Of a DNA stretch of 64,000 nucleotides, positions 1 through 64,000 are shown in pieces (positions within the stretch are counted from its first letter, which is position 1; each line of letters starts with the position of its first letter). Position numbers and translations under genes: made by a program. Source of the stretch: an uncultured delta proteobacterium (GTDB lineage Bacteria; Myxococcota_A; Polyangia; Polyangiales; Polyangiaceae); the NCBI GenBank assembly GCA_963841435.1, contig CAWJCS010000002.1, positions 512,001 to 576,000 of the forward strand, given 5' to 3'. Below the pieces are notes generated by a model, which was not told where the DNA came from, made no database searches, and worked only from the letters and a program-made list of their open reading frames with translations.

Positions 1-1125
1 CTGCCCATCCTGGACGGACTGGCGGCGGCCCACAGGAAAGGCATCGTTCATCGGGACGTGAAGCCGGGGAACGTGTTCCTCGCGAGCTCGGAGGGGCGCC
101 TTCAGCCCAAGCTCCTCGACTTCGGCATCGCGTGCTCACGCGACGGGCGAGGCCGCGTGACGGCCGCCGGGACGATTTGCGGAACCCCCTGCTACATGTC
201 ACCGGAGCAGGCGTGTGCGAGCGGTGACATCGACCAGAGGAGCGACCTCTGGTCCTTCTGCGTCATGTTGTACGAGACGGTCAGCGGAACCGTACCCTTC
301 ATGGACGACGACTGCAACGTGACCCTGTTCGCCATCGCGAACCAAACCGCTCCGTCTCTGGCGTCGCTGGGTTGCAACGTCGCGCTCTCCCGGATCGTCG
401 AGCGTGGCATGGCGAAGGAGCGCTCCGAACGCTGGCCCTCGGCGACGGAGCTCGCCGATGCGCTGGCGCGCTGGTTGGTGGATCTCGGGTGCGAAGCCGA
501 CTCCTGCGGGATTTCTCTTCGGCGCCGCTTCATCGAGGAGAGAGCGAACGCGGTTCCCGCCCTGCTTGGAGGCGTCGAGGCGGCGTCGAATGCGCCAGGC
601 ATCACGGCAGTTCCCAGGGCCCGCAAGTCGAGGGCCGGGACGATCGCGCTCGTGAGCTCGTTCGCCGCAATCGGGGTGTTCGTCGGCGCGCTGGGTTGGG
701 TGCGATGGAGTGCCCGCTCCGGCGCGCTCCGAGCCTGGCCCCACGCAGCAGCTCCGGCAACCAGCTCGCCCGTCGAACCGGCTCTCCCGGTGCCGGAAGG
801 GGAGCAACCGAGCCACGCGGAGCCTCTCGCCGGGGGAGCCCTGCCCGATGGAGCAACCGACGCAACGCTCACGTCCAAACGCGCGGACACTCCGCACCGG
901 CACTCCGCGAGCGAGCGACCCGAGCCCGGAGTCAACTCCTCCGAGGAGTCGGGCAAGCCGTCGGAGCCGCTGTCGCTACCTCCGCCTTCCCCCTTCGCGC
1001 CCTCGGCACCCAGCCGGGTCAACCGGGGACGCGAGGCGACGCCGCCGGCGACACGACCGGCGAAGGTCCGCGGTAGCTCGCGTTCCGACGGCGCTCGGCC
1101 TCCGGTGCGCGACTACGGGATCTGA
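1..1125 (+). CDS. Ser/Thr protein kinase (5'-partial) with TM segment and Pro-rich tail
   Basis: Frame 1 from base 1 reads LPILDGLAAAHRKGIVHRDVKPGNVFL...LLDFGIA...GTPCYMSPEQ...SDLWSF; later hydrophobic stretch IALVSSFAAIGVFVGALGW. Confidence 0.95.
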   Translation: MPILDGLAAAHRKGIVHRDVKPGNVFLASSEGRLQPKLLDFGIACSRDGRGRVTAAGTICGTPCYMSPEQACASGDIDQRSDLWSFCVMLYETVSGTVPFMDDDCNVTLFAIANQTAPSLASLGCNVALSRIVERGMAKERSERWPSATELADALARWLVDLGCEADSCGISLRRRFIEERANAVPALLGGVEAASNAPGITAVPRARKSRAGTIALVSSFAAIGVFVGALGWVRWSARSGALRAWPHAAAPATSSPVEPALPVPEGEQPSHAEPLAGGALPDGATDATLTSKRADTPHRHSASERPEPGVNSSEESGKPSEPLSLPPPSPFAPSAPSRVNRGREATPPATRPAKVRGSSRSDGARPPVRDYGI

Positions 1126-1149
1126 GGCCCACCGAGAGTGATCCGGGGC

Positions 1150-1296
1150 TCAGCGAAGGAGCAGCAGGACCAGCAGGACCACGGCGACGACGCCGAGCCC
1201 GCCGGTCGGGTAGTAGCCCCAGCCTTGGCTGTAGGGCCAGCTCGGCAGGGCGAGGAGCATGAGAACGACCAGCAGAACGAGGATCCAGATCAACAT
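1150..1296 (-). CDS. DUF3309-like small membrane protein (48 aa, absent from ORF track)
   Basis: Manual translation MLIWILVLLVVLMLLALPSWPYSQGWGYYPTGGLGVVAVVLLVLLLLR; AAGGAG RBS upstream; LPxWPYSxGWGYYPxGG motif. Confidence 0.85.
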   Translation of the reverse strand: MLIWILVLLVVLMLLALPSWPYSQGWGYYPTGGLGVVAVVLLVLLLLR

Positions 1297-1311
1297 GACG
1301 TTTCTCCTTGG

Positions 1312-1641
1312 TCAGGGGACGACTTCGATGCAGTCGTCCGTACAAGGGAAGACCGCCTCGGAGCAGGCGCGGTCATCGATGCACGCCGCACACATGTCTA
1401 CCTTACGCTGATAGTTGCGGTCCTTGCCTGCGGCGTCGCGACATCGAGCACTGCAACCGTCTACGTCGTAACCGTCGTCGAAGCAGTCGCGATATCGGCC
1501 GCAGATGGAGTGGCAGTCCACGGCGTTGTCGACGGCATCATCCGCTCCGCAACCAGGCACCATCGAAATCAGCACGCCAAACACCGAAAGCGCGAGCGGG
1601 CGGGCAATCCTTCGGGGGAACGGCTTACCTTGATTGAACAT
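1312..1641 (-). CDS. Cys-rich lipoprotein
   Basis: MFNQGK...VLISMVPGC lipobox followed by repeated CxxxC/CxxC pairs. Confidence 0.7.
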   Translation of the reverse strand: MFNQGKPFPRRIARPLALSVFGVLISMVPGCGADDAVDNAVDCHSICGRYRDCFDDGYDVDGCSARCRDAAGKDRNYQRKVDMCAACIDDRACSEAVFPCTDDCIEVVP

Positions 1642-1708
1642 CTTCGAGCTCCTTCGTTCGAGCCGACGAGCGGGCGTTTGGTGAGGCGCAGATGTCGAGC
1701 GAGACCGT

Positions 1709-2197
1709 TCAGTCCACTTTGTCGACGGCCTTCTTGAGCTCGTCGATGGCATTGTCCACGCGTGCCTTCGTGGCGTCCCACGTCGTAGCCGCCGAAGCTT
1801 CGACGCTCGAGTACGCGGCCGCCACGCTTTCTCGCAACGACCGAATGGTAGGCAAGGCCTGTTCGATTTCCGCTTTTTTCTCGGCGCCTGCAGTCTGGGT
1901 CTTGGCCTCCAAATCGGCGATGTCCTTGTCGATGCTCGCGAGCTCTTCGGTGACCTTGTGTCGGTAGTCGTCGCGCATCTTGACGAAGTTGGCTTGGGCG
2001 TCAGCCACCTTTTCGTCCGCTTTGGCTTCCGCCTCGTTGATCTTGTCGGTCGCCTCGCGCCTGGCTTCGTCAACTTCGCGCTCGGCTTGCGCGCGAGCCT
2101 CGTCCGCCTTCTTCTGTTCATCGGCAGCCCGGTTACAGCCAATGGCAAGCACCCCCGAGAGAGCCAGCATCATACCAACCGCGTTGAAGCGAATCAT
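1709..2197 (-). CDS. coiled-coil lipoprotein
   Basis: LAIGC lipobox, A/E/K-rich helical body, GGAGG RBS. Confidence 0.85.
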   Translation of the reverse strand: MIRFNAVGMMLALSGVLAIGCNRAADEQKKADEARAQAEREVDEARREATDKINEAEAKADEKVADAQANFVKMRDDYRHKVTEELASIDKDIADLEAKTQTAGAEKKAEIEQALPTIRSLRESVAAAYSSVEASAATTWDATKARVDNAIDELKKAVDKVD

Positions 2198-2249
2198 CTT
2201 TGCCTCCAGTTCGAGTTCAATCGGAACTACCAGCGCGTACGCATCGCGC

Positions 2250-3155
2250 TCATCTGGTGGTGGACGGTTGGCTCGCCGACTTCGCCGCCTTCTTGCCGAT
2301 CACGATCTCGACCCGGCGATTGTTGGCGCGCCCCTCGGCGGTGTCGTTCGTCGCCACCGGATCGGATTCGCCTTTACCGACCGCCGTGATCCGGTCCGCG
2401 GGAACGCCCTTTTGCACGAGATACGAGCGAACGGACTGTGCTCGCTGTTCGGACAGCTTCCGGTTGTTGTCCTCCGACCCGCGCGAATCCGTGTAGCCTT
2501 CGACCGTGATTGACTGCTCGTCTTCGATGTCGTTGAGCGCCTTCGCCACGTCGTCGAGCTTCCGCTTGGCGAGCGGCAAGAGCTCGGACTTGCCCGTCAG
2601 GAACAAGACGGAGCCGTCGAGCGTGATCACCGTTCCACGCTGATCCTCCTTGACCTGCGCGAGCTCCTTCAGACTCGCCACGGCGGCTTCCGCGCGCTTC
2701 TCGGCGTCGGTCCTGGCGGCGCGCTCGGAGGCCAGATCGTTCTTCTGCGTTGCGATCTGCTCGCGCGCGGACTCGAGTTGCTCGCCGCGCTCGGCTGCCC
2801 GCGCCTCGGCCGCGCGACGCTGCCGGTCCTGCTCGGCAACGTAAGCCTTCTGCGCGCTCTCTTCGCTGTTCTTCGCGTACGCGAACTCCCCGTAGGACTC
2901 CGCGATCTCGGCTTCGCGGCGCGCCACGTACGAAAGGCGCTTTTCTTCGAACGAGCCGGGGTCGTCGTCATGAGCGGCCTCGGCCCGGTCGAGGGCCTGC
3001 TTGGCCGTCAGGACCCGATTGGGACCGAGCTCCGAAGCGTGCGAGGCGCGTGCTTCTTCGTACGCGTGCCGCGCGTCCACGAGCTCCTGGGAAGGGCCGG
3101 TGCTGGCGCAGGCCGCGACGCTGATCACGAGGGGAACCAGAATGAGCTGTCTCAT
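2250..3155 (-). CDS. OmpA-family lipoprotein with N-terminal DUF4398-like helix
   Basis: VAAC lipobox; VEGYTDSRGS...LSEQRAQSV...GRANNRRVEI OmpA C-terminal motifs. Confidence 0.92.
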   Translation of the reverse strand: MRQLILVPLVISVAACASTGPSQELVDARHAYEEARASHASELGPNRVLTAKQALDRAEAAHDDDPGSFEEKRLSYVARREAEIAESYGEFAYAKNSEESAQKAYVAEQDRQRRAAEARAAERGEQLESAREQIATQKNDLASERAARTDAEKRAEAAVASLKELAQVKEDQRGTVITLDGSVLFLTGKSELLPLAKRKLDDVAKALNDIEDEQSITVEGYTDSRGSEDNNRKLSEQRAQSVRSYLVQKGVPADRITAVGKGESDPVATNDTAEGRANNRRVEIVIGKKAAKSASQPSTTR

Positions 3156-3550
3156 GGTGTAGCTTCCTTTCCTTGCGAGCGCGGTTGCGCGCTGTCCGCG
3201 CGAGCCTGAAGCTCACGTACTTCCTTTTGCGCCTGCTCGGCGTTCGCCTTGGCCTGCGATTCGCGCGTCAGCATGAGCGCCAGGTTCGCGTCGGCCTCGG
3301 CGCCATCCAGGACGAGCCTGGCCTCGTCCTCATCGCCGTTCTCGATCATGTTCTTGGCCCGAGCCAGCTGATCGCGCGCCATTTTCAGGTGCAGCGCGGC
3401 TTGTGGCTGGTTCTCGGCGCCGACGGCGTCGGCGGCGCTGACGGCCGATTCGGCCTCCGTCACCTTGGGCGGCGGCAGCGAAGCGCCGCCGCAGGCGAGG
3501 CACGCTACGAACGGGGCCGTTCCGAGGAGATGCAGAGTCGTCACTCGCAT
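3152..3550 (-). CDS. DUF4398-domain lipoprotein
   Basis: CLAC lipobox; AESAVSAADAVGA...AALHLKMARDQL...AEADANLA; ATGA overlap with the OmpA gene. Confidence 0.85.
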   Translation of the reverse strand: MRVTTLHLLGTAPFVACLACGGASLPPPKVTEAESAVSAADAVGAENQPQAALHLKMARDQLARAKNMIENGDEDEARLVLDGAEADANLALMLTRESQAKANAEQAQKEVRELQARADSAQPRSQGKEATP

Positions 3551-3803
3551 GATGGTTTCCTTTCTCGTGTTTCCTTCCTCGGCGGGCGTCGGAGCAAGAG
3601 CTGCGCCAGCTCGTTCCGCGCCGGGAAACCTAGCGTTCGAGCAGCGAGCGTGTCACGAGCGCTCGCACGAGAGCGGGCCTTGCACGGTCACGTTTGCCCC
3701 AGCCGGGCATCTCGCCTCATGCACCTGTCCGCATCGGGCGCGCCGTCGCGATGCTGAGCTTCGAGGCTGTCGGAGTAGAGCGAGTTCGGCGAGCTCTCGG
3801 CGT

Positions 3804-4151
3804 TCAATCCACGAGGGCGTGCCGGGGCACGTTGCTTGCGCCGCCTGCCCCGCCGCCGGTTCCGGCGGCGCCCCCGCCTGCCCCGCCGCTGCCGCCGCTC
3901 TCCCTGTTGGGGGCGGGCAGGACCGGACGCGCGTAGCCATCGGGGGGCGCGTCGGGCCGCGCCGCGACCGGCGGCGCGTCAGCGCGCCCCGTCGCGTCTC
4001 CGACGCTCGGCGGGGGAGGCTCCACGATCGGATCGGCGGGACTGGTCGGGGTGTCGGTCGGCGGCGGAGGCGGCTCCACCGGGCGATCCGTCCCGCGACA
4101 AGCCGGCCTGCCGAGACAAGACAGCACGAGCACGAAAGGCGTCGTACGCAT
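3804..4151 (-). CDS. Pro/Gly-rich secreted hypothetical protein
   Basis: MRTTPFVLVLSCLG signal-like start, then Pro-rich and Gly-rich segments. Confidence 0.4.
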   Translation of the reverse strand: MRTTPFVLVLSCLGRPACRGTDRPVEPPPPPTDTPTSPADPIVEPPPPSVGDATGRADAPPVAARPDAPPDGYARPVLPAPNRESGGSGGAGGGAAGTGGGAGGASNVPRHALVD

Positions 4152-4464
4152 GGGTGGTGGCTCGTGCATCCACCGTGCCACGTTTGCGCCTCTGCCTTCG
4201 CCAAGCGCGCTGCTTCGCAACGCCGGCCGACCCTGCACGCAGTGTCCATGCCAGGGCGAGGCGCGGATGTCGGCGAGCTCGTGCCTCAGTCGGCGTATCG
4301 CTCTGCACGCCGTCGCTGTCTTTTCGACCCTACTGACACACCGTGACGAGATGCCCGAGTCAACGTTGAGGACTCTGCTGCACTCGGCGCCTCGTCGTCG
4401 GTCTGGAGGCGATGCTGGCGAGCCGCACCCAGTCGGCACGCACGTTGCACCCCCCCCGGTCTCG

Positions 4465-4857
4465 ATGTCTTCGAGTCTCGTATTGCGTGCGCACGCGCTC
4501 GTCGCCGGGGCGATTCTCGCGACGATGTCCGGCTGCTATGCGGAGGCGACCACGAGCGGTGGGTTTGACGTCGAGTACGTCGCCCCACCGGTGGTCGAGG
4601 TCGAAGCGTACCCACACGTCTACTACGCGGGGCACGTCGTCTATTTGATCCATGATCACTGGTACTACCGGAATGGGCCGCGCTGGGTCTACTACCGCAC
4701 CGAGCCGCGCGTCCTCCGTGAGCGCAGACGCGTCATTCGGCGTCATGCGCCCGCGGTGCACGAACGCGCCCGCGTGCGCCACGCGCCGCCGGCTCACCCT
4801 AGCTCGCGCCACCACCGCCATCGCCATCACCGCGACGACGATCATCGCGACCGGTGA
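4465..4857 (+). CDS. lipoprotein with Tyr/Trp-rich core and His/Arg tail
   Basis: MSGC lipobox; YPHVYYAGHVVYLIHDHWYYRNGPRWVYYRTEP. Confidence 0.75.
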   Translation: MSSSLVLRAHALVAGAILATMSGCYAEATTSGGFDVEYVAPPVVEVEAYPHVYYAGHVVYLIHDHWYYRNGPRWVYYRTEPRVLRERRRVIRRHAPAVHERARVRHAPPAHPSSRHHRHRHHRDDDHRDR

Positions 4858-4868
4858 CTGGAGAGCAC

Positions 4869-5270
4869 ATGAAGCTTCGAAACGCAGTCGGTCTTTGCGG
4901 CACGCTTCTCGCGAGCGGCTGCGGCTCGGATCCGGCGCCGCCGGTCGTGGTGGCTGGGGACGGGTTGCTCACCGTCGATTGGACCATCGACCGCGCCAAA
5001 GATCCCTACGCCTGTCGCGACGAGGCCGCGGACAGTATCGACGTCTACGTGAGCACTCCCGGCGGGACGCCGGTCGGCGACTTCAACGAGTATTGCGAGT
5101 CGTTTGCGATGAGCATCAGTCTCGCTCCCGGGACGTACTTCGCCGATGCAACGCTTCTCGACGCGGGAGGCGCGGAGATCACGACGCCCGTCGACCTGGG
5201 GCGTTTCACCCTCTACGGCGATGACGAGCTCGTCGTGCCCATCGATTTCCCGTACGACTCGTTTTATTGA
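4869..5270 (+). CDS. lipoprotein (beta-sandwich-like, hypothetical)
   Basis: GGAG RBS; LASGC lipobox; LTVDWTI...C...LAPGTY. Confidence 0.8.
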   Translation: MKLRNAVGLCGTLLASGCGSDPAPPVVVAGDGLLTVDWTIDRAKDPYACRDEAADSIDVYVSTPGGTPVGDFNEYCESFAMSISLAPGTYFADATLLDAGGAEITTPVDLGRFTLYGDDELVVPIDFPYDSFY

Positions 5271-5626
5271 ATCATCCCCCTCCCGCCGAGCGCGCGGGCC
5301 GGTTGGAGCGCGCGGCGCCGCATCGCGCGCAGAACAGGCCGTGGCAATGCGCCGCGCGACATCGAGATCCCTCCTCGCGCTTGCCACGCAATCACCGCAT
5401 TGCCTCGTGGCACCATGACCGCGCGCGCGGGTGCCCGTGCAGCGGCGCCACGCTGAAAAGCGTCGCGCTGACGTGAGCGGCGCCGTGCGGCTTCTGGAGG
5501 GGGAGCGCGCTGGCACGTCGGCAATTCGATCGGATGGCCCGCGCCTTGCACGAGGCGGCCAACTGCGTCGCATGCCTCTGCTGTTCGCTGAGGCGAATCG
5601 GCGCACCAAGTTCAGGAGGACAATCG

Positions 5627-7858
5627 ATGCGACTTCACTCTTTGTTCGGCATGGCCTTGACCGTTCCCCTCATGATGGCCGCGTGCGGCGGTGACGACGG
5701 CGACGGAGGCGGCAACCACGCAGGCACCGGCGGCCGCGGCGGTTCTGGGACGAGCGCGACCGGTGGCAGCGGTGGCTCGGTGACCACCGGGGGCAGTGGC
5801 GGCTCGATGAGCACCGGCGGAAGTGGTGGCGGCCGCGGCGGCTCCGGCGGCACGACAGCGGGACTCGGAGGCTCGAGCGGCGAGGCGGGCATGCCGGGCG
5901 GGGCGGGAGAACCCGGTGAGGCGGGCATGGCGGGAATGTCCGGCGAAGCAGGCGGAAACGGCATGACGACGTTCCGCGTTCGCATCGAGAACCATTCCGA
6001 CGAGACCTCGACGCCGACGCCGTTCTCGCCCGGCGTGTGGACCGTCGCAGCGGGCTCGGACACGCTCTTCACCGAAGGAACGGCGGATTGGGGCGACGGG
6101 CTCGAGGAGCTCGCGGAGGAGGGCGCGCCAGAGACGCTCGCCGGCTCGCTGTCGTCCGACGACGCGCTGTACGGGTCGGGCGTCTTCGACGAGCTTTCTG
6201 GCTCCGCGACCACGGGCAAGGCGTTGCCCGGTGAAGCCTTCGAGTTCGACGTGACGGCCTCGCCGGACGCGCCGAATCTCGCGTTTGCGTCGATGTTCGG
6301 TCAATCGAACAACGTCTTCATCGGACCCGACGGCGACGGCATTCCGCTCTTCGACGAACAGGGCGATCCGCTGCCCGAGCGCGACGTGACCGATCTCGTC
6401 AAGCTGTGGGACGCGGGGACCGAGCGCAACCAGGCTCCGCTGATGGGTCCGGACCAAGCGCCGCGCGAGGCATCGAGCGGCGTCGGACCCGAGGAGGCGA
6501 CGATTGCGCCCTTCAGTGACACGACGCGAGCGCTCCCCACCGCGGACGCCATCGTGGACGTGTCGGTCAGCGAGGCATCGGGCACCTACACGTTCGTCGT
6601 CGAGAACGTCTCCGGCGACCGCCATGCCCTCGTCACGCCCATCTCGCCGGTGTTCTTCGCGACGCACGACGACACCTGGCAGCTGTTCGAGGACGGGGTC
6701 GCCGCCCCGGCCGCCCTCGAGAGCCTCGCCGAGGACGGCTCGCCCACGGCGCTCGTGGCGGCGAACTCGGGCGCATCCGGCGTCGGAACGGCCGACGCGG
6801 TGACGATCCGCGACGGTGGGACGAGCGCCGGCCCGGCGCCGACCGGCGGCTCGTTCACGTTCTCCGTCATGCCAGACACCGGCCACCCCCGCGTGAGCTT
6901 TGCCACGATGGTCGGCACGACGAACGACGCGTTCTTGGCGCTCCCGCCGGCTGGCGTCGCGTTGCTCGACGATAACGGTGATCCGCGACCGGCGGCCGAC
7001 GTGGAGGCAGACGTTCGGGCCAGTCTGCAAGTCTGGGACGCAGGCACCGAGGCGAACGAGGTGCCGGGCATCGGCAAAAATCAGGCGCCGCGCCAGAGCG
7101 CAACCGACACGGGGCCGGTCGATCCGAACCCCGTCGTACGCCCGTACGGCGACGACACGAACGATCTCGCCGGAGCCGGTCTGGGTGGCTTTGCGGCGGT
7201 CACCGTCGTCAACGGCAGCGCAGAAAACGAGTTCCAGGTGACCGTGAGCGACACCGCCGATACGACGGCGTTCCCGGGCAAGGTGTCACCCTTGGTCTGG
7301 GCGGTGCACGACGACACCGCCACGCTGTTCCACTCGGGTGGCAAGGCATCCGCCGGGCTCGAGCATCTGGCGGAGGACGGCGATCCATCGACTTTCGTCA
7401 ACGAGCTCGGCGCTATGAGCGGGGTCGGCAGCTCCGGCGCCGTCGACACGGCGGTCGGCGCGAGCTACCCGGGGCCCATCGCGCCCGGCCAGAGCTTCAG
7501 CTTCACGGTGACGGCCGATGCGACTCATCGCTTCCTGAGCCTCGCGGCCATGGTGGCGCCTTCGAACGACACGTTCATGGCCTTCGATCCTGGTGGCATC
7601 GAGCTCATCGACAGCATCGGCGATGCGCGCTCCGACAGCGATCTGGCTTACGAGATCACTCAAGCGCTGCGCGCTTGGGACGCGGGCACCGAGGCGAACC
7701 AGGCAGGTGCCGCTGGGCCTGACCAGATCGGCGCGCAGGCCGCGCCGAACACCGGTGCCGCCGAGGGCAACGGGCACGTGCGCGTGCTCGCGGATCCGGT
7801 GTGGACGTACCCGTCGGGTCCGAGACTGTTCAATGTGACCGTGAAGCCGATGCAGTGA
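5627..7858 (+). CDS. multi-spondin-domain lipoprotein with Gly-rich linker
   Basis: AGGAGG RBS; MAAC lipobox; three repeats each with LAEDG/LAEEG, SN(D/N)xF-type and WDAGTE motifs. Confidence 0.88.
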   Translation: MRLHSLFGMALTVPLMMAACGGDDGDGGGNHAGTGGRGGSGTSATGGSGGSVTTGGSGGSMSTGGSGGGRGGSGGTTAGLGGSSGEAGMPGGAGEPGEAGMAGMSGEAGGNGMTTFRVRIENHSDETSTPTPFSPGVWTVAAGSDTLFTEGTADWGDGLEELAEEGAPETLAGSLSSDDALYGSGVFDELSGSATTGKALPGEAFEFDVTASPDAPNLAFASMFGQSNNVFIGPDGDGIPLFDEQGDPLPERDVTDLVKLWDAGTERNQAPLMGPDQAPREASSGVGPEEATIAPFSDTTRALPTADAIVDVSVSEASGTYTFVVENVSGDRHALVTPISPVFFATHDDTWQLFEDGVAAPAALESLAEDGSPTALVAANSGASGVGTADAVTIRDGGTSAGPAPTGGSFTFSVMPDTGHPRVSFATMVGTTNDAFLALPPAGVALLDDNGDPRPAADVEADVRASLQVWDAGTEANEVPGIGKNQAPRQSATDTGPVDPNPVVRPYGDDTNDLAGAGLGGFAAVTVVNGSAENEFQVTVSDTADTTAFPGKVSPLVWAVHDDTATLFHSGGKASAGLEHLAEDGDPSTFVNELGAMSGVGSSGAVDTAVGASYPGPIAPGQSFSFTVTADATHRFLSLAAMVAPSNDTFMAFDPGGIELIDSIGDARSDSDLAYEITQALRAWDAGTEANQAGAAGPDQIGAQAAPNTGAAEGNGHVRVLADPVWTYPSGPRLFNVTVKPMQ

Positions 7859-7999
7859 GTCCGGATGGAGCCCTTGCCAGCGGAACCTGTCGCAGCCACG
7901 CGCGCGCGTTTCCACGCGGCGACCTGGGCCGGGCACTCGTTGCGTCCGGGTCCGCGGCTGCTCGGCCCGCGTGATCGACCACCACCAGAAAGGAACACG

Positions 8000-8536
8000 A
8001 TGCCACAACGAACCACCAAGGAGCGCGCCGCGCGCGACAAGCGGCAGGGAAAAGCCGCGAGCACTCAGGCCGGCGAATTCGTTCGCGAGGAGATACATCA
8101 CGTTCGCGAGGGCAAGCATGGCGCTCGCAGCCCCCAGCAAGCGATCGCCATCGGCCTCTCCAAAGCACGGCGCGCCGGCGTCAAATTGCCTGCTCCCAAG
8201 CGGGGCAGCCGCTCGGCCAAGCGGCGCGCCGAGCGCGAGCTCCAGACCTCTCGTCGGCATCAGTCCTCGCGGCGGCGCTCACGCGCCGTTCGCCGAGCGC
8301 TCGAGCGCGAACCGAGCGAGACGGCGTCCAGCCGTAGGCTGTCGCGTCAGGCGAAGGCCGCCGCCGCTCGGCGCAGCCCGAGCAATCGCTCCCGTGCAGC
8401 GACTCGCGGCGCTCGGACCAAGGGGCCGGCGGGGCGTCGTCAAGCCGCCAGGAAGGCGGCGCGAACCAAGGGGGCATCCGGTCGGCGGCAGGCGGCGCGG
8501 AAGGCAGCGAGGACCCGCAAGCGGACCGCCAAGTAG
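8000..8536 (+). CDS. DUF6496-like basic DNA-binding protein
   Basis: STQAGEFVREEIHHVREGKHGARSPQQAIAIGLSKARRAGV plus repeated AARKAARTK tail. Confidence 0.85.
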   Translation: MPQRTTKERAARDKRQGKAASTQAGEFVREEIHHVREGKHGARSPQQAIAIGLSKARRAGVKLPAPKRGSRSAKRRAERELQTSRRHQSSRRRSRAVRRALEREPSETASSRRLSRQAKAAAARRSPSNRSRAATRGARTKGPAGRRQAARKAARTKGASGRRQAARKAARTRKRTAK

Positions 8537-9059
8537 TCGCGCGAGGCGGCGGGCAGCGGCTTATGCTCCGCCGCCGGCCGCGGCTTCCGACCAGGAGCGC
8601 GTCGCGCTCAGCGAGCATGACCCGCATGGTCTTCGTGAAGAGCTCGACGCACCTGGCCCGCTAGCATGAATCCCCCGCGCGCACCCCCAGACCAATCCCG
8701 CCAGTCTCGACTGCGGCGGCATTGACCTGAGCAAGGGAACGAGCTGGATCTCCCTCACTTGCACGGGGGCCGCGCTCTTCGTCTGCGAATCGCCGTAACG
8801 AGAGCGCGCCTGCGCGTCGATGCCTTGGCCTGCTGCAGGCCGGGAAAGTCCTCCGAGCAACTGGCCGCACCTTCGGGCCGGAGGCGGACGACGCTCCGCG
8901 GCCCCGGGGCGATTCACGGTGCCGCCGACGAAAAGGCCAGTCGAGCGGATGGCCGTGAGGCCGAGCTCGTCGCTGGTCGCTCGTGGGGTCGCGGCAAAGC
9001 GGTCGTTGACGGAGATGACCTCGGTGTGAGCCCGCGTCGAGCAGCGAGCAGGTCCAGTG

Positions 9060-9668
9060 CTAACCGTCCGCGCAGGTGCAACCGCCAGTGAGGTAACCGC
9101 TCAGGTAACCCGCGTTGATGCAGCAGACGGCGCAGGCATTGAGCGAGGTCGGGGCGCTGCCGGATGCGCACACACTGGCGTTCGATCGGTGCAGGCAGGT
9201 ACACGAAGCGGCTACGTTGGGGTTGAAGCGGCCTCCCGAGTAGCTCGCCGCGTTGCAACAGGCAAAGCAGTCGTCGGCCGAGGTGCCCGAGGCGCACACG
9301 CTCGCCCCGCTGCCGTCCACCGGCATGCCGCAAGCGCACTTGCCGTCGAAGAACGCGTCGTTCTCGAAGTCGAGCGTTGCGCAGCAAGTGAAACAGTCAC
9401 CCTGCATCTCGTCCGTGCCGTCGTCGAGCACGCTCGCGCACACGTCGAGGTCGACCGTCGGCGGCGGATTGACGACGAGGTTGCCGGCGAAGGCGCCCGC
9501 GCCCGCGGCGCCGGCGAGCACCACGGTGCCCCCGGCACCCCCCACGCCCGCCGACCCGGAAGCGCCACCGCTCAGGGAGCCGCCGCGGTTGTCCGGCTTC
9601 GAGTCGCTGCAGGCAGCGAGCAGCACGGCGCCTGCGACGACCAGCCCGCGAGCGTGCCTTCGTCCCAT
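9060..9668 (-). CDS. Cys-rich lipoprotein with Gly linker
   Basis: LAAC lipobox; three repeats of CxxCC...CxC. Confidence 0.8.
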   Translation of the reverse strand: MGRRHARGLVVAGAVLLAACSDSKPDNRGGSLSGGASGSAGVGGAGGTVVLAGAAGAGAFAGNLVVNPPPTVDLDVCASVLDDGTDEMQGDCFTCCATLDFENDAFFDGKCACGMPVDGSGASVCASGTSADDCFACCNAASYSGGRFNPNVAASCTCLHRSNASVCASGSAPTSLNACAVCCINAGYLSGYLTGGCTCADG

Positions 9669-9674
9669 CGGGCG

Positions 9675-9935
9675 ATGGTACCCGACCGGGCCGCCCGGCG
9701 CCAAAGTTCGCCCGCAGCGCTGCTCGTCGAGCTGATCGGGAACTCCACGGCACTCGCTGCTTGGAGGGACATCACGCCCTTGGCGCGCAACGAGTTCATC
9801 TGCTGGGTCGAGGATGCGAAGCAAGAGATGACGCGAAGGCGCCGCATTCGCAGGACCCAGGAGGAGCTGGAAGAAGGCCAGCGCCGGCCCTGCTGCTGGC
9901 CTGGGTGCAAGCACCGCGAGCGCACGGGTGGGTGA
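9675..9935 (+). CDS. YdeI/OmpD-associated family protein, N-terminus possibly truncated
   Basis: WRDITPLARNEFICWVEDAKQEMTRRRRIRRTQEELEEGQRRPCCWPGCKHR. Confidence 0.75.
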   Translation: MVPDRAARRQSSPAALLVELIGNSTALAAWRDITPLARNEFICWVEDAKQEMTRRRRIRRTQEELEEGQRRPCCWPGCKHRERTGG

Positions 9936-10103
9936 GTTCGGGGTTTATGGTCGCGCGGGGGCGATTCGCACGCGACCAGAGTGGGCCGCAGCATTGGCCG
10001 GGGTCGTGCCAAGAGGTCGCCTTCACCGGTGTGCGAGCCGCGGAGTGGGCGCGTACACACGGGGGAAGTCGGCGGAGGGGAGCGGCGTAGTATCCTGTCG
10101 CGC

Positions 10104-11495
10104 ATGAAACTCCAACACTGGTGGGCTCCCTGGGTTTGCGTCGCCTCGTGGGGCCTCGTTGCCTGCGGGGCGAGCTCCAAAGGGTCGGCGTCCGGACAGG
10201 GCGGTGCCGGCGGCAGCTCCAACGCGGGCGCAGGGGCGGGCGGTGTGACCGCAACGGGCGGCAGCGCCGGGTCGAGCGGCGGGGCGGGACGCGGAGGATC
10301 TGGCGGGACAGCCGGCATCGAGATCGGCGTGGGTGGAAGCTCAGGGAGCTCCGGAGTGAGCGACTGCTTCGAGCCGAGCGGCGCGCCAGGAACGCTCGAT
10401 GCGACCTTCGGCGACGGCGGAACTTCGAGGGTCCAGAACCCCGACAGCCAAGACGGGCAGATCCTCCAAGACCTCGCCGCCGACGGCGAGGGGAGGCTCT
10501 TGGTGCTCGGGCTGGACCACGCGGAGATGGTCCTCTACCGGCTCGACGCCGACGGCTCGCTCGATACGAGCTTCGGCACCGACGGATTCGTGATTGCGGC
10601 CACGGACACTGGCAACGTGCTCGCTCTCGACGCTGACGGCAACGTGCTCGCGGGCGGCTCGGACGGCTCCGACGCGTGGGTCCAGCGCTTCACGCGCGAC
10701 GGCACCCCGGACCCGACGTTCGGCGATGCCGGTCGCGTGACGCTCGATTTCGGCACCGGCAACGACCGCATGCTGGCCGTGCTCGTGCAAAGCAACGGTT
10801 CGATCGTCGCTGCCGGTTCGAGCGACACGAATGGCCCGGAGACCGCCACGTTCGTCGTGTCCCTGGCTCCGGACGGTACCCCGCTCACCGATTCGGGTTC
10901 CGTGGGGCCGCTACGGCCGTCGGACCGCCGCTATTACCCCGTGGCGCTCGCGGAGCTACCGGATCACGCGCTGCTCGTGCTCGGCTCCTCGTCTCCTTCG
11001 AGCGGCGGCGCCGGCTACCCGTTTTTGGCGAAGCTCGGTGCCGACGGGGCTTTGGCGACAGACTTCGGCGATGGCGGCATCCTCGAGCTCGGCGACACGG
11101 TCGGCCCCGTCGTTGGGATCGGGCGCGGAGCGGACGGCTCGGTTCTGAGCTTTCAGTTCGGGCCAAAGCTCGCTCTGTTCGCCTACGACGATTCGGGAGA
11201 AAAGACTCCGTTCTCCGCAGTAAGCCCCGTGTCCCCCCTCGGTGTGACGCTCGACTGCGCCGGCAACGTCTTGGTCGCCGGCACCCTCACGAACAACGAC
11301 CTCAACGCCGGTGGCCTCGAGCGCTTCAGCCCATCCGGCACGACCGACCTCACGTTCGGCGACAACGGGATCGCCAGGTACGAAGTGGACGGAGCGCACG
11401 CCGCGCTCGAACGCGTGGTCGTGCTTCCGAGCGGCGCCATCGTCGCCGGCGGCTCCACGCAGGGCAGCTTCGTCGTTCAGCGCTACTTGCCCTGA
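10104..11495 (+). CDS. delta-60 repeat beta-propeller lipoprotein
   Basis: LVAC lipobox, Gly linker, repeated DGSLDTSFGTDG / DGTPDPTFGDAG motifs. Confidence 0.88.
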   Translation: MKLQHWWAPWVCVASWGLVACGASSKGSASGQGGAGGSSNAGAGAGGVTATGGSAGSSGGAGRGGSGGTAGIEIGVGGSSGSSGVSDCFEPSGAPGTLDATFGDGGTSRVQNPDSQDGQILQDLAADGEGRLLVLGLDHAEMVLYRLDADGSLDTSFGTDGFVIAATDTGNVLALDADGNVLAGGSDGSDAWVQRFTRDGTPDPTFGDAGRVTLDFGTGNDRMLAVLVQSNGSIVAAGSSDTNGPETATFVVSLAPDGTPLTDSGSVGPLRPSDRRYYPVALAELPDHALLVLGSSSPSSGGAGYPFLAKLGADGALATDFGDGGILELGDTVGPVVGIGRGADGSVLSFQFGPKLALFAYDDSGEKTPFSAVSPVSPLGVTLDCAGNVLVAGTLTNNDLNAGGLERFSPSGTTDLTFGDNGIARYEVDGAHAALERVVVLPSGAIVAGGSTQGSFVVQRYLP

Positions 11496-11658
11496 GGCCT
11501 TCGCCCCGCTCCCTCACCAGGGTAGTCGGGTGGACTCCGCAAATCTGCCACACCCGGGTGTGGCAGGTTGGCACCGGTCAATCGCGGTGCCGAGACAGGA
11601 CGAGAAGTGCGCGCGAGCTAGTGTAGGCTCTCCGCTGGGCGACGGATAGGTCACCAGG

Positions 11659-14571
11659 ATGCCGACAGCTTTCATCGCAAACCGGGCGGGAGGCGGCGGT
11701 GACCAGACCGTTCGAGCGCGCGCATCGTGGCGCGGCTTGGCGCTGACGCTCGGCTCGCTTCTGATCATCACGGCGCTCAAGCTCTTTTTCTACGACTACA
11801 TTGGCGAGGCAACCCCCTTTCTCCTCTACTTTGCCTCGATCCTGGTCGCCGCATGGTACGGCGGCATGCCGGGGGGCTTGGCGACGACCGCGCTCACGGC
11901 GCTGCTCGGCGCCTACTTCTTCCTCCCTCCGCTCAGCAGCGTCGGTGTTCCAGATGTCCCGACGACCATCCGGCTGCTCGTCTTCTTCGCCGAGGGCGCG
12001 GTCATCAGCGCCATCACCACCCGGTTGCGCGCCACGCAGCATCATGCGGCTGCGGCGCAAGCGAGCGCCGAGAGCACCCTCGCGAAGCTCGAGGGCATTC
12101 TCAAGGGCGTGGACGAGGGGATCACCGTGCAGGACGAAGCGGGGCGACTCATCTACGCGAACCGCGCGGCAGCCGCGCTGACTGGGTTTGCCTCGGCGGA
12201 AGAGCTGCTCTCGGCTCCCGTTCTCGACATCATGCAGCGCTTCGAGATGCTGACACCCGGCGGTGATCCGTTTCCCGTGGCCGAGCTTCCGGGGCGGCGA
12301 ACGCTCGCTGGCTTGCCTTCGGAGGAGCGAGTGGTTCGGTTCCGCATTTGCGCGACCGGCCAGGAAAGCTGGGCGCTCGTGCGTGCCAACGCTCTCGATA
12401 TCCCCGGCAGCGATCTGCGCCACGCCGTCAACGTGTTTCAGGACGTGACCGAAGCTCGCCGGCAAGAAGCGCAGCTCAGGGTCAGCGAGCAATGGCTGAC
12501 GACGACGCTGCAGAGCATCGGCGACGCCGTGATCGCAACCGACGAGCAGAGCGCGGTGACCTTCCTCAACCGGGTAGCAGAAGAGCTGACGGGTTGGGAT
12601 GCCGACTCGGCGCGGGGCAAACCGCTCGCCGAGGTTTTTCGCATCGTCAACGAGGGGACGCGGCTCCCGGTGGAAAGCCCCGTCGAACGGGTCCTGCGCG
12701 AGGGCACGGTCGTGGGACTGGCGAATCACACCGTGCTCATCTCGCGCAAGGGCACCGAATGTTCGATCGATGATAGCGCTGCTCCGATTCGCACGCCTCA
12801 GGGGCGAACCGTGGGGACGGTGTTGGTGTTTCGCGACGTATCGCAGAGGCGCATCGAGGAGCGCCGCCGTCTTTTCATTGCTCGCGCCGCGGCCGAGCTC
12901 GCGTCGTCGCTCGATTACGAAAAGACGCTCGCGACCGTGGCGCGGATGGCCGTACCGGCCGTCGGCGACTGGTGCGCGGTCGATATGGTCGAAGGGGGCG
13001 CGTTGCGACGGCTCGCCGTGGCGCACGTCGATCCCGAGAAGATCGCGCTCGTCTACGAGCTCGAGCGGCGCTATCCACAGGATCCGTCGAGCGCCGGGGG
13101 AGTCTACGAAGTTCTGCGCACTGGAAAGCCGGTCTTCGCTCCGGAGATCCCGGAAGCCGCGTTGGCGTCCGCCGCTCGAGACGCCGAGCATCTGCGCTTG
13201 ATCCGCGCGCTCGAGCTCCGCTCCTTCATCGCCGTGCCGCTCGTCACGGACGCGCGGACCTTCGGAGTGCTGACGCTCGCAATGGCCGAGTCGGGGCGAG
13301 CCCATGCACAGGAGGATCTGGACTTCGCAACGGCGCTGGCGGACCGCGCGGCGCTGGCGGTCAACCACGCCAAGCTCTACGCCGCAGCCACCGAGGCGCG
13401 GCATGAAGCGGAGCACGCCAGCCGAGTGAAGGACGAGTTCTTGGCGATGCTGAGCCACGAGCTCAGAAATCCGCTCGCCCCGATCCTCACGACCCTCGGG
13501 CTCATGAAGCTTCGGGCGCCCGAGACGTTCGCCGAGGAGCGCGCGCTGCTGGAGCGACAGGTCAAGCATCTCGTCACGCTCGTGGACGACCTGCTCGACG
13601 TGGCCCGCATCACGCAGCAAAAAATGGAGCTGACACGCGAGAGCGTCGACCTGGGAGACACGCTCGAGAAGGCGCTCGAGTTGGCGGGCCCTCTCATCGA
13701 GGAACGTCGCCACGAGGTCGTGACCGAGCTCGCGCGAGGACTGCTCGTTTGGGGCGACGCGCTGAGGCTCGCGCAGGTCTTCACGAACCTCCTGACCAAC
13801 GCCGCCAAGTACACCCGGCCCGGCGGGCGCATCGAGGTCCGCGGCAAGCGCGAGGGTGAACAGATCGTCATCCGCGTGCGCGACAACGGTGACGGGATCG
13901 CGAAAGCGATTCTGCCGCGGGTCTTCGACCTGTTCATGCAGAGCGACCAGTCTCTGGACCGCGCCATGGGTGGGCTCGGCCTCGGTCTGACGCTGGTCCG
14001 CACCGTGGTCGAGCTGCACGGTGGTCGCGTGACCGCGGAAAGCGCGGGACCGGGGCTAGGTAGCGAATTTGCCGTAGTGCTGCCGGCTCTGCCCGCATCA
14101 CTAGAGGTCGCGGCACCGTCGCCATCGGCCCCGAGAGCCGCGCGCCTCGACCCCGATGGGGTCGGCGTGCTCGTCGTCAACGACAACGAGGACGCGCTCG
14201 AGGTTCTTTGCACGGCACTCGAGCTCCTGGGGTTTCGCTCCTACGCCGCTTCGGACGCTGCCGAGGCACTCGGCTTGGTCGAAGCCGTCAAACCGTCCTT
14301 TGCGCTCGTCAACATCGGCCTTCCGGTGATGGACGGCTATGAGCTGGCGGGAAAGTTGCGCCGGACGGACGGGCTCGAGCGGCTCAAGCTCGTCGCGGTT
14401 ACCGGCTACGGGCAGCAGGCCGACAAGGAGCGTGCGCGCGCCGCCGGCTTCGACGAACACCTAGTCAAGCCGATCTCGCTCGAGGAGGTCGAGAGCGTGC
14501 TCGCGCGCCTGGGATCGGCGGCTGGCTCGTCGGATCGGCGCGGCGCTCCGGCTCGGGAGCACGAGAAGTGA
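11659..14571 (+). CDS. hybrid sensor histidine kinase (DUF4118 TM-PAS-PAS-GAF-HisKA-HATPase-REC)
   Basis: FLAMLSHELRNPL, NLLTNAAKYT, DNGDG, GGLGLGL boxes; receiver with VTGYG and HLVKP. Confidence 0.95.
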   Translation: MPTAFIANRAGGGGDQTVRARASWRGLALTLGSLLIITALKLFFYDYIGEATPFLLYFASILVAAWYGGMPGGLATTALTALLGAYFFLPPLSSVGVPDVPTTIRLLVFFAEGAVISAITTRLRATQHHAAAAQASAESTLAKLEGILKGVDEGITVQDEAGRLIYANRAAAALTGFASAEELLSAPVLDIMQRFEMLTPGGDPFPVAELPGRRTLAGLPSEERVVRFRICATGQESWALVRANALDIPGSDLRHAVNVFQDVTEARRQEAQLRVSEQWLTTTLQSIGDAVIATDEQSAVTFLNRVAEELTGWDADSARGKPLAEVFRIVNEGTRLPVESPVERVLREGTVVGLANHTVLISRKGTECSIDDSAAPIRTPQGRTVGTVLVFRDVSQRRIEERRRLFIARAAAELASSLDYEKTLATVARMAVPAVGDWCAVDMVEGGALRRLAVAHVDPEKIALVYELERRYPQDPSSAGGVYEVLRTGKPVFAPEIPEAALASAARDAEHLRLIRALELRSFIAVPLVTDARTFGVLTLAMAESGRAHAQEDLDFATALADRAALAVNHAKLYAAATEARHEAEHASRVKDEFLAMLSHELRNPLAPILTTLGLMKLRAPETFAEERALLERQVKHLVTLVDDLLDVARITQQKMELTRESVDLGDTLEKALELAGPLIEERRHEVVTELARGLLVWGDALRLAQVFTNLLTNAAKYTRPGGRIEVRGKREGEQIVIRVRDNGDGIAKAILPRVFDLFMQSDQSLDRAMGGLGLGLTLVRTVVELHGGRVTAESAGPGLGSEFAVVLPALPASLEVAAPSPSAPRAARLDPDGVGVLVVNDNEDALEVLCTALELLGFRSYAASDAAEALGLVEAVKPSFALVNIGLPVMDGYELAGKLRRTDGLERLKLVAVTGYGQQADKERARAAGFDEHLVKPISLEEVESVLARLGSAAGSSDRRGAPAREHEK

Positions 14572-14919
14572 CGCCATGAGCTCGGCGCTCATCCACCGCC
14601 GATAGCGACCTCTTCGCACGATGGGGTTCTCGCAGGCTTGCAGGGACTCGAACAGTGTCAGGCGGAGCTGCTGTTGGATCGGCTGAGCACCCCCAACGTC
14701 TACGTCTTCGACAACGACGGCGCCGCCGGGTGCCCTTGACTCGTAGCCGTACTTTTCCTGCCCGGTAGCATCGACGGGTGCCGCGCTTCACGCTCGAGCG
14801 AATTCGCCAGCCCAAGCGGAAATGAGGCAGCGATTCGCTGCTTGCGCGAAGGTGACTGCCGAGGCAGGTATCAGGTTACCTTATACGTGTTGTTGCCTAG
14901 CTCAATTGGAGGTACGCCC

Positions 14920-16140
14920 ATGACGGCGAGAAATCTCGCAGGCTGGTGCTCGTCGATCATCGCGGTCGCTTGGTCGCTCGCCGCCTGTGGAGGCACCGAG
15001 CCGACGGCCGATCCAGTTGGGACCGGCGGGGGCGCCACCGGCGGCGCATCGCAGGGCGGGTCCGCCGGCGCGGGCGCGGGCGGTGTGTCCGGCACCGGCG
15101 GCGCCGGCGGCAGCAGCGCAGGGACGGGCGGCGTCGGCACCGGCGGCGCGGGCGCAGCGTCCGGCGCCGGCGGCTCGTCAGCGGCGACAGGGGGATCGTC
15201 CTCCGGCACGGCGGGAAGCGGCGCGGGTGCCGGCGCCGGCGCCGGTGCCGGTGCGCCCGCTGGCGGCTCCGCGAACGGAGGCAGCCAGGGCGGCGGCCGC
15301 GGAGGTCAGGACGGAGGGAGCGCTGGAGCGGCTGCAATGAGCGGCGCCGGCACGGGACCCGGAGGTTCGGCAGGCGGCGGCGCCGGCGGCTCGGGTGGCG
15401 CTGTGCCCGGGATGGGCTGCGGGGCGTCACCCCTGGCGAGTGGTCGCGCGTCGATCAACGTCTCCGGCACCATGCGCGAGTACGTGCTGAAGGTTCCGGA
15501 CGGGTACGACTCGAGCAAGCCCTACAAGCTGATCTTCGCGTGGCACTGGCGCGGCGGTCAGGCGAACGACGTAGTGAGCGGCGGCATCATCGGCGGGCCG
15601 TACTACGGGCTCGAGCAACGCTCCCAGGGCTCGGCCATCTTCGTTGCCCCCGAGGGTATCGACATGGGCTGGGCCAACACGAGCGGGCGCGACATCGCCT
15701 TCCTGAAGGCCATGCTCGACCTGTTCAACTCCAAGCTCTGTATCGACCAGCAGCGCATCTTTTCCACCGGGTTCAGCTACGGCGGCATGATGTCGGATAC
15801 GATCGGCTGCGAGATGGCCGATGTCTTCCGAGCCATCGCGCCCAATTCCGGCGCCCTCTACAGTGGATGCAAGGAGCCGAACGACCACCCGATCGCGGTC
15901 CTGCTGATGCACGGCAACAACGACACGGTCGTGCCGCTCGCCGATGGCCAGGCGGCCCTCGACAAGTTCCTCGGGCGAGATCAATGCGGCTCGACGACGC
16001 ATCCCGTCGACCCGAGCCCCTGTGTCGAATACGAGGGCTGCACGGACGGCTATCCCGTCGTGTACTGCGAATTCTCCGGCGGTCACATGCCATGGAGCTC
16101 TGCGCCGGATACCGTCTGGAAATTCTTCGACCAGTTCTAG
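14920..16140 (+). CDS. alpha/beta esterase (CE1/PHB-depolymerase-like) lipoprotein
   Basis: LAAC lipobox, ~130-aa Gly linker, GFSYGG nucleophile elbow, HGNND, GGH. Confidence 0.88.
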   Translation: MTARNLAGWCSSIIAVAWSLAACGGTEPTADPVGTGGGATGGASQGGSAGAGAGGVSGTGGAGGSSAGTGGVGTGGAGAASGAGGSSAATGGSSSGTAGSGAGAGAGAGAGAPAGGSANGGSQGGGRGGQDGGSAGAAAMSGAGTGPGGSAGGGAGGSGGAVPGMGCGASPLASGRASINVSGTMREYVLKVPDGYDSSKPYKLIFAWHWRGGQANDVVSGGIIGGPYYGLEQRSQGSAIFVAPEGIDMGWANTSGRDIAFLKAMLDLFNSKLCIDQQRIFSTGFSYGGMMSDTIGCEMADVFRAIAPNSGALYSGCKEPNDHPIAVLLMHGNNDTVVPLADGQAALDKFLGRDQCGSTTHPVDPSPCVEYEGCTDGYPVVYCEFSGGHMPWSSAPDTVWKFFDQF

Positions 16141-16202
16141 GCGCCATTGGCTCTCATCACGTCGCCACCGGCACTTGAACGCCTAACCTCGCCGCAGCCC
16201 GC

Positions 16203-16736
16203 GTGAAGCTTCGTTGGCCTCCAGTCGCTCGCAGCGGCGGGCGCGAGCTTCCGCGGGCCATCGGCGCCGGAACCGCACTGCGGCGTCTGGCGCCGATTGC
16301 CATCGCCGTGCCCCTGCTCCTCGGCTGCGGCAAAGACGACGAGCCGGGTGTCCTCGGGTCACGGAGCGACGTGAAGACGACGCCTGGCGTCTACGACGGC
16401 TACGAGATCATCGACGAGTGCCAGCTCCCGTCCAACACGTACGGCATCTTGGGCACCGGTTCGAACTGGTACTCCGATGTCGCCCCGGAGGGCGAGGGTA
16501 GGGCCGACGCGGTCGCCGAATTCGCGACGGTCCTGGTGCGGCCGGCGCTGGCGGACGTGAAGTCCGTGGGTGGGGTCGGTCTCGGTAGCTCGTGCACGTT
16601 GAACGCCGGGGCGACTGCGATCATGAACGACTGGCGCGACGTGGACCGAGCGTTCGCTCGGGCCGGCCGGCTCTTGCTCGAGCACCACCTGCGAGAAGAG
16701 ATCACGCTGCGCGTCACCTCCGCCCAAGCCGACTGA
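16203..16736 (+). CDS. hypothetical lipoprotein
   Basis: LLGC lipobox; protein-like composition. Confidence 0.65.
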   Translation: MKLRWPPVARSGGRELPRAIGAGTALRRLAPIAIAVPLLLGCGKDDEPGVLGSRSDVKTTPGVYDGYEIIDECQLPSNTYGILGTGSNWYSDVAPEGEGRADAVAEFATVLVRPALADVKSVGGVGLGSSCTLNAGATAIMNDWRDVDRAFARAGRLLLEHHLREEITLRVTSAQAD

Positions 16737-17254
16737 GGCGACCATTCCACGCCCGCCCTCTTCCCAGTTCATTTTTCCCCTGGCGTTCGCGCCAAGGGGT
16801 TTCGCGGTCACGGGGCGGTGCAGGTGTGGCAACTGCTGTCGCCGACGCAGCCGTCGCACGAGCCGGCATCGCAGGCACCCTGATCGCACTCGAAAACGCC
16901 GCGGCGCCCGCGAGGGCGTTTGCGGAGTCGCCTCGATGAACCAGGGAGCTTGCGACGATGAATACCTTCCCGGTTCATCGACCTCAGAGCGCCGGTTTCG
17001 CGAGGCCTCTCTCCTTCTCGACGTTGAGGACCGCCTTGAGCGTGTCGCGCGGCCACCACAGAGCCGCCCTGTCGGGATCCTTCAGAAAGAACTTGTTGAC
17101 CTGAAGCCTTTTCCACGCCTTGGTCGGCATTGGCTTGTACCCGGCGACCAGCGACAGGTAGGCCATCTGCGACGGTGTCAGAGGCGTCGTCGCGTCCGGG
17201 CAGCGTCAACTCATCTGGGAGGCGCCGACTGAGAGCACCATCGGTACCTTCAAA

Positions 17255-17431
17255 GTACCCGCGCGCGGCAAAGCGCCCCGTGCCCATCCCGAACTCGAAC
17301 ACGTGTCGCGCCGACTCGAAGCCTGCATGCGCCACGAGGTCGGCGAGCGCCGCGTCTTCGCAGAACGATTGTGTGCCCTGCCGAGCGCCGAACGAATCGT
17401 AGAAGGATCTGGCGGCGTCGCGCGTCAACAT
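17255..17431 (-). pseudogene. class I SAM-dependent methyltransferase N-terminal fragment
   Basis: FYDSFG...EDAALADLVAHAGF...VFEFGMGTGRFA (motif I), after which the similarity stops. Confidence 0.6.
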
Positions 17432-17571
17432 CGTCGATTCCCTTCATGCCGCGGGTTGTCCCACCCGTTGCTGCGGCGACGAAGCATGCCGCCGAGCTCG
17501 AGAGCGCAACGTAGCAGGCTTCGACCCAGCCGCGGGTCTCAGTCGCCAATCGCGCGCAGGTCTCTTGGGAC

Positions 17572-18945
17572 CTACGGACAGGCGGCCGTGTCGTCGTTGC
17601 CTTCGCAGGGATCGCAGGCGTTGGCGCGCGCGTCGATGGCGTCGACCTCGCACTGAGGAAGCTTCGGGTTTTGCGCGATGATCAGGGTCGTCACGTCAAC
17701 CAACGACGAGAGCGTACCGATCGAGGTGAGCGCGTCGTTGCCCGTGATGACGAGCTCGGGAAGGGACTCGAGTGCTTCGAGATCCACCGTGGCGAGACTC
17801 GAGTGGCTGGCGATGAGAAGCTCGTCCTGCATACGTTCGAGAGCCGGAAGGCTGATCGAGGTGATGGTGGTGCTGGCGATGATGCTGGAGGGGCCAACCA
17901 TGGTCTTCAACGCGGGCAGCGAGACGGACGGCAGCGGGTCGTTGCCCGAAATGAGCAGGCCTTCGCTCAGCTCTTGCAACTGGTCCAGACCGTCCAGGCT
18001 GGTGAGCGCCGGGTTGCTGGCAATGGTCAGGGCGATGCCCGAGGTCCAACCGCGCAGCCCCGCGAAGCTCTCTAGCTTCGCGTTGTAGGTGACGGAAACG
18101 GCCGTCGACCCGAACACGGCATTTTGCAGTTCGGCGAAGTTGCGGAGCGCGTCGCAGTGCGTGACTCTGAAGTTGCCGTCAATCTTCCTCAGATCCTCCA
18201 AGCCGGCCAGCGACTCGAGCCCGGCTGGCCCCACCAAGCTCAGCCCGCCCCCGACGTAGCTCAGAGAGTCGAAGCCCTTGAAGCTTTTCAGGGCCTCGGT
18301 GTCGTCGATCCCGAGCGAGCCTTTGATGACGCGGATCTTCTCGAGGCCGGCAAGGCTCGTGAGCTCGGGTCCGGAGAGGAGCACGCTGCCCTCGATGACT
18401 TCGCACCCCAAGGTGGTGAGCGCGTAAACGTCGGAATCGTTGGCGAGCACCAGCGGGTCGTCCAGATCGCACACTCGGAGGCACCGGCTCGGCTCGATGT
18501 CCGCAAAGCATTCTTCGTTCGTGCCGCAATCGTCCGGCTGACACGTCGCGCCGCCTGCCATGCCGGCGCTACCCGCCATGCCGGCGCTCTCCTGCGTGCC
18601 AGCGCTACCCCCCGCGCCGCCCCCATTGCCAGCGCCACCCCCCATCCCAGCGCCAACGGCACCGCCCGCGTTCTCGGCGCCGGCGTCGCCGCCCGCGCTC
18701 GTATTGCCACCGCTACCACCGCGCCCTGCCGTGGCGCCGTTCCCTGCGGCGGCAGTCGCCCCGCTCCCTCCGGCAGCGCTCTTGCCGCTCCCTCCGCCGG
18801 TGCTCGACGTGCCGCCTGAGCCACCGCCATCGCCCCCGGAGCCCGATCCCGAACCGGCCTCGCTCGACCGGGTGGAGTGCCCAGCGCAGCCCACGCTGGA
18901 AAGCGAAGCCGTGACCAGCAGGCCCACCCAATTGCGACCCTTCAT
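17572..18945 (-). CDS. receptor-L-domain / leucine-rich lipoprotein
   Basis: SVGC lipobox, Gly linker, CEVIEGSV and repeated LxSLxGLExLxxIxGxL units. Confidence 0.85.
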   Translation of the reverse strand: MKGRNWVGLLVTASLSSVGCAGHSTRSSEAGSGSGSGGDGGGSGGTSSTGGGSGKSAAGGSGATAAAGNGATAGRGGSGGNTSAGGDAGAENAGGAVGAGMGGGAGNGGGAGGSAGTQESAGMAGSAGMAGGATCQPDDCGTNEECFADIEPSRCLRVCDLDDPLVLANDSDVYALTTLGCEVIEGSVLLSGPELTSLAGLEKIRVIKGSLGIDDTEALKSFKGFDSLSYVGGGLSLVGPAGLESLAGLEDLRKIDGNFRVTHCDALRNFAELQNAVFGSTAVSVTYNAKLESFAGLRGWTSGIALTIASNPALTSLDGLDQLQELSEGLLISGNDPLPSVSLPALKTMVGPSSIIASTTITSISLPALERMQDELLIASHSSLATVDLEALESLPELVITGNDALTSIGTLSSLVDVTTLIIAQNPKLPQCEVDAIDARANACDPCEGNDDTAACP

Positions 18946-19059
18946 CAAAGCTCTCCCAACCGCAACTTTGGCACGTGAGTTGGCGTTGATCAATTGCCAC
19001 CGCCGAAAGGGTTTCGGGACGCCGTGGTGAGGTGATACACATCTCCGTGGAGGTTTCGC

Positions 19060-20344
19060 GTGGGCTTCAACTGGACCAGGGTGCTCGTTGCGGCCGTCGT
19101 CGCCTCGGCGCCGCTCGGTGCATGCGGTGAGTCGGAGCGACACGAGCAAGCGGGGACGGGCAACCGTTCGGGTCGGGCGGGCGCTTCGCAGGCAGGTGCG
19201 GGCGCGGCAAGCGGCGGACAGAGTGGCGCGGCTCGCGGAGGCACCGCCGGCTCTGGGACGGGCGGTAGTGGGGCTCGCGGCGGCGCGCACCAAGCGGGCG
19301 AGGCCGGCCGTGGGACGGCAGGCGAGGACGGGACCCCCGGCTCGGGCGGCGCGCAAGGCGGCGAGGGATTGGGTGGGGCGGGGCACGCGGGCGAGGGTGG
19401 CGGCAGCGCGGTCGCGTGCCACGCGGATCCGGCTATCCCGGCAGTCAGCACGGCGCCGACGACACTCGACCCGGATGACGTCGCTCGGGCAGCGGTGGTC
19501 TGGGGCTCCTGCGTTGCCGACGACGGTGTCGCCTGGAACGCCCGGGGGCTGTGGATCTCGTACCTTGCTGCGCCGCGCGTGTACTACCGCTTGGACGCGC
19601 AGCTCGCGTGCCTCGCGCACGCCGATTGCGGATGCGCTGCAGTCGACCATTGTGTCGGCTTGACCCTCGAGCAGGACGAGTCCTGTCTGTCGGGTTGCAC
19701 CGGCAGCACATACACGCTTTGCCTGGCCGGCTCCACGGCCACGTTCGCCTGGCGAGTGAACTGCGCGCGCCTCGGGCTCACGTGCGACGATGCGGCCGGC
19801 TGCGTCTCCGGCAGCGTGAGCCCGTGTTCGGCCGGCTTCCCCGATGCGACGAGCTGCACGGCCGGCGGCGCCATCAGCTCGTGCCAGGACGATTTCACAC
19901 GCGAGACGCCGTCGTGCAGTAGCGCCGGGCTCTCCTGTTCCGATGGTCGCTGCTCCGCGGCTGGGCCCGCGTGTGACGACAGCCTCTTCCTTCCCGATCC
20001 GGAGGTCATCTCGTACGCCGCCACGGGTTGCAGCGGCGACCGCCTCGAGATCTGCGCCGACGGCAAGAGCGGGTCGGTTGACTGCACCACCCAGGGCCCC
20101 GGCTTCAGCTGTCAGGGCGCTGGAGGCGGCTTCTTCTGCGGGCTCGCGTCGGAGTGCGTTCCTCCGGAGACGTTCATGGCGAGCTCGACCCGGTCGAGCT
20201 GCGACGGGACGGTCCTCACCTTCTGCAACGCCGGACGTTCTCGAGCACGTCGACTGCACGACGCTAGGCTTCACCGGCTGCGACATCGACTCGTCCGTGG
20301 GCCACTACGGCTGCGTTCCGCCGCTGAACGAACCGGGGCTCTAG
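19060..20344 (+). CDS. Cys-rich lipoprotein, one frameshift near 20236
   Basis: LGAC lipobox, Gly linker, Cys repeats; C-terminus LEHVDCTTLGFTGC continues in another frame to TAG at 20344. Confidence 0.75.
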
Positions 20345-21058
20345 GCGCGCGCTCGCGTCGGCCTCTGAGCCCGCGCTCGCCGGCCAGCCTTGCGGTTGCA
20401 CGTGAGAGTCCTTCCAGTGAACGTCAGAATGGCTCCGGCTGCGCCGACCCATCCAGGTTCAACCAAGCGTCCCGGCACGCGACACGGTTCCCCGTTGACT
20501 CCGTCGAAACGTCCTTCGTCACGAGCGGCTGCAGCGCGATGCTGTCCACCAGAATCTCCCCGGTGTCCGCTTTGACCGTAAGCGTCGGTCGATCATCGGC
20601 GGTCAGCATGTCGGAAGTCCGTGGCGAGTAGCTGATCTTGGCGAACAAGCGAAGTGTCGTCGGAACGACCACCGTGCTCGACGAAAAGGCCCGACTACCA
20701 GGAGGCACGTTCGGCAGGTGGGTGCACGTGGTGACGGCCAGGTGCCCCGATAACCTCGCGTGAAGGTCACCATCGACAAGCTCGACGAGCGCCTCGCCGC
20801 GCACGCTCCTTTGCTCCCGAGCTCGCTCGATGTGCCGAGCTTCCTCGAAGGCCCCATCACCGAGCGCCGCATGAACCTGCGTGATCTCGCGCAACAGCAA
20901 CAGCAGTAGGCGCCCGCGCCGAGAGCCGGCACGGTCGTCGAAGGCGGAGCGAGCGGCGGCGTGGCTCGCTCCGGTGGCTGAAAAGCGCACCACCACCGGC
21001 GGGGAGCTCCCGCGCCCGTTGACCTTGGGCGGCGGAGCCTCTATCGTGGTGTGTCACG

Positions 21059-22615
21059 GTGAGGCTCAATCTGCGCCGGCGCTTGGCGTTCCGACTCCTG
21101 CTCGGGTGCTCGGCGTGCATCGCCGCCGCCGCTTGCGGGAGTTCCGGAGGAGGCGATGGGCGTAACGCAGCGGGCCGCGGGGGTGCGGGCGGAGCGGGCG
21201 GCTCCGGCGCCACGAGCTCCGGCAGCGGAGGGTCTAGCGCTGCCGGGTCGTCCACCGGTGGCTCTGCCGGTGCCGGTACGGGCGGCTCGGGCATGGGCGG
21301 TTCGAGCGCGGGCGGCTCCGGAGCGGGTGGCAGGAGCGGCTCCGGTAACGGGGGCTCCGGCAATGGCGGCTCCAGCGGCAGCTCGAGCGGCGGCGTGGCG
21401 GGCGACGCGGGGGCGGGCGCCGAGGCGGGCGCGTCAGGCAGCGGGGGTGTCGTCGATCTGTGTGAAGGTCTGGTGCAGGACCTCGACGATCACGTCCAGA
21501 CGGACCTCGCCAAGCCCGCGGTCGGCGAGGTGGTCGTGGACGCCGAGTTCGGGACGAACATTCGCCGCATCACCGAAGCGCCCGCGTCCGGAGGCGGAGA
21601 CTCGGCGATCCGGCCGCCGTATTCGACGGTTTCTGCCTGGAACGCCGACGAATCGCGGCTGATGCTCTACCAGGTCGGCAGCAACGGCGGCCACAAGCTC
21701 TACGACGGCCAGAGCTACGCCTTCATTCGTGCGCTCGACGTCAATCCGCCGGATCTCGAGCAGGTGTACTGGGACACCTCCGACCCGGACATTCTCTATT
21801 ACGTCGACGACCAAGACTTCATTCGCTACCACGTCGAGGAAGACCGGAAAGAGACGCTGACGAGCTTCTCGAGCCTGTGCGGCAACGACTCGGTCAGCGG
21901 CGGCTCCGATCCGATGTTCACGTCCTGGGACTCCCGGCGCGTGGGCCTCTACTGCGGCGACCAGATGTTCATCTACGACATCCGGGACGACCAAGTGCTC
22001 GGACCCGTGCCCGCGCGCGGCACGCCGCCGGCCCAGGTTGCGCCGAGCGGCACGCTCGCGTACCTGGAAGCCGGCACGGGCGAGGTGCTGGACGCGGATC
22101 TGCAGCACGTCCGCTCACTGAATCTCCAGGAACCGTACAACCACGCGTCGCTCGGCATGCTCGCGAACGGCCACGACACGTGGAACGGCGCGGTCTACGA
22201 CGATGACAACGACGACGTGGGGATCCTGGTGACCTGGGATTTGACCGACCTTTCCGGCGGCGTGGTGATCGGGCCGAAAACCGGCTTTCCCTACCCGCCG
22301 GACGGCCACGTTTCGGCGCTCGCGTACCGGCAGCCGGGTTGGGTCGTCGTCTCGACGGTCAGCGACAACACCTCCGGCCCCCAGGGTCTTTTAGATCAAG
22401 AGATCCTCGTCGCCGACACCAACACGGGCACCGTGTGTCGCGTCGGCCGCCATCGGAGCTGGGGCAAGAACAACACGAAGATGGACGAGCCGTACTGGGC
22501 CGAGCCTCACGCCGTGCCGAGCCCGAGCGGCACGCGCATCCTCTTCGCGAGCGATTGGGGAAACGGCGCGACGGTGGACAGCTACGTGGTGGAGCTTCCG
22601 AGTTACACGCCCTGA
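21059..22615 (+). CDS. beta-propeller-like lipoprotein
   Basis: AAAC lipobox, Gly linker; YSTVSAWNADES...EPHAVPSPSGTRILFASDW. Confidence 0.85.
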   Translation: MRLNLRRRLAFRLLLGCSACIAAAACGSSGGGDGRNAAGRGGAGGAGGSGATSSGSGGSSAAGSSTGGSAGAGTGGSGMGGSSAGGSGAGGRSGSGNGGSGNGGSSGSSSGGVAGDAGAGAEAGASGSGGVVDLCEGLVQDLDDHVQTDLAKPAVGEVVVDAEFGTNIRRITEAPASGGGDSAIRPPYSTVSAWNADESRLMLYQVGSNGGHKLYDGQSYAFIRALDVNPPDLEQVYWDTSDPDILYYVDDQDFIRYHVEEDRKETLTSFSSLCGNDSVSGGSDPMFTSWDSRRVGLYCGDQMFIYDIRDDQVLGPVPARGTPPAQVAPSGTLAYLEAGTGEVLDADLQHVRSLNLQEPYNHASLGMLANGHDTWNGAVYDDDNDDVGILVTWDLTDLSGGVVIGPKTGFPYPPDGHVSALAYRQPGWVVVSTVSDNTSGPQGLLDQEILVADTNTGTVCRVGRHRSWGKNNTKMDEPYWAEPHAVPSPSGTRILFASDWGNGATVDSYVVELPSYTP

Positions 22616-22815
22616 GCCGTGCTGCGCATGGGTGCGCCCAGGGCCTCGTCGGCTGTGCGAACGTATGGAGCCAACCTGTCGCTGGAGCTCGCGTGACTGG
22701 ATGGCACCTTGCGCGACCGACCCGCGCTGATCCGTCGCAGCTTGGCGTTTGGAAACGTGGCTCTCGTCGACCTCAACAGCCTGCGACGACGGCGCGGTAC
22801 CCGGGCATAACGTTG

Positions 22816-23318
22816 ATGGACGAAACACGCTGCGATGAGGGTTTCAGTCCTACTGCTGGGCAATCGCGGCGCTCGCGAGCGGTTGTGGCAGCACGGACGA
22901 CGGCTCGATGGCTCTTGCACTGGCCCCCGATCGTCGCCGCCTCTTGGCTCGTCGCATGCGCAGCGACTCCTCGGCCGCCCGCGCCGACAGCTGCTGAACC
23001 CAAACCTGCCGCGGCTGGGCCCACGTGTCCGTCAGCGACCGCTGCCGTGGCGCCGCATGTTGCGTACGTGCCGCGTCCGCTAGCCACTGCGTCGGTGACG
23101 CTGCCGTCCCTTCCGCGTTTGCCGGAGCGACCGATCCGCGTCCACGGCGAGTATACGGTCTGGGGCGCAAGCTACTTCTTGCGAAACCGATTCGAGAAAC
23201 CGAGCGTCGCCTCGCGTTCGATCGATGTCCTGGGTTTCATCGTAGCGACCAATCTCGATCACGCCCCGCGCTGCGCCGTGCACGCTCGGGGATCGCGGAT
23301 CCGCCCGGCTGCACCGCG
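22816..23318 (+). pseudogene. truncated lipoprotein
   Basis: LVAC lipobox; YTVWGASYFLR...TNLDHAPRCAVH; runs into the integrase fragment. Confidence 0.5.
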
Positions 23319-23470
23319 ACACCTTCTGCTCCCACCTGGCCATGCGGGGCGCGGCGCCGAAGGCCATCCAGGAGCTGGTCGGTCACAGCACGCTCACCAT
23401 GACGCTGAGGTACATGCACCTGGCGCCGAGCGCGCTGCGAGAAGCGATCGGACTTCTCGATCTTGGGCAA
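23319..23470 (+). pseudogene. tyrosine recombinase/integrase C-terminal remnant
   Basis: TFCSHLAMRGAAPKAIQELVGHSTLTMTLRYMHL = box II region with GH and catalytic Y. Confidence 0.8.
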
Positions 23471-23752
23471 CAGATGGGCAACGCGGCGAGCGTGTGCGCT
23501 GCCGCCAGTCGGAGCGTTGGCTCGGCGGGGTTCATCTCCGCTCGGGTCGGCCTCGAGGCTCCAACTCGAACGTGACGCGAAGCGACGTTGCTCCCTTGCA
23601 TGCCGGCCACGCCTGCTCCAGGGGCTCTCTACTGTCCTCCGTGGCGAACGGGCTCGAGGGGCAGGCGAGCCGAAACACGACAGGCCCTTTACCGCACCGA
23701 GCGCGCGTGCTGCAGTCCCTCGCTTCCTCAGCCGGCAGAACGGAGACCTCCC

Positions 23753-24061
23753 ATGCCAAGCCAGCTCTCAAAGTCCAAGCTCATCGACGCCGTTTCCAAG
23801 ATCGTTGGAGGCGAGCTCAGCAAGCGCGACGTGAAGGCAGTCCTCGAGGCTCTCGCGAAGGTCGGCCATAGAGAGCTGAAGAAAGGCGGCGTCTTCGTCG
23901 CGCCCGGGCTCGCGAAGTTCGTGGTCGTGAAGAAGCCCGCCACGAAGGAGCGGCAAGGGATCAATCCCTTCACCAAGGAGCCGACTGTCTTCAAGGCGAA
24001 GCCCGCGCGCAAGGTGGTGAAAGCCCGTCCCGTCAAGGCCGTGAAGGACGCTGTCCTCTAG
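23753..24061 (+). CDS. HU family DNA-binding protein
   Basis: PGLAKFVVVKKPATKERQGINPFTKEPTVFKAKPARKVVKARP; GGAG RBS. Confidence 0.92.
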   Translation: MPSQLSKSKLIDAVSKIVGGELSKRDVKAVLEALAKVGHRELKKGGVFVAPGLAKFVVVKKPATKERQGINPFTKEPTVFKAKPARKVVKARPVKAVKDAVL

Positions 24062-24229
24062 AGCCTGCCCGTCCAACTCAGGTTCCGTCACCCTCGGCTG
24101 ACTGGACGGCCGCGCCCGGCGCCGGTTTGACGGCGGGTTGGGGTTCCCCAATCACCCGAGGGAAACGTCCGGGCCGCCTACAGCTTCCTCGGCGCCAGCG
24201 GCCGTTCGTTCAACTTCAACGCGACCTTG

Positions 24230-24942
24230 TCGGTAGCGGCGGCGCGGGGACCGCGGCCGCAGGAGGTCGCGGCGCCCCCTCGACCGCTGGTTCCGAGGCT
24301 TCCGGGGGGGAAGCGGCAGGAACACCGAAACTCAGGCCGGTGCCCCGTCCTCCGGCGACGCGCCTTGCACCGGACCCGAGCTTTGCAACGGCCAGGACGA
24401 CGATTGCGATCCCGCGACAGCCGACGGCTCCGCGGAGCCCACGCTCGGAGAGCCCTGCGACGGCCCAGACCGGGACTTCTGCAAAGAGGGCACGATCGTT
24501 TGTGCCAACGGAGCGCTCTCCTGCACGGACGACAGCTCGTCGACGCCGGAAGTGTGTGGCGCTCAGGGCGTCGACGAGGACTGCGACGGGCTCGTCAACG
24601 TCAACGCGGGCGACACGGATCCGGTCTGTGCCAGCGAAGCGCAAGACCTTGGCTCCGTCTCGGGAGACACCGGCGCCGAGCACAGAGTCAGGACCGGGAT
24701 GGAGGAGGCCTTCTACCTCGCCACCGTCACGGAGAACCGTAATCCACAGCCTGGACGGGCACTCCGACCAGGTGGGAGTCACCTACAGCCCGAACGACCC
24801 CATGGTCCAGGAGGATCAGGACGTTATGCTGTACGTGGTGCTGCACCAGTCCACCCAATGTGCGGCCTGGACGTTGACGGCCGATGGAAACCTCAACCTG
24901 TCGAGCGTCAACGCGGTCTACGCGATCCCGACCTGGCCGTAA
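24230..24942 (+). pseudogene. degraded secreted protein with ELCNGxDDDCD metal-binding repeats
   Basis: PELCNGQDDDCD and VDEDCDGLV motifs; no start, frameshifts. Confidence 0.55.
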
Positions 24943-25340
24943 CGGTGGACCGAGTGCGCACGCCCAGTCGATGAATGCCTTGCTTTGATGGGTGCTTCTG
25001 GCCCCCGGATCGCCTTCGACTGGATGGACTTTCGCAAACGCCTACCCCGCCGATCGCGCCTCGGCCCTCGGCGAGCTGCGCGCGACGTGGCGCGAGCATC
25101 CCCGCACTTCAGATACTCCTCGAACTAACCTCTGCCCGAGGTCCGTGGTCGCGTTTCTTGGGGAAACGCACGCAGGGGCCTTGGTCGCGGCCAACGGTTG
25201 TCGCGTGGGCTACGACGAGGTCGGCGTGATCGGACACGCCGCCGCAGCGGGCGACAATTCGAGCGCGGGCGGCGCCGCCGGCCCCACCCTTCACGCCAAG
25301 GTCCCTTCCTCGACCTTCCTTCAATCCGCAGTGCGATCGG

Positions 25341-25846
25341 TCACTCGAACGGATGGCACTCGTAGGTGATGGTCTGGCCGGCCAGGCAGGGAAAGCGTTG
25401 ATCGGCGAAGGAATCGAGCCACTGCTGCTTTTCGTCGTCTCGGATCCTCGTGTTGTCCACGATACGCCCATCGTCGTCGATCACGATGGCGCCCCGCCGC
25501 CACCCGGGTAGAGGGTCGGACGTCGGGGTCACTTCATGGCATGACAATAGCGCTGGCGTCTCGATGGCTCTCATGAGCGCGTTCACACCACAGGTGCCGG
25601 CGTCGCCGCCGACGCCGCTTTCGGAGCCGCCCGTTGCTCCGCCGCCCACTTCGATCAGGGCGGCGAATCCACCCTGGGCGGCAGCCGCGCCCGTCGCGCC
25701 GCCGGTCTCTTGGGCCCCGCCGCCTCCGGAGCCCGGACCGGCGCCGGCCAGGCCTCCACCAGCGCCTGCTCCCGACCCGCCGGCCCCTGCCGGGCGTAGG
25801 GGATCTCCGGCGCCCACACGATGAGGTCGAACCGCGCCGCGGTCAT
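25341..25846 (-). pseudogene. Gly-linker secreted protein, N-terminus disrupted
   Basis: Gly-rich linker, then GAIVIDDDGRIVDNT...RFPCLAGQTITYEC; no clean signal peptide in frame. Confidence 0.45.
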
Positions 25847-25907
25847 GAAGGTGGACACGCCATTGTGCAGGAGGTTCGCGAAATCGGTGGCGCTGATCAG
25901 GGCTCGC

Positions 25908-26267
25908 CGGCCTGTGGCTTCTGGAAAACGTGACGCCTCCCGTTCTCGCTAGGATGAAGCGGAACTGGGACAAGACGTTGCGTCCCGCCAACGCTGAGAT
26001 GAAATTTGCACCAAGCGACGGGCTCGGGTTCTTTGAAGCGCATGGCTGGATGCCGTCCGTCGAGAAATCGCTCCTCGACGAGGCCGAGCGCTTGGGTCGG
26101 GAGATGCGGCTGGTGACTGCGCTCCGGTCGTTGTCGCGCTTCATCCCTCCGCTCAGCGCCGCCTATGCCCGCCGCCAGGAGAGGTTCCGCGACGCGGTCG
26201 TGTACGCCCTCTTGGAGCGCGCGGAAGGTCGTGGCGGACCGCCGAGCTGACCCTCCTCGAATCGTCG
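25908..26267 (+). repeat. 360-bp direct repeat copy 1 (3' third of the methyltransferase gene)
   Basis: Identical by eye to 27352-27711 (offset 1444). Confidence 0.95.
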
Positions 26268-26310
26268 GAATATCGTCGGCACCCGCTCCCAACGAGCCCC
26301 AACGCCGCCG

Positions 26311-26338
26311 TTGACACGCTTGCTGGATCCTCTACGGT
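26311..26338 (+). promoter_or_regulatory. candidate sigma70 promoter
   Basis: TTGACA-16 nt-TACGGT about 155 nt upstream of ATG 26493. Confidence 0.4.
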
Positions 26339-26492
26339 AGCGCTCGGGCTCTCCCCGAGCCCGGGATCTCGCGGGTCTTTCCCGGCACGACCAGAGCGAG
26401 GGCGAAGAGGGCTCAGCCCTTCGGGTTCGCGGTTGTCGTTCTCCTTCGATTTCGAGCCCTGCGCCGGGGCGGGGTCATCATCGAGGAGAGTC

Positions 26493-26798
26493 ATGGCGAA
26501 CCGGCACAGTCACAAGAAGCTCCGGGCGGAGATCCGCGCAAGAATGGCCTCGACGGGCGAGGGCTATCAGGCGGCGCACCGCCGAATCCTCGCCCAGCGA
26601 AGCACCGCCCGTCGAATCGAACGCGCGGGCGTCCCCGAGCTGATCGCGACGACCTACTTCGGCGTGCCGATCACCGTCGCCGCCTACGAGATCCTGTCCC
26701 ACGTTCGCCTCATTCTCGTGTCCGGCTCTGGTGGACCCATGGGTCTGCCTTGGAGCAGCGCATCGCCCCTCCTCGTTCACTCGGACGGCGTGCAATGA
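26493..26798 (+). CDS. small protein with RARMxxTGExYxxA N-terminal motif
   Basis: GAGGAG RBS; MANRHSHKKLRAEIRARMASTGEGYQAAHRRI; ATGA overlap with the next gene. Confidence 0.75.
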   Translation: MANRHSHKKLRAEIRARMASTGEGYQAAHRRILAQRSTARRIERAGVPELIATTYFGVPITVAAYEILSHVRLILVSGSGGPMGLPWSSASPLLVHSDGVQ

Positions 26799-27694
26799 GC
26801 GCCGTGCCGGTTGACGATGTGTCCGACACCGCTCGCTGGGTGGCGTACTTTCGGGCCTTGGAATCCGAACGCTCCGACGCACTGTTCCATGATCACCACG
26901 CCCGTCAACTGGCAGGAGATCGCGGGCGAGCGATCGCCGAGGGGCTTCCAAAAGGACCCCTGTCCTGGTCGATCGCCATCAGGACGAAGGTCTTCGACGA
27001 GTTGATCATGGAAGCCGTTCAGGCACGCGAGGTTCGCACCGTCGTCAACCTCGCGGCGGGTCTCGACGCCCGGCCCTATCGCCTTCCGCTTCCGGCGGAC
27101 CTTCGGTGGATCGAGACCGATCTCCCGGGGCTGATCCATTGGAAGGACCAACTGCTCGAAGCCGAGCATCCGGCCTGTTCCGTCGAGCGGATCCCGCTCG
27201 ACCTCGCTGACGCCCGCGAGCGCAGGGCGTTGCTCACCCGACTCCGCTCCGATGGGTCGCGCGTGCTGGTGGTGACCGAGGGACTCTTGGTGTACCTGGA
27301 CGAGGCGACCGTAGCTTCGCTCGCCGACGATCTCGGAGCGTCGTTCCCGCTCGGCCTGTGGCTTCTGGAAAACGTGACGCCTCCCGTTCTCGCTAGGATG
27401 AAGCGGAACTGGGACAAGACGTTGCGTCCCGCCAACGCTGAGATGAAATTTGCACCAAGCGACGGGCTCGGGTTCTTTGAAGCGCATGGCTGGATGCCGT
27501 CCGTCGAGAAATCGCTCCTCGACGAGGCCGAGCGCTTGGGTCGGGAGATGCGGCTGGTGACTGCGCTCCGGTCGTTGTCGCGCTTCATCCCTCCGCTCAG
27601 CGCCGCCTATGCCCGCCGCCAGGAGAGGTTCCGCGACGCGGTCGTGTACGCCCTCTTGGAGCGCGCGGAAGGTCGTGGCGGACCGCCGAGCTGA
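26795..27694 (+). CDS. LCM-family SAM-dependent methyltransferase
   Basis: DTARWVAYFRALES, VVNLAAGLDARPYRL, VVTEGLLVYL. Confidence 0.92.
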   Translation: MSAVPVDDVSDTARWVAYFRALESERSDALFHDHHARQLAGDRGRAIAEGLPKGPLSWSIAIRTKVFDELIMEAVQAREVRTVVNLAAGLDARPYRLPLPADLRWIETDLPGLIHWKDQLLEAEHPACSVERIPLDLADARERRALLTRLRSDGSRVLVVTEGLLVYLDEATVASLADDLGASFPLGLWLLENVTPPVLARMKRNWDKTLRPANAEMKFAPSDGLGFFEAHGWMPSVEKSLLDEAERLGREMRLVTALRSLSRFIPPLSAAYARRQERFRDAVVYALLERAEGRGGPPS

Positions 27695-27711
27695 CCCTCC
27701 TCGAATCGTCG
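27352..27711 (+). repeat. 360-bp direct repeat copy 2
   Basis: Identical by eye to 25908-26267. Confidence 0.95.
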
Positions 27712-28018
27712 CCAAACTGGAACCCCGAAGACGGAGTCTGAGCACCCCCCCAAGCGCTCGAAGCCGCTCGGCCAAGGTGTGTGGGTTCGACTCCCTCCTC
27801 GTGCACTCGCGCGGGCAGCTCGAGCTGCCGCTCGTTCGGTGAGTCGGCCAGCGCAGCGGCCTCGGCGGGCGTATGCGCTGCGTTCGGCAACCAGCCCGCA
27901 GAGGCGGGGTTCACCGACGATGCGTCCCCGCCGTTTTCCCAGTTCGATTTCCCTTTGGCGCCTGGCGCCGCAGCTTCCGTCGTGATCACGCCCAAGTAGT
28001 CGCGACCGTCGGGTGCAA

Positions 28019-29344
28019 TCATTGGAACTGGGTGAAAAACTTCCACACCTCGCCTTTGGTCCAGGTCTTGGCGCCGTCGTCGCCGCCGCCGTCGACGTTG
28101 CCGGGCGTGTGACCGCCGTCGAAGGCGCACCATTCGACGGGATAGCCGGCCCTGCAGCCTTGATAGCTGGTGCAGACGTGCATCCCGCTGCCGGCGCTCG
28201 GCTCCGGCGGGTTCATGGCGGTGCAGCCGTCGTTCATCACGAACTTGTCGCGCATCGAGCGCCCGCCGGAGATGTTGAGCGTGCCGTCGCTGATACCGTG
28301 AATGCCGATGTAGGCGATGGGCTGAGTGCCGCCATCGCACCCGCTGATCACCCCGCCCGAGTAGACCGCGACTCCGCGGAAGACAGTGGCTCGCGCGCAC
28401 GCGATTGCGTAGCTCATGGAGCCGCCGTAGCTGAAGCCCATGGCGAAGAGCCGCGTCGTGTCCACGCACAGATCGCCTTCGATCAGCGCTATCATGTCAT
28501 CGGTGAACTTCACGTCTGCGCCGCCGGAATTGCCCCAGCCGTTGCTGATACCCTGCGGAGCGACGAAGATGGTGCTGTCGCCCGCCTGGGCCCTCATCCC
28601 GTAATACGACCAGGCGGCTCCAGTGCTGCCGCCGCCGTCGACGTCCTGCATCGTGCCGCCCACCCAGTGGTAAGCGAAGATCAAGCGATGGGGTAGATTG
28701 TTGTCGTAGTTATCGGGGATGCGAAGGATGTAGCTGCGGCTCTGCCCGCCGGTCTGAATGGTTTTGCTTCCGCTCGTGAGGGTCGCAGCCTTGCCGCATC
28801 CAGGACTCCGCATCGCCATGCCCGAGCCGGCGCTGCCCGCCGCGCCGCCCGCGCCACTGGCACCCGCGCGCCCTCCCATTCCACCGGCTCCCGGCCCGCC
28901 GCTGCTTCCCGAAACGGCGCCGCTCCCGCCGTTTCCGCCTTGCCCCGCTTGGGCGCCCGCGCTTCCGCCGACGCCCGAAGTGCCCCCCTTGCCGGCCGCA
29001 CCGCCCGTTCCCGCCGCACCGGCAGAGCCACCCGTTGCGCCTGAGCCCGCTGTTCCACCTGAGCCCGCTGTTCCACCTGAGCCCGCTGTTCCACCTGAGC
29101 CCGCTGTTCCACCTGAGCCGCCGGCAGCCGTCGTCCCGCCCGAGCCGGCGGCTGTGCCGCCTGAGCCGTCTTGCCCGCTTGTGCCGCCGGATCCCGCGGG
29201 GCCGCCTGCCCCACCTGGGGTGCCCCCGGGACCACCCGCAGCGCTAGAACCGCCAGCACCCATGATACCGGTCGGGTCGTTTGACGAGCAGGCGCCTGCG
29301 ACGAAGGCAAGCGCCGCAACCGATGATCGCAAGCAACTTCTCAT
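28019..29344 (-). CDS. alpha/beta esterase (CE1-like) lipoprotein, paralog of 14920-16140
   Basis: AGAC lipobox, Gly linker, IFVAPQG, GFSYGG, HGISD, FDGGH, WKFFTQF. Confidence 0.88.
   Translation of the reverse strand: MRSCLRSSVAALAFVAGACSSNDPTGIMGAGGSSAAGGPGGTPGGAGGPAGSGGTSGQDGSGGTAAGSGGTTAAGGSGGTAGSGGTAGSGGTAGSGGTAGSGATGGSAGAAGTGGAAGKGGTSGVGGSAGAQAGQGGNGGSGAVSGSSGGPGAGGMGGRAGASGAGGAAGSAGSGMAMRSPGCGKAATLTSGSKTIQTGGQSRSYILRIPDNYDNNLPHRLIFAYHWVGGTMQDVDGGGSTGAAWSYYGMRAQAGDSTIFVAPQGISNGWGNSGGADVKFTDDMIALIEGDLCVDTTRLFAMGFSYGGSMSYAIACARATVFRGVAVYSGGVISGCDGGTQPIAYIGIHGISDGTLNISGGRSMRDKFVMNDGCTAMNPPEPSAGSGMHVCTSYQGCRAGYPVEWCAFDGGHTPGNVDGGGDDGAKTWTKGEVWKFFTQFQ
29040..29119. repeat. 18-bp tandem repeat x4.4 encoding SGGTAG
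   Basis: (cctgagcccgctgttcca)4 followed by cctgagcc. Confidence 0.9.
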
Positions 29345-29764
29345 CGGGAACTCACGTGAGAGCTACACGCTGATCTCCGAAAAAACGGGTCAGAATGTTG
29401 CAGATTTTCGAGGCCGATCCCTGCAACACGAGGTCCGGGCAACGACTCGTCCGTTCCCGCGCGAAAGTTTGCAATATGCTGCACGATCTACGGACGCCGT
29501 CCGAAGCCGAGGTACGCGGTCGTCTCGAGCTCGGTGGGCCCCTGGATGTGTTCCGAGAGGAAGGTGTCGGGCTCCTGTACTTTGGCGGCGTGCACGCCGG
29601 CCGCGTTCGGGACGCGCACCCAAATCCCAGACCGATGCCTGTCCGCGTCGGGTTCGCGGCCGTGCTCTTCGCAGCAGGCGTCGCGGGTTCGGGCGAATGG
29701 GCGGCGTTGCTACGCTCTCAGGGTGTCCGCCTTGCGCGATTTGGCGCCTCTCTGACGGAACCGC

Positions 29765-30643
29765 TCACTTTTGAAACGCCCGCATCTTCTCGAGGAATTC
29801 GTCCTTGGAGACCACCGGGGACATGTGACCGCCGGGCAATTCGACGACGCTGACGTTCGCGAGCGCCGCAGCAAGCGCGTCGATGATCGCGGCATTGTAG
29901 TGATCGGTGCCCGTGCCTTTGACGAGCATGACCGGCATCGAAAGGCGGCGCAGTCGCGAAACGTCGTCACGATGTCGGAAAATGGCGATCGAGGCGCGCA
30001 ACGCGTCGCGGTGCTGGTTCCAGACCGACCAGCGAGGATGCTGCCGGGGTGGCTGATCCGGTCCGAGCAAATCCGTCATGAAGGCGGCAAGCTCGTCCTC
30101 GGTCACACCGTCGGCCCATCGCAACGCAGACTCTTCGGTCTTGCGAACCTCGGGGTCGGCTCGCCCGTAGTCGGGCAGTAGCCAAGCAGCATCGGGCTCC
30201 ACCAGCAACAGCGACCGAATTCGTTCAGGATGGTCGAGGGCGAAATCCAGCGCGATGAGGCCACCATAAGACCAGCCCACGACGTTGACGGGCTCCCTCC
30301 ACCCGAGGTCGGTCAGCGCCGCGGCGAGCGCGCGGCTTTCCAGTTTCACCGAATAGTCAACCGGTAGCGAAGCGTGCGCCAGGCCGAGCTCGACGCCGAG
30401 TGGTTGCGCCAGCGCTACCTGGCGTTCGGACGCCAGCTCATTCGCGTGTGGGACCCACGAAAGAACGCCGGTCAAACCTTGGCCCACGATGACGAGCGGT
30501 CGCCCCTGGCCGAGCACGCGCATTTGCATCTTGACCACTGACGCCTCCTTCGCTGCGGCGGCTGAGCTCGTGCGTCCGTTGTGAGCAGCGCAGGCAATCG
30601 GCGCCACGCTCACGAGCCAAAGCCAGGTCCTTGCGGTCCCCAT
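29765..30643 (-). CDS. alpha/beta hydrolase lipoprotein
   Basis: PIAC lipobox; GWSYGG; GGHMSP. Confidence 0.88.
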   Translation of the reverse strand: MGTARTWLWLVSVAPIACAAHNGRTSSAAAAKEASVVKMQMRVLGQGRPLVIVGQGLTGVLSWVPHANELASERQVALAQPLGVELGLAHASLPVDYSVKLESRALAAALTDLGWREPVNVVGWSYGGLIALDFALDHPERIRSLLLVEPDAAWLLPDYGRADPEVRKTEESALRWADGVTEDELAAFMTDLLGPDQPPRQHPRWSVWNQHRDALRASIAIFRHRDDVSRLRRLSMPVMLVKGTGTDHYNAAIIDALAAALANVSVVELPGGHMSPVVSKDEFLEKMRAFQK

Positions 30644-30764
30644 TCTTCGTAAATAAGACTACTTCATTGCCGGCGGGGATTCGAGGAGTCGTTGCTGCTT
30701 CAAGCACCCGCCGAGTCCGGGGTCGGCGTCGAGAGCGCCTGAAAAACGAAGTGCCAGCCAGGTC

Positions 30765-31450
30765 GTCAACGGCCGTGACCGGCGACAGCTCGAGCGGTTG
30801 TGCCGCTACATCACACGGCCTCCCGTTGCTCAGGATCGCCTCCAGCGAGCCCGACGACCTGATGGTCCGGCTCGTCGCCAGCCGTTTTCCCGGTTCGTTC
30901 TTCCTTGCCGCCCAGGTTGGGGTGCCGGAGCCGACCGGGTTTCACCCGACGCGGCCCATGAGACCGAGCGCTCGGGTATCGGCACACAGAAAGCCGAGTG
31001 TCCGTACTCTGTCCTTGGTGCCTCACTGAGCGATGCACGCGTCCTGCATCGCGCGCCAGAATCGTCTGCGCGATGGCCTCCGCTCCCGCAGCGCTCGGAA
31101 GGATGCCGCTCGCATCCGTGAACGCCGAGAGGTGGTCGGCGCAGGTGGGGCGAAGATCGACGAGATGGCAAGGAACCGGGCTCCGCGCCGACGAAGACGT
31201 CGGCTCCCCCGACGCGCGGGGTAGCTGCAACCGGTCGCGCCCGCTAGCGTGCGCTCTTGACGCCGACCCGAGCGGGCGTCGAGGACGTGGCGCGCCGCAC
31301 GGCAGCCGGTATCGAGAAGATCCTCCGACCACGCAACCGTGCTCCACATCGCTCCTGTGTTCGGAGCCGCGACACCCGCCCACCTGCAGTCCCCTCCAAT
31401 CCTGCCCCCGGGCTTCCTCTCGGTTTTCGCGGTTCGATTTTCTTATGCGC
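30765..31450 (+). mobile_element. IS91/ISCR-family remnant 1 (internally deleted transposase plus oriIS end)
   Basis: GRDRRQLERLCRYITRPPVAQDRL joined to EPDDLMVRLVA; ends GCGGTTCGATTTTCTTATGC. Confidence 0.75.
31188..31450 (+). repeat. 263-bp direct repeat copy 1 (IS91-type right end)
   Basis: Matches 38421-38682 with one indel and one substitution seen. Confidence 0.92.
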
Positions 31451-31471
31451 ACCGTATTCTGTGCGTTGGCC

Positions 31472-32623
31472 TCAACCTATCTCCTCCAGGAGATCGACCA
31501 GTGACGGCGTCCAATGGCTCCCGCCAACGAGAACCTTCGCAGAAAGCTTTTCCGAGCACTTCTCGTGCGGAGCCAGCATGCGGGTTGCACAGAACTGGTA
31601 CTCCCAATTGGCGGTCACCGGGTGCATGCACGCAGCGAGCACCTCGAACTGCTCGGCTGAGTAGTACCGACTACAGGCATCGTTGATCGACGCGCGAGTC
31701 TTCTGAAAGTCAACGCGCGGCGGATCGATCGCGCGCCGTACATTCTTGCACTCGATCCTAAACGGTTAACGCTTGTATGAGATCTGAAAATCAGGTGGAC
31801 CATCCTGGTCAAGGGCCTGTACGTCCTCAATCCCGGACAGTGCGGACAGGTGCTTGGCGAGGTGGTGCTCCGCAACGCGCCCGCGAACCGCGACGACTAG
31901 CCTCCCCGTTCCGGCCAAGACATCAAGTAGCTCTCGCGCGGATAGGCCCAGCTCCCGCTCGAGGCCATGGGTAGCGTTGGGCTCCGGAGCGCCAAGCTCG
32001 GCGATCTTGTCGCCAACAAGGAGCCGCTCGGAGGCGTCCAAGCCCGAAGCGACGCGCTCGAATTCGACGTATCGCAGGAAATTCCGTGGGGCGAACGCGC
32101 AGACCGCCTCGGTCTGAAAGCTCTCGAGAGGGGAGACGTCCTTGCGGCGGGCGACGGACCTCTCGCGCTCCCAGCCGTGCCACCCAAGCTGTCTCGCTCG
32201 CTCGAGGTCGCCTTCCTTGAATTCAACTGACACCGAGAACCATGTCGGCGCGTGCATCAGCGGATCGACCGCGACGAACAGGTCCATCTCTTGGTGAACG
32301 CCGAAGAAAAGCGTCGTCACCTTACGGGTGGGATCGACGTAGATGTCGTGGTAGCGGCTGAAGTCGCTGCCGTACTTGATCTGGAAACGGTGCTCGTCCT
32401 TGGGTTAACCCTTGCCGTCGTTCTTGCGCCCGTACTCGTTCGCGGTGAACGCGTAGCAGATGATGGAGCGGCGCTCTCCGCTCGGTAGCTCGATCAGGTA
32501 CTCGTACGGAGCCACCGTGGGGTTAGGGGATCGGAGCACGCGCGCTCCGCAGGTCACCAAGGCGGCCGTGATGCGCGCGACGTTCTGATGACCGTCCACC
32601 CCGGAGTAGCGCTCGACCCGCAT
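31472..32623 (-). CDS. putative restriction endonuclease (methylase-associated N-terminal domain plus PD-(D/E)xK nuclease), two in-frame TAA
   Basis: One frame: ...YAFTANEY...KG*PKDEHRFQIKYGS...RGRVAEHHL...DGPPDF...KR*PFRIECKN...VDFQKTR...SRYY...FEVLAAC...LLEEIG; TAA at 32405-32407 and 31766-31768. Confidence 0.75.
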
Positions 32624-32756
32624 CCTTCCAGACTAAACCACAGGCTCGCCGGCCAAGCACCGAGCCCGTGGGGCTCCGCTCCGGTGTGACATTCAAAGAC
32701 CCGGGAGCGGAATGCCGGCGACGTAGCCGAGCACCTCTGCTATACGCATGATCAGC

Positions 32757-34000
32757 ATGTCGAAGCCGCGGGTCATCAGCCTCTTCTCCGGCGCTGGCGG
32801 GCTCGATTATGGCTTCGAAGCTGCGGGATTTGATACGGCCGTAGCTTTGGAGCTCGACCACGACGCCTGCGAAACCCTGAGAACCAATCGCCGTTGGGAG
32901 GTCATCGAGCGGAGCATCTTCGAGGTGCCGACCGCAGAGGCCTCCTTGAGCGCGGGGGGCTGAAGAAGCGTGAGGCAAACGTCCTCATCGGCGGCCCGCC
33001 CTGCCAGCCGTTCTCGAAGGCGGGGTACTGGTCGAAGGGCGATTCGCTGAGGCTCGATGATCCGCGCGCGAGCACGCTGAGCGCGTACATGCGCGTCGTT
33101 GAGGAAGCGCTGCCGCAGGTGTTCCTGCTCGAGAACGTCGAGGGTCTTGCTTACGCAGGTAAGGATGAGGGGCTTCACCTGCTGCTCGAGTGCGTGAAGG
33201 ACATCAACGCGCGCACGCGGAGCAACTACAAGCCAGTGTTCAAGATTCTCCGCGCGGTCAACTACGGCGTCCCGCAGCAGCGCGAGCGCGTGATCATGAT
33301 CGCCTCTCGTGACGGGGAGCAGTTCAGCCACCCGACGCCGACGCACTGCGATCCGGACGCGCCAGCCCCTCTCCTCGCCAAAGTCAACCAACCGTTCTAC
33401 CGAACCGCCTGGGACGCGATCGCAGATGTGAAGCCGGATACGGACGAAGAGCTGGAGATGCGCGGGAAGTGGGCGGGCCTGTTGCCTTCAGTCCCCGAAG
33501 GTCAGAACTACCTTTGGCACACCGATCGAGGCGGAGGGCGACCGCTCTTCGGCTGGCGACGACGCTACTGGAGCTTCCTGCTCAAGCTTGCGAAGAATCG
33601 CCCGTCGTGGACGATCCAGGCACAGCCGGGTCCGGCAATCGGCCCATTCCATTGGGAGAATCGCCGCCTCAGCACGCGTGAGCTGTGTCGCCTGCAGACG
33701 TTTCCTGACGACGTGAACATCTGCGGCGGACGGACCTCGATTCAGCGCCAGCTCGGCAATGCCGTTCCGTCGCTCTTGGGCGAGGTTGTCGCGCGTGAGA
33801 TCGCTGTGCAGCTGCTCGGAAAGCGTCGCAACCGGACGCCTCCTCGTCTGCTTCCGCCGGATCGCTCCCCTGCTCCGCCTCCCGAACGGGTACGCGCTGT
33901 ACCCCGGGAGTTCATGGAGCTGGCGGGCGAGCACACGGCGCACCCAGGGACGGGGCTGGGCAACGCAGCGGTGCTTCGGCTCAGCGACTCTTGGGCCTGA
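32757..34000 (+). CDS. DNA (cytosine-5)-methyltransferase, frameshift near 32942
   Basis: SLFSGAGG (motif I), GGPPCQPFS (IV), ENVEG (VI), YGVPQQRER (VIII), RLQTFPD (IX), QLGNAVP (X). Confidence 0.92.
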
Positions 34001-34655
34001 TCCGTTTCGCGCACAGCGGCTCGAGAACGCAGCGCTCGCACCGTGGGTGCACGCCGCACGTCTTTCGGCCGTGAGCGACCATGGTGACGTGCAACGAGTA
34101 GCGGAGACTCGGGTCAATCTTGCCCTCGAGCTCGGCGCTGCGACGCTCGTCCGGATGCTTCCCACCGGCCACCCATCCTAGCCGCTCGGAGACGCGCCAC
34201 ACGTGCGTGTCCACGGGCAGCACGTAGCGACCGAGCGAATACATCAGGACGCAGCGCGCAGTCTTGGGACCGACGCCGGGCAGAGACACGAGGTAGCTCA
34301 TGGCGTCCTCGTTCGACCAGGTGTGCAGAAAGCGCAGCGAGGTCGTTCCGCGATCCGCATGGATCTTCTTTAACAGAGCCTGAAGGAGCGCCACCTTCCG
34401 CTTCGCAAAGCCACCGAACCGGATCAGAGTCTCGACCTCTCCGCCCGGGGCTCGCCTGACCCGGTCCCAGCTTCGATACGTCTTCCAAAGCGCCGAGAAA
34501 GTACGCCGATACTCAGCCTCTCGCGTCTGTGTGGAAAGGACGATGAAGACAAGCTCAGCAAGCGGATCACGCTTGTTATGGAGCCGTGGACGGCCGTACG
34601 TCGAGCGGAGCACCTGCTCGATATCGTTGGGGCTGGGAAGGAGGTCCGCGGCCAA
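33981..34655 (-). CDS. endonuclease III-like HhH-GPD DNA glycosylase
   Basis: LSTQT, LPGVGPKTA, PVDTHVWRV, C-terminal Fe-S motif CGVHPRCERCVLEPLC. Confidence 0.9.
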   Translation of the reverse strand: MAADLLPSPNDIEQVLRSTYGRPRLHNKRDPLAELVFIVLSTQTREAEYRRTFSALWKTYRSWDRVRRAPGGEVETLIRFGGFAKRKVALLQALLKKIHADRGTTSLRFLHTWSNEDAMSYLVSLPGVGPKTARCVLMYSLGRYVLPVDTHVWRVSERLGWVAGGKHPDERRSAELEGKIDPSLRYSLHVTMVAHGRKTCGVHPRCERCVLEPLCAKRIRPKSR

Positions 34656-34735
34656 CAGGCACGAGATCTAGCTGCCCCAGCGCGCCCGGTCACGCCACCT
34701 TGCGCCCGACCGAGAACCGGTGGAAGGCTCGACGG

Positions 34736-35011
34736 ATGAGCGCCGAGCTGCCCCGCGCCCCGCTCCTCGAGGCGCCCATCATCCAGTACCTCGCATCCAA
34801 GCCCGGCCCGCAGGAGATCGCGGAGATCGACACCGCCGTCGCGCGAGAGCTTGCGCTGACGCCCGAGCAACTAGCACTGCCGCACAACCCCGCAAAGGCG
34901 GGCGGGCGCAGCGAGTTTGCCTACCGAATGGCGTGGGCTCGGACCCGCCTGAAGGCGAAAGGCGCCATCGAGAATACGGGCCTCGGCAAATGGGCGCTGG
35001 TAAAAAAATAG
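34736..35011 (+). CDS. stand-alone Mrr N-terminal winged-helix protein
   Basis: VARELALTPEQL...RSEFAYRMAWARTRLKAKGAIENTGLGKWAL. Confidence 0.8.
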   Translation: MSAELPRAPLLEAPIIQYLASKPGPQEIAEIDTAVARELALTPEQLALPHNPAKAGGRSEFAYRMAWARTRLKAKGAIENTGLGKWALVKK

Positions 35012-35024
35012 GCCACCGTCTGCG

Positions 35025-37412
35025 CTAGCCGTCCTCTGCGTCAAGCTCCGCATCAAACATCGTCGCGATCTGCATGCGCCCGATCGCAATGATGGCGTGT
35101 CGCATCCAGATGTCCGACGGCTTCTCCTCGGGCGCGACCTTTCCCTTTGCGTCATTCAGCAAGAACATCCCGTACGACACTGCGCCGGCGTAGCGATCCT
35201 TCAGCGACTCCACCGCGTCTTTGGATCCGGACGCGCTGTCGGCGCGCCGTGTGATGGCCTTGCGCAGATCGGGGAAGCTCTCGTTGAGACGGAATACCAA
35301 CGATTCCGCGGAGTCCGTCACGTCTCCCGCTTCCTCGCCCGTCCATTCTGGCGGCCACATGCGCTTCAGCTCCTCGCGCTCCTCGTCGTTCGCTGCGTCG
35401 CGCTCGTGCCTGACCCACGTGATGTCGGGCACCCCGCTGTCGGCCGGAGGGACTGTATCCGGGCAGCTCGAGGGCTGAACTACTTGAATCGTAGCCGTGG
35501 CCACGAGTTCCCCCGCAGCAGCGTTGAGCAACCGAACGCGGACCGTGTACTCACCAGGCTTCGCTTCCTCGGAGGAGCCAAACACCAGCCGCGCGCGACC
35601 ACCTCGCACCGAGCCGGTCCCCTTGTGTCGCAGTCCGCCTGGATCGGGCCCGGCAATCTCCACGACGAGATCTCCGCTCGACTCGTCCAGATAGCCGTTC
35701 TTCGCGTCGATCGCGAGCACCAGATGCCCACCACGCCCTGCTCCGATCTCGTGGCGGGAGTTGATGATCTCGATCTTCGTGGGCACGGCTGGGAATGCGG
35801 AATCATCCATCTCTGGAGGCTTCACGCGCCCCCGAGGCTTGGTGATTGGCGGTCGATCCGCCCGACGACCGGGGCGAGCGCCACCGTCGGTCGCTCCAGC
35901 CAAGTTTCGCCCCATCCCTGCGAGATGGCGCCTGATAAGCGTTGCCACCTTCTTCCGCACGCTATCTTTCACCTTTGCCGAAGCTCGCGCTAGCTCCGCG
36001 TTCTTCGCTTCCTCTTCGAGCGCACGAAAATCCTCGCCCTCGAGGTATTCGGCCAGCGCATTGAAAATGGCATCGCTGACCTCGTTGTCTCGCTGCTGCT
36101 CGCGACCGGACGGGAACAGGTGCCGCTTCGCTTCAGCGGTGAGCTCATCAGCTGCAACTTGAACCACCATCCGCTTGGCTAGAAAGCCGAGCCGACACTC
36201 CTTGAGGAAGTCGCGCCCCCGCTGTCCGTGGCGTTGCCCGGACAACGTCAGAGTGATCGTGTGCTCAGCGCGAACGTAGCTCTCCGCGTTCGCCACTCCG
36301 CCAAGGACCCATGCGCGCACGCGGATCCGGCCCAGCGATTCGCCGGCATCCAACACATCGAGCATCAGCTCGTCCGAGAAGCGGAGGAACGGCCGCTCCG
36401 AGCCAGGATCCTCCACGTCGTCTCCAGCGCGCAAGCGTGGCTTCGTGGGCAGCCCGTCGAGCACCGCGGCGTTGCCCTTGATGATGCGGCCAGTGGACGC
36501 AGCCTTTGCATCCCCGTGCAGGTCCTTCTTCCTGTCGCCCGTGATGTGAATCGGAAGTGGCGGATCGTAGAGCGCCGAGTTCAGGAGAGCCCACAGACCG
36601 GTCTTCTGCTGGCGATACGCGGCAGAGTACCGATGGAGGTCGTAGCGGACGTGTGTGATCCGGGTGCCGTGGGCAAGCTCGAACGCACCAGCTACCTCGC
36701 GCGGCCGTGCACACAAGATCGCATGCTTGGGTCCGCATAGGTACTCGTATGTGCCGCCCTTGATCTTGCTCGGCGTGTAGCGCACCACGGTGAAGCCAAC
36801 GAGGTCGTCTTCACCATCGAGCAGCTGCTTGGCACGCCGCGAGGCGATGATGGTGTACTCGCTATGCATCAGGGTCGTCGCGCCGCCATGGCCATACTTT
36901 CCGATGAGGTACGGCTTCTCCCGCTTCTCGCTTTGGTGCAGGCTCAGCAGCGAGGTCGAGAACGCGCTCGGGTGCTGCCCCATCCCGTGGTCCTCAACCA
37001 AGATGGTGGGTCGATCAGGATCTCCGCTGTCCGTGAGGTGCACGTGCACGGCCCCCTCAGCGATGGAGCGGACCTTCTTATCGTCCTTCATTGCGGTGAC
37101 GCCCCGCGGCGGCAGGCCAAACCAGCGCGCACCGGCCTCCGCCGGCGTCCCAGGCCGATCCCTGGCGTGCAAGCGCGCCTCCAGCTCGAAGCACGCCTCG
37201 ATCCCGTTCACCACCCGCTCGATGAGCTGCGTTGGCGCGTCCTTACCTAGCTCGATGGGGCCGTCGTTCGAAGGATTGCCGCCGACCGGGCACCACGTGA
37301 AGTCCAGCTCTCCCTGGATCTCCTTGATCACCTCCCGCGTTGCGTCGTTCGTGGTGACGCTCAGCAGGCGAGCTGCGAGAGCCTTACCAAGTGGATGCAG
37401 GCGATCGGTCAT
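35025..37412 (-). CDS. GHKL (MORC/Hsp90-like) ATPase, 795 aa
   Basis: ERVVNGIEA (N box), VEDHGMG (G1), GKYGHGG (G2), HGTRI (G3). Confidence 0.8.
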   Translation of the reverse strand: MTDRLHPLGKALAARLLSVTTNDATREVIKEIQGELDFTWCPVGGNPSNDGPIELGKDAPTQLIERVVNGIEACFELEARLHARDRPGTPAEAGARWFGLPPRGVTAMKDDKKVRSIAEGAVHVHLTDSGDPDRPTILVEDHGMGQHPSAFSTSLLSLHQSEKREKPYLIGKYGHGGATTLMHSEYTIIASRRAKQLLDGEDDLVGFTVVRYTPSKIKGGTYEYLCGPKHAILCARPREVAGAFELAHGTRITHVRYDLHRYSAAYRQQKTGLWALLNSALYDPPLPIHITGDRKKDLHGDAKAASTGRIIKGNAAVLDGLPTKPRLRAGDDVEDPGSERPFLRFSDELMLDVLDAGESLGRIRVRAWVLGGVANAESYVRAEHTITLTLSGQRHGQRGRDFLKECRLGFLAKRMVVQVAADELTAEAKRHLFPSGREQQRDNEVSDAIFNALAEYLEGEDFRALEEEAKNAELARASAKVKDSVRKKVATLIRRHLAGMGRNLAGATDGGARPGRRADRPPITKPRGRVKPPEMDDSAFPAVPTKIEIINSRHEIGAGRGGHLVLAIDAKNGYLDESSGDLVVEIAGPDPGGLRHKGTGSVRGGRARLVFGSSEEAKPGEYTVRVRLLNAAAGELVATATIQVVQPSSCPDTVPPADSGVPDITWVRHERDAANDEEREELKRMWPPEWTGEEAGDVTDSAESLVFRLNESFPDLRKAITRRADSASGSKDAVESLKDRYAGAVSYGMFLLNDAKGKVAPEEKPSDIWMRHAIIAIGRMQIATMFDAELDAEDG

Positions 37413-37563
37413 CAGTTCCCCCTTCAGTGCAACAGGCGCAGGGTAGGCCAGCCACGAATTCTAGGGTGGACGCTCTGTGCGCCGCAAGAGGTGAGCCAGC
37501 CGCGTGCATGCGCTGCGCGGTCGAGTAATCGACACCGACGCCCAGGGAGCTAAACTTGTGACC

Positions 37564-37803
37564 ATGCGTTCCGTCGAAGCTATCGCCGTGGAGGCTCTGT
37601 CGCTGCCCGCCGACGACCGGGCCGCTCTCGTCTTGCGCCTTGCTGAGAGCCTCGACGAACAGCACGATTGCGACGGCGAGGATGCCTGGGCTGCTGAAGT
37701 GGCGGGACGCATCGAGACGATCACGGCGGGAACTGCCGAGACGATCACGATTGCCCAGGCGCTCGCCGGAGCTCGCGCCCGATTGTCGACGCGTCGTGGC
37801 TGA
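37564..37803 (+). CDS. putative addiction-module antitoxin component
   Basis: EALSLPADDRAALVLRLAESLD...AWAAEVAGRIE...G.AETI. Confidence 0.8.
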   Translation: MRSVEAIAVEALSLPADDRAALVLRLAESLDEQHDCDGEDAWAAEVAGRIETITAGTAETITIAQALAGARARLSTRRG

Positions 37804-37974
37804 GATTCTCCGACCCCGCCCGCCTCCTCCTCTCCCCCAACCCCATCCGAATCAACCAATCCTTCCGCCCGACCAGCGCCCGCGCCGTCCCCGGCGATAC
37901 AGCGCGACCAGCTCCGCTTCAGGCTCGCACCGTGAGTCACCCCTCGCACCGTGCGTCGCGCGCATCACGCTCCG

Positions 37975-38682
37975 GTGACGCCGCCGGCACCGGCGCCGCC
38001 GGGCGGGACCGCAGACAGCTCGAGCGTCTCTGTCGCTACGTCACCCGCCCGCCGGTCGCCCAAGACCGGCTCGAGCGGCTCGCCGACGGCAAGCTCGAGC
38101 TTCCGACTCAAGCACCCGTGGAAGGACGGCACGTGCGCGATCCTGCTCGAGCCCGATGACCTGTTGGTCCGGCTGGTCGCCGCGGTGCCCCACCGTACTT
38201 CCACTTGGTCAGGTACTTCGCCGTGCTCTCGAGCCACTCGCGACTGCGAAAAGAAGTCGTGCCACACCCGCCCGCTGATCCGAGCGCGGATGTTCCGCCG
38301 CCGGCGCCGGGCGACCAGCTCGAGCTCGACCTCGACGCCGACGGTGACGCGCCGGCTCCGAGAAAAAGATGGGCGTGGTTGCTGACACATGTGTTCGCTG
38401 CCGACCTTGATACGTGCCCCCCGACGAAGACGTCGGCTCCCCCGACGCGCGGGGTAGCTGCAACCGGTCGCGCCCGCTAGCGTGCGCTCTTGACGCCGAC
38501 CCGAGCGGGCGTCGAGGACGTGGCGCGCCGCACGGCAGCCGGTATCGAGAAATCCTCCGACCACGCAACCGTGCTCCACATCGCTCCTGTGTTCGGAGCA
38601 GCGACACCCGCCCACCTGCAGTCCCCTCCAATCCTGCCCCCGGGCTTCCTCTCGGTTTTCGCGGTTCGATTTTCTTATGCGC
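37975..38682 (+). mobile_element. IS91/ISCR-family remnant 2 (frameshifted Y2 transposase C-terminal half plus oriIS end)
   Basis: DRRQLERLCRYVTRPPVAQDRL, LKHPWKDGT, LLVRLVAAVP, HLVRYFAVLSSHSRLR, WAWLLTHVFAADLDTCP; same terminal motif as remnant 1. Confidence 0.85.
38421..38682 (+). repeat. 262-bp direct repeat copy 2
   Basis: Matches 31188-31450. Confidence 0.92.
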
Positions 38683-38753
38683 CAACCCAATTGGCGCCCC
38701 GGCGTCCCTCACCGGCGACGACCGATGAGCCCGGTCGGCAAGCAGCAGGCCGA

Positions 38754-41261
38754 TTACGGCTGATAGGGGCGTGGCGCCACCGCGGGCGTCGTGCCCTCGA
38801 CCCAGGCGGGGCTGCCCTGGGAGGTGATGGTCACGCTGGAGCTGGTCAAGCCCGGGCGACGTGGCCTCGATGACCGAGGTGCCGGAGTAGTAGGTGCGGA
38901 ATTCAATCGCGGCCTGGCCGTCGCGGATCGCGATGTCGGACGCCGAGCCGCTGCCGGGCGGCGTGAACGTGATGCTCGGCCCGGTCGGGAACTCGCCGGG
39001 GCCGGACTTGATCGTGAGCGTCACGGTGGCGGTGTTGCTGATCGGCTTGCCGTCCGAGTCCACGACGGTGACCAGGAGCCATGCGTCCTGCGTGCCGTCC
39101 ACCGCGGACAGCGTCGTCGTGCTCGACGTCAGATTCAGGCCCGCGGCCGTGCCCGCGGTCGGCCAGGTCGGCGGCGGGACGTTCGCGTAGGCGTTTCGAT
39201 ACCAGTAGTACGACTCGCTTCGGGATGCGGAAGTAGTCGACGATGCCCGAGTTGATGTACTGCGTGCCCATCTGGCTGCCGTAGTCGAACATGCACCACC
39301 GGGAGATTCCGCTGCGCCACGCGGGTTGGGCGGCCATGCCGTTCGACACCGTCAGGTTGCCCCAGCCCGGATCGTAGTTGCCCGGGCGAGTCGAGCTCAC
39401 GTCGGCGCCGTATTCGGACACCATGTTGGGTATGCCAGGGTCGTCGTAGCCCACGCCGTCGCCGTTGTAGCCGGCCACGTCGCCCAGCGTGCCAGGCTCG
39501 GTGCCGCCGATCTTGGACTGCGCGCCGCCGATGGCGGCCGGCCGTCCCGTGGGCGCGGGATCGAGCTGGTGGGTCAAGGCGACCGCCTTCTTGAGCAGCG
39601 CGATCACCCTGTCCGCCGGACCGCCGCCGTTGAAGAAGTCCTCGTTTCCCATGCTCCACACGATGATGCTCGGGTGATTGCGATGGATGCGGATCATCTC
39701 CGTGAGGCTCGCGAGAACGTTGGCGTCGTACTCGTCGAAGTCGGCGGACGTGCTCGGGTAGGCGCCGCTGTAGGACCAGCCGCCCGGGCCGCCGCCGAAG
39801 CCGCCCCAGAAGCAGTTTTCCGACCAGAACAGGATGCCGAGCTCGTCGCACGCGTCGGCGAAGGCCGGGCGCCTTCGGATAGTGCGAGCCGCGGATGAAG
39901 TTCATGCCCGCGTCCTTGACCATCTTGACGTCGCGGTAGAGCGCCGAGTCGCTCACGCCGATGCCCCAGCCGGCATGGTCCTGATGGACGTTGCCCCCTT
40001 GAATCCAATAGTGCGCGCCGTTCAGGGAGAATCCTTGTGTACGCCGACCAGCTGAACCAGCGAAACCCGAACGTGCGTCGTGAAGTCGTCGACGATCCCC
40101 ATGTCGTCGGACAGGTACGACAGCGCCCTGTACAGCGTGGGATGGTCGGGGTGCCAGAGCGACGGGCTGCTGATCGCTGGCGTGGTTTGGTCGAAGGTCA
40201 CCGTCTTGCCCGCGTCGATCTGTCTGCTGAGACGAGACGGTGGCGACCACCTTGCCGTCCTTGTCGACGATGTCGGTCTTCAGCGTGGCGTTGACGGCGG
40301 CGGCGCGGTCATGTTCTGCACCTCCGTCTTGATCTCCACGGTGCTGGACGAGCCCGAATTGGTCGCGAGCGTGGGCGTCGTGACCCACGTGCCGTACCAG
40401 GCGACGTGAAGCGGATCGGTAACGACGACGTTCACGTCGCGATAAAGACCGCCCTGGAACGTGTGGTCGCCGGTGATCGGCGGGAGCTGCGCGTTCCAGT
40501 TGTTGTTCAGGCGAACGGCCACGACGTTGTCACCGGTCTGGATGGCGGCGCTGATCGTCGATGGAGAAGCCGTTGTAGCCGCCGATGTGCTCTCCGACCT
40601 GCTTGCCGTTGACGTAGATCTGCGCCTGGTCGAACGCCGCCTGAAACTCGAGAAACACGCTCTTTTCCGCCCAGTTCGCCGGCACGGTGAAGTGCTTTCG
40701 GTACCAGCCGTACCCGACGTAGAACTTCGCGTTGATGAAGTACGGCAGATTGAACGAGTGCGGCAGGCCTATATCGTTCCACGAGGCATCGTCGAAATCG
40801 GTCGCGTCCGCGCCCGTCACGTCGCTACGTTTGAACTTCCACGATTGGTTGAAGTTCTGAATCTCGCGGGCGCCGGTGGGCTCTGCACCGCCAGTCCCCC
40901 CCGAAGCAGCGGCGCCCGCCTGTCCTCCCTCAGCGGCAGCGCCAGCCGCGCCACCGCTCCCTGAGAGCCCGCCCGCGGCCGCGCCGCTATTGCCGCCCGC
41001 GGCCGCGCCGCCGTTGCCGCCGCCGGCCGTGCCTCCGGAGGCGGAGACCCCGCCGCTGGCCTGGTTTCCCCCTGTGGACTGCATGCCACCGGCCGAACCA
41101 CCGGTGGCGGCGTTCGAGCCTCCGTTTCCCTGGGATTGGCCGCCGCTGCCGCCGGCAACGCCGCCATTGCCACCTGACGCTCCGTTTTGATGGCTGTCTC
41201 GCTTGGACCCACTGCAAGCAAGCAACGCCATTGCGATCATGAGGGGCAGTGCGCGATGCAT
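38754..41261 (-). CDS. GH2 beta-galactosidase-like lipoprotein with multiple frameshifts
   Basis: LLAC lipobox, Gly linker, FNQSWKF, GWYRKHF, GGLYRDV, NVHQDHAGWG, NFIRGSHYP, RNHPSIIVWSMGNE, VSEYG, GIVDYFRIPK, spread over several frames. Confidence 0.85.
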
Positions 41262-41705
41262 CGGATTTCCCATCTCGTGTCGAGTCGAGCCCCTGGCGAC
41301 TACCGCAGGTCGAACACTTCGTCGGTCTCTTGGAACAACGTCGCGCCGCTCTTCTGGGCTGTCAGGACGAGGTAGCCGCCCCCCGGGACCTGGATCGGGG
41401 GCCTGGATCGCGGTCTCGACGAGCGAGTGCGGGATGGAGCGGCGCATGCCCCAGCAGAAACCCGCCAGCGCGGTCGGACGGGTCACTTTTCTCGGTGGGT
41501 GACCTGCAATCACGGGGCTGTGAACCCGGGATCTCGTGCGCGTAACATAGTGGAATAATGAAAGAAATCGTGGCCGCTTCTCGTTCGGTCGGTTGCGACG
41601 CGAGGGCGGTCGAGCGGCAGCTCGAGGCGGCGTTCACGCCGGCGGTGCATCGAAATCCCCGAGCCGTCGGTGGGACATGAGGGGTGTTGGTAGGAGACGG
41701 AAATC

Positions 41706-42311
41706 ATGGAAACTTCACGGTGGACCTTCGTGCGTGCTTTGTTGGCGTTTGCCGGGGCCCTGGCCGCCTGTTCCAGCACCGGACACGATCTTGGGGGGGC
41801 AGCGGGGGCGGATGAGACCGCGGGTGGAACGGGCGGGAGCCAAACACCGGGAGGCACCGGAGGTGCGGGAAAGTCGGGGGGCCAAGGGGGCGCCGGGGGC
41901 AGCGACGTTGGCGGCCGCGGTGGCGGCATGGGGGGCGGTACGGCAGGCGGCAGCTCGGGAAGCGCAGGTGCCGACCAGGGCACTGGCGGGGCCGACAATG
42001 GCGGAGCCGACGAGGCGGGCGCGGCGGGAACGGCCGGCGGCGCAGGGCGCGGCGGCGACGCGGGGACCTCCGGGGCGTCCGGAACCGCGGGCAGCGGGGG
42101 CATGGCCGGCGCTGGTGGAGACCCCAGACAGGGCTGCCTTGATTCGGGTGGCAAGGTGGAGTCGGGCTACTGTTGCGAGTCCGTCGATGACTTCGTCGAG
42201 TACTGCTCGGGTGTCATCGGGGCCTGCGGGTGTGGGCCGGCGAACAGCCACGAGGTGATGCTGTGCAGTTGTCCCGACGGGATGTGCTTCGACGGCGAGA
42301 GGTGCCGCTGA
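41706..42311 (+). CDS. Gly-linker lipoprotein with Cys-rich C-terminal domain
   Basis: AGGAG RBS; LAAC; CLDSGG...CC...GACGC...CSCPDGMCFDG. Confidence 0.82.
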   Translation: METSRWTFVRALLAFAGALAACSSTGHDLGGAAGADETAGGTGGSQTPGGTGGAGKSGGQGGAGGSDVGGRGGGMGGGTAGGSSGSAGADQGTGGADNGGADEAGAAGTAGGAGRGGDAGTSGASGTAGSGGMAGAGGDPRQGCLDSGGKVESGYCCESVDDFVEYCSGVIGACGCGPANSHEVMLCSCPDGMCFDGERCR

Positions 42312-42383
42312 CGTGAAGCGACTGGATCCCGGTCATGTCAGCCGCGACCGGGCGCCGCCGAAACTTGGCGCTCGGGGCGGCCA

Positions 42384-43355
42384 TTGATCAAATCGGGCGC
42401 CGGCATTTGCGTTGGGCTCGCAGTGAGCGCGCTCGCCGCGACCGCTTGCGCGGATCCGCTCACCTTCACGCTCGCCTACACGGCCAGCACCAGTTGCCCG
42501 CACGAGCGCGACTTCATGCAGCGGCTCCGCAGCCGCACTTCCGCGGCGGAGCGGGTTTCGACCTCCGGCGATGTCGAGGTCGCGGTCAGCATGGAGGTAC
42601 TCGCGGGCGGGGCGCGCGGGTTCATCGCTTGGCGCCGTGGGACCGACCGCACACGCCGCGCGGTCAACGGGGAGAGCTGCTCCGAGGTCGCCTCGGCGCT
42701 CGCGCTGATTCTCGCTCTGGCGCTCGATCCGGATGCCGGCGCGTCGCCGGCGCCGCAGAGCCGCGAACCCGTCGAGCCGAAACCTGCCCCGAGCTCACGT
42801 CAGCCGCTACGAGCCACGGCGCCGGCACCGAGCGCTTCACGCTGGTACCCGATGCTCGGGGTCGCCGCCGGCGCTGCCGGTGGTGTTGCACCCGGACTCC
42901 GTCCGTACGTGGGGGCGCGCGCTGCGCTCGGACGGGACACCGGCGGGCTCTGGGCCCCCCGGGCTCAACTGGCGTTGAGCTATGCACGGGGTACCAGCCG
43001 AACCCCGGCAGGCAGCGCGGTTCTGAGCCTCTGGACGCTGCGCGCTGGACTCTGCCCGGTCAACTTCATCCACGGAGCATCGTTCGTTCGGCCCTGCGCC
43101 ACGTTCGACCTGGGACGTCTGTCCGCCCGCGGCTACGCCACCCGCGATGCGCGCGCTGGCGCCGCCCCGTGGTACGGGCCGGGCCTCGCCCTGGGCGTCG
43201 GACGCCGCGTGCTCGACGCCTGCTTCGTGGAGCTCGAGGGCGGCATGATTGCCCCGCTCGTTCGCGACTGGTTCTACTTCGAGCCGAACGAATCCGCCGC
43301 GCGCATCCCGAAGGTGACTGGGTACTTCGGCGTCGTGTTAGGAGCGGGAGGGTGA
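42384..43355 (+). CDS. secreted/outer-membrane hypothetical protein of an ECF operon
   Basis: Signal-like N-terminus, CP...C pair, amphipathic beta-strand C-terminus; GTGA overlap with the sigma gene. Confidence 0.65.
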   Translation: MIKSGAGICVGLAVSALAATACADPLTFTLAYTASTSCPHERDFMQRLRSRTSAAERVSTSGDVEVAVSMEVLAGGARGFIAWRRGTDRTRRAVNGESCSEVASALALILALALDPDAGASPAPQSREPVEPKPAPSSRQPLRATAPAPSASRWYPMLGVAAGAAGGVAPGLRPYVGARAALGRDTGGLWAPRAQLALSYARGTSRTPAGSAVLSLWTLRAGLCPVNFIHGASFVRPCATFDLGRLSARGYATRDARAGAAPWYGPGLALGVGRRVLDACFVELEGGMIAPLVRDWFYFEPNESAARIPKVTGYFGVVLGAGG

Positions 43356-43897
43356 CGATAGCGTCCTCGTCTCTGGCCGTCGGCGAGCGCCGGTCTGCTC
43401 TCACGCTCGAGATGCTCTTCATCGCGCACTACGCTTGGGTGTGGCGCACGCTCCGGCGTCTCGGCGTGCCGGAGTCGGCCGTCAACGACGCTGCACAGCA
43501 GGTGTTCCTGGTCGCCGACGGCCAGCTGGCCCGTGTGTCGGCGGGCAGGGAACGCGCATATCTCACGGGCGTGGCGCTGCGCGTTGCCGCCAACCTGCGG
43601 CGCGCCGCGAGTCGATGTCGCGAGAGCCCGGACGAGGGAGTCGGCGACGCGGCCGCTGACCTTCGCGATCCCGAACAGCTGCTCGACCAGAAGCAGCGTC
43701 GCGAGCTGCTCGATCGCTGGCTGGATGGACTGCCCCTGGAGCTGCGGGCCCCGTTCGTGTTGTTCGAGCTCGAAGGGTTGGAGCTCAGCGAGATCGCCGA
43801 GTCGCTCGAGGTGCCACTCGGCACCGTGAAGACGCGCCTGCGCCGGGCGCGGCAGCTGTTCTTGGGCCGAGCCACCTCGGAGGGAGGCCATCCGTGA
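43352..43897 (+). CDS. ECF sigma-70 factor
   Basis: WVWRTLRRLGV...DAAQQVFL; FVLFELEGLELSEIAESLEVPLGTVKTRLRRAR. Confidence 0.92.
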   Translation: MTIASSSLAVGERRSALTLEMLFIAHYAWVWRTLRRLGVPESAVNDAAQQVFLVADGQLARVSAGRERAYLTGVALRVAANLRRAASRCRESPDEGVGDAAADLRDPEQLLDQKQRRELLDRWLDGLPLELRAPFVLFELEGLELSEIAESLEVPLGTVKTRLRRARQLFLGRATSEGGHP

Positions 43898-44727
43898 CCG
43901 ACGATCTGGAGCGCTTGCTGGAAGGAAAGCTCGACGGGAAGGTCCGCCGCGTGCTGGGGGCCGCGCTGCACGACGGACCGTCGCCGGAGAGCCTGCGCGC
44001 GGCCGCGCGAACGCTTGGGCTTTCCCCGGGCGTCGCCCAGCTTGCACGCGCAACGACTGCGCCTCATGCGGCGGTGACCGCCAAGTCGCTCGCGACCTCG
44101 GGCCTGCTCAAGTGGCTCGGGATCATTTTTCTGCTTGGCGGGGTTGCCGTCACTCTGGCCCCCGCTCGCGAGCCGCCTCGCATCACCGTCGCCTCGCGGC
44201 CGCGAGGGGAGCCCCCGTCGCCGCATCCGGATCGGATCGAGCGACGGCGGGCCGTTCCCGCCGTTCCTGCCGAACGTCCGCAGACGGCTGCGCCTGTCGT
44301 GAGCCCAGCGCAGGCGACGAGCGCGACGTCGCTGAGCGACGAAAATTCCGCAACCCAAACCCGCAGAGCCGAGGACCGGTCCAAGGACCCTTCCAGGAGT
44401 CGCGCGCCGGCCCTCGATTCCAACGTCAAAGGCGTCTCGCTCGGAGACGAGACGGCGATGCTCGATCGCGCGCGCCGCGCGCTGCGTGCAGGCGACGCGC
44501 AGGCGGCGCTGGCATCGCTCGAGCGCTACGACGCGGCGCCCTCTCGACACGTGCTCCGCAGCGAGGCTCTGTTACTCCGCGTGCGAGCACTCGCGACGGC
44601 CGGTCGGCGCGCGGAGGCATGTGCTCTCGTCGGCGACGTATCGGACCGCCCGGACGAAAGCTACGCCGAGCAGCTGAAGGCATTCTGCACGGAGCCTCCG
44701 CCCGCGCCGCATGACGAGACAGAGTAG
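43894..44727 (+). CDS. anti-sigma-like membrane protein with TPR-like C-terminus
   Basis: Single TM, Pro-rich spacer, SLGDETAMLDRARRALRAGDAQAALASLERY. Confidence 0.7.
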   Translation: MTDDLERLLEGKLDGKVRRVLGAALHDGPSPESLRAAARTLGLSPGVAQLARATTAPHAAVTAKSLATSGLLKWLGIIFLLGGVAVTLAPAREPPRITVASRPRGEPPSPHPDRIERRRAVPAVPAERPQTAAPVVSPAQATSATSLSDENSATQTRRAEDRSKDPSRSRAPALDSNVKGVSLGDETAMLDRARRALRAGDAQAALASLERYDAAPSRHVLRSEALLLRVRALATAGRRAEACALVGDVSDRPDESYAEQLKAFCTEPPPAPHDETE

Positions 44728-45022
44728 GGTGCGCACCGTTGAGCTCGGGGTTGTGGCGCCAAAGGTGAAACGAACTGGGAAAGTCGGCAGCGAGCCGGGG
44801 TAGCGGGCCGGCAAGTAAGTAAGAAGAATCGGGATTGTCGGCGGAGAGGGAGAGATGACCTGCGGTGCTCGGCCGCTTCGCGGCCTGCGCTCCTCGGGAC
44901 CTTCGTGCGGAAGCGTGCGCTGTCCGCAGCTCGGTGCGCGGCGCGGTCCGTCGATGGGCCGACGGTGCGAACCCTCCACAACGCAGCCCAACGTGCGACG
45001 TGGCCCGTCAGCGGGCCAAGAC

Positions 45023-45037
45023 GGTTCGAATCCCTCC
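45023..45037 (+). repeat. 15-bp inverted copy of the tRNA-Ser T-arm
   Basis: GGTTCGAATCCCTCC is the exact reverse complement of 45096-45110. Confidence 0.8.
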
Positions 45038-45088
45038 TGGCGGGGTTCGGCGCTTGGAGGCGGAGCGCGGCGGGGTGCGGATTTGTTG

Positions 45089-45175
45089 CGGAGAGGGAGG
45101 GATTCGAACCCTCGGTACGGTTGCCCGTACACATGATTTCCAATCATGCACCTTCGGCCACTCGGTCACCTCTCC
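45089..45175 (-). tRNA. tRNA-Ser(GGA)
   Basis: GGAGAGG acceptor, CATGA-TTGGAAA-TCATG anticodon arm, long variable arm, GGTTCGAATCC; CCA not encoded. Confidence 0.96.
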
Positions 45176-45290
45176 TGGGGCCGGTCGGCCTCGCGGGGAT
45201 GCGGGGCCGGCCTTCGAACTAACGGGAGGAGCTCGCCTCCTCCCACGCGACGGCGCAGGCGTGCACGCACGCGTCCGCAACCACGCGCGG

Positions 45291-45377
45291 CGGAGAGAGT
45301 GGGATTCGAACCCACGGTACCCTTACGAGTACACCTGATTTCGAATCAGGCACCTTCGGCCACTCGGTCATCTCTCC
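45291..45377 (-). tRNA. tRNA-Ser(CGA)
   Basis: GGAGAGA acceptor, CCTGA-TTCGAAA-TCAGG anticodon arm, long variable arm, GGTTCGAATCC. Confidence 0.96.
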
Positions 45378-45384
45378 GCCGCGG

Positions 45385-45413
45385 ACTATGAACGGCGAGG
45401 ATAGGGCTGTCAA
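45385..45413 (-). promoter_or_regulatory. sigma70 promoter of the tRNA-Ser pair
   Basis: TTGACA-17 nt-CATAGT, ending 7 nt before the tRNA. Confidence 0.75.
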
Positions 45414-45479
45414 CGCGCTGAAAATCCTCGGAAAAACCAGGGTTTGCAGGGTGTGGGGGTTCCGCGCGATAGTCGGGGG

Positions 45480-46610
45480 ATGAGAACCGCCGCGGGCGTC
45501 GCCCTCGTTGCCGTGAGCGGCGCTTGGGCCGCGCTGGCATCGGCTCAGAGTGCGCCCGCGCCGAGCTCGCCGCCGCCTGCGGCTGAGCCGACGACGAAGC
45601 CGGCGCCGCCTGCGACGAAGGCACCGTCGGCACCTGCGCCGTCGGCCAGTGCGCCGCCTGCCGCACCCTCCGTTGGCGCGCCGCACGCAGCAGCGCCCGC
45701 ACCGACCACGAGCGCGTTGCCTGCAGGGGAGACGCCGCCGTCGACGCCTCCGACACCGCCACCCGCTGCGACGGCCGCGCCATCTGCCGCGACGACGACA
45801 ACGACGACGGCGCCGGAGCCCGCGGCTCCGCCGCCGCCTGCGACGCCGCCCCCGGTCCCCGCTCCCTCGACCACACCGCCGCCAGCGATGTCACCGGGCG
45901 CGCCGACGAGCGCACCACCGCCCGTGTCCGAGCGCGCGCCGCTGCCGCCGCCGTACGATCCCTGGCAAGACGGGCACGCGCTCGCCGTCGAGCTCGCGCT
46001 GCGGGGCGGCGGGCGGCTCGGTCCGTCGAGCGCAGGCGGAGAAGGGGAGGAAAGGGCCGGGCTCGGCTTTCGGCTCGCGGGGTTCTTCGCGCTGACCCCG
46101 GAATATTCGCTCGGCTTCGGTGTGACGCGCGCGGATCTCGGGCGCGTGCCGACGATCGACGGGCCGTACGCCGTCGATGCGGGCTATGCCGCCACGGCGC
46201 TCGAGCTTGCGGCGCGTGCCTTTCCGTTCCGGCGCTCGGGCATCGACATCTTCCTCGGGCTCCGCGCGGGCCTAGCGTGGCAAGACGTCGATGCGAAGGG
46301 GCTCACGGGCACGGGCGGTTTCACGCCTCCTGTCGTGTTCACTTGCTCGGACGTCTCGGGCCCCGGTTTCGCGCTCGGTGCGGAGGCCGGTGTCGGGCTG
46401 CAGATCACGCGGGCGCTCTGGTTCGATGCGAGCCTCGATTTCGCGGGGTACCGCTTGACGAGTGATCGTGTGGGAACCTGCGTCGGCGGGATCGGCTCGG
46501 TGACGACGCTCGCGCTCGCCGGTGGGCTTTTGTACGCGTTCGATCTCGGGCCGGGGTCGGGGCTTTCGGGCGATCGCTCGGCGAGCGCGCGGTCGCTGCC
46601 GTCGCGCTGA
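45480..46610 (+). CDS. Pro-rich secreted protein with C-terminal outer-membrane beta-barrel
   Basis: Signal peptide ASA-Q, Pro/Ala linker, alternating beta strands ending YAFDL. Confidence 0.75.
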   Translation: MRTAAGVALVAVSGAWAALASAQSAPAPSSPPPAAEPTTKPAPPATKAPSAPAPSASAPPAAPSVGAPHAAAPAPTTSALPAGETPPSTPPTPPPAATAAPSAATTTTTTAPEPAAPPPPATPPPVPAPSTTPPPAMSPGAPTSAPPPVSERAPLPPPYDPWQDGHALAVELALRGGGRLGPSSAGGEGEERAGLGFRLAGFFALTPEYSLGFGVTRADLGRVPTIDGPYAVDAGYAATALELAARAFPFRRSGIDIFLGLRAGLAWQDVDAKGLTGTGGFTPPVVFTCSDVSGPGFALGAEAGVGLQITRALWFDASLDFAGYRLTSDRVGTCVGGIGSVTTLALAGGLLYAFDLGPGSGLSGDRSASARSLPSR

Positions 46611-46633
46611 AGACGCTTCGCTAGAACGCGCGC

Positions 46634-49247
<2,614 letters not shown>

Positions 49248-49323
49248 AACGGCCTCGTCGAAGGGCGCCTCGGTCTTTGCGCCCCTGGCAGCGACCACCC
49301 TCGGGTGGTAGGCTCGCCGCCCC

Positions 49324-49716
49324 ATGATTCGCGATGCGACGGATCTCGAGCGGGGGCTCGATCGGCTCGAACGAAAGTACGAGCGGCTGGCGGACGGCAC
49401 CTACCTGGTTTCGGTGGGGCCCGGCCGGCCACTCGTGGGAGTCAGGATGGCGCCGCCCGTGCTCGTCATCCAGGCGGGCGTCGGCAAGGTGACGGCGAAA
49501 GGGCCCGAGCGGCGTGCCGCGCTGTTTCAGCGCCTTCTCGAGCTCAACGCCAAGAGCCTGCTCCACGCGGCCTACGGGCTCGAAGGGGACACCATCGTGA
49601 TTGCCGCGGCACTCGAGCTCGAGAGCGCCGATCCGAACGAGGTCCAGGCCGTGCTCTCGGACATCGACATGGCGCTCGCGGAGCACGTCCCGGCGCTCCG
49701 CGAGCTCGTGGACTGA
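49324..49716 (+). CDS. CesT/YbjN-like chaperone-fold protein
   Basis: LFQRLLELNAKSLLHAAYGLEGDTIV...LESADPNE. Confidence 0.7.
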   Translation: MIRDATDLERGLDRLERKYERLADGTYLVSVGPGRPLVGVRMAPPVLVIQAGVGKVTAKGPERRAALFQRLLELNAKSLLHAAYGLEGDTIVIAAALELESADPNEVQAVLSDIDMALAEHVPALRELVD

Positions 49717-49734
49717 GGAAGGGAGCGGAGGAAC

Positions 49735-50544
49735 ATGGGAATCTTCGCCCGACTGGCGGCGCTCATCAAATCGAACCTCAACGATCTGATCAATCGCTCC
49801 GAGGATCCGGAGAAGATGCTCAATCAGATCGTGCTCGACATGAATCAGCAGCTCATGGAGGCCAAGGGGCAGGTCGCGGCCTCTATTGCCGACGAGAAGC
49901 GGCTCGTGAAGCTCGTGGAGCAGGAAGCCTCCAATGCCGCCGAATGGGAGCGGCGCGCCATGCTCGCCATTCGCGCGAACGACGACTCGCTCGCCAAGGA
50001 AGCGCTCGCTCGGAAGAAGGAGCACGAAACGCTCGCGGCGTCCTACCAGGAGCAGTGGCAGAAGCAGAAGACCGCCGTCGACCAGCTCAAGCTCGCGCTC
50101 CGTGCCCTGAACTCGAAGATCGAAGAAGCCAAGCGCAAGAAGAACCTGCTCATCGCGCGCAAGAAGCGCGCCGAAGCGCAGCAGAAGATCCAGGAGACCC
50201 TGAGTGGTCTTCGCGAGGCGAGCGCGTTCGACACGTTCGATCGGATGGCCGAGAAGATCGATCGCATGGAGGCCGAGGCCGAAGCGCAGGCCGAGCTCCG
50301 CGAGGAAGCGAGCGGCGACGTGCTGGCGCACAAGATCGCGACGCTCGAGGCGACGCACGGCGCCGAGGAAGACCTGCTGGCGCTCAAGCGCAAGATGGGC
50401 CTCGCGCCACCCGAGCCGGCCGCTGCCCGCCCTGCGCGCGTCGAGACTTCGGATGATCTCGACGCCGCCGAGCAGGAAGAGCTCGCGCGCGCTCTTGCCG
50501 AGCTCGACGCGGCGGAGCAGGAGCCGCTCAGGGTCAAGACGTGA
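49735..50544 (+). CDS. pspA: PspA/IM30 family protein
   Basis: MGIFARLAALIKSNLNDLINRSEDPEKML...LAKEAL...FDRMAEKI. Confidence 0.93.
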   Translation: MGIFARLAALIKSNLNDLINRSEDPEKMLNQIVLDMNQQLMEAKGQVAASIADEKRLVKLVEQEASNAAEWERRAMLAIRANDDSLAKEALARKKEHETLAASYQEQWQKQKTAVDQLKLALRALNSKIEEAKRKKNLLIARKKRAEAQQKIQETLSGLREASAFDTFDRMAEKIDRMEAEAEAQAELREEASGDVLAHKIATLEATHGAEEDLLALKRKMGLAPPEPAAARPARVETSDDLDAAEQEELARALAELDAAEQEPLRVKT

Positions 50545-52511
50545 GGGCGCAGAGAGCGACGTGTCGCCGAGCGCGGGCGCTCTTTTCGCTCGCGCACCCT
50601 TTGGCGGGCTTTGGCCTGGTGCTCGCTCTGGCCGCGCCGGCGCACGCCGGCGGGCGCACGCTGTACGCCGAGCCGATGGCCGGCGAGAAGATCCGCATCG
50701 ACGGGGATCTGCGCGAGTGGCCGAGCAAGATGACCGAGCTCGGCGACACACTCAGGGGCTCGGTGGCGGGTGGCGAGCCCCACGCGAGCGCCGTGGTCGG
50801 CTACGACGATGCCGCGCTTTACGTCGTGTTGCGCGTGGTCGACAACAAGATCGCGCGAACACCCGCGGCCGGCAACGCCGAGGACCACGCCTCGCTCGTC
50901 CTCGCCTTCCCGAGGGGAAAGACCTACGTCGTGGATCTGTTCCCCGGCTCGCCGGGCAAGACGGCCGGGACGGTGAGGATCAAGGGCTCGACCGTCGCGG
51001 GCGCCAAGCTCGTCGAGGCACCGACGGACAAGGGGTACACGATCGAGGCTCTCGTCCCCTGGTCGGCCTTTCCCGAGGCCCAGCGGCAGCGCGTCGGGCT
51101 GCGCGGTGCCGTGCGCCTGACGGATGCCGACTCCCCGGGCTCGATCAAGGCGGTGATCGGGACTTCCACGGCGAGCGGCGGGCGGGCGCTGCCGCCGCTC
51201 ATGCTGTCGGTCGAGGCCGGTCTCGACCAGCTGCTCGTGCGCGAGAAGGGATTGTCGTCGAACCCCGCGCGCGAGGCGTACGGCAACGTCGCCGGCGACG
51301 GACAGCTCGAGCGCGTCGCGGTGTTCGGACCGTACCTCACGATCGTCGGGCCCAGGTTTCGCGGTGGCAAGGAGTTTTACTTCGGCGAGCTCGGCGTCGC
51401 CGACGCCTCGATGGTGACTCGCCTCGAGCTCGTCGACCTCGACGGTGACGGCCACGCGGAGATCGTGATCCAGAAGCGCTTCGGGGCCAAGGATCGCTAT
51501 CGCGAGGTCTTGCAGGTGATGAAGGTCGGTCGCGACGACACGCCGTTTGCCGCCTTCACGCACGAAGTCGGCATCAAGACACCCGAGGGCCACGTCGCCA
51601 ACAAGGTGTCGCTCCGCGGCGGCGTCATCGAGATTGCGCAAGGCGACGCCGAAGGCTTCGACCCGGCGACGTACGCCGAAACCATGCCGTCCGACATGGG
51701 AGCGGCGCTCCTACCCTGGGAAACCGTGAAGTCCCGCTCGTTCAAGTGGCAGGGCGACGGCTTCAAGCCGGCGGGCGAGACCAGCTGGACACCCAAGGTG
51801 ACGGCAGCGGGGCACGCGAGCGCGCAAGGCGCCCACAAGAAGAGCGCTCCGCGCGCCGCCGAGCCCCCGCCGCCCCGACCGCCGAGCGCCGACGAGCTGC
51901 TCGATCGGCTGTATGCGCTCTACCGGCGCGACCGCAGCGCGAGCGGCAAGCCGCGCTTCGATTTCGTCACGGATGTCGCCGGTGATTCGGGGCCGGAGCG
52001 CGTGCTGGTCCACGATCGGGACATCGTCGTGTTCGGCAAGGGATTCCGTTCGGGTACGAGCTACACGTTCATCACCGTCGGTGTCGCCGACGGTAAGGAC
52101 ATCGTCGATGCGACGGCGCGCGACCTCACGGGCGACGGTAAGGCCGAGGTCATCGTGCGCGGCGTGCTCCACGCCAAGGCGAGCAAGGGCCTCGGTGGCG
52201 GTACCGTCGATCGCTACGCCCTGTTCGTTTATTCCGTTCAGGGAGACAATCTCGTGCGCGTGTTCGCCGCCGAGACGGGGCGCGCCGTCGACGATCAGCG
52301 CGTGCTCGGCAGCGTCGCGTTCTTGCCGGCCGCGCGCGGCGGGAGCCGCATCGAGCTCCGGCCGGGCCGTGCCATCGGCTGGACGGAGAAGACGTACCCG
52401 TTCCCCGCGGACACGACGGCGGCAGGCGGCCTCGAACCGTTGCTGTTGCCGTGGGGCGACGCGTCGCCGCGGCCGTACCGCTTTAGCGGCTCGGCTTTCT
52501 CCGCCGAGTAG
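50541..52511 (+). CDS. secreted protein with CBM9/DOMON-like N-domain and FG-GAP-like Ca-binding motifs
   Basis: IDGDLREW...YDDAALY...GYTIEALVPW; DLDGDGHAEI, DLTGDGKAEV. Confidence 0.75.
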   Translation: MRAQRATCRRARALFSLAHPLAGFGLVLALAAPAHAGGRTLYAEPMAGEKIRIDGDLREWPSKMTELGDTLRGSVAGGEPHASAVVGYDDAALYVVLRVVDNKIARTPAAGNAEDHASLVLAFPRGKTYVVDLFPGSPGKTAGTVRIKGSTVAGAKLVEAPTDKGYTIEALVPWSAFPEAQRQRVGLRGAVRLTDADSPGSIKAVIGTSTASGGRALPPLMLSVEAGLDQLLVREKGLSSNPAREAYGNVAGDGQLERVAVFGPYLTIVGPRFRGGKEFYFGELGVADASMVTRLELVDLDGDGHAEIVIQKRFGAKDRYREVLQVMKVGRDDTPFAAFTHEVGIKTPEGHVANKVSLRGGVIEIAQGDAEGFDPATYAETMPSDMGAALLPWETVKSRSFKWQGDGFKPAGETSWTPKVTAAGHASAQGAHKKSAPRAAEPPPPRPPSADELLDRLYALYRRDRSASGKPRFDFVTDVAGDSGPERVLVHDRDIVVFGKGFRSGTSYTFITVGVADGKDIVDATARDLTGDGKAEVIVRGVLHAKASKGLGGGTVDRYALFVYSVQGDNLVRVFAAETGRAVDDQRVLGSVAFLPAARGGSRIELRPGRAIGWTEKTYPFPADTTAAGGLEPLLLPWGDASPRPYRFSGSAFSAE

Positions 52512-52707
52512 CGCTGGGCGCGCGAGCGCCGAGACGCGTGAAGCAGCGGCGCGACTCCACGTCGCTGGGCGAAGCCGTTGCTTTGGCGCCACTCCAACGT
52601 TCTCATTCCGTACACTCTGCATCTTTCTACGGCGCAGGAGTCACTCCTGATGTTTATCATTTCTGCGCTATGATCGAGCGTGCGCCCTCGCGCATGAAAG
52701 GGATCAG

Positions 52708-53925
52708 ATGAGAACGCTTCGTGCGCGGTGGCTGCGGGACCTCGGGGTCGCCTCGTCCTTGTTCGTGCTGGCGAGCGGGTGCGTGTCGGGCGCCGCCGTC
52801 GACGACGAGATACCGCTCGAAGCCGGTGCCCCCGGGAGCGGAGTGGGTGGCACGAGCGCTGGTCTTGGTGGAAGCGGCGGCGCCGTGGCCGGGAGCTCGG
52901 CTGTCGGCGGCAGTGTGGCCAACGGCGGCAGTGTGGCCAAGGGCGGCACGAGCGGCGAAAAGAGCAGCGGCGGGTCGAGTGGAAGCGCGACGGGAGGCAG
53001 CTCGGGCACCGGCGCGACCAGCGGCACCGGAGGCGCGAGCCTCGGCGGTCAAGGCGGAGCGGGCGGTGGCGGCGGCTCGTCCGGGACGGCCGGCCTTTCC
53101 GGATCGGGTGGCAAGAGCGGCGGCCAATCGGGCGCCGGTGGCTCGAGCGGGACGTTCGGCGCGGGAAGCGGTGGCAAGGGTGGCGCGGGCGCCGCCGGGC
53201 AGTCGGGCTCGAGCGGGAGCGCGGGAGCGGCGGGCAGCTTCTCGAACTGTCCTGTTTGGCCGAGCTCGACCGGTTCGCAGAGCGTGTCGTCGACGATCAT
53301 GGTCTCGGGCACCTACGACGGGAGTCTCAAGCGCTTCACGGGTTCCGGTGCGCTCGGCACGAGCGGCCAGGCGGAAAACCAGGGTCCGCTGTTCCAGCTC
53401 TCGACCGGTGCGACGCTAAAGAACGTGATCCTCGGCAATCCTGCCGCCGACGGCGTGCACTGCGACGGCGCCTGCACGCTCGAGAACGTGTGGTGGGAAG
53501 ACGTGGGCGAGGACGCCGCGACGTTCCGCGGCTCGTCGAGCTCCCAGCAGATGACGGTGCGCTGCGGCGGCGCCAAGAACGCCGCGGACAAGGTGTTCCA
53601 GCACAACGGCGCAGGGACGCTCACCATCCAGGATTTCACGGTGGAAACCTTCGGTAAGCTGTACCGCTCTTGCGGCAACTGCAGCACCCAGTACGGGCGG
53701 CACGTCGTTTTGGACGGCATCGTCGCGCGGAGCGGCTCCACGCTAGTCGGCCTCAACACCAACTACGGCGACACGGCCGACTTCACCCGCATCACGACGT
53801 ACGGCAAAGTCTCGATCTGCGACCGCTACACGGGCAACAGCAGTGGGGCGGAGCCAGTCAAAACGGGTAGCGGCTCCGACTCCCAGTACTGCCGCTATTC
53901 CGCGTCCGACATCACGAGCAACTGA
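52708..53925 (+). CDS. pectate lyase family PL3 lipoprotein
   Basis: ASGC lipobox, Gly linker, ADGVHC, WWEDVGEDA, DKVFQHNG, GKLYRSCGNC. Confidence 0.93.
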   Translation: MRTLRARWLRDLGVASSLFVLASGCVSGAAVDDEIPLEAGAPGSGVGGTSAGLGGSGGAVAGSSAVGGSVANGGSVAKGGTSGEKSSGGSSGSATGGSSGTGATSGTGGASLGGQGGAGGGGGSSGTAGLSGSGGKSGGQSGAGGSSGTFGAGSGGKGGAGAAGQSGSSGSAGAAGSFSNCPVWPSSTGSQSVSSTIMVSGTYDGSLKRFTGSGALGTSGQAENQGPLFQLSTGATLKNVILGNPAADGVHCDGACTLENVWWEDVGEDAATFRGSSSSQQMTVRCGGAKNAADKVFQHNGAGTLTIQDFTVETFGKLYRSCGNCSTQYGRHVVLDGIVARSGSTLVGLNTNYGDTADFTRITTYGKVSICDRYTGNSSGAEPVKTGSGSDSQYCRYSASDITSN

Positions 53926-53953
53926 GCGGCGCCACCGCAAAAGCGCGGCGCGG

Positions 53954-55291
53954 TCAGCTTCCGGAGAGCGAGGTCAGGCTCACCGCGGCCCAGCCACCGG
54001 CCTGGAGCGAGAGCGGCCGGTCGCCCCGCAGGCGCCCCGCGGTGAGCGTCGCTTTGTGCGCGCCGGCGGGCAGGCGCAAGCGCCCCACGGCCACGCGCGC
54101 CGGCAGGGTTTCCCAGCTGCGCGTGTCGGGGGTGTCGACGGCCGTGAGGGTCGCCTGCGTCCCGAGCGACAAGAGCAGCCCCACGGTGCTGTCCTTCGCA
54201 GAGCGGCGCACGGCTTCGCCCGCCAGCACGCGAGCGATCATGCGCGTGATGGCGGACGCCACGATGGGGCCGCGCGCGTCGTCCCACGCGCGCCGCGCCT
54301 CGGCCGCGACGTCGAGCGCTCCCTCGAGGCCCTGCTGGCGCCCGTCGACGGAAAGCTGCGGCGTCGTGTGGGCGCCCGTGGGCTTGCCGAGCTCGGGGAA
54401 GTTGATCCACGTGACGAGCCCCTGCGCGGCGAGCGCGTTCGCCCGTGAGGCGTCGGTGGGGCTCATGGAGCCGCTCGCGTACGTGAGCGCGAGCCCGATG
54501 GGAATGCGGCGCGCAATCTTGGGCGGCACGCGGCCGTAGCCGATGATGACGAGCACGTCCGCGTCGCCCTCCTGGGTCGGGACGGCGGGCGCCTCGACCG
54601 CGCGGCGCAGGCGCGGCGTCATGACGCCGCTTCGTTGCGAAAGCCGCTGGATGGCGCCGGTGAGCGACGGGTAGTCGCCGTACTGCAGCGCCTCGTCGTA
54701 GTAGCGCAGCGCCTCGTCCGCGTTGCCGCTCTTCTCGAAGGTGAAGCCGGCAAGGTAGCTACCGAGGCCGACCAAGCTCTTGGCGCTGCCTTCGCTTTCG
54801 GCGATGAACTTCTGCATCACGGCGAGCCGTCGCGCTTCGATGCGCGCGCCCTGCAAATCCCCACGAACCAGGTAGTTGACCATGTTCATGGTGTTGATCA
54901 TCAGCTTCTCGTACGGGGGTGCCTTGTACGGGCCCACGTCGTCCGAGAACAGGTACTTCCCGATCTCGTGCGCGGCGTTTCGCGAAAGATCCAGGAGCTC
55001 GATGCGCTTGTCGCAAAACTCGAGGTCGCGGCTCGAGAGCTTGTAGTCGAGTAGCGACTGCAGCACCATCGCGCGATCGAGCAGGTAGAGCGGTGTGTCG
55101 CCACCGATCTCCTTCGGCAGCTCGCTCTTGCTCTTCACGTCGAGCTTTTCGTTGATCAGCCCGAGCGCATCACTCGCGCGATTGGCGTCCAACGCGGAGC
55201 GTATCTCTCGCGTCTTGTCGGAGTGGCTCGCGCAGCCGAAAAGCGCGAGCGCGAGGGCGATCCCGGAAACGGATCGAATCACGCTCGGCAT
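53954..55291 (-). CDS. COG3014-like lipoprotein
   Basis: LFGC lipobox; LLDRAM...Y...YEKLM...ARIEARR...PDTRSWETLP. Confidence 0.8.
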   Translation of the reverse strand: MPSVIRSVSGIALALALFGCASHSDKTREIRSALDANRASDALGLINEKLDVKSKSELPKEIGGDTPLYLLDRAMVLQSLLDYKLSSRDLEFCDKRIELLDLSRNAAHEIGKYLFSDDVGPYKAPPYEKLMINTMNMVNYLVRGDLQGARIEARRLAVMQKFIAESEGSAKSLVGLGSYLAGFTFEKSGNADEALRYYDEALQYGDYPSLTGAIQRLSQRSGVMTPRLRRAVEAPAVPTQEGDADVLVIIGYGRVPPKIARRIPIGLALTYASGSMSPTDASRANALAAQGLVTWINFPELGKPTGAHTTPQLSVDGRQQGLEGALDVAAEARRAWDDARGPIVASAITRMIARVLAGEAVRRSAKDSTVGLLLSLGTQATLTAVDTPDTRSWETLPARVAVGRLRLPAGAHKATLTAGRLRGDRPLSLQAGGWAAVSLTSLSGS

Positions 55292-55316
55292 GGAGTGTCC
55301 GACGCGGTACGACCGC

Positions 55317-55907
55317 TCAGATCAGCGCCTTGGTCACGGCGGTCTTGTGCTGGAACAGGATCTCGCCGGTTTCTACGTCGAGCACCTGGATGAACATGAA
55401 GTACTGCACGCGCCGCTCGCCGCTCTGGCGCTCGTCGGTGTTGTAGACCTTGCCCGTTACGATGTAGCGCGCGCCGACCTGCTTGCCCCAGGCGTTGACC
55501 TGGCTCTGGTCGAACGCGCCGGAGTACTGGCGCCGGATCTCCTCCACGAGCTTCGGCTGCTGCTCCATGCTGATGACGCGGACGTGCCCGGCATTGACGA
55601 GCGTGGTCTCGATGTCGCTGATGAGCGCATCGAGCGAGCTCTCGACGTGCTCGGTGGTCTCGTTGCGCAGCGGGATGACGGCGACGGCCGGCCGATCCTC
55701 GCTGGCCCAGCGCTGCACGACGGGCGCCTTCTCGAGCGCGTTCATGTTCTCGCGCAACATGCGCTCGAGGTCGCGACGGTCGAGGCCCGTGCTCATGGCT
55801 TCGGTGTCGAGGCCCTCGACGTCCGTGTCACGAACCGCCTTGGGCCCGCATGCCACGAACAGCGGGAGGCTTGCCACCGTCAGCGCCAAAAATCCGATTG
55901 ATTTCAT
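55317..55907 (-). CDS. LpoB/CsgG-like lipoprotein
   Basis: FVAC lipobox; RNETTEHV...GKQVGARYIVTG...DVETGEI. Confidence 0.8.
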   Translation of the reverse strand: MKSIGFLALTVASLPLFVACGPKAVRDTDVEGLDTEAMSTGLDRRDLERMLRENMNALEKAPVVQRWASEDRPAVAVIPLRNETTEHVESSLDALISDIETTLVNAGHVRVISMEQQPKLVEEIRRQYSGAFDQSQVNAWGKQVGARYIVTGKVYNTDERQSGERRVQYFMFIQVLDVETGEILFQHKTAVTKALI

Positions 55908-56074
55908 GAGACCACCCATTCCGGTCCGCTACGGGCTCGATTCGTGGACCTGATGACTTGGACGAGCGCGCGCTCGAATCCATCTGAATCCCCCCGCGTC
56001 CGGGCGCCAGCCCCCGTTTCGGGGCCAAACGAACCTGGGCCTCGAAGGGCACCAGGGCCGCTCCGACGTGCGGC

Positions 56075-56716
56075 TCAGCCCTGCCCCGAGCTTTCCGTGG
56101 CGGGGGAAGGCCGGCGGACCGGAATGATCTGCACCCGGCGGTCCTCGCCCTCGCCTTCGCTCTTCGTGATGACGCCCTCGAACTTCGCGAGCGCCATGTG
56201 CACGACGCGCCGATCGCGCGGATTCATCGGCTCGAAGGTGATGATCTTGCCGTCGTGGACGGCCTGCCGCCCGAGTCGGCGCGCCATGCTCGCGAGCGAA
56301 TCGTCGCGGCGCGCTCGGTAGCCCTCGGCGTCAACGAGGACGTGTCGCTTGTCGAGGCCCGGGCGATTGACGACCCGGTGGGTCAGAAACTGCAGGGCCT
56401 GCAGCACCTGCCCCTTCTTGCCGATGGCGAGCCCCGCGTCGTGGCCCTCGATCTCGATGTTGATCTCGTCGGGGGAATCCTCGTCGCTTTCGCGCAAGAC
56501 GACCGTGCACTCGAGCTCCATCTCGCGCACGACGTCGGTCACGAATGAAAGCGCCTGCCGCTGCCGGTCGTCCTTCGGCTCCATGCTGGGTGCCGTGCGG
56601 CGTTTCGGTTGCTCGCCACCGCCCTCCGCCGCCGCGGCGTCTACCTGGTCGAGCCCGACCTCGTCCTTGTCGTGCTCGCTCCCGTCGTTGTCGTTCCCTG
56701 ATTGGTCGTCGTGCAT
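56075..56716 (-). CDS. jag: Jag/KhpB RNA-binding protein (KH-R3H)
   Basis: AIGKKGQVLQALQ, DAEGYR, PMNPRDRRVVH, SEGEGEDRRV. Confidence 0.93.
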   Translation of the reverse strand: MHDDQSGNDNDGSEHDKDEVGLDQVDAAAAEGGGEQPKRRTAPSMEPKDDRQRQALSFVTDVVREMELECTVVLRESDEDSPDEINIEIEGHDAGLAIGKKGQVLQALQFLTHRVVNRPGLDKRHVLVDAEGYRARRDDSLASMARRLGRQAVHDGKIITFEPMNPRDRRVVHMALAKFEGVITKSEGEGEDRRVQIIPVRRPSPATESSGQG

Positions 56717-56727
56717 GAAAGTGATTC

Positions 56728-58408
56728 CTAATTCTTCCGGTCGGCCAGCGTGCGCCGCGCATGCCATTCCACCGCCTGCTGCTGAAGGATGCCGAGGAGG
56801 CCGTTGGTGAACATGTAGACCCCGAGGCCGGACGGCAGAAATAGCATCATGACGATGAACATGCCCGGCATCAGGTAAAGCATCATTTTTTGCTGGGCGG
56901 GGTCGCCCTGCATGGGCATCAGCTTCTGCTGCAAAAAGTTCGTCCCGCCGATCACGAACGGCAGAATGAACATCGGGTCGGGCCCCGAGAGGTCCGGGAA
57001 CCAGAGAAAGGGGATGTTGTAGAGTTCGACCGCGGTCTGCAGCGTCGTGTAGAGCGCAAACCAGACGGGCATCGACGCGAGCTGCGGCAAGCAGCCCTTG
57101 AGCGGATTCACGTTGTGCTTCCGCCAGAGCTCCATCTGCGCGAGGCCCTTCTTCTGGGCGTCGTCCTTGAACTTCGCGTTCAGGGTGTCCATCTCGGGCT
57201 TGAGCTCGCGCATGCGGATCATCTGCTTGATCGAGGGCAGCGTGAGCGGGAACAAGAGCGTGCGCGCCGTCACCGTGAGCACGATGATGGCGATGCCCCA
57301 GTTCGGCACCACGCTGTGCACCTTGAGCAAGAAGGCAACGAGCACCTTGGCGATCGCGGAGAAGAATCCGAGATCGATGAGGTCGATCAGGCGGTGCCCG
57401 CCGCCGCCCGCCCCTTCGAGGACCTTGCGCTCCTTCGGTCCGAAGTAGCCGAGCAGATGGTAGGTCTGGGTCTTTTTCGGGTCGAGCTTGAGCGCCGGGT
57501 AGGCGAGCCGCGCGCGGAACATCGCCCCGCCGTGGGGGTCGTCCGAGCGTGACTTGTACTTCGACGGATCCCAGCGCTCCTCGACCTGGAGCTGGCACAC
57601 GGGCGACGCGGGAGCCGCGAGCGGCACGAGCGCGTGCGAGAAGTAGGCGTTCGAAACAGCGGCGAAGGCGGGCGTGCCGGGTGCTTCGAACCAGTCGCCC
57701 GAGGCGAGGCCCGTATGGGGGAAATCCTTGAAATGCGAGGCGCTAAAGTCCTCGGTGCGCTTGCGGGTGGCGGTGCCGTCGGCGCTCACGCACTCGACGT
57801 GGGTGGACAGCGGGCTGACGCCGAACCAGCCCGCCTTCTGCTCGTGGTCGGTGCGCCACGCGTCGGTGTGGATGGTGAGCGCCTGATAAAGCGGGCGATC
57901 GGCGCGGTTCTCGATCGTGGCCTGGACGTCGATTTCGTAGGGGCGCCCCGTCGTGGTGAAGGTTTCCCGGATTGCGACGCGCTCGCTCTCGTGCACGAAC
58001 TCGCACGTCGTCTTGGAGTTCTCGACGATGTGAAAATCGAGCAGATCCGTGGGGACGAGCCAGTCGGAGCTGTTCACGCCCGTGGCCTCGTTGCGCCACG
58101 CGAAGCGCAGCTGGCGCCGCGTCTCGAACGTCGGGCGTCGTCGAAAGGTCGATCGCCTTGCCGTTCTTGCGGTACTTCGCGCGCAAGAGCTCGAAGTGCG
58201 TCAGGGTCGCGCTGCGCGTCGAGAGCCGCGCGTGCATGTTGTCGCCCCAGAGATCGCAAAGCTGCTCGGGGAGGCGCGGCTCGGGCGCGACCGTTCCCTC
58301 GGGTGAAAGCGGTTGGCGCTCCGACGAGCCGTGGAACAGCTTCGGCAGCACGAAGAACGCGAGGAGGAGCCCTACGGCGATGAAGAGAAAACGTCCGGCT
58401 CGTTCCAT
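56728..58408 (-). CDS. yidC: membrane protein insertase, frameshift near 58125
   Basis: YFGPK, NWGIAII, NPLKGCLP, WFPDLSGPDP, LPSGLGVY; N-terminus in a different frame. Confidence 0.93.
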
Positions 58409-58472
58409 GCGATGGGGGGCCTTGCGGCTGCTGAGGCCGCTCGCCCTCTACCACGCCCCAAGCCCGAGCGGA

Positions 58473-58706
58473 TCAGCCCGAACGGCCGTCCGGGAGCGGT
58501 GGCGGGTCGTGGCCGCCCGGGTGGAACGGGTGGCACTTCGAGAGCCGCCGGACCGCAAGCCAGCTGCCGCGCAGCGCCCCGTGGAGCCTCAGGCATTCGG
58601 CGGCGTAGTGCGAGCACGACGGCTGGAAGCGACAGACCGGCCCGAGCAGGGGCGACAGGGTCCACTGGTAGACCCGGATCAGAAAAATCAGCAGTCGCGC
58701 GAGCAT
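58473..58706 (-). CDS. yidD: membrane protein insertion efficiency factor
   Basis: YQWTLSP...[11 protein letters not shown]...[11 protein letters not shown]. Confidence 0.95.
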
Positions 58707-58709
58707 GGA

Positions 58710-59130
58710 TCAGCCACCGCGGGCGCCCGGAGTCTTTCCCTCGCCGGGCGCCGGTGCAAGCTCCGCCAGGCGCCCCAGCTTTTTTCGAAGCGCCCCCGAG
58801 GCGGCTCGCCACTCGCGTACGACCTCCTCGAGCCTGGCGTCACCGAGGGGCTTGCGTACGACGACCACGAGGTCCACGAACGCGGGCCAGAGATCGCGCG
58901 TGGCCCGGAAGGCCTCACGCACCAGGCGTTTGGCGCGATTTCGCGTCACGGCGTTGCCGATCTTCCGCGAGGCCGTGATGCCGAGGCGAGCGACGGCGCC
59001 GCCGCCGGGAGCGACGATCAAAACGAAGCGTCGCGTGTCGATCCGCTCGCCGCTACCCTGGATACGCTGAAACTCGGCGCGCTTGCGGACGCGTCCGAGC
59101 TTCGCTTTCGAGGCGGCGCGAGGCGACGAG
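58710..59130 (-). CDS. rnpA: ribonuclease P protein component (start uncertain)
   Basis: RKRAEFQRI...RLGITASRKIGNAVTRNRAKRLVREAFR. Confidence 0.9.
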
Positions 59131-59280
59131 CTACTTCTCGTAGGTGGAGACCGTGAGGCGCCAGCGACCCTTGCGGCGGCGATTGGCGAGCACTTTGCGC
59201 CCACCCTTCGTGCTCTGACGCTTGCGGTAGCCGTGGGTTCGCAGGCGGCTGGTGTTGTGGGGCTGGTAGGTGCGCTTCAT
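59131..59280 (-). CDS. rpmH: 50S ribosomal protein L34 (absent from ORF track)
   Basis: [49 protein letters not shown]. Confidence 0.97.
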
Positions 59281-59380
59281 GGCTCGACCCGGGGAATCAC
59301 GGGGGAGGCGGAATTAGCCACGAGGGGCCGAGCGAGTCAAGGCATCGGCCAGGTGTGACATTGTTTGTCAATCTGGCCGC

Positions 59381-60340
59381 TCAGGCGGGACCCACGAGGC
59401 GCTCGAGCAGCGCGAGGTCCAGGAGGCCCTCGTCGGGCGTGTAGCCGACGGGTCGCCGGCCCCGCGCGACCTCGACGAAATGGCGAAATTCTGCCTCGAA
59501 GCTGTTGGTCCGGGCTTCGAACGTCGTCACCTTGCCGCTCTCTTTCAGGAGGCAGGCACGGTCGTAGTGGAGCTCGGCGGTCGCGCGGCTGCCGAAGAGC
59601 CTCAGCAGGGGTCCCCGGTAGGGGACCGAAAAGCAGCTCGTCCAGGTGCCGACCGCGCCCGACGGGAAGCCGAGCGCCGCCACGACCGTGTCGAGGGGCA
59701 CGAGCGACGGCTCGAACGACGCCGTGAGGTTTTCGACGCGGCTCGGCAGCTCGAGCGCGCGCCGGAGCGCGCAGGCGACGTGGACCCCCGCGTCGGCGAC
59801 GAACCCCCCGACGTGACCGGGCTTTTCGCGCCACGACGTGTGAAAGTACGGGTTCTTCGCGTCCATGCGCGTCATCTGGGTGGCTTCGACGACACGCACG
59901 TCGCCGAGGCGGCCGCTCTTCACCCAGCGCGCGAGCTTCTCGACGTGCGGCATGAACGCGAAGTTCTCGCCGACGAGCCAGGGCACGTCGTGGCGCTTCG
60001 CGGCGCGCACCAGACGGCGCGCCGCAGCGACGGAGGGCCCCACGGGTTTTTCGCTGAGCACGGGTTTGCCCGCGCGCAAGGCCTCGAGCACGTAGCGGGG
60101 CTGGGCGTCGATCGGCAGGCTGATGACGAGCGCTTCGACCTCGGGCAGCGCGATGAGCGCCGCGGCGTCGTCGACGACCTTCGGAATGCGGGCGAGCCGC
60201 GCGTAGGCTTCGGCCTTCTTGCGCGTGCGGTTCGCGCAGGCAACGACCTCCAGGCGTCCGCGGAGCGCCGCGAACGCGGGGAGGTAAAGCTTCGTCGGTG
60301 CGAGCCCGGTGCCGAGCAACCCCACCCTGAGCGCGCTCAT
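59381..60340 (-). CDS. Gfo/Idh/MocA oxidoreductase
   Basis: VGLLGTG, AGKPVLSEKP, GENF, GGFVADAGVH. Confidence 0.9.
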   Translation of the reverse strand: MSALRVGLLGTGLAPTKLYLPAFAALRGRLEVVACANRTRKKAEAYARLARIPKVVDDAAALIALPEVEALVISLPIDAQPRYVLEALRAGKPVLSEKPVGPSVAAARRLVRAAKRHDVPWLVGENFAFMPHVEKLARWVKSGRLGDVRVVEATQMTRMDAKNPYFHTSWREKPGHVGGFVADAGVHVACALRRALELPSRVENLTASFEPSLVPLDTVVAALGFPSGAVGTWTSCFSVPYRGPLLRLFGSRATAELHYDRACLLKESGKVTTFEARTNSFEAEFRHFVEVARGRRPVGYTPDEGLLDLALLERLVGPA

Positions 60341-60615
60341 TGCGGCTTGCAGTCGGCGAGGCACACCGTTTGGATCTCGGAGCACTGGTGGTCGGAAACG
60401 CAGTTCGCGCAGTGCTCGCGACGCGAGTCGGGCACCTCGCGCTCCACTTGGGCCTCGCAGTCGTCCCGCGTGAAGCCGTTCGGATCCGCTGCCGTCACCC
60501 CGCCTTTGGGCAGGAGCCCGCATTCGTCGAGCCGCGCGCAAATCTCGGACGCGTCGCTCTGACAGCCGGAGGCGAGCGCGACCACCCCCGCGATAACGAA
60601 GCTTCGAAAGACCAC
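60337..60615 (-). CDS. small Cys-rich lipoprotein
   Basis: LASGC lipobox, ICARLDEC...CANC...C; ATGA overlap with the oxidoreductase. Confidence 0.7.
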
Positions 60616-60721
60616 GCGAGCCCGAAAGGTAGCAGAAACCCCGCGCGGAAGGGTGCCGGCGGGCCCGGCGGCCGGGCCCGCTTGCTCGGCCCGGCGAGCG
60701 CGTGCTAAACGGAGCCCCCTC

Positions 60722-60889
60722 ATGCGCGAGAACATTCGCTTGGTGTCGTCGGCCGGTACGGGTTTCACGTACTACACGACCAAGAACAAGCGTACGCAGA
60801 CGAACAAGCTCGAGATCAAGAAGTACGATCCCGTGGTTCGTCAGCACGTCGTGTTCAAAGAAACCAAGATGCCGCCTCACTCGAAGTGA
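60722..60889 (+). CDS. rpmG: 50S ribosomal protein L33 (Cys-free form)
   Basis: [24 protein letters not shown]...[15 protein letters not shown]. Confidence 0.96.
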
Positions 60890-60976
60890 GCGCCGGGCCC
60901 CTCGGGGCCGGCACCGCGCGCTTCGGTGGTGGAGGTTGTCGTCGAGGGCCGCTGCCGATCGGGCGGCCGCCGACGC

Positions 60977-62707
60977 CTACTCGCTCAGGATCTTGAACTC
61001 GACGCGGCGGTTCTTGGCGCGCCCCTCGTCGGTGTTGTTGTCGGCGACGGGCTGATTGGGCCCGAAGCCCTGAGACTCGAGCCGGCTCGCGGCGATGCCG
61101 TGCGCCGAGAGGTAGTTCTTGCAGGCGGCGGCGCGCTCGCGTGAGAGCCGCATGTTGAGCTCGAGGGCGCCGTGGCTGTCGGTGTGTCCGTTGACGCCGA
61201 TGCGGATCTTCGGGCGCGACTTCATGAGATCGACGACCTCGTCGAGGATCGGGTAGCTCACGGCCTTGATCACGGCCCTGCCGAACTCGAACTCGATGGG
61301 CTGCAGGAGCTGGACGTTGCCCTCTTCGGTGACGTTCGTGAGCGGGCAGCCGTTGAGTTCGGGCTTGCGGGAGCGCTTGCCGGCCTTCGTCGGGCACTTG
61401 TCCTGGGCATCGGGGATGCCGTCGGCGTCGGCATCGTCTTCGGGGCAGCCGTCCTTGTCCTCGATGCCGTCCATGTCCTCCGGCTGGTCGGGGCACTGAT
61501 CGACGTTGTCCGGGATGCCGTCGTGATCGCGATCGGCGTCGGCGGGGCAGCCGTCCGAGGGATCGGGCGGCTTGCCGTCTTCCTTGACGGTCGGGCACTT
61601 GTCGATGCTGTCGGGATAGCCGTCGCCGTCGGTGTCGGGATCATCGAGGGGGACGTCGGAGGTGAATTGAACCTTGGGCGGCGGGCTATTCGCGCCGAAG
61701 TCCTTGAGCGTGAGGAACGTGCCGATCGAGAGGATCACGCGCAGGTCGGGCGCGCCGTAGCCCGTGAACAAGCGCGTGCCGGCGCCGCCCATGGCCCAGA
61801 TGCGCTCGCGCTTGCCGATGAGATAGCGGGCCTGCCCCATCCACTCGATGTCGGTGTTGGTGCTGCTGAAAAAGGAGCTCTCGTTCTTCGGTCCGAGCCC
61901 TTCGATGCCCGTCGTGCCGAGTAGCTCGATGCCGAGGCGTAGCTTGTTGCCGTGGAGCGGGAGGAACGCGCCGAGCGCGAAGCGCAGCTCGGAGCCCGTG
62001 TACAGGGTGCCCTTGGAGCCGCCGATGCTGCGCTCCGGGCGAAGCTGCGGGCCGATCATCCCGTTGACGAAGAATTTCTTGAAGTCGACCTCGCCCGACG
62101 CGTAGAGCATGCCGGCGATGCCGTTGTCGCCCGCGAAGGCGCCGGCGTTGCCCGTGGGTGCCCAGAGCGCGCCGCCCCCGCCCAGCCGGAAACGGCGCGA
62201 GTCGTTCTCGTAGAGCCGTACCCTCGCGTCGAAGCGCATGTCGTGGATCGCGATGCGATTGCCATCGATGCCGCCCGCGCCGACCCCCACCGACAGCGGG
62301 TCGGTGTTGGTGAATTTGTACCACATCACCGGCAGCGACACGTTGAGCGCGAAGCGCCGCGAGATCTCCGTGCCGAGCGTGAAGTAGCTCAGGATCTGTC
62401 CACGGACCGGATCCGACATGGAGTTTTCGGTCTCCGAGTCGGTCGTCACGGTCTCGTCGCGCAGCGGGTTGTGCGCGTAGCCGAGCGAGGCGAATCCGTA
62501 GAAACGCGTCTCGTCGTAGAGCGTCGGCCGCCAGACCATGAACCCGTCGTCCGGCGCGCCGGAGATCTGTGCGCGGTCGAGGTAGAAATAGGAGGCCTGG
62601 GCCCTTGCCGTGGAGGCCGTGCAGAGCACGAGCGCAGCGGCGAGCCCGACCAGGAAGGCTCGAATCAGGGTACGGACGGCTCGACCGAGGACGGGGCTCT
62701 GGCGCAC
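60977..62707 (-). CDS. outer-membrane beta-barrel + TSP3 repeats + OmpA domain protein
   Basis: Signal peptide, GYGAPDLR, DxDGDGxPDxxDxCP repeats, GHTD...RA...NRRVEF. Confidence 0.9.
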   Translation of the reverse strand: MRQSPVLGRAVRTLIRAFLVGLAAALVLCTASTARAQASYFYLDRAQISGAPDDGFMVWRPTLYDETRFYGFASLGYAHNPLRDETVTTDSETENSMSDPVRGQILSYFTLGTEISRRFALNVSLPVMWYKFTNTDPLSVGVGAGGIDGNRIAIHDMRFDARVRLYENDSRRFRLGGGGALWAPTGNAGAFAGDNGIAGMLYASGEVDFKKFFVNGMIGPQLRPERSIGGSKGTLYTGSELRFALGAFLPLHGNKLRLGIELLGTTGIEGLGPKNESSFFSSTNTDIEWMGQARYLIGKRERIWAMGGAGTRLFTGYGAPDLRVILSIGTFLTLKDFGANSPPPKVQFTSDVPLDDPDTDGDGYPDSIDKCPTVKEDGKPPDPSDGCPADADRDHDGIPDNVDQCPDQPEDMDGIEDKDGCPEDDADADGIPDAQDKCPTKAGKRSRKPELNGCPLTNVTEEGNVQLLQPIEFEFGRAVIKAVSYPILDEVVDLMKSRPKIRIGVNGHTDSHGALELNMRLSRERAAACKNYLSAHGIAASRLESQGFGPNQPVADNNTDEGRAKNRRVEFKILSE

Positions 62708-62778
62708 GCGCCGAACCTAGCCCGACCCGTTTAGCGATTGAAGCCGCAAGTTGCGCCGGCCCGTGGGCCGCCTCGAGG

Positions 62779-63999
62779 TCAAGGTATCGCGGGCGCCCGG
62801 GCTTCGGCACCGCGCGAAGCCCGCACGTCGGCGAAGAGCTCGCAGACCCAGAGCGTTTCGTCGTCGTCCCGCGCGGCGCCGATACCGATGGCGTCGAAGC
62901 TCGGCTCGAGCAGATTCGCTCGGTGCGACGGGCTCGCCCAGAGCATGCGATGGGCTCGCGCTGCGTCCGGCGCGTGCGCGACGTTCTCGCCGACCGCTCG
63001 CGCGACCAGCCCGGCACGTTCGGCGCGGTCGGCCGGCGACCCGTCGCCCACGTCGTGGGAAAGGTTCTGGCGGTCGCGCATGGCGGTGGCGTGTGCCCGC
63101 GCGAGCGCGTCGAGCGCCGGCAATCGGACGACGGCGGCGAGGTCCTCGCTTTCGCGCGCGGCGTTCACCATCCCGAGCAGTTGCTCGTCGGGCAGACCGC
63201 CGGGTGCAGCCACTTCGCCCGGCGCGGGTGTTTGCGAGAAATGGGTGGGCGGCTCCTCGCCGGCAAAGAGCATCGCCTCTGCGAGCGGACGCGGCCCGCC
63301 GTCAACGCGCGCCAGCAGCTGCACGAGCCACGGCCCGGCGCGATCGGCGGAAAAACGTGCCCGCACGACTCCGCCGTCGAGCGACGCGGGAACGGTGTGC
63401 GGCGCCCCGCGCGGCCCGAGCACGAGCACCTCCGCGTCACTGCCGGCGACCAGCAGCCGCGCCGTCACGCTCACCCACGTCCCCACGCGGACCGCGGTGG
63501 GCAAGGGATCGAGGTCCGCGAGCGCCGAAACAGCGACGACGGCGACGAGCTCGCGCTCCCCGCGCACGCGCACGAGAGCGCAGCGACGCTCGCCGCCTTC
63601 GTGGATGGTCGCGAGCCACGAAGGTAGCCGCGCCTCGGCGCCTCGCGTGGCGTCCGGTCCCGATAGCGTCCAGGCGTGCGGCCAGACGTACGGCGAGCCC
63701 TCGCTGCGGAGCGCGAAGCGCAGCTCGTCGGCGTCGAGGGGCGCGCCGGCCAGCTCGCGTTCGGCGACGCGCGCCGCCACGCGCGCGAGTGCGGCGTCCC
63801 CACGCTGGCAGGCGGCCGCGAAATCGCCGCTCGGTGGGTTTTCGCGTTGAGGCGAGCGCGTCGTGGGCTGCCAGCGGTACGGCCCTGGGGCGGGCGCGTG
63901 CACCGCCACTGGCTGAGGCTCGGGGCGTCGTGGCGGCACGCCGCATGCGCTCGCCGCGAGGCCGAGCCCCGCGCCGAGGGCCTTCCACGCGCGCTGCAT
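62779..63999 (-). CDS. CAP (SCP) domain lipoprotein
   Basis: ASAC lipobox; VNAAR...ARAHA...GENVA...WASPSHRANLL...IGIG. Confidence 0.85.
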   Translation of the reverse strand: MQRAWKALGAGLGLAASACGVPPRRPEPQPVAVHAPAPGPYRWQPTTRSPQRENPPSGDFAAACQRGDAALARVAARVAERELAGAPLDADELRFALRSEGSPYVWPHAWTLSGPDATRGAEARLPSWLATIHEGGERRCALVRVRGERELVAVVAVSALADLDPLPTAVRVGTWVSVTARLLVAGSDAEVLVLGPRGAPHTVPASLDGGVVRARFSADRAGPWLVQLLARVDGGPRPLAEAMLFAGEEPPTHFSQTPAPGEVAAPGGLPDEQLLGMVNAARESEDLAAVVRLPALDALARAHATAMRDRQNLSHDVGDGSPADRAERAGLVARAVGENVAHAPDAARAHRMLWASPSHRANLLEPSFDAIGIGAARDDDETLWVCELFADVRASRGAEARAPAIP

Positions 64000-64000
64000 G

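Follow-up and report, generated by a model that had tools for sequence, protein, structure and literature searches.

T:G repair enzymes are encoded beside C5 cytosine methylases in known systems. Dcm-Vsr very-short-patch repair occurs beside Type II restriction-modification systems, and Mig.MthI is the T:G glycosylase of an archaeal GGCC system. Predictions dating from 2008 count GHKL ATPases encoded next to cytosine methylases and Vsr among the components of restriction-modification systems, and the paraMORC-type ATPases of these predicted operons (Iyer, Abhiman & Aravind 2008, PMC2292703) are the nearest known kind to the locus presented here. A further GHL-type ATPase, Tiamat (TmtA), is proposed to act in phage defence (bioRxiv 10.64898/2026.09.30.754977).

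The locus lies in the window, the whole 64,000-nucleotide stretch analysed, and comprises the following features.

about 30753-31187 (+), wider left IS91 remnant, 72% identical to the right remnant over 95 nt
30765..30848 (+), left IS91-family (Y2_Tnp) C-terminal fragment, PF04986 positions 99-126, 18.9 bits
31188..31450 (+), left direct repeat of 263 bp at the islet boundary, 100% and 99% identical in two blocks to the right copy
31472..32623 (-), restriction-nuclease pseudogene with an N-terminal MTaX1 and a C-terminal PD-(D/E)xK-motif domain, PF20296, 56.4 bits
32748..34000 (+), C5 cytosine DNA methylase pseudogene, PF00145 hit restricted to profile positions 58-322, E 1.3e-37
33981..34655 (-), EndoIII-like HhH-GPD glycosylase, intact frame, PF00730, 36.9 bits
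34736..35011 (+), stand-alone Mrr_N winged-helix protein, 91 aa, intact frame, PF14338, 43.7 bits
35025..37412 (-), 795-aa ATPase with GHKL and S5-type transducer, intact frame, from motifs, AlphaFold model, Foldseek and VIA matches
37564..37803 (+), orphan Unstab_antitox antitoxin gene, sixth gene of the islet, PF09720, E 9.1e-10
37983-38420 (+), wider right IS91 remnant with numerous related copies in the genome
37998..38231 (+), right IS91-family (Y2_Tnp) C-terminal fragment, PF04986 positions 100-177, 24.8 bits
38421..38682 (+), right direct repeat copy, pair of the left 263-bp repeat

All five genes named by an earlier, sequence-only reading were present in the alternating orientation it gave (- + - + -): nuclease, C5 methylase, glycosylase, Mrr_N protein and ATPase, separated in that order by 124 bp, a 20-bp overlap, 80 bp and 13 bp. 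Its description of the islet as restriction-modification-like agrees with the MTaX1 nuclease, PF00145 methylase and glycosylase identified. The two flanking IS91-type remnants were also recovered, the right one above the PF04986 cut-off of 20.9 bits and the left one below it. The right fragment contains an internal TGA, and the left remnant has related copies elsewhere in the genome. Each IS91 fragment is followed by one copy of the 263-bp repeat. The two copies differ by one indel and one substitution in the alignment, and are the only full-length ones genome-wide. At the DNA level the Unstab_antitox gene is matched in further genomes from the host's family; no intact toxin gene was found between it and the right IS91 fragment.

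The foreign composition noted earlier was confirmed, with a G+C content of 64.4% in the islet versus 68.0% in the window and 68.7% in the genome, and a GC3 of 0.75-0.78 in the islet genes. The ATPase gene was found in none of 13 same-genus genomes, in two other genomes among 400 searched of the order, and in three others among 400 searched of the phylum, one of them weakly (E 1.2e-4). Because of this low G+C, the sporadic ATPase distribution and the flanking IS91 fragments and repeats, the islet of ~7.2 kb is considered horizontally acquired. The neighbouring GH2 gene is also in pieces, and long genes nearby are intact, namely the 795-aa ATPase gene and one of 973 aa at 11650-14571.

The nuclease gene, well above the MTaX1 cut-off of 25 bits, is interrupted in frame by two TAA codons, number 73 at 32405-32407 and number 286 at 31766-31768. 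With the stops read through as X, the product is 64% identical to full-length homologues of ~380 aa and 50% identical to the intact gene of G228, an unrelated Myxococcota genome. Its C-terminal PD...ExK motif (D278, E291, K293) is invariant among homologues and, together with weak Atlas leads (scores ≤0.85) that point to families of restriction enzymes, suggests a PD-(D/E)xK type. Precomputed Pfam assignments for 120 listed homologues gave PF20296 alone, a domain proposed to discriminate modified DNA (PMC10853773). In the methylase, motif I (FSGAGG) and the sequence from motif IV (PPCQPFS) onward lie in different frames owing to a single-base frameshift near 32937-32963, and the tblastn match of the G228 methylase divides into two frames there.

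A census of 80 loci related by the nuclease, spread over many phyla, placed a methylase no more than 1 kb from the nuclease in 78; the remaining two end at the nuclease gene. As a pair, nuclease and methylase make up a cassette that is self-contained and widespread. This strict adjacency, the divergent or tandem gene arrangement and the mobility are shared with classical Type II systems with a PD-(D/E)xK endonuclease. The window differs from these in that its nuclease has an N-terminal MTaX1 domain and resembles no solved structure found by sequence, its central 212-residue fragment matches no PADLOC or NCBIfam model, and both genes are pseudogenes.

Vsr was found within 5 kb of the nuclease in 36 of the 80 loci, and the window glycosylase occupies the slot that Vsr holds there. 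HhH-GPD proteins occurred in four cassettes, three strong ones in the same slot without Vsr and a weak one accompanied by Vsr. The glycosylase scored 138 bits against the NCBIfam DR2438-type model, below its cut-off of 400, and among solved structures Deinococcus EndoIII-1 comes nearest to it (E 2.4e-33; PDB 8a5f/4unf aligned at E 1e-33 to 1e-32). Its structure matches include PDB 1kea, an entry titled 'possible G-T mismatches repair enzyme', which we take to be Mig. Both enzymes have the HhH-GPD fold and Fe-S cluster, whose Cys motif is retained in the window, but Mig is the more distant match of the window protein (E 1e-5), with Deinococcus EndoIII-1 and EndoIII-3 at E 1e-33 to 1e-25. Unlike Mig, it keeps the EndoIII Lys, in GVGPKTA, so it may also act as an AP lyase.

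The ATPase consists of GHKL and transducer domains (~45-475), a helical linker, an Ig-like beta-sandwich (~540-650; Z 10.8) and a helical C-terminal part, with invariant nucleotide-binding residues E65, N69, D141xGxG145, G171, G176-177 and G249-T250. Its AlphaFold model (pLDDT 79) matched Hsp90/TRAP1, MORC3, GyrB, MutL, SMCHD1 and Topo VI-B at Z 15.5-19.6 over ~300 aligned residues; for MutL, 9n2k_B gave Z 16.2 (rmsd 4.0 over 285 residues) and E. coli MutL entries 15.5-15.7. Neither Pfam, NCBIfam nor PADLOC, with its TmtA model, gave a match for the protein, and the TmtA model was marginal in two of 54 relatives (E 7e-4 and 9e-3, over ~50-65 GHKL-core residues). The family comprises 1049 cluster representatives at E ≤ 1e-30.

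With the MORC and paraMORC ATPases of PMC2292703, the window protein shares the GHKL and S5-type transducer domains, ATP motifs that are intact and a C-terminal extension particular to the family. Its gene likewise has a cytosine methylase, a nuclease of restriction fold and a T:G repair gene as neighbours, and a sporadic, mobile distribution. It differs in having no Pfam GHKL match (PF13589 HATPase_c_3 was matched by only 15 of 54 sampled relatives, four above cut-off), in a C-terminal part that is Ig-like and helical, with no recognisable nuclease or TIR domain, in a glycosylase instead of Vsr, and in the lack of the SF2 helicase that the same paper reports in ~70% of MORC neighbourhoods. 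Judged from the modelled fold, the MORC component claimed by the sequence-only reading is supported as a member of the broader GHKL+S5 class and no more narrowly, so not down to one of paraMORC1-5.

A DNA methylase lay within 3.5 kb of the ATPase in all seven informative homologue contexts. The neighbour is a C5 methylase with an MTaX1 nuclease in the window, G228 and L055, the last also with Vsr, which the ATPase adjoins, and a DndB-like gene; in the window and G228 the ATPase adjoins the glycosylase. In L002/L003 a C5 methylase stands beside the ATPase, and in L004, G368 and G582 an N6/N4 methylase with a ribbon-helix-helix-type partner. The methylases are intact in G228, L055, L002/L003 and G582. 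More distant plasmid homologues occur among DndB, PAPS-reductase and DUF4007 genes.

The Mrr_N gene, whose start codon was confirmed and whose score exceeds the 29.5-bit cut-off, is convergent with the ATPase gene, 13 bp away, and not co-transcribed with it. It recurs in one other locus only, G552, where a 39% identical homologue lies directly 3' of the methylase of a restriction-modification pair without the ATPase. We think it more probable that the protein serves the restriction-modification pair, as an accessory or regulator specific to the lineage.

We consider it probable that the islet represents two modules stacked around one C5 cytosine methylase. The first would be a Type II-like cassette for restriction, modification and repair, of a widespread kind, in which the methylase would mark a specific site, the MTaX1 and PD-(D/E)xK protein would cut unmarked DNA, and the third gene (usually Vsr, here the EndoIII-like glycosylase) would repair T:G mismatches from 5-methylcytosine deamination, a role assigned to the glycosylase because of its gene position. 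The second module would be the paraMORC-like ATPase, whose relatives adjoin DNA methylases of various classes, each with its own small DNA-binding partner. We infer an ATP-driven dimerising DNA clamp that would take the neighbouring modification as a self mark and either bring in a nuclease or obstruct unmarked DNA. Provided that the assembly is correct, the cassette is defunct in this genome because of the two nuclease nonsense codons and the methylase frameshift; open frames are retained by the ATPase, glycosylase and Mrr_N genes. Nuclease loss presumably came first, or together with that of the methylase. Several observations weigh against the two-module explanation. An ATPase attacking unmethylated DNA alone, intact beside a dead methylase, would be expected to be self-toxic; in L004 and G368 decay runs the opposite way, the ATPase being frameshifted and the methylase intact. 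Counted from the cassette, the link to the ATPase is also loose (2/80).

The ATPase could instead be a MutL-like repair matchmaker with no part in defence, forming with the glycosylase or Vsr a very-short-patch-type module that limits C-to-T mutation at methylase sites. In E. coli, MutL stimulates Vsr. Consistent with a repair role are this precedent, the adjacency of the ATPase gene to Vsr and glycosylase genes, the MutL fold match, and the frame kept open despite a dead nuclease and methylase. MutL-nuclease pairing in general is discussed in PMC2292703. However, the three contexts with N6/N4 methylases have neither Vsr nor glycosylase, the plasmid homologues have DndB, PAPS-reductase and DUF4007 neighbours, and the 36 Vsr-bearing cassettes have no such ATPase, making this reading unlikely. 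Quite unlikely, too, is the single five-gene composite anti-phage system, working and moving as an obligate unit, that the sequence-only reading had proposed as undescribed. Four of the five families do recur side by side in G228, oriented to one another as they are in the window, and IS91 fragments with the repeat bound both sides, but the five are not obligate companions: in nuclease loci the ATPase occurred in two of 80, the glycosylase in four and the Mrr_N protein in none, against 78 for the methylase. N6/N4 methylases are partners of the ATPase as well, without nuclease or glycosylase, and Mrr_N recurs only with the restriction-modification pair. Neither the ATPase nor the 212-residue nuclease fragment is covered by a PADLOC model. 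The Mrr_N protein matches a Type IV methyl-directed restriction model (E 1.2e-6), and ATPases in such settings were predicted in 2008.

That PADLOC match, the adjacency of the Mrr_N and ATPase genes and the confinement of breaks to methylase and nuclease would fit a modification-dependent Type IV-like module that was incompatible with the C5 methylase when it arrived and drove selection against the restriction-modification pair. Yet the two genes are convergent, Mrr_N lacks the ATPase in G552, and ATPase homologues stand beside intact methylases in several loci, and we rate this as the least probable explanation. It is highly unlikely that all three breaks are assembly or base-calling errors in a cassette functional in the living organism. 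The breaks are read from the consensus sequence alone, that in the methylase is a single-base indel, and the fragmented GH2 gene could mean local low quality; but each TAA falls at an Arg position and differs by at least two bases from the homologues' CGA or CGC codons, an atypical consensus error, and the long genes nearby are intact. Returning to the two-module explanation, its second component belongs to a large unannotated ATPase family that, judging from gene neighbourhoods, tends to adjoin DNA-modification genes and could be a kind of anti-invader module.

Going by its predicted products, what remains at this locus is a layered restriction-modification islet in decayed form. All five genes proposed by the sequence-only reading were located, in alternating orientation and tightly packed: three neighbouring pairs are separated by 124, 80 and 13 bp, and the fourth overlaps by 20 bp. 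The features of the islet and its edges (30753–38682) are the following.

30765–30848: IS91-family Y2 transposase C-terminal fragment, left (PF04986 18.9 bits, positions 99–126, under the 20.9 cut-off)
31188–31450: 263-bp direct repeat, left copy
31472–32623, minus strand: nuclease gene
32748–34000, plus strand: C5 cytosine methylase gene
33981–34655, minus strand: EndoIII-like glycosylase gene
34736–35011, plus strand: Mrr_N winged-helix protein gene, 91 aa
35025–37412, minus strand: 795-aa ATPase gene
37564–37803, plus strand: Unstab_antitox antitoxin gene, orphan
37998–38231: IS91-family Y2 transposase C-terminal fragment, right (PF04986 24.8 bits, positions 100–177, over the 20.9 cut-off; one internal TGA)
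38421–38682: 263-bp direct repeat, right copy (99–100% identical to the left copy, with one indel and one substitution)

The G+C content of the islet is 64.4% versus 68.0% in the window, and GC3 of its genes ranges from 0.75 to 0.78; the source genome (G000, 7.78 Mb in 6 contigs, the window being C2:512001–576000) has 68.7% G+C. Of the two IS91 remnants claimed as flanks, the right one scored over the PF04986 cut-off, while the left one, at 18.9 bits, fell below it. Given that the islet is lower in G+C and has two transposase fragments and near-identical 263-bp repeats at its edges, the simplest reading is that it arrived in a single piece as mobile DNA; IS91-type one-ended transposition and recombination between IS ends are candidate mechanisms. 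A search of 200 genomes from the same family gave no near match to islet DNA, the best being ~71% identity over the methylase, and the plasmid DNA searched gave none either. The 13 other genomes from this genus that were searched did not yield the ATPase gene. It was found in at least two other genomes among 400 of the order and in at least three among 400 of the phylum (one of them weak, E = 1.2e-4); the order and phylum searches used a stricter first look, so these counts are lower bounds. No protein matching the ATPase was found in the phages searched.

Three further open reading frames were rejected as genes: 30811–31452 (minus strand) has no family and sits within the repeat and IS remnant, and 37965–38708 and 37461–37949 (both minus strand) have no family and appear non-coding. 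The antitoxin gene at 37564–37803 has the ATPase gene on one side and the right IS91 fragment on the other; downstream of it, by eye, is an apparent start of a ParE/RelE-type toxin, which the IS remnant cuts short. Matches to the IS91-family Y2 transposase domain number 21 in the genome, several forming near-tandem clusters; regions with such matches include C6:167–190 kb, C4:545–568 kb and C2:17–31 kb. Just beyond the islet, a glycoside hydrolase family 2 gene (38903–41513, minus strand) is broken into at least three frames, with the Glyco_hydro_2_C and Glyco_hydro_2_N matches on separate ORFs. Two tRNA-Ser genes with anticodons GGA and CGA lie ~6.4 kb past the islet (45088–45377, minus strand), and no sign of integration at them was seen.

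The N-terminus of the nuclease matches MTaX1 (PF20296, 56.4 bits versus a cut-off of 25), a domain described in the relevant passage of a paper from the Aravind group (PMC10853773) as a potential discriminator of modified DNA that is frequent in restriction-modification systems. A word-indexed search returned 1053 homologues, and PF20296 was the sole domain in all 120 listed. In the C-terminal part, D278 (GxPDF) and E291 and K293 (ECKN) are invariant across 20 sequences, and this GxPDF...ECKN arrangement is, at the level of sequence, the pattern of PD-(D/E)xK restriction nucleases. Comparison of the nuclease profile with PDB sequences gave two non-significant matches and none that was significant; Atlas leads were to the restriction-enzyme families MjaV, DpnI and SmaI, all weak (scores ≤0.85). 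The methylase was identified by PF00145 (130.4 bits, cut-off 22) and TIGR00675 (dcm; 115.2 bits, cut-off 100.65).

In the assembly, both genes are broken. The nuclease frame carries in-frame TAA codons at codon 73 (32405–32407) and codon 286 (31766–31768); with the stops translated as X, it aligns along its whole length, at 64% identity, with proteins of ~380 aa, and the intact nuclease gene of G228, an unrelated Myxococcota genome with an orthologous cassette and ATPase, is 50% identical to it. Both TAA codons are at least two bases away from the Arg codons at the same positions in homologues, which is unlike the usual consensus error. In the methylase, motif I (FSGAGG) lies in one frame, closed by a TGA at 32961–32963, and the sequence from motif IV (PPCQPFS) onward lies in a second; comparison with four homologues places a single-base indel near 32937–32963. 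Open frames remain for the glycosylase, the Mrr_N protein and the 795-aa protein. As assembled, the window copy has no intact nuclease together with an intact cognate methylase and would not be a functional Type II restriction-modification system.

Both nuclease stops fall in the heptamer GTTAACC. GTTAAC occurs 106 times genome-wide, against ~549 copies expected from base composition, and its only two sites in the 64-kb window (31765–31770 and 32404–32409) are those inside the nuclease gene. Judged from the TAA contexts of the genome, two such triplets would have the same bases at all four flanking positions with a probability of ~0.011. Both stops align with Arg, and codon 73 is CGA in two of three homologue DNAs, so that a common precursor is conceivable, for example G-C-C-G-A-C-C, changed by C-to-T and G-to-A transitions only. 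The shared context could reflect a site-directed mutational process; the comparison was made post hoc and the coincidence may be due to chance. A base-calling artefact was rejected: GTCGAC, the presumed precursor of GTTAAC, is abundant (4316 copies), and conversion is therefore not systematic. Two other GTTAAC sites in the genome break long open frames, and these interruptions were dismissed, since their translations resemble non-coding Arg/Ala-rich frames. TTAA itself is very rare in this genome, with 449 copies per 7.78 Mb.

The composition of the cassette was assessed in a census of 80 nuclease loci from genomes of many phyla. In 78 of them, an orthologous C5 methylase is encoded no more than 1 kb from the nuclease, and the other two loci stop at the gene. 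Vsr endonuclease was found within 5 kb in 36/80 loci and an HhH-GPD glycosylase nearby in 4/80, which makes nuclease, methylase and Vsr the common form. Strong HhH-GPD matches occur in three loci (G228, L060 and L078), in the same slot and without Vsr; in a fourth, L062, the match is weak and Vsr is present too. Vsr (PF03852) was absent from the scanned islet ORFs, a set that excludes the C-terminal 98 residues of the nuclease and the antitoxin ORF. Judged by gene content, the window holds a minority form of the cassette in which the glycosylase replaces Vsr. The two proteins differ in fold and have only the slot in common. The literature search returned no paper on Vsr together with an HhH-GPD mismatch glycosylase. 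In G228, a GmrSD-type Type IV restriction gene and a REase-ARP / PDDEXK_13 nuclease gene follow directly after the cassette (15573–18247), indicating a larger defence island there.

The glycosylase itself matches PF00730 (36.9 bits versus a cut-off of 26.2), and its alignment to 8a5f shows that the hairpin Lys (GVGPKTA) and the C-terminal Fe-S Cys cluster are kept. Its nearest matches are Deinococcus EndoIII-1 and EndoIII-3 (E = 1e-33 to 1e-25), and the archaeal T:G glycosylase entry 1kea matches at E = 1e-5. It scores below NCBIfam equivalog cut-offs, with 83.9 versus 211.7 bits for nth (TIGR01083) and 138.1 bits versus 400 for the DR2438-type monofunctional glycosylase (NF053634). Its position suggests that it repairs T:G mismatches left by deamination of 5-methylcytosine.

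The 795-aa protein has no match in Pfam, NCBIfam or PADLOC, and its profile found no PDB sequence at E ≤ 10. Its fold is nevertheless recognizable. In an AlphaFold model built from 14 sequences (mean pLDDT 79), residues 45–475 match GHKL-plus-transducer ATPases; Foldseek gave E values of ~1e-10 to 1e-11 against GyrB, ParE, Hsp90 and Topo VI-B, and the VIA comparison gave Z = 19.6 for TRAP1 (rmsd 4.2, 300 residues aligned), 17.2 for MORC3, 16.7 for GyrB and 16.2 each for MutL and SMCHD1. The MORC label given to this protein earlier is thus right as to class, GHKL with an S5 transducer, but the VIA scores show no preference for MORC3 over Hsp90, GyrB or MutL. E65, N69, D141, G143, G145, G171, G176, G177, G249 and T250 are invariant in the 14 sequences; we take them to be the N-box ExxxN, the G1 DxGxG motif, the G2 glycine-rich loop and the GT motif. 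Residues 531–795, modelled separately (pLDDT 68), contain an Ig-like beta-sandwich at ~540–650 (VIA Z ~10 against S-layer, Big_2 and filamin domains). The last ~130 residues are mostly helical and gave no fold match, a wide VIA search returning matches to the Ig-like domain; an Atlas search with the C-terminus returned unnamed clusters and nothing else, and no nuclease-like pattern of conserved acidic and Lys residues is visible in this ~130-residue region.

The ATPase family is large. An initial impression of extreme rarity, from 13 word-indexed matches, was overturned by an exhaustive profile search, in which 2587 cluster representatives passed E ≤ 1e-3 and 1049 passed E ≤ 1e-30; the majority are full-length. 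A profile from 10 ATPase sequences gave no confirmed locus in genome contigs and four short loci in metagenome contigs. HATPase_c_3 (PF13589) had no match in the window ATPase up to E = 10 and matched one of 14 close homologues (E = 0.073); among 54 sampled wider relatives it matched 15 at E ≤ 1e-3, four of these over the 25-bit cut-off. PADLOC-DB 2.0 assigned no family to the window ATPase and its 13 homologues, and 50 of the 54 wider relatives had no PADLOC match, the other four having marginal ones. The nuclease's 212-residue fragment likewise fell in no PADLOC family (its C-terminal 98 residues were outside that scan).

Nine ATPase contexts were read, of which seven were informative and two (L001 and G761) were too short to judge. 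In all seven, a DNA methylase lies within 3.5 kb of the ATPase gene. A C5 methylase and an MTaX1 nuclease accompany the ATPase in the window, in G228 (together with the glycosylase) and in L055, a Vicinamibacterales MAG. The order in L055 (12504–16422) is nuclease, C5 methylase, Vsr, a DndB-like gene (522 aa) and the ATPase homologue, whose 618-aa ORF is 54% identical to the window protein over 599 aligned residues; the DndB-like ORF is directly upstream of the ATPase ORF and overlaps it by 67 bp. The near-identical pair L002/L003, counted as one context, has a divergent C5 methylase, within which the contig ends. In L004, G368 and G582, the methylase is a convergent N6/N4 enzyme, and in G582 no nuclease is recognisable. 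The protein encoded upstream of the ATPase also varies: a coiled coil plus HARE-HTH in L001–L003, a protein of 336–406 aa that starts like a ribbon-helix-helix protein in L004, G368 and G582, the DndB-like protein in L055, and in G228 no clear gene. The window's Mrr_N protein (PF14338, 43.7 bits versus a cut-off of 29.5) is the sole small DNA-binding protein of the islet and is convergent with the ATPase. One Mrr_N homologue, 39% identical, follows a methylase in genome G552, where an ATPase homologue is absent, and a two-sequence Mrr_N profile found no copy in other loci at E ≤ 0.01.

Four distant ATPase homologues (24–26% identity, ATPase half only, annotated as 'hypothetical protein') are encoded on plasmids of Rhodococcus, Ensifer, Hymenobacter and Devosia (L114–L117). 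Deposited annotations beside them include DndB, a PAPS reductase family protein, DUF4007, a class V aminotransferase (cysteine-desulfurase-type), DUF262 and SIR2, which hints at a link between these homologues and phosphorothioation-type modification islands. SspFGH was rejected as the identity of the plasmid homologues, its components being described, in the part of the literature available, as Walker A and FtsK-like proteins.

As seen from the cassette side, the link to the ATPase is loose: two of the 80 nuclease loci carry it. The sequence-only reading had suggested that the five genes may be one undescribed composite anti-phage system, and it is supported in part. What stands is a restriction-modification islet; the ATPase (2/80 loci) and the glycosylase (4/80) are not regular members of the nuclease-methylase cassette. 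The parts also have precedents. As set out in the relevant section of PMC2292703, predicted restriction-modification operons combining a GHKL+S5 ATPase, a cytosine methylase, a restriction-fold nuclease and Vsr have been known since 2008; the window differs in having a glycosylase in place of Vsr. The literature search found no experimental test of a GHKL ATPase/cytosine-methylase cassette. The nuclease-methylase cassette of the window is very common and unnamed in the libraries searched, and the ATPase family, unlike the known MORC-type class, is missed by Pfam and PADLOC and has a partner protein that is interchangeable between contexts.

In the working proposed for an intact islet, the methylase would mark its own site, the MTaX1 nuclease would cut DNA without the mark, and the glycosylase would excise the T of T:G pairs at sites of deamination. 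The 795-aa ATPase would be, going by its fold, a dimerising clamp driven by ATP and, going by its context, tied to DNA modification. In line with what the corresponding part of PMC2292703 proposes for paraMORCs, it is most likely an accessory arm of the restriction type, the second in the islet, and makes use of the mark next to it.

The state of decay bears on this reading from two sides. The window ATPase is intact beside a dead methylase, which argues against self-toxicity of the ATPase alone on unmethylated DNA; the protein may depend on the nuclease, or may serve repair like MutL. In the decay of restriction-modification systems, the restriction component usually breaks while the methylase stays intact. 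This order is seen in L004 (~2195–2280) and G368 (~10050–10400), where ATPase homologues are frameshifted just past the G1/G2 boxes and the methylases are intact, and it pulls the opposite way from the window copy. Beyond an accessory arm, a more specific and rather doubtful possibility is that the family is a nuclease-free GHKL+S5 restriction arm that plugs into whichever modification adjoins it. The mark could then be 5-methylcytosine, N4/N6 methylation or possibly phosphorothioation. Reading of the mark would fall to a small, swappable DNA-binding partner, with HARE-HTH, ribbon-helix-helix-type and DndB-like proteins, and possibly Mrr_N, as candidate readers, and the ATPase would clamp or compact unmarked DNA instead of cutting it. 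If true, a nuclease-free restriction arm would lengthen the list of defence mechanisms and provide a model, in bacteria, of DNA clamps of the MORC type.

These results indicate that a glycosylase can replace Vsr in a nuclease-methylase cassette that is very common and still has no name. They also reveal a large family of ATPases, missed by Pfam, NCBIfam and PADLOC alike, whose members adjoin a DNA methylase wherever the context was informative here while the DNA-binding partner changes from one context to the next. The window copy is decayed, and its value is as a pointer to the intact orthologues in G228 and L055 and not as material for experiments. The main interest lies in this unannotated, methylase-associated ATPase family, which is best studied in those intact orthologues.
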